Of a DNA stretch of 22,248 nucleotides, positions 1 to 22,248 are shown in pieces (position 1 is the first letter of the stretch; each line of letters begins with the position of its first letter). The notes beneath the pieces were generated by a model, which searched no databases, was not told where the DNA came from, and was given only the letters and a program-made list of their open reading frames with translations. The position numbers were made by a program, and so were the translations under genes. Source of the stretch: Rhizaria sp. SCN 62-66 (taxonomy: Eukaryota); the NCBI GenBank assembly GCA_001724265.1, contig MEDY01000197.1:62001-84248 (forward strand), read 5' to 3'.

Positions 1-960
1 GACAACGACGATAACAGCGCTGCTGTCACTGCTGCTCACGGTTCCTCCGAGCGCTATGACCCTGTTCACGACGACGATGATGACGAGGATGAGGATGAGG
101 ACGAGGATGATGATGACAGTGACACCGACAGCGAGAGTGACGACGAGGCGCGGTTCGCCGCCGCCCGCGCGCTCGCCGCCACCGACCCCGCCGCTGCTCT
201 CTCACAGGCGCAGTCCGAGTACACCGCCCTCCGCACCGCGTTCGCGCGCCAGCAGGCCGCGCTGGGGGACCAGGTGGCCGCGCAGGAGCGACTGCGGGAG
301 GAGCTGGCGCGGCAGCAGCAGTTGCACAGGGAGGAGCTGGCGTTGCAGCAGCAGCAGTTGCAGCAGGTGTTGGCGCAGCAACAGGCGCAGATGCAGGCGC
401 AGTTGCAGCAGCAAGTGCAGCAAATGCAACAGCAGATGCAACAGCAGATGCAGCACGTGCTTCAGCAGCATCAACAACAGCAGCAGTTTCAGCAGCAGAA
501 CGTTTCCGCCGAGCAACTCGCACACCACCACCAGCAGCAACAAGAACAGCAACAACAACAGCAACAACAGCACATTGCACACGAACAGCAACCCATCGCT
601 CAACAGCAGCAACAACAACAACAGCAGGCTCAGGCCCACGCTCAGCAACAGCAACAGCAACAGCAGCAGCAGCAGGCGCCGCCCTCGGCCTCATCGTCTT
701 CGGCGCCTTCGAGCCTGCCTGCAGTCGACGCCCCCTCGTATCAGCGCCGCTCCCGCGCATTCCACCTCACGCGTCTGCTACTGAAGACTGTGGCGCAGAT
801 GGCAGAGGCTGGGGAAGTCTCGCTCCCTCAGAAAGGCGTGCTGAAAGACCTGGTGGTCGATCAGGACCGTGCGCTGCTCGGGGTCGCGGAACAGTATGAC
901 CGGGATAACGATCTGGGGACGTTTAAGGATGCGCTCGTGCGCGCCGCCATGCGCAAGTGA
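1..960 (+). CDS. 5'-truncated gene: Asp/Glu tract, Gln-rich coiled coil and ~70-aa helical C-terminal domain; function unknown
   Basis: Frame +1 is open from base 1 (DNDDNSAAVTAAHGSSERYDPVHDDDDDEDE...) through the 274..960 track ORF to TGA at 958-960. Codon usage is GC3-rich and GC drops sharply after the stop. The C-terminus YQRRSRAFHLTRLLLKTVAQMAEAGEVSLPQKGVLKDLVVDQDRALLGVAEQYDRDNDLGTFKDALVRAAMRK looks globular. Confidence 0.88.
   Translation, partial: DNDDNSAAVTAAHGSSERYDPVHDDDDDEDEDEDEDDDDSDTDSESDDEARFAAARALAATDPAAALSQAQSEYTALRTAFARQQAALGDQVAAQERLREELARQQQLHREELALQQQQLQQVLAQQQAQMQAQLQQQVQQMQQQMQQQMQHVLQQHQQQQQFQQQNVSAEQLAHHHQQQQEQQQQQQQQHIAHEQQPIAQQQQQQQQQAQAHAQQQQQQQQQQQAPPSASSSSAPSSLPAVDAPSYQRRSRAFHLTRLLLKTVAQMAEAGEVSLPQKGVLKDLVVDQDRALLGVAEQYDRDNDLGTFKDALVRAAMRK
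70..147 (+). repeat. GAY/GAG-rich tract encoding an acidic poly-D/E stretch
   Basis: gac gac gat gat gac gag gat gag gat gag gac gag gat gat gat gac agt gac acc gac agc gag agt gac gac gag. Confidence 0.85.
313..675 (+). repeat. Interrupted CAG/CAA poly-glutamine region
   Basis: Mixed CAG/CAA runs in frame +1 encoding QQQQ tracts interrupted by M, H, A, E and V. Confidence 0.9.
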
Positions 961-3315
961 GTCCAAACAATGCACTCACTTACAACCGAGTGCTTAGTGC
1001 CTCCAAGGCTCTATTATGCGCATGATTGACTGTGAATGCGTTGTGACGCACGAGCAAGAAGCAACGACGATGTTACAGAGTCACAATAGCACAAGTTACA
1101 GCATGAGTGAGCTCTTGAGTGATTTTCCCACTCACTGCCTCTTCAGTAAGATGCTATGAAACTTTTTTTATTGTGGATCTATAAGTAACGTTGTTTTTGA
1201 AACCATCCACATTATAGACGAAAAGTAATATTTGTGGCTATGAGTTGCTTGCGTCGTCTTGTCGTGTTTACGTCGCTGTTGTGCATCGCTGCTGTCACAG
1301 TCACAGTCGCTATGGTCGTCGTCCTTTTGACGGCCAACTATTTCTGTTTGTTTGTTGTATTCTAAGTGCTGCTGTCGTCGCATTTGTCTTGATTTCTCTT
1401 TTCAACTGCCTCAATGCGATTTGTTCCAGTGATTCAATCAGCTTTATTAATCTGCATATCATTGTTGCTGCTGTTCTCTCACCTCTCCTTCTGTGCCACC
1501 TATTCAAATAGCGGACACTAACTTTATTTTTCTTGTTAAAGTCTTTGTTTGTCATCATCTTTTGTGATTCACCCATCCATCCCACTTTTGCACTGCTTTT
1601 TTCTTTTGATCTTTTTTTTTTTCTCACTCGTCCGGTTTCCTCGACCATCATCATCATCAAAGCTCCACAGTTCTTCAACTTTGGTTCCTCGTTTCAGTTT
1701 CCTCTGCTGTTGCTTTGATCTAGGGCTCGGGTCGTCGCTGTTTCAGCCGGACCCTTTCTCATTATTTCTTTCTCTCTTTCACTCTACGAGTACGCATCAG
1801 CTCCTCTTGTCTTATAAATTCGCCCACTCGCTCTACATGTGTGTGACGTGACTTTGTTTGACTTGGCTTTGGCTCTGTTTGCTTGTTTGATATCTTGTAT
1901 TTCAACGCAACGCGGCGCAGCGCACAACTCACTTTGTCAACACTCACCACAGTTGCGACGTTTTGTGCGATTCAAATCACATGTCTTTCGTTTTTCGTCG
2001 GCCCTCTTTTTCATTTTTCCCCTACTCTTTCTCTCGTCTTTTGTCACCCTCTATTTTGTATGGTAATTGGTTCCAAACTAATCACTGCTGTCATGCTTCT
2101 CAATTGGCTGGCTCTCGTTGCAGCTCTCCGAAGCACGCCTCTCAGTAACATACCTCATTTGCGGGATTTCATATGCGGTGATTTTGTCTGTATTCGCTAC
2201 TATTAGTGTTATAACCCTCCCAATTCTTTCTTGCGTCGCTATATGTCTTCCATCGTCTTTCATCAAGTCACACTGAGCTCGATTTAAGTCACGACTCTTA
2301 CAAACCAAACTGTTGCGTTTTCGTGTGCTGCGTTGGCGGTCTAACTTTAGCTTCAGCCAACAAGCCGTGCATACCACACATTGCACGATGCTCTACGATT
2401 GACTGGGGCGCGTGTGTTTGATGTCGCGGTCATTGTCTAGGCGATTGGCGTGCGACTGATCCGAGGCTTTTGAGTCACAATTTAGCAATCGCATAGATGC
2501 GCTCGTGGCGAGATCTAACATTGGTGTGGAGATTTTTTTCAATTTCAAATAAGTAAACGAGATAATTAATCAAGGATTGCATAAATATCCACTGTTCTCA
2601 ACTTGAATGATTTTGACCGCATCGTATATCGGCGTTGATACCTGAATTTTGTCGCCCGTGAACGCTGCAGCTTGTGACTAAAGCGTGCGCACGGTCAGAC
2701 TTGAGGCGAGGTCTGAGTTCGACCGATAGATCAGCCTAGAGAACCGCGTGTGGCCGTACAATTGAAATATGCGAAGGGATACAACAACTTTGCTCTGATC
2801 ATCACTCTACAGTTGTCATAGGCGTTGATTCATGGCGTGGTATCTGGCCCTAAGTCACGTCTCATACCTGACCAACACCCTGCCCTCCTAGAGACGGTAC
2901 AATTGAATTCATACGGCACAATGAGTTTGTTGAGTAATATTATTAAGCTCATTGTTGTGTCAGTTTATTTAGAATCCCATACCATGCCTGCAGAACTATC
3001 TCACGTTTCCTTCTCTGTGTAACTATCTACTTTTGCGGCCCTGGTCAGTGTTCAGTAGCTTCACTAATTCGACTAATTTCACGCCGCTAGCGGTCTCCCT
3101 TGGCAGTGTAGAGCGGACACAAGCTCGCTAATTCGGTGGCAAGGGATCGAGCGGACCACATTTGCTTCTTGGTGTTGTACACCACCCCGTAATCCCGCCG
3201 CCAGGCCTCTCTGCGCCTCGCCGTTGCTTCGATCCTTGCCAATCCTCGGACCTCGTCGCCAGTCACTTCCGACCCGTTCCCGTCCCCGTCCTGCCCGCTC
3301 TGGGGCTGATCCCGC

Positions 3316-3325
3316 GCCGCCATGA
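3316..3325 (+). promoter_or_regulatory. Kozak-like translation start context
   Basis: gccgccATGa at the ORF start, with an in-frame TGA just upstream (3307-3309). The PTEN alignment begins at this Met. Confidence 0.65.
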
Positions 3326-3870
3326 ACTTCGTTCGCCGCAAGATCTCTCAGAACAAGCACCGCCACGTGAGCGGCCGCTTCGACCTGGACCTGACCTACA
3401 TCACCCCACGCATCATCGCCATGGGATACCCCGCCGTCGGCTTCGAGTCCGTCTACCGCAACGTCCGCCAAGACGTCGTTAATTTCCTCGACGAGACGCA
3501 CGGGGCATATTACCGCGTCTTCAACGTTTGCGCTGAGCCCGATTATATCTACGACCGCTCAGTCTTCCACGGCCGGCTGTCGTCCTACCCGTTTCCCGAC
3601 CATAACCCTGCTTCTCTGCTCACAGTTGCCGACTTCTGCGCCGACGCCGCCACCTGGCTGCTCGCCGACCCGCGCAACGTGGTCGCCGTCCACTGCAAGG
3701 CCGGCCGCGGCCGCACGGGCTTCATCATCGCCTGTCTGCTTCTCTACCTCGGCACAACCCCGTCTGCGCGTACTGCGGTTGATCTCTTTTCGCAACGCCG
3801 CACGCGTGACGGCGCCGCGGTACACCAGCCGTCGCAGCTGCGGTACGTCGCCGCCGTTGCGCTGCTCTGC
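3322..3870 (+). other. PTEN: PTEN-type phosphatase domain (aa ~1-183)
   Basis: SQNKHRH..FDLDLTYITPRIIAMGYP..ESVYRN..FNVCAE..YPFPDHNP..HCKAGRGRTG (3691-3720)..RTRDG..PSQLRYV. This is colinear with the PTEN motifs FDLDLTYI, IIAMGFP, YPFEDHNPP, HCKAGKGRTG and PSQRRYV. Confidence 0.96.
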
Positions 3871-6800
3871 CGCGTGTCACACCACATGGCCGCCGTGCAG
3901 ACCGTGCGCGAAGAAGTCGCCACCGCCGCCGCCGCCGCCGCCGCCGCCGCAGCCGCCGCATCAACTGCGAGTCGCACTCACACACTACCGCACTCAAACT
4001 CCAACTTGCACTCGCACGGCGGCGGGATGTCCCCTGCTGGCCCGCTCACCCCGCGCACGCCTCATACACCGCACACACCAACCCCCGGCAGCGCCCTCGC
4101 TGCCGCTGCTGCTACTGCGCCAGGGGCAACGACACCGCATTTGCAGTCTCAATCGCAGACGCCTGCGCAGACCCCCGGTCGCAGCTACGGCCCCGCCGTG
4201 CCGCCCCCTCAGAGCTTCTCCTCGCCCTTCGCGCCCGCCGGTTTTGCGCCGGCCTCGTCATCGTCGTCTTACATCCCCGCCGCGACCGTGTCTAGTAATA
4301 GCAACGCTGTCGCCGCGGCGGTGGTCGGCTCAGCCGCCGCCAACGCCGTTGCGCTGCCGCCGTGGTCGCCGCTGATGCCCGCGTTCTTGCCCCCGCCCGT
4401 TGGTCCCGCCGCCGGCGCACTGGCCCCTCAGCTCACTGGCGAGCCCCCCACGCCCTTCTCAGCCTCAGCCTCAGCGTCTTCGACAAACGGAGGATCAGCG
4501 TTTGGGTCACCAGCGAGTGTGGCGAGCTACGGCGCTCAGCAGCAGCACCCGCCGACGCCCGGCACGCCGGCGCTGTCTCACGCGCACGCCTTCGGGGGCC
4601 GCGGGCCACGTCCCGCGCACGCGTCGCCGCCGCCGCACTCGCACCTACATTCGCAGTACGGCCCGTCTCCGGGCCTTGCGCAAACGCCATCAGCAGCGCC
4701 ACGCGCGTCGGTGTTCATGTCGCCGTACACGCCGCAGCACCTCGCACACGCGCGGCCGTCCGCCGTGTGGGCTGCGCCGTGGTCCCCGTCGCCGTCCGTC
4801 TCGCTCAACAACGCCGGGCCCTTCGGCAACCACCACCACCACAACAACAACAACAACGTTGCTGGCGACAGCGCTAACAATACTCCGGCTGTGTCGACCC
4901 TTGGCGCACTGCCTTCCACCGCCGCACTCGCGGCCTCTGCTGCAGCGTCCGCGGCGGCCGAGGCGGCTGCGCTGGCCGCCGACCCCATCGCAGGCGCGAT
5001 CGAGCGCGCGGCGCGTCTTCTTGACCCGCGCGCGCTTGCGCTGCACGGCGGTCTTGCGCTACCAGTCGGCCGCCGCGCGCGCGGGCTAGGCTCTCTCTCC
5101 TCCTCGTCCTCTTCTGCTGCTGCTACGGCGGCGGCACTGGGCGCGGCTGGCGACGACGGCGGCGCGTGGTCGGACTCGAGCAGCAGCGCCAGCGGCGGCA
5201 GCGGCTGCGACGATGATGACCGCGTCGCCGGCGCCACCGGCGGCAGCGGCTGCGACGACGACGACGAAAGCGCGACAAACGAGTCCGGCACCGAGACCGA
5301 CGCGGAGTCACACTCTCGCTCGCAGTCGCAGTCTCAGCACCCTGGCGCCGCACAGGATGAGCACAAGGGCTCCAGCGGCGGCCGTTCTGGCCTGCGCCGC
5401 AACCGCCGCGACCGCGTTGCCGCTTCGCGCCACCATGATGACGGTGCATCGCGCAACGCGCGGTCGGTCCACCCCGACGGCGGCGCTGACAGTGAAGCCA
5501 GCGACTGCGGCAGCGACTGCGTGCACGAATGCGACCTCGACGACGCTCAGGCCTCCGAGTTCGAACTCGCCTCTGGAGCCGCGCGCGCCACCCCCGCCGC
5601 CGCCGCTGTGGCTTTGACGGCGGCACTGTGCGACGACCCCGCGTGTCCGTCAGCCGCGCTTCCGCACACGCATGTCGTGCGCCCGATGAAACCGCAACGC
5701 CGTCGCCGCGCCGGCAGCAGCGCGACTGTGAGCAGCCGCAAACTTGTGGCAATGCCGTCGACGCTGTCGTCGCTGCTCCCGCGCGCGCGCACGTCGTTCG
5801 AATCGCTGCTGCATCCCCACCTCAACCACGGCCGCCGTAGTGGCCCTGCTGCCGCGGCCTCTGCCTCCGCCGCTGCCTATGCCTCTGCGCGCGCATTGCA
5901 GGCGGCGTCGGCGGTCTCCGGCGCTGCGTCGAGCGGCGAGGCGCTGCTGACGCGTGTGTACATTCGCACCGCCTCGGCCGGCCCTCTTGCGCTGCCTCCC
6001 GGTTGCTTAGACTTACTCCCCGCCGCCGCGCTGGCCGCCGCGCCCACGCCGGGCCCCGCGCCGGCGCCGCCGACCGTGCTCGCCGCCCGCGCGCAGGCGC
6101 TGCTGGCCCCCGCGCAGTCGCGGCTCACTTCGCTGCTGTCGCGCGCGCTGGGCCGCAACCGCGTGCGCGTGGTCCGGTTTGAGCTCTACCAGGGCGCGGA
6201 CCTTTTAGCGTCTGCGACAGTGATCCCTACGCTGGAACTCTTGCCGTCGCTTGCGCAGTCTGCGGGGGCCGCCAAAGACGCCGACGCCGCCGCGGCCGTC
6301 GCGGCCGCGCAGGACGAAACCGCGGACTTCTCTGCAGGTTCCCCCGCGAACGGCGGGAACAACGTGAACCTCAACACCTCTTCAAGCGCCGCCGGCAACG
6401 TGCCTGTGATGCCCACGCCTTCCCCGGACACCCCCGCCGTCGCGAACGCGTCCGGCGCGACCACGCCGACGACCGGGTCCGCCTCCCCGGCCGCGGCCGA
6501 AGTGCCCGTGCCGTACGCGCTCTCGTACATCTGGCGCGTGCCGCCGCGCCACGCACTGCGCTCCCCAGCGCCCGCGCTGATTGCAGTGCCCTCGAAGGTC
6601 GTTGCACGCGCGGTCGCCCGCCACGCCGCCGCCGCCGCCGCCACAGTCGCCGCCACGGCCGCCGCCGCGCCGGATCCGGGGCTGGGGCCGGTGCCGGTGA
6701 GCGCGGGCGCCAGCGTCGCGGGCTCGGGCGCCTCCGACGTCGGCGGCCCATCTGCCGCCGCGTTCACGGGCTCCGGCGCCGGCGTTGGTGCTACCGCTGG

Positions 6801-9800
6801 CCAGAGCGCTGAGGAGACGTGTTTGGTGCCGCTGATGGTGCCGGGGCCGTACGTCGGCGGTCTGCTGCTGCGCGGTGACGTGCGGCTCATCATCGCCGAC
6901 GCCGGCGCCGTGCCCGTCGCCGCGGTCGCCGCGGCGTCGCTCGTGCGGTCGCTCGAGACTGCGCGCGAGCGCCGCCGAGCCACTGTCGCTGCCGCGGCTG
7001 CTGCGAGCACCAACGAGATGGCCGCCGCTCGCGCTGCCGCTGACGCCGACGTCGCTGCTGACGCCGCGGCAGATGTGGCGACGCCCGGGATCGTGCGCGA
7101 CATCGACAGTATCAGCGAAGTTAGAGGCGGCACGTCGCAGTCAGTTTTCGCGAACCCACGCAGCATCGCTGACTCGCAGCCGTCGCGCACGTCGTCGCGC
7201 CCGTCGTCCGCCACGCTTTCCGCGGCCGCGACGAACCCGACGAGCTGTCCGCACAGCGACCGCGCGCTGGCGCTGCTGACCGCACTGTGCACCGCGGCCG
7301 CGACGGCGCTGGCGCCGCACGTGGCGAGCGCGCGCGACGCCGCAGCAGAGGCCGCCTCGGGCGCGGCCGCGGGCGGCGGCGCGGCAACTCTGGGGCGACT
7401 TGCGTTTCACTCGCTGCTGCTGCCGGGTCCGCTGCTCGAAGTGCGCGCGCCCGACGTCGACGTCGCCGGCGAAGCCCTTGATCAAGTCCTCCGCGGACTC
7501 GGCGGCATCGGAGGCTCCGCAGCCGCCGCGGCCGCTGCCTCTGCCTCTGCCGCAGCGTCGTCTGCCGCGACTGTCGGCGCGGGCGACGCTGACACTGAGC
7601 TCGTGTCGTCGGCCTCCGTGGCCGCCGCGGCCGCTGCGGCGTCTATGTCCGGCAGTTTCAGCGCGAGCGGCACCGCCAACGACTCGCCGCTGCCCGCGCC
7701 CGGTGGCCGCAAACCGCTGCCAGCGCTCAACGTCGCCGCCACACCGCGCATGGGCGCGCGCAAGTCGGAGATCCTGTCGTCGACCGCAACACCCGGCATC
7801 GCGGCCGCGAACGCCGCCGCCACCAGTGCCGTTGCGGCTGCGGGCACGAGCGCGTTCGGCTCGCTGCCGCTGTTCCATCAACAGCAGCTGCTGCTGACTC
7901 AGCAGTCCGGGCCGCAACACCGCAGCGGCTCTGCGGCGCAGACGACGGCGGAGGCCGCTGTGACGCACAAGGCCGCGACACGCCGCGCGCGCGCTGTGCG
8001 CGCAAGTGACTTGCTGTTTGGCGAACACACGGTGCTCGGTCTGTCCTTCGTGGTCCCCAAGCCCGCTTTTGTCTTCGCTGGCAATGGATCAGCTGACGGT
8101 GCCGCTTCACTGTGCCCGCTGCCTGCGCCGACCCCAGCGGACGCTGTCGAGGCCGCGGCACTGCGCTGGGCGACACTGCAGCACCGCCGCGCCCGTCGCC
8201 AGCGCGCCCGCGCCGCTAAGTCCTCCACTCACAGTTCCACGACCGCCACCGCCGCTGCTGCTGCAGCTGCTGCGGCCGCCGCGCAGGCCGCGTCGATGCC
8301 CCCGCTGAGTGCGTTATACAGCGCCGCACCGGGACTCTCCGTGGGCTCCGCGAGCGAGGCTGTGCTTTATGACGCGCTGATCGACGCTTTATACCCCAGT
8401 TGCCCTTTCCGCTTCCGCTCGCGCACAACAACTCCGCACCCCACCGCGCACCCGACCGGGCTCGACTCGGCCGCGATTGCTGCGCTATACGCGCGCGCCG
8501 GCAACGCGGGCGCCGCGGCGCGCACGCAAGCGCTGCAGCTGTTGCCCGCGCCACCGCCGCGCGCCGCGCTCGCACTCAGCCGCTCCATTGACGCTCTCAT
8601 CCGTGCCGCCACCGCGCCCAACGCCGACCGCGCGACCGCGGCGGCCGCTGACCGTGCGCTGCGCGGGTTCGCGGCGTCGGGCGCGCTGGCCCGCGCGTTC
8701 CAGGCGCGCGCCGTGGCTTCACTGTGGCGCTCGGTCACCGGTGTGTACGCGCCAGAGGTCCACGCGCTATGGGCGCTGTCCGCGGGCGTCGCCGCGCCGG
8801 GCCGGCCGCTGCTCGCGCTGCTGGCGGCGGCGCGCGGGCTCACTCTCATGCGCGCGCAACCCGCGGCGGCGACGGGTGCGCCCTCAGTCGTCTGGCTCGG
8901 TACGTCTGGTCGCGAGGGCGGCGTCGTCGCTGGCGCGGGCGCGCTGTCTTCCCGCGCAGCCACGGCCGTCGAGGACGCTGCCGGCGCTATTGCGCGCGCG
9001 TTCGCGTCGGAGCTTGCGCTCTTAGCGCCCTCGGCTCCCGCGCCCGGCTGGCGTGCGGCCTCGGCGGCGTCTGCGGCGGCGAAGGAGCTGCTGCAGTTGC
9101 GCGAGGCGCTTGACCGGCACTTGCTCTCACTGTCACAGCGCCTCACTGCGGTTGCCGCGGCGGGCGGCGTGATGGATGTGAGCCCGCCCACGATCACCGG
9201 CTCCGTGCTCGGCTACGTCGGTAGTCCCAGCGCCAACGAAGCCGCGCGTCTGCGGCTCACACAGCGGCCACAGGGAGCACTGGCCACGGGCGCGTTAGGC
9301 CACGGACTCATCGGCTCTGGCCCATTGTCGCGGCCTTCATCGGCGGCGTTGCGTGAACTCTCGCTCTCGCCCGCGGAGTCCGTCGACAACGACAATGACG
9401 CTAACGACGAAGTTGCGAACGAAGCGGGCACCCACAGTCGCAGTGCTACAGTTGCGAACAACCAGACTGTGCACATGCTCTCTGTGCCCGACCTCGTGCC
9501 GCGTGGCCGTGCCGACAGCCTGCACAGCGATAGACAAGCCCGCCCCACGTCCGCGCTGTCTTCGGTCACCACGGCTTCCACGGGCGCCGTGCGTGACTTG
9601 CTGATCCAGGCCGCCACCGCCGATTCGGTGGTCTCCAGCTCTGCGATCTCCTTCGGCCGTCGCGCACCGCCGCCGCGCTCGCTCACGCAGTCTGGCTCTT
9701 CGGTGCACTCACCGCGGCAGACGGACAGCGCGCAGCAGCGCTCTGCGTCCACATCGCCAGAGTGCCCCGAAAACAACACGAACAACAGCAGCGGCAAGCA

Positions 9801-12800
9801 GGGCGGCGGCGGTGCGCGCGGGAGCAGGCGCGCCGCCGTCGGCAAGGGTTCGGTTCCTGTGCGTCCTTCGCAGTCGACGACGTCACGGGTGCGCGTGCTG
9901 TCGAACAACCGTGCCAGTTATAACGTCAGCGAGTGCTCGCAAGATGGCGAAGGTGGCAGCGGCGGCGGCGGGTTCCTCAGCACAATCGCGTTGGACCTCT
10001 CCGCATCCGCGGCCGCGGCGACGGTGGCGCTCGCGGACGGTGCGACGCTGCTGGACCAGCTGATGACCGCACCGTCCCCGCAGTCGCGCGCGGCCTCGGG
10101 GCTGGCGCACCGCGGCGGCCGGTCAGCATCTTCCGCCGCGATGTTCGTGGCCGCCGGTAACTCCGTGTTGCTCGCGCCTGGACAGGTCAACAGCCCACCG
10201 ACCGTAGTTGCGCTTCCCGGCGCCACTCTCGGCGACAGCAACAACGCTAGCAACAACAACACTAAGCTGAGCGCGTACGCTGAGGTCGTGCCTGACGCGG
10301 CCCGCAGTCCACTCGACGACGATGACTCCGCGCTGCCGTCACTGGCGCTCAACATGCGCTGGTCCAACTCCGGTTCCGGCCCCAGCTCAGCGCGCGACTC
10401 ACGTCCCGGCTCCCGCTCTCTGTGCCGCGGCTCCCCACGCGCTGCCAGCGGCGGTATCGGTGTGGGCTCGCGCGCAGGCTCCCGGGCCGCATCCCGGTCA
10501 CGCTCGCGCTCGCGTGACGCGCGTCTGCTCTGCAGCACGGGCAACTACATGCTGCCGCTGCCCACAACGCTCGACCCCAACGCCAAACCGCTTCCCGGCA
10601 GCAACAGCGGCTGCGGCGAAGTGTTCTCGCCCGACGGCGGCGCCGTGTCGCGCTCACGGTCACCGTCGCGCACCCCGCGTCTCACGCCGCGACTGACTCC
10701 ACGGCTAACACCGAGGCTGACGCCGCGTCAGTCGCCGCTGGTGACCGGACTGACCACATTCTCGGAAGAGTCCGACTACTTCGCCTCTGGCAGCAACGCG
10801 CCACCGCCATTGATGCTTGGCGTTGCGCCCAGCGGCGATAGCATCGCGACCAGTAGTGTCAGCGTCGCGTTCGCAGACGGCGGTTCGTCTTCGTTGTCGT
10901 CATTGACTGGCCCCGGCGCCTTATTGCGCTCGCGCCGCACGCGTCCGCTGAGCGTTGTCATCGAAGACCCTCTCGGTTTCGCATGTGCCGCTGCGTCTCC
11001 CGCCGCCGCTGCTGCTGGTACTGTTGGCACAGGCCCTGTGCTCCATTTGGAGCAGTCGCCGCGCGCGCGTAGAAACAGCATCGACGACATCACGCCGCGC
11101 CAGTCGCCTCGGTCGCTCTCTGGAACCAACTCGAGCGCCAGCATGCACAGCACCTCCGCGGCGGCCGCAGCGGCTGCAGCGGTGTCGTCGGTGCTTTCTC
11201 CGACGGGACTGGTGGGTGCTGCACAGATCAGCGCGTTCGGTCTGCGCGGTTTCCGCGGCGCCACGCTTGATATTCAGGCTGAGAACACGTGGTCAAGTGC
11301 CGCCTCGAACGACGCCAACGATGTCAGCAGTATCGCCAACACTCTCAGCGGTCCGCGCCCGCTACTTGCGCCCACGCCCGTGCGCTCATCCGGCGCGACC
11401 GCCAGCGGCGGCAGCATGGCTGAGCGCCTCGTGCGGTCTCCGTACGACGGGCACGCGCCGCACTCGATCGGCGACGGCTCTAGTGCCAGCACGGAGAACT
11501 CTCCGCCCGACATGCTGCTGCGGCGGCTGGACACGACGGCGAACCTTAACATCGCCGACGGCAACGGGGGCGACGTGGACTCCGACGAAGACAACGACTC
11601 GCTGCAGAGCTCGCACGAGGTCGCGCCTGCGCTCGTGCATGCCGCCAGGGTTGCGACGACGACGGCGCTGCCGATGATGCCGACACCCAAGACCTCCGGC
11701 ATGCGTTCCCCCCAGCGCCGCATCGAAAGCCCGCCGCCAAACGTCGGCACACGCGGGTCTTCTTCTGCTGTCACTCTGCGCACCGGCTCCAGCTCTACGC
11801 CGACTTCGCTGTCGACGTCGTCCGCGGCTTCGCCAACGTCCGCCAACGCCCCTGTTCCCGAGGTCCCCACGGCGCCTCCGTCGAGCACGCACCTCGCGAG
11901 CCCGCTGTGTCCGTCGGGGTCAACGCGCGGGATGCAGCCGCGCACGGTCTTCACCTTCGGCTCCACAGCCGCGCCCTCCGCCTCGGCCGCGGGCAGCGCG
12001 GTGGTCTCGCCCAGAGCCGCGATGGCCATGGGGCAGCCGCCAGTGCACCCGGGCAGCGCCGCCGGGTCCCCGCGCAACGGCTACGGCCCCGCGGCGCAGA
12101 TGTCTCCGCTGCCGCAGCGCCACAGGCGCCAGCTATCCTCGTCAGGGCTCGTGCTGCCGCTGCTCACGCCGCGCACCTCGCTTGTCGGTGCCGGGCTCGG
12201 TCTTCCGCTCAACGGCGGCGCGGGTAGCGACGGCGTGGTGCACAACGCACTCCACGTGTCCCCGCCCGGTGTGATGTCCGATGTCCGGTCTCCGGGCTCC
12301 AGCGCGCCCGCGACGCCGTGCCGCAGCAATGAGCTTGCCGCGAGACTCTCCACAGCTCTGCCCATCGCCATCGCCATCACGGCCCCGCCTGGCGCGGCCC
12401 CGCTCTTAGTCGCGACCCCCGCGGGCAGCGTCAACGCGTCGCTTAACAGCCACAGCCACAGCGGCGCGCTCACCATGCGCGCCGCCCCGGCCGCCGCGGG
12501 CCGCAGCGAGTGGCTCGCCTCCGCGCACCGTTTGGGCCGCATGCGCCAGCGCGTGCGCCAGCTCGTCCTCGAGCTCTTGACCGGTGAAACGGCGTACGAC
12601 GCCACGCTCGCCTCGCTCGAGCGGCCCTTCGTCAGCCCCATGGCCGCGCTGCTCCGCGCAGACCGCGCCCGCGCTCGCACTGCCGCTGCGGCCGCGACCG
12701 CGGGCGTGCTGCCGTCGCGCCTCGTCGCCGCGCGCATGAACCACACTGCCGCGCCCGCGCCAGCGTCGTCAGCGGTGCCGGGCATGCTTGCGGTCGGCGG

Positions 12801-15800
12801 CGGCGGTCTCGCGGTCGCCTGCGACGGCTGTGTGGCGATCGAGCCGCACCCGACGTGGCTCAACATCGTGCCATCGCTTGCCGCGCCCGTCTGCGCGCCG
12901 ACTCTCGGCATGCCGCCCGCTATCGGTGTTGCCGCCGCACAGGCGCTGGCGTCGCTTGCACAGGCTCTCACCAGCCTCAGCAGTAGCAGCGGCGCGGGCA
13001 GCGCGAGCGCAACAACAACGGGTACTGCATCGTCGCTGTGCGCGATGCCGCAGACGCCCGGAACCACCGTGACTTCGTTCCTGCCCCCGGCGCCGTCACC
13101 CGCGCTCAGCGGCCGCTCGCACTCGCCGCACTCGACCACGATCCGCTCCGTCACTGCCATGGCGGCGCCCGTCGTCGTCTCGATCGCCGCTCACGGCGGC
13201 GCACACGGTGGCGCTAGCGTCCCGCGCTCGCGGCCCACGCCGACGCCGACGCCCGTGCCGCTGCCATGGGGCGCCCCCATCGGCAGCGGACTCGTCGCAG
13301 CTTCCCCCTCGCCGTCCATCTCGCTCACTGCGTCCGATCGCGCTGCTACTGCCGCTGCCGCCACCGCAGCCGCTCCGGCGGCGAGTCTCGGCGACGGTGG
13401 GGACGAGTTCACGCCTGTGGTCTCCGGCGCGGCGCTGCGGCGCACTGGTGGCGCCAGCGGGTCGTTTTCCACACACATGCCCACGCGCCGCGGCGCCAGT
13501 TTGTCCGTCTCGGTCGCGGCCTCCAACGCGCAGTCGAACTCGCACTTGCACCCGTACTTGACGGCGCATCAACCGCTTGGTTCGACTTCTGTCGCATCTA
13601 ACGGTGGCGCCACGCAACCGACCCCGCCCGGCACGCACCAGTCTCTCGCCCTCGCCCAGGGGCTGTTGAGCAGCAGCAGCGGCGTGAGCGACCGTGGCGT
13701 CGCCGCGTCCGAGCGCCTCGGTCCGCGCCGCACACCGTACGAGGTCGCGATGACGCCCGCGCTTAGCACGACACCCAGCACTGCTGACAGCCACATGCCG
13801 TACATGGCGCTGATGCCACCGGCCTCGCAGACCGGGCCCGCGTCATACGCCGCCACGCCGCTCTTCGGCCCCCTCAGCGGCCCCGCTGTGCTAGCAACAA
13901 CAGCTGCGGCGACGGGGCAGCTGTCGTCGCCGGCCGCGCTCGCCGCCGCCGCCACCACGGGCGCGTGGGACTGGGCCGCGCACCGCCGTGCCGCGTGGTC
14001 GCTACTCGGCGAGCCGGGCGCGGGCGGATTCCTCCCGCTGCGGTCTGACGGAAACCTCGACTTTCAGCACGTGCCCTTTGCTCAGGAGGCCGCCACGGAC
14101 GCCGTCACGACCGCGATGGCGCAACTCTCCGCGGCTGGCGGTGCTAGCATGGGCGGCGGCATCCGCATCGCCTTGCCGTACGTGCCTGCCGGACCGCTGG
14201 CGACGGACAGCGGTGACGAAGAAATGTTCACTGTGGGCTCTAGCTCCGCGGCCTTTGCGACGGCAATCTCGCCCGACGGCACTGCCGCCGTCAGCGGGCT
14301 CTCGCGCATGGCCGCGGGCGCGGTGATTCTCAACGTGCCCAGTCTCGCCCCCGCGTCCGTCTTCGCCGCGGCCTCGTGGCCGTTAGCCTCAAGCACCGCG
14401 GGCGCCGGCGCCTCCGCAGTTGCGCTGCTCGCGCTGCCCGCGCAGCCGCACGCGCCCAGCACCGCGATGCCGTCGTACCCCCCGCAGCTGCCGCTCGCGT
14501 CGCTTTCCCTCACCGCGCACGTGCGCACGCTTCTCGGCCCGCTGCCGCAGCTGTTGCGCCAACACCGGCGCTTTGCCGCGCGTCTCAATGCTGTGCTCTC
14601 GTCGGCGATTGTGCTCAGCTCAGACGCCGCCCAAGCCGCGACAGGAGACTTCGGCAGCGGTGGCGGTGGCGGCGGCTGGGATGACGATGACGACGACGAC
14701 GGAAGCTGGGACAACTCCTTCCCGCCCTCACACTCACCCTCACACGCTTCCGGTGCCGTGGCCACCGTCATCAACGCCGAGGGCTCTGAGGCGCGCTCGC
14801 TGGCCGCGCTCACCCGTGCCGTCGCTAGCGCATTCGCGAGCACTGCACCCTCCTCCGTGCTGATCAACGGCACCGGCTCAGGCACCGGCGCCACGTCAAC
14901 GCGTGCCGGCGCTGTGCAGTCTCTCGGTCAACTCTACGCCGCTTACGTGCGCCAGGCCCCGCGCTCTGTGCGCGTTTTGGGGCTCATCGACCGCGCAGGG
15001 CCGTACCCAGTCGCCGCCGCGCGCGCCGCCGCCGCAGCGCCCGCGGGCGCGACGGCCGCGACGCTCGCCGCCGCGGTGACGGACTCCGCGCCCGCAACGG
15101 GACTCGTCGAGGCCGCCAGCGAGCTCAACTGGAACGTGCTGGGTGCCGCCGCCGTTGTCGCTGCGGCGGCTGCGGCGGCGGCGTCGATGCCGTCTGTGTC
15201 GACGTCGTCGTCCTCGGCATCGATGTCCGCCGCTACCGCCGCGGCCGTCTCTGGAGGCAAGGCGAGCGCCACAAACGGTCACTCAGCGTCGCAGGCCGCT
15301 GCAGTCGCCGTCGAGTGTGGCGTGTTCACGCCTGAGCACCCCCTGGCGCGCTTGTGCCAGTGCGCGCCCGGCACGTGCTCTTCTTCGCTCACCTCGCCAG
15401 CGGCCGTCTCCGCGCTCACTGCCACCGCCAACGCGGTCATCTCCGCTGGCGCCGCTAACAGCAACGGCGGTAATAGCGGCGCGTCGACCGTCGCGCTGCC
15501 TTCACGCTCCATCATGGCGACCTCAGCCGCCGCCGCTGCAGCCGCAGCGAGCGTGGCTGCCGCCGCCAACGCCGTCGTCGTTAACGCCGCCTCCGCCGCA
15601 GTCTCCGCCGCGACCGCGCTCGCGCTCACCGCCTGTGGCGCGCCCGCAGCCGCTGCGGCCGCCAGCGGCTCGGCGTCATCGGCGTCGTTTGATGTGCTGA
15701 CGCCGACGCCCTCCGCGGCCTCCGCCACGGCCGCGGGCTCGCTGGGCGGCGCTGCGGGCGACGGGCGCACTGAGTTATCGGTGTATCTATCGGCGCTGCG

Positions 15801-18800
15801 GTTGCACTTGCGCGGCCGCCGTGGCCACGGTCGCGGCCTCGACCTGGGTTCGCTGCTCATCGCGCCCGTGCACCGCGTTATCGTCTACCGCTCTCTGCTG
15901 ACGGACCTGCGCGCCGCCGTGGCCGCCGCCATCGTGCTCGCGCGCGAAGTCGCCGCGCAGCGCCGTGTGTCCGCCGGACTCGCGCGCGTGCGTAACGCAG
16001 CAGACCCGGCCGCGGCGCTGCGTGAGCTCGTGCGCAACGGCCCCGCGGGGCTCGCTCCGCCCACGCCCACAGCCACGGCGGCGCACTCGCCGTCGCACGG
16101 CGACGCTGCGGGCGCGCAGTCGTTCTTCACGACAGCGCAACAGCAACAACAGCAGCATCAGCCGGGCTCCGGTGCGTCGTCCGCGGCGGCTACGCCCGCG
16201 CAAGGCCGGCTCAGCAAGCTGCTCGTCGCGCCCTCGGGGTTCGCCCGCCGGCCTGCGCGCGGTGACAACGTGGACCCGGGCGTGGCGGCCGCACTGGCCG
16301 AGGCTGAGGAGTGCGAGGCGCTGCTGCCGCTGCTCGACCGCGCGCTGAGAGCTGTGTCGCTCATGCACGACGAGGCGCTGCCGTCCAGCTCACCCACGGG
16401 CACCACCACCGCTGCCGCTACAACTGCCGCCGCAGCCGCCGCGAACGCGCTGCCGGCCTCAGGCTCTGGCCGGGGCACGCCCTCGCTCGGTGGCTCTGGC
16501 TCGGCGGCCGGCGTTTCCCCTGCGCCCGGCTCCGGCGGCGTTTCGGCCTCGACCGGCGACGCGCGGCCCGCGGCGTTGGCATCGTTTGCGCGCCAGGACC
16601 GCCGCGGCGGGGCCAGCAAGGTGCTGCCGCCGCGCGGGCCGTCGTCGTTCTCGCCTGCGCCCAAGCCCACCGTCGCGGCGCGCCCGCCCATGGTCCTGCC
16701 AGTGACCCCAGCCTCCTCTATCTCCGCCTCCACCGCAACTGCGCCTGTGGCAGCGTCGTCGCCGCGGCGCGATGACGATTCGTCGGATGCCACGCCGTCG
16801 CCGATGCCGATGCCGCGCGTGCAGCGCCGTGGCTCGCTCACGGCCGCCCTGGAGGAGCACCAGGCGTACATCTCCATGGCCGCCGCTGAGGCCGCCGCTG
16901 CGGGCGCCGCTGCCGCCGCCGCCGCGGCTGCCGACGTCGAGCTCGGCACGGAGACGGAGGAAGAGCGCTCTGTGAAGCGCCGCCCTTCGAGCACGTCGCG
17001 CACGACGCCGCACCTGGACCGGCTCAAAACCGCGCCCGTGCGCGGCGACACTGCCGACGGCGACGAGCAAGACGTGCTAATCGACACGTTCCCGGACGAG
17101 TCGCCGTCGCGTTCATCCTCAGCACCGCCCTCGCCTTCGGTGTCGCCGCGGCAGTCGCTGGCGCTCGCGCCACAGCAGCCCGCGGCCGCCGTGGCGCCCA
17201 TGGAGCTCGTGTTTGAGTGCGTCAAGGCGAAGCTGCTGGGCCGCTCTACCGCGCGCGTGATGATCATCTCGCCCAGCGCGCGCTCACTCACAATCACCAA
17301 GGACGTCACCGTGATCGCGGCGGTCGCGTCGTCATCAGAGTGGGCTGCACGCCACGGCAACGGCGGCGGCGCTGCTGTCGGCTCGTCGGGCGCGTCGTCG
17401 TCGTACACATCGAGCTCTGGCACCACGCGCAAGAGCAGCACGATCGGCAACGACATGAGCGAGTGCAGCGTCTCGCGGATCACCGCCGCCGCGCGGCCCG
17501 GTCCCGGCGCTGCGCTCGAGTCTGTCGCCGATGACAGCACGAGCGAGTGGGTTCCCGGCGACACGTCGCTCGCCTCGTTTACCACCTACGGGCCCGGCGC
17601 CGCGCCTGCCGTCGCTGGGGGCGGCAACATCGAAGTCTCCGTCTCGCGGCTGGCTATGGCCACGCAGTCGCACCCGGTCGCCGCAAGCGCGAGAGCGGCG
17701 GCTGATCGCTCGCAGTTTGTCAGCGGGCCTGGTTCGTTGGGTGCGATTGCGGCCGCTGCGGCGCCCGGTGTGTCGTTTGTGATGTACCGCAACACCGTCG
17801 TTTCCTGCTCCGTTGTCAGCTCCGGCAAGTACAAGGAGCGTGCCGTCGTGCTCAAGTTCTACAAGGACAGTAGTGGCCACTCATCCGCCGCGCGCCAGCA
17901 GGGCGCTGCGCCTAACGCCAGTGGAGGCAAGTCCGTGCGCCGTCTGCTGCGCATGCAGGCAGAGGCCAAATATGTCTTCCCGTCGACCGAGGTGTGCCAG
18001 CAGTTTTACTCGATGTTGCGCGTATACGTGCTCTCCGAGCCCGCTCCTGGCGCGCAGCCTGCCGTGGCTTTCACGCGCGACGCAACGCCCACAATGCTTA
18101 CGCAAGCGCCCTCGTCGACTGTGCTCGGCAGCACGCTCGACCGTGGCCGCCTCGGTACGCCCTCGCTGCTCGCACCGGGCCCCACGACTTCCTTCAGTGA
18201 CCGCACGAGTTCCAGCACGCCTGGCGTCGGCGACACGATGTTTGGCGGCGTGTCGAATTCGCCCGCACTGCCCACTGGCTTTTCCCCCGCCAACGGCGGT
18301 GGTGCGAATACACCTGCGGGTGCAATGGTCGAGTTCGTGCCGCAGCCGCTGCGGCCGACGCCGGCGCAGCGGCGCACTGTGGCCGCGCTACCCACTGGCA
18401 CCGTCGAGACGATTGCGTCGCGCATGCACACGTGCTGGGTCGTCGGCCGCGTCGCGGACGGCTGGCGTTGGGGCGCTGTTACTGCGGGCGCTGCCAAGAC
18501 GCACGCGCTGCTGGTGCCTGCAGAGGACCTTCCTCTGAATGAGTGGCGCGCAGCTGTGGAGCTCGCTGTGTCCTCGCTCTCCGCCATCTTTGCCCTCGGG
18601 TGCGCCGTGGCGCCCGCGAGCACTCCGCCCTCGACCTCATCGTTTGCGACGACGCAGTCTCACGGCGGACAAGACCACGCACAGTCACATCACGTCGGCG
18701 GCCACGGCTCGCCCGGTGCGGGCGTCTCGGCGTCGTCTGGCAACAGCAACGGAAGTGCTGCGACTCAAGGCGCCGCCGTGCAGGGCGCGGCGCTGGTGCT

Positions 18801-19134
18801 GCTGTCCGACTTTCTTGCCGAGAACGCGCACGAGACGTGGGCGGAGCAGAAGCTGCGCGCCGGGTGGCGTCCGGGCGCGGTGCGCGACGAGGAAAAGCGC
18901 CTGCACCCGCTGCTGGTGCCCTACGTTGACCTCTCGCCCGCGGACCAGGAGGAGAACCGCCGTGTGGCGGACGCGTGTTTGACCGCGATTGCGGACGCTG
19001 GACTCGTCGTCATTGTTGTCGACGGTTCCAGTGCGCTTGCGGCTGCGGTTGGGCTTGACGCGTCGACGCACGAGCCGCGCAAAAGCCCTGCACCGTGGAT
19101 TTCGGCCACGCCGTCGATCGGAGGTCGGTTTTGA
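3322..19134 (+). CDS. Giant 5270-aa multidomain signalling protein: PTEN-like phosphoinositide 3-phosphatase, split C2, split RhoGEF (DH), split PH-like domain, two RyR repeats
   Basis: A single stop-free ORF bounded by AT-richer DNA. Recognisable domain motifs occur in the same frame at both ends and in between (see sub-features). Ends with TGA at 19132-19134. Confidence 0.92.
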   Translation: MNFVRRKISQNKHRHVSGRFDLDLTYITPRIIAMGYPAVGFESVYRNVRQDVVNFLDETHGAYYRVFNVCAEPDYIYDRSVFHGRLSSYPFPDHNPASLLTVADFCADAATWLLADPRNVVAVHCKAGRGRTGFIIACLLLYLGTTPSARTAVDLFSQRRTRDGAAVHQPSQLRYVAAVALLCRVSHHMAAVQTVREEVATAAAAAAAAAAAASTASRTHTLPHSNSNLHSHGGGMSPAGPLTPRTPHTPHTPTPGSALAAAAATAPGATTPHLQSQSQTPAQTPGRSYGPAVPPPQSFSSPFAPAGFAPASSSSSYIPAATVSSNSNAVAAAVVGSAAANAVALPPWSPLMPAFLPPPVGPAAGALAPQLTGEPPTPFSASASASSTNGGSAFGSPASVASYGAQQQHPPTPGTPALSHAHAFGGRGPRPAHASPPPHSHLHSQYGPSPGLAQTPSAAPRASVFMSPYTPQHLAHARPSAVWAAPWSPSPSVSLNNAGPFGNHHHHNNNNNVAGDSANNTPAVSTLGALPSTAALAASAAASAAAEAAALAADPIAGAIERAARLLDPRALALHGGLALPVGRRARGLGSLSSSSSSAAATAAALGAAGDDGGAWSDSSSSASGGSGCDDDDRVAGATGGSGCDDDDESATNESGTETDAESHSRSQSQSQHPGAAQDEHKGSSGGRSGLRRNRRDRVAASRHHDDGASRNARSVHPDGGADSEASDCGSDCVHECDLDDAQASEFELASGAARATPAAAAVALTAALCDDPACPSAALPHTHVVRPMKPQRRRRAGSSATVSSRKLVAMPSTLSSLLPRARTSFESLLHPHLNHGRRSGPAAAASASAAAYASARALQAASAVSGAASSGEALLTRVYIRTASAGPLALPPGCLDLLPAAALAAAPTPGPAPAPPTVLAARAQALLAPAQSRLTSLLSRALGRNRVRVVRFELYQGADLLASATVIPTLELLPSLAQSAGAAKDADAAAAVAAAQDETADFSAGSPANGGNNVNLNTSSSAAGNVPVMPTPSPDTPAVANASGATTPTTGSASPAAAEVPVPYALSYIWRVPPRHALRSPAPALIAVPSKVVARAVARHAAAAAATVAATAAAAPDPGLGPVPVSAGASVAGSGASDVGGPSAAAFTGSGAGVGATAGQSAEETCLVPLMVPGPYVGGLLLRGDVRLIIADAGAVPVAAVAAASLVRSLETARERRRATVAAAAAASTNEMAAARAAADADVAADAAADVATPGIVRDIDSISEVRGGTSQSVFANPRSIADSQPSRTSSRPSSATLSAAATNPTSCPHSDRALALLTALCTAAATALAPHVASARDAAAEAASGAAAGGGAATLGRLAFHSLLLPGPLLEVRAPDVDVAGEALDQVLRGLGGIGGSAAAAAAASASAAASSAATVGAGDADTELVSSASVAAAAAAASMSGSFSASGTANDSPLPAPGGRKPLPALNVAATPRMGARKSEILSSTATPGIAAANAAATSAVAAAGTSAFGSLPLFHQQQLLLTQQSGPQHRSGSAAQTTAEAAVTHKAATRRARAVRASDLLFGEHTVLGLSFVVPKPAFVFAGNGSADGAASLCPLPAPTPADAVEAAALRWATLQHRRARRQRARAAKSSTHSSTTATAAAAAAAAAAAQAASMPPLSALYSAAPGLSVGSASEAVLYDALIDALYPSCPFRFRSRTTTPHPTAHPTGLDSAAIAALYARAGNAGAAARTQALQLLPAPPPRAALALSRSIDALIRAATAPNADRATAAAADRALRGFAASGALARAFQARAVASLWRSVTGVYAPEVHALWALSAGVAAPGRPLLALLAAARGLTLMRAQPAAATGAPSVVWLGTSGREGGVVAGAGALSSRAATAVEDAAGAIARAFASELALLAPSAPAPGWRAASAASAAAKELLQLREALDRHLLSLSQRLTAVAAAGGVMDVSPPTITGSVLGYVGSPSANEAARLRLTQRPQGALATGALGHGLIGSGPLSRPSSAALRELSLSPAESVDNDNDANDEVANEAGTHSRSATVANNQTVHMLSVPDLVPRGRADSLHSDRQARPTSALSSVTTASTGAVRDLLIQAATADSVVSSSAISFGRRAPPPRSLTQSGSSVHSPRQTDSAQQRSASTSPECPENNTNNSSGKQGGGGARGSRRAAVGKGSVPVRPSQSTTSRVRVLSNNRASYNVSECSQDGEGGSGGGGFLSTIALDLSASAAAATVALADGATLLDQLMTAPSPQSRAASGLAHRGGRSASSAAMFVAAGNSVLLAPGQVNSPPTVVALPGATLGDSNNASNNNTKLSAYAEVVPDAARSPLDDDDSALPSLALNMRWSNSGSGPSSARDSRPGSRSLCRGSPRAASGGIGVGSRAGSRAASRSRSRSRDARLLCSTGNYMLPLPTTLDPNAKPLPGSNSGCGEVFSPDGGAVSRSRSPSRTPRLTPRLTPRLTPRLTPRQSPLVTGLTTFSEESDYFASGSNAPPPLMLGVAPSGDSIATSSVSVAFADGGSSSLSSLTGPGALLRSRRTRPLSVVIEDPLGFACAAASPAAAAAGTVGTGPVLHLEQSPRARRNSIDDITPRQSPRSLSGTNSSASMHSTSAAAAAAAAVSSVLSPTGLVGAAQISAFGLRGFRGATLDIQAENTWSSAASNDANDVSSIANTLSGPRPLLAPTPVRSSGATASGGSMAERLVRSPYDGHAPHSIGDGSSASTENSPPDMLLRRLDTTANLNIADGNGGDVDSDEDNDSLQSSHEVAPALVHAARVATTTALPMMPTPKTSGMRSPQRRIESPPPNVGTRGSSSAVTLRTGSSSTPTSLSTSSAASPTSANAPVPEVPTAPPSSTHLASPLCPSGSTRGMQPRTVFTFGSTAAPSASAAGSAVVSPRAAMAMGQPPVHPGSAAGSPRNGYGPAAQMSPLPQRHRRQLSSSGLVLPLLTPRTSLVGAGLGLPLNGGAGSDGVVHNALHVSPPGVMSDVRSPGSSAPATPCRSNELAARLSTALPIAIAITAPPGAAPLLVATPAGSVNASLNSHSHSGALTMRAAPAAAGRSEWLASAHRLGRMRQRVRQLVLELLTGETAYDATLASLERPFVSPMAALLRADRARARTAAAAATAGVLPSRLVAARMNHTAAPAPASSAVPGMLAVGGGGLAVACDGCVAIEPHPTWLNIVPSLAAPVCAPTLGMPPAIGVAAAQALASLAQALTSLSSSSGAGSASATTTGTASSLCAMPQTPGTTVTSFLPPAPSPALSGRSHSPHSTTIRSVTAMAAPVVVSIAAHGGAHGGASVPRSRPTPTPTPVPLPWGAPIGSGLVAASPSPSISLTASDRAATAAAATAAAPAASLGDGGDEFTPVVSGAALRRTGGASGSFSTHMPTRRGASLSVSVAASNAQSNSHLHPYLTAHQPLGSTSVASNGGATQPTPPGTHQSLALAQGLLSSSSGVSDRGVAASERLGPRRTPYEVAMTPALSTTPSTADSHMPYMALMPPASQTGPASYAATPLFGPLSGPAVLATTAAATGQLSSPAALAAAATTGAWDWAAHRRAAWSLLGEPGAGGFLPLRSDGNLDFQHVPFAQEAATDAVTTAMAQLSAAGGASMGGGIRIALPYVPAGPLATDSGDEEMFTVGSSSAAFATAISPDGTAAVSGLSRMAAGAVILNVPSLAPASVFAAASWPLASSTAGAGASAVALLALPAQPHAPSTAMPSYPPQLPLASLSLTAHVRTLLGPLPQLLRQHRRFAARLNAVLSSAIVLSSDAAQAATGDFGSGGGGGGWDDDDDDDGSWDNSFPPSHSPSHASGAVATVINAEGSEARSLAALTRAVASAFASTAPSSVLINGTGSGTGATSTRAGAVQSLGQLYAAYVRQAPRSVRVLGLIDRAGPYPVAAARAAAAAPAGATAATLAAAVTDSAPATGLVEAASELNWNVLGAAAVVAAAAAAAASMPSVSTSSSSASMSAATAAAVSGGKASATNGHSASQAAAVAVECGVFTPEHPLARLCQCAPGTCSSSLTSPAAVSALTATANAVISAGAANSNGGNSGASTVALPSRSIMATSAAAAAAAASVAAAANAVVVNAASAAVSAATALALTACGAPAAAAAASGSASSASFDVLTPTPSAASATAAGSLGGAAGDGRTELSVYLSALRLHLRGRRGHGRGLDLGSLLIAPVHRVIVYRSLLTDLRAAVAAAIVLAREVAAQRRVSAGLARVRNAADPAAALRELVRNGPAGLAPPTPTATAAHSPSHGDAAGAQSFFTTAQQQQQQHQPGSGASSAAATPAQGRLSKLLVAPSGFARRPARGDNVDPGVAAALAEAEECEALLPLLDRALRAVSLMHDEALPSSSPTGTTTAAATTAAAAAANALPASGSGRGTPSLGGSGSAAGVSPAPGSGGVSASTGDARPAALASFARQDRRGGASKVLPPRGPSSFSPAPKPTVAARPPMVLPVTPASSISASTATAPVAASSPRRDDDSSDATPSPMPMPRVQRRGSLTAALEEHQAYISMAAAEAAAAGAAAAAAAAADVELGTETEEERSVKRRPSSTSRTTPHLDRLKTAPVRGDTADGDEQDVLIDTFPDESPSRSSSAPPSPSVSPRQSLALAPQQPAAAVAPMELVFECVKAKLLGRSTARVMIISPSARSLTITKDVTVIAAVASSSEWAARHGNGGGAAVGSSGASSSYTSSSGTTRKSSTIGNDMSECSVSRITAAARPGPGAALESVADDSTSEWVPGDTSLASFTTYGPGAAPAVAGGGNIEVSVSRLAMATQSHPVAASARAAADRSQFVSGPGSLGAIAAAAAPGVSFVMYRNTVVSCSVVSSGKYKERAVVLKFYKDSSGHSSAARQQGAAPNASGGKSVRRLLRMQAEAKYVFPSTEVCQQFYSMLRVYVLSEPAPGAQPAVAFTRDATPTMLTQAPSSTVLGSTLDRGRLGTPSLLAPGPTTSFSDRTSSSTPGVGDTMFGGVSNSPALPTGFSPANGGGANTPAGAMVEFVPQPLRPTPAQRRTVAALPTGTVETIASRMHTCWVVGRVADGWRWGAVTAGAAKTHALLVPAEDLPLNEWRAAVELAVSSLSAIFALGCAVAPASTPPSTSSFATTQSHGGQDHAQSHHVGGHGSPGAGVSASSGNSNGSAATQGAAVQGAALVLLSDFLAENAHETWAEQKLRAGWRPGAVRDEEKRLHPLLVPYVDLSPADQEENRRVADACLTAIADAGLVVIVVDGSSALAAAVGLDASTHEPRKSPAPWISATPSIGGRF
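3925..3948 (+). repeat. (GCC)8 microsatellite within a poly-Ala tract
   Basis: Eight perfect gcc codons followed by gca gcc gcc gca, immediately after the phosphatase domain. Confidence 0.9.
5188..5265 (+). repeat. In-frame duplication with 45-nt period (A[S/T]GGSGCDDDD x2)
   Basis: gccagcggcggcagcggctgcgacgatgatgac at 5188 and gccaccggcggcagcggctgcgacgacgacgac at 5233. Confidence 0.8.
5938..8058 (+). other. Fragmented PTEN/tensin-type C2 domain (aa ~873-1579)
   Basis: Beta-strand-like islands in PTEN-C2 order: EALLTRVYIRT (5938), RVRVVRFELYQGADLLAS (6160), LLLRGDVRLIIAD (6862; cf. LPVCGDIKVEFF), LGRLAFHSLLLPGPLLEVRAPDVDVA (7390; cf. MFHFWVNTFFIPGP..LTLTKNDLDKA), DLLFGEHTVLGLSFVVP (8008; cf. 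YFSPNFKVKLYF). Confidence 0.65.
10660..10737 (+). repeat. Tetrapeptide repeat SPSR-(TPRL)4-TPRQ-SP
   Basis: 12-nt period at the protein level with synonymously diverged codons. Confidence 0.9.
12550..16374 (+). other. Fragmented Dbl-homology (RhoGEF) domain (aa ~3077-4351)
   Basis: CR1 RVRQLVLELLTGETAYDATLASLERPFVSPM (12550); VRTLLGPLPQLLRQHRRFAARL (14521); LGQLYAAYVRQAPRSVRVL (14923); CR3 GLDLGSLLIAPVHRVIVYRSLLTDL (15835); final helix LLDRALRAVSLMHDE (16330). All are in canonical DH order. Confidence 0.82.
17200..18030 (+). other. Fragmented PH-like domain (aa ~4627-4903)
   Basis: MELVFECVKAKLLGRSTARVMIISPSARSLTITKD (strands 1-3), then a ~150-aa insert, then SFVMYRNTVVSCSVV, RAVVLKFYKD, AKYVFPS and the C-terminal helix TEVCQQFYSMLRVYV. 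It follows the DH domain as in Dbl-family proteins. Confidence 0.62.
18334..18612 (+). other. RyR (ryanodine receptor) repeat 1, divergent
   Basis: FVPQPL..TVETIASRMHTCWVVGRVADGWRWG..KTHALLVPAEDLP..SLSAIFALGCAV matches the RyR repeat pattern FxPxP..LAENxHxxW..GWxYG..HPxLVxxxxL..LxALG. Confidence 0.82.
18793..19014 (+). other. RyR repeat 2, near canonical
   Basis: LSDFLAENAHETWAEQKLRAGWRPGAVRDEEKRLHPLLVPYVDLSPADQEENRRVADACLTAIADAG. Confidence 0.93.
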
Positions 19135-20122
19135 TTCTGCTGCATCAAGCAACTCAATGCACTCATTGAACTCTTTTTTCTCTCTTTTATGAACTTTATA
19201 TGATGTCTTCTATAATCGCAATGATATTATTTCGGACAAAACTAAGAAATATATCTCGCAGCACGAGCAAATGCAGGGTGGTTTGATTGAACGCGTGATC
19301 ATCAAGCTATAAGATTTGCTTCGTTGATCCTTATGACTGTCGCAGGTGACGCTTCCATTGTCGGCATTGTACCATAATGATATCCGCCTACATTGCAACT
19401 GTGTAACTTAATAGATCTTTTTTGTTTTACATAACGATCTGACCACACAAATGTTCTATTATTCACAGCCTCACACTACGGCGTTTTTAACTCCAACTTT
19501 AGCGGTAAAGCTTACTACGTAGTTGTATCAAAGATATGACGGTAATTAGTATTAATGATATTAGTAGTTGTAACCCTGTGGACAAAGTTCAATATGGTGG
19601 TTTCTGACGGAACGCGGTAAATGCGAGGGTTCCTTGAAGGTCCTGACCTAGGCCTCTTTAAAGCATTGAAATATCTCAGCACTATGTTGCCAAGTGAGAA
19701 TGTAACACAGTAGATCGTACATATAATGCCAATTAACTAGATAAACAACTTAAATCGTCTGGCACGATCATGCGGAGGCGACGGATTTGGAAGGCGACTT
19801 TATCTTTTTCCACTCGAGGGCATGAGCACTGGCCAGCGGCGGCACGTGTTCCTTTGAAGTCTTTGTGAGGGATGCGAGCAAATTTGTATTCAATATTTGA
19901 GGATACAAGTACAAAAAACTGACACAAATGTACATATATATAACAACAAAAAGTACGTACAACTCAGCCAGCTGAAGGAACTGCGACGTGAACTCCACGG
20001 TCATTCATGGCGTCCAGCGCAAACATCGACAATTTGCCTGCCTGGAAATGAGCCAGTCTAAATCGACATCCTACTCTCGATTCGCCGCTGACTTGACATA
20101 ACAATTGAGTTGAAGGGGACGT

Positions 20123-20155
20123 TGAGCTGCGACTACGGCGCTGAGCTGTGACTAC
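20123..20155 (+). repeat. 14-bp direct repeat (13/14 identical, 19-nt period)
   Basis: tgagctgcgactac (20123-20136) and tgagctgtgactac (20142-20155). Confidence 0.7.
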
Positions 20156-20283
20156 CTTATGCCTTGCGCTCGCCCATCGCATCGGGGCACTGTCATGCTC
20201 GCAGACACGCGTCAAAGAGCAACTAGTTCCCAGGCACTCATTCACTCCACTCATATCATGCCACGAAGTCACTCACACACAGA

Positions 20284-20337
20284 TTGCTCACTGCGAAGCA
20301 TTGCTCACTGCAAAACGGTGCTCACTGCGAAGCATTG
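20284..20337 (-). repeat. Three tandem 17-bp units spanning the stop codon of the - strand gene
   Basis: On the + strand: ttgctcactgcgaagca / ttgctcactgcaaaacg / gtgctcactgcgaagca / ttg. Confidence 0.9.
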
Positions 20338-20476
20338 TCGATGCCGGCCCCCGCGGCAGAGGAGGGCGAGAGCAGCTTGTTCTGGCTCTCACGCTTATAC
20401 CGCAGCAGCTCCGCGTTAAGCTTTTCCATCGTCGCCGAGGGGCGGCTTGACTTCTTCGGAGTCTGATGCTGCTGAC

Positions 20477-20508
<32 letters not shown>

Positions 20509-21650
20509 GCCTGCTGAGGGTTCTGGCGAGGCTGCTGCTGAGACAGCTGCTGCTGCTTTGACTGTTGCTGCTGTTGCTGGTTCTTGCCCTGGTTCTGCTT
20601 GTTGTTGCCCTGCTTGTTGTTGTTGTTAGCACTGTTGCGCTGCTGCTGCTGCTGCTTCTGGTTATTGTTGTTGTTATTGTTCCCACGTTGCTGCTGCTGC
20701 TGAAGACGCTGCTGCTGCTGTTGCTGTTGAGAGCGCTGTCCCACCGTGGCGGCCACAGTGCCGGAACGGCGCGACGGCGTAGTTGCGCGTGTCTGCGTCA
20801 GCGTCTGCGTCTGCGTCTGAGTGCGCGACGGCGTTTGTGCGCGCGCCGGAGAGCGACTCGTCGTGCAATTCAGCGGCACGCGCGGCGTCGTCATCAGTCC
20901 CGCCGTCGTCGTCGCGGGGCGGCGCGACGGCGTCTGCGACCGCGACGCAGTGTGCGCAGCGGTGGCAGCAGCGGGCAGAGAGGCTGTGGGTTTAACTGGT
21001 CCGCCAGCGCGGCCGGTCGTGGTGGGGCGCACCATAGGGTGGCGCGGCTGCGGCGCAGAGCGAACGGGCGTCTGTGAGCGCGCCAGGGGCTGCGTGCGGG
21101 CCAGCGACGACGAGCGCGACTGGGGGCGCGACGACGACACCGGCGTCCGGTCACGCATTGCACGCGGAGCGGCAGCGGCGACCGATGGGGGCGGACCGGG
21201 GAGAGGACGCTGGGGCACGCGGGTGAGGCGCGAGAGCGTCGCAGCCGACAGCGTGCCGCCGGCAATGGACCCCGAGCGCGAGCGCGAGGCGGAGGGCGTG
21301 CGGGACGCAGCGGCAGTGGACACTTGGCGTTGGCGGTTGAGCATCGTCTGGCGCTGCTCCTGCTGGCGGCGCGTCTGCTCCTCGCGGCGCACCTGCGTCG
21401 AGCGCGCCGTGCCGCGCGGCTGTTGTTGCGCGGGGGACGCCATCGTGCGCGGCGGGGCCGGGTGCGCGGGCGTGGTACGCGCGTGCAGACTAGCGGCGAC
21501 GCGCGAGGTGGCGGACGCGTTAGAGCCCATCCCCCACGGCTTGTTGTGCTGGCCACCGACCTGGCGGCGAGAGGCCTTCTGCTTCGCCATCTCAGCGAAA
21601 CGCTCGTTGAGCGTCAGTGGGCGCTGTTGCTGCCCTGCGGTGTCACTCAT
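20322..21650 (-). CDS. 442-aa disordered basic protein, Chtop/FOP-like (putative UAP56-binding mRNA-export co-adaptor)
   Basis: The ORF coincides with a GC-rich block and has an in-frame upstream stop. N-terminal LTLNERFAEMAKQK resembles Chtop MSLNERFTNMLKNK, and C-terminal PSATMEKLNAELLRY resembles the FoP_duplication motif LDAELDAY. The ORF is well supported; the family call is moderate. Confidence 0.75.
20466..20730 (-). repeat. CAG/CAA/AAC tracts encoding a Q/N-rich (prion-like) region
   Basis: QQQQQQQRLQQQQQRGNNNNNNNQKQQQQQRNSANNNNKQGNNKQNQGKNQQQQQQ... Confidence 0.9.
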
Positions 21651-22248
21651 ACTCCCAAACGCCTGGCTGTCAAAGTGAAGCCTCCTCTAGGCGGTCTGCG
21701 GCACGCGTGTGAAGTTGAGCAAATGGGGATGCTTAGCGGTTAGAACTGGGGCTGTTTTGTTCGGGATTTATAGACAGCCAATGTCACGACTACAAGTCAT
21801 AGATTCAAATAAATAATATAATGCACACCGATCTATCCTGTCATTCTCAGAGTTCCCTACTGTCGGATGTTATCATGATTATTTCTTCTCTAGTGCTGAA
21901 TGTCCTCTAACGGCCACAATGCCTCTACCCTCGAACAAATAACCAGAACTTTCTAGCATATCTCAATGGGTCTGCAGAGGTTTACGACTTCCATGCTCTC
22001 GTGTCTTACAGAATTGTCTCGGATTTATTATGAAGTACAGCAACCTATTCTGAACCAATAGTCTATTGGATAAAATCTGATTTGTATGAAATGCTGCAGG
22101 ACAGCAATAAAAGCGGCACTGAACTTCCAGGCGCGCTTAAGGTGTTGCTAACTCTTGGAAAGTACAAACTTAATTTTTATTTCCCTTCAATACAGTCTTC
22201 GATATACAGCATAATTGAGCATATTCCTTGGTATCCTTACATATAAAC

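Follow-up and report, generated by a model that had tools for sequence, protein, structure and literature searches.

The window, a stretch of 22,248 nucleotides, contains a reading frame of 5270 aa, P0001, that runs without interruption on the forward strand (Table 1), with GC of 0.69, 0.66 and 0.81 at its three codon positions. Its product is a single giant signalling protein, and the organism is a GC-rich microbial eukaryote. About four fifths of the chain consists of low-complexity sequence rich in Ala, Ser, Gly and Pro. A Pfam scan of the whole protein (5270 aa, E ≤ 1) returned phosphatase families, RyR and RhoGEF only. The order from the N-terminus is a PTEN phosphatase domain, probably a DH domain followed by a PH-like region, and two C-terminal RyR repeats, a combination of PTEN, DH and RyR that is unusual in a single protein.

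Table 1. Features of P0001 in the window (nucleotide positions in the window; aa, residues of the encoded protein).
Feature	Position	Strand	Description	Basis
Reading frame P0001	3322-19134	+	5270 aa, uninterrupted; A 21, S 13, G 9, P 8%	
PTEN-type phosphatase domain	3331-3870	+	aa 4-183	phmmer against PDB; DSP/PTP Pfam families
Candidate DH block 1	12550-12660	+	aa 3077-3113, CR1/helix alpha1-like, has ELLTGETAYDATL	CR1 motif; Atlas cluster; predicted helices aa 3061-3122
Insert 1	12661-14502	+	614 aa, in frame; A 22, S 13, P 11, G 10, T 9%; predicted coil	GC3 0.824, no stop
Candidate DH block 2	14503-14598	+	aa 3728-3759, CR2/alpha2-like, has LPQLLRQHRRFAARL	CR2 motif; Atlas clusters; predicted helix
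Insert 2	14599-14799	+	67 aa, G6 and D7 runs	
Candidate DH blocks 3 and 4	14800-14991	+	aa 3827-3840 and 3868-3890, 27 aa between; block 4 has LYAAYVRQ	Predicted helices; Atlas search jointly with block 2
Insert 3	14992-15768	+	259 aa; A 37, S 15, G 8%	Composition; predicted coil
Candidate DH block 5	15769-15930	+	aa 4150-4203, alpha4 and CR3/alpha5, LDLGSLLIAPVHRVIVYRSLLTDL	Pfam RhoGEF; PDB; predicted helices
Insert 4	15931-16299	+	123 aa, Q6 run	X1 contig colinear into block 6
Candidate DH block 6	16300-16380	+	aa 4327-4353, proposed alpha6	Position and eye only
PH-like region	17203-18033	+	aa 4628-4904, about 140 aa of low complexity inside	Blocks conserved in P0002
Two RyR repeats	18421-19005	+	about 42-aa low-complexity insert between	PF02026; first repeat placed by alignment inference

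The reading frame and the domains at its two ends are directly supported. The phosphatase domain aligns with residues 5-182 of human PTEN (7jvx_A) at an E-value of 6.3e-50 and 173 bits (phmmer against the PDB), and its active-site loop, HCKAGRGRTG, is aligned with HCKAGKGRTG and contains the HCxxGxxR signature. A PTEN C2 domain was sought downstream, and neither phmmer against the PDB, which gave no PTEN match at residues 875-1580, nor Pfam returned one. Beta-like blocks were noted by eye at residues 875-1580. At the C-terminus, the RyR family (PF02026) scores 92.1 bits against a cut-off of 27.4 bits (E 2.6e-26) over two stretches, the best at approximately 18802-19005.

A homologue spanning the DH region was sought and not found; the only relative, P0002, shares the C-terminal 770 aa, in which blocks are near-identical to those of P0001 and the inserts between them vary in both length and sequence. 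The insert between the RyR repeats, for instance, is absent from P0002 (alignment columns 678-720). Thus the same build of blocks and inserts is seen where a relative exists. The conserved blocks of the PH-like region, among them ELVFECVKAKLLGRSTARV and FYSMLRVYVL, carry strands in an AlphaFold2 model of the region and are followed by a C-terminal helix (pLDDT 32.4); searches of this region gave no Pfam match, no phmmer support in the PDB and no Foldseek match at E ≤ 0.001. A PH identity is a tentative assignment for residues 4628-4904.

A DH domain is a helical bundle of about 200 aa. Upstream of the PH-like region, the first-pass annotation had described five DH helix blocks in the correct order, stretched about six-fold by low-complexity inserts. 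All six block starts lie in frame with the reading frame, and the blocks, 187 aa together, span residues 3077-4353 (1277 aa), approximately 6.5-7 times the 180 positions of the Pfam DH model, in agreement with that description. The ordered series of helices stands in part: CR1, CR2 and CR3 are colinear, but blocks 3 and 6 were assigned from their position, with a predicted helix in addition for block 3.

The match of block 5 to the CR3 portion of the Pfam RhoGEF profile (PF00621) was observed directly, with 19.9 bits and an E-value of 9.3e-4 when the block was scanned alone, covering profile positions 124-153 of 180 (approximately 15826-15915). Inside longer segments the score was 16 and 14.1 bits, and the gathering score of 27.6 bits was not reached, a test that disfavours a split domain, as inserts of 123-614 aa are too long for a linear profile to span. 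Blocks 1, 2, 3-4 and 6, scanned singly against Pfam at E ≤ 10, gave no RhoGEF match. As had been anticipated, the domain escapes standard HMM annotation, since everything falls below the Pfam gathering score and the CR3 helix alone is seen, below threshold. In the ESM Atlas, the first named match of block 1 (score 0.92) was a cluster in which 12% of members carry RhoGEF (27/30 hits), and the three best named clusters for blocks 2-4 (scores 0.87, 0.87 and 0.85) carried RhoGEF on 89%, 97% and 100% of members; with recognition values of 2158 and 1749, respectively, below the 2300 reached by 91% of known-family proteins, these matches are weak and serve as leads only. A phmmer search of the PDB with blocks 5-6 (E ≤ 10) returned three chains, two of which are DH domains aligned at CR3 (the RhoGEF 8zlf_A, E 0.85, and Trio 6d8z_A, E 2.8, neither significant); searches with block 1, with blocks 2-4 or with the entire 1311-aa stretch gave no DH match. 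Motifs for CR1, CR2 and CR3 were each matched a single time across the 5270 aa, at residues 3084, 3741 and 4175 and hence in the canonical order; they appeared in 0.05%, 3.3% and 0 of 20,000 composition-preserving shuffles, frequencies that overstate significance, as the patterns were not drawn from a library and were composed after the sequence had been seen. Taken together, these lines, every one of them weak, converge on a probable DH identity of the blocks at the level of sequence.

Structure prediction places the helices where the blocks are. In an AlphaFold2 model of residues 3060-4259, computed from the single sequence and covering blocks 1-5, 10 of the 12 helices lie on or adjoin these blocks (for example residues 3734-3760 in block 2, with pLDDT 51-62, and residues 3828-3836 and 3866-3876 for blocks 3 and 4), while the inserts are modelled as coil with pLDDT mostly below 35, save for one helix of 10 residues in insert 1 (3592-3601) and one of 4 residues in insert 3. 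The model thereby agrees with the earlier proposal that the inserts fall between, and not within, helices. The suggested check of the unstitched segment by AlphaFold and Foldseek came out divided, with helices on the blocks but no confident bundle (mean pLDDT 32.7, pTM 0.28), and a fold search with the model matched single long helices only.

We consider it likely that these blocks form a DH(-PH) module with giant translated loops. The foremost alternative, which we regard as unlikely, is a relic or pseudo-DH domain, of DH descent but with its bundle or its exchange activity destroyed, so that the helices would serve at most as scaffold or binding elements. It would account for a profile that sees CR3 alone and below threshold, for a model in which nothing is packed confidently, and for the residues of CR3 itself. 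The DH consensus at CR3 is LLxKPvQRipRY; the protein reads LLIAPVHRVIVY, in which Ala replaces Lys, His replaces Gln and Val replaces Arg at positions that are usually conserved. Because of these three departures the catalytic competence of the module is uncertain. The CR1 Glu is present (ELLTGE). Against a relic, all canonical helix blocks are retained in order and add up to nearly a full DH length, and in the language-model searches RhoGEF clusters still lie closest to block 1 and to blocks 2-4. Furthermore, the GC content at the second codon position is 0.37-0.50 in the blocks, typical of globular sequence, versus 0.63-0.76 in the inserts, which fits continued constraint on the blocks.

Less likely still is a chance resemblance, in which unrelated amphipathic helices in a mostly disordered protein include a stretch that is fortuitously similar to CR3. 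Such a reading draws on the fact that each line taken singly is below threshold (the Pfam score, PDB E-values of 0.85-2.8, Atlas scores of 0.85-0.92 with low recognition) and on the after-the-fact composition of the motif patterns, but it would have to explain why, among 24,736 Pfam models, three non-overlapping segments in canonical order all lead to one and the same family, when no other spurious family appears in the protein at E ≤ 1.

The inserts lie where they had been claimed, with 614 and 259 aa for the two largest (about 620 and 260 aa in the first-pass annotation) and 67, 27 and 123 aa for the others. They were checked for simple tandem repeats and are not of that kind. Their coding nature is directly supported: there are no in-frame stops in 1277 codons, with 10-45 in each of the five other frames, and GC3 of the inserts (0.82; 0.76-0.83 across them) matches that of the domains and the level of exons, with intergenic GC at 0.44-0.46. 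Contigs from sequencing runs cover parts of insert 1 (X3 13441-13799 and 13981-14705, X2 13880-14050), and two contigs that match the window exactly run through insert/block borders with nothing deleted (X3 13981-14705 and X1 15984-16420); X1 derives from a polyA RNA library, possibly with DNA included, and the library kind of X3 is not stated. The proposed check of RNA coverage is thereby answered in part, with the X1 contig colinear from insert 4 into block 6 but no full-length transcript seen. It is very unlikely that the inserts are introns, or otherwise missing from a mature protein with a DH domain of ordinary length, as the open frame, the exon-like GC3 and the border-crossing contigs outweigh the eukaryotic host, the lack of a full-length transcript and the short-sided contig joints inside the region (for example 15035 to 15642, skipping 606 nt), whose sides measure 19-31 nt and whose ends are not GT..AG, and which lie in GC-rich repeats and belong to a class that is usually false, no GT..AG joint flanking any insert being found among the contig joints.

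The probable DH(-PH) module can be compared with three known systems. It resembles Dbl-family RhoGEFs (PF00621) in the CR3 match at the proper profile positions, in the colinear CR1-, CR2- and alpha3-like blocks, in the RhoGEF clusters nearest to two further pieces, and in a predicted downstream beta-rich region, ending in a helix, at the place where a PH domain would be expected. It differs from them in its length (1277 aa versus approximately 180-200), its score below the gathering threshold, the three unusual CR3 residues judged against the consensus, and a PH-like part that begins 275 aa past the last DH helix and not immediately after it. We know of no DH example of such a domain-internal low-complexity insertion, and a non-exhaustive literature search found no DH domain with insertions of this sort. 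The type of phenomenon is known, as low-complexity loops occur in some protist proteomes; the stretch here is extreme. Compositionally biased, fast-evolving inserts between the conserved elements of globular domains, presumed to be extruded surface loops, are described for Plasmodium (PMC2705789). Like these inserts, those of P0001 and P0002 vary in length and sequence between near-identical blocks; unlike them, the inserts of P0001 are rich in Ala, Ser, Gly and Pro, in a GC-rich genome, rather than in Asn and Lys, and include a single 614-aa loop within a domain of about 190 aa. The third comparison concerns mammalian PTEN, which is reported to bind the DH-PH RhoGEF P-Rex2 with mutual inhibition (bioRxiv 10.1101/2020.04.11.036434). 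P0001 likewise brings together PTEN and DH-like parts, on one chain, but as a covalent protist fusion and not a two-protein complex, and the likeness to P-Rex is at the level of the DH family. We speculate that the two may be functionally coupled.

In the arrangement we propose, some 187 aa of DH helices would follow the canonical order CR1, CR2, alpha3, alpha4, CR3 and alpha6, with disordered, translated loops of 614, 67, 27, 259 and 123 aa occupying the positions between them. We infer that the helices would still assemble into a bundle from which the loops protrude, that the module would act as a GEF on a Rho-family GTPase, and that it would be coupled to the PTEN domain, which would act on PI(3,4,5)P3 on the same scaffold. 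The fullest version is doubtful, though possible: a functional Dbl-type domain that tolerates a disordered 614-aa loop separating helices one and two, with loops totalling about 1090 aa, fused to PTEN and so representing a single-chain pairing of the PTEN:P-Rex2 type between PIP3 removal and Rho/Rac activation.

Should the module fail to fold, the locus would be a further instance of a GC-rich protist gene enlarged by low-complexity sequence. A module that folds and is active would mean that a compact helical catalytic domain tolerates loops several times larger than itself, which would bear on the evolution of disorder-rich proteomes. For annotation, threshold-based HMM searches would call this protein a phosphatase with RyR repeats only and would, if the module works, miss its likely GEF function. 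A fusion of PTEN with a DH(-PH) module, if real, would be a genetic hint of coupling between PIP3 phosphatase and Rho-GEF outside animals. Should the fusion also prove functional, its DH domain would be more stretched than any other known, and it would constitute a 'Rosetta-stone' fusion, arguing for an ancient coupling of PTEN and RhoGEF.

The 5270-aa protein P0001 is read from a single frame whose GC content (0.69-0.76) stands against 0.44-0.46 in the intergenic flanks, and the window sequence is present in polyA metatranscriptome and wastewater-type runs. Base composition, gene arrangement and occurrence in these runs together point to a GC-rich microbial eukaryote. A whole-protein Pfam scan (four overlapping pieces, E<=1) returned phosphatase families, RyR and RhoGEF only. 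By sequence similarity, both ends can be assigned with certainty: aa 4-183 match human PTEN (E 6.3e-50, 173 bits, phmmer against the PDB) as well as the Pfam DSP/PTP families, with HCKAGRGRTG aligning with the catalytic loop of human PTEN, and RyR repeats (PF02026, 92 bits, E 2.6e-26) occupy two stretches at the C-terminus. A word-index search among near-length proteins found no relative of the PTEN region (aa 1-200) in 279 candidates. About 690 aa of low complexity separate the phosphatase domain from short beta-like blocks at 5944-8060 (aa 875-1580: LLTRVYIRT, RVRVVRFELYQ, LLLRGDVRLII, LGRLAFHSLLL, TVLGLSFVV), which, judged by eye, could represent a PTEN C2 domain stretched like the DH domain; for this region, neither Pfam nor PDB phmmer gave a match.

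All six segments proposed as DH helices in the first-pass annotation lie in the P0001 frame, where they total 187 aa in a span of 1277 aa.

Positions of the P0001 reading frame, the six proposed DH helix blocks and the neighbouring genes in the window
Feature	Position	Strand	Sequence or character
P0001 ORF	3322-19134	+	5270 aa, one open frame
Block 1	12550-12660	+	RVRQLVLELLTGETAYDATLASLERPFVSPMAALLRA
Block 2	14503-14598	+	LSLTAHVRTLLGPLPQLLRQHRRFAARLNAVL
Block 3	14800-14841	+	LAALTRAVASAFAS
Block 4	14923-14991	+	LGQLYAAYVRQAPRSVRVLGLID
Block 5	15769-15930	+	TELSVYLSALRLHLRGRRGHGRGLDLGSLLIAPVHRVIVYRSLLTDLRAAVAAA
Block 6	16300-16380	+	EAEECEALLPLLDRALRAVSLMHDEAL
Upstream gene end	1-960	+	poly-Q-rich
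Downstream gene, convergent to P0001 ORF	20322-21650	-	poly-Q/N-rich

Family evidence comes from several segments. Block 5, scanned alone, matches positions 124-153 of the 180 in the Pfam RhoGEF profile, the helix of conserved region CR3 (19.9 bits, E 9.3e-4); the score drops to 16 or 14.1 bits when the block sits within longer segments, and all P0001 RhoGEF scores fall under the gathering score of 27.6 bits. Blocks 1, 2, 3-4 and 6 scanned singly gave no RhoGEF match. Against the PDB (phmmer, E<=10), blocks 5-6 matched three chains, two of them DH domains aligned at CR3 (8zlf_A, E 0.85; Trio 6d8z_A, E 2.8), while block 1, blocks 2-4 and the whole 1311-aa stretch had no DH or otherwise relevant match. 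In the ESM-Atlas, block 1 queried by itself has a nearest named neighbour scoring 0.92, from a cluster in which 12% of members carry RhoGEF, and 27 of 30 matches fall in that same set; for blocks 2-4 the nearest named clusters score 0.87, 0.87 and 0.85 and carry RhoGEF on 89%, 97% and 100% of members. As the recognition values (2158 for block 1, 1749 for blocks 2-4) lie below 2300, each Atlas match by itself is a lead only. Three DH-consensus motifs, composed after the sequence had been viewed, are each found a single time in P0001, in canonical order (aa 3084, 3741 and 4175 of 5270), with frequencies of 0.05%, 3.3% and 0 in 20,000 shuffles; a fourth pattern (alpha3) did not match P0001. Because three separate segments indicate one family in the right order, which is hard to obtain by chance, descent of the blocks from a DH domain is likely. 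Searches for relatives returned none for the DH region (aa 3050-4360) among 1071 scored candidates of the word-index search in near-length proteins, none for the block 1 region (aa 3040-3140) among 7999 shorter proteins at E<=1, and no confirmed case among the 601 and 83 pattern matches of two metagenome-contig scans.

The DH consensus has Lys, Gln and Arg at three positions of CR3. P0001 carries Ala, His and Val there, and because of these departures a catalytically weakened or scaffold-only DH domain is a real rival to an active one.

The segments between the blocks measure 614, 67, 27, 259 and 123 aa and have A/S/P/G/T-rich compositions (insert 1, A 22, S 13, P 11 and G 10%; insert 3, A 37 and S 15%). 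Since the span holds only one 33-nt tandem array, their character is one of compositional bias, not of tandem repeats. That they are introns is very unlikely: the P0001 frame has no stop in 1277 codons (10-45 in the five other frames), and insert GC3 (0.76-0.83) equals that of the PTEN (0.82) and RyR (0.78) parts, far over the intergenic GC. Contigs identical to the window cover inserts and cross block borders: in run X3, whose library kind is not given, at 13441-13799 and 13981-14705, the latter spanning the border of insert 1 and block 2; in X2, probably DNA, at 13880-14050 and 15850-16048; and in X1, a polyA RNA library, at 11947-12448 and 15984-16420, the latter joining insert 4 to block 6; such identity shows colinearity and is no proof of transcription. 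GT..AG ends surround an insert in none of the joints listed among the sequencing-run contigs, and the joints shown, which lie in GC-rich repeats and have sides of 19-31 nt, belong to a class flagged as mostly false. The many joints with short sides, like the unevenness of word depth across the runs, stem from GC-rich repeats and other organisms. The open frame, coding-like GC3 and lack of GT..AG joints argue that the inserts are translated and not spliced out.

Low complexity seems to be genome-wide here and not peculiar to the P0001 gene, as runs of poly-Q, poly-N and poly-D/E abound to an extreme degree in the genes on either side. The upstream fragment gave a weak Utp14-like match only (E 0.0056, 15.8 bits, under cut-off), and a Pfam scan of the downstream gene gave no family. 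The intergenic stretch 5' of the P0001 ORF (1001-2500) has a T-rich + strand (AT skew -0.34 to -0.36, GC 0.43-0.45), in sharp contrast to coding DNA, a composition that may be that of a promoter or 5' UTR. Within a Ser/Arg-rich part of P0001, TPRL is perfectly repeated four times (PRLTPRLTPRLTPRLTPRQSP, ~10400-10480, aa ~2365-2390).

Prediction of aa 3060-4259 (blocks 1-5) with AlphaFold2 without an alignment gave a mean pLDDT of 32.7 and a pTM of 0.28, so the tertiary model is untrustworthy; the secondary structure is still informative. Helices with pLDDT 50-67 are predicted on block 1 (aa 3061-3122), block 2 (3734-3760), block 3 (3828-3836), block 4 (3866-3876) and block 5 and beyond (4149-4164 and 4182-4238), and the inserts are modelled as coil (pLDDT ~25-35) except for short helices in two places (aa 3592-3601 and 4033-4036), which bears out the earlier placement of the inserts between helices. 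A fold search with this model found single long-helix matches only, and four block segments co-folded as separate chains reached ipSAE values of 0.00 and 0.06 against a mark of 0.34, in a comparison without controls, a result that speaks neither for nor against a bundle.

An exhaustive phmmer search with aa 3708-4907 against 1.84 billion representatives returned one protein at E<=0.001, P0002 (E 1.1e-27), a fragment of 810 aa encoded on a metagenome contig of 3279 nt. The alignment of P0002 is confined to the PH-like and RyR part after the DH domain. Blocks including ELVFECVKAKLLGRSTARV, RRLLR.Q.E.K.VF, FYSMLRVYVL and the RyR repeats are near-identical, and the inserts between them differ in length and sequence. 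At 18620-18760, a 42-aa Ser/Gly/His-rich insert separates the two RyR repeats of P0001 and is missing from P0002 in the pairwise alignment, which at sequence level is direct evidence of lineage-specific loop gain or loss. Because conserved blocks flank differing inserts such as this one, the alignment directly demonstrates that conserved elements in this family gain and lose low-complexity loops between them.

The PH-like region (aa 4628-4904), downstream of block 6, holds blocks conserved in P0002. An AlphaFold2 model from the two-sequence alignment (pLDDT 32.4) places strands on these blocks, separates them by ~140 aa of coil and adds a helix near the end (aa 4889-4898), a predicted element order that is that of a PH domain. 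Pfam found nothing for the region, PDB phmmer nothing for its C-terminal half, and Foldseek with the low-confidence model nothing at E<=0.001; PH domains stand only at Foldseek ranks 27 and 42 (E ~5-6), which is not evidence. Given the low pLDDT and the empty searches, the DH-PH arrangement is a putative one. Within the low-complexity insert of this region, [E/S]xSVSR[I/L/V] recurs both in P0001 (~17500-17760, aa ~4710-4780; ECSVSRI, EVSVSRL) and in P0002 (EYSVSRI, SVSVSRV, EPSVSRL) and may be a conserved linear motif.

Of the original proposal, the ordered blocks with inserts between them stand; a DH domain with giant low-complexity loops is probable, with a putative bundle fold. Dbl-family GEFs and low-complexity loops within domains are of a known kind; the extent of stretching and the PTEN, DH(-PH) and RyR architecture are unusual, and a non-exhaustive keyword search (DH with low-complexity insertions; RyR domain with RhoGEF and PTEN) found no publication on such a protein. 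The DH helices would assemble with the inserted loops extruded, following the loop-extrusion view described for Plasmodium low-complexity inserts in PMC2705789. By similarity, the PTEN domain would be a PIP3 3-phosphatase, and its proposed pairing with a GEF resembles the mammalian PTEN:P-Rex2 complex as reported in bioRxiv 10.1101/2020.04.11.036434. P0001 would then be a scaffold whose PTEN domain and Dbl-type GEF module work on one membrane patch.
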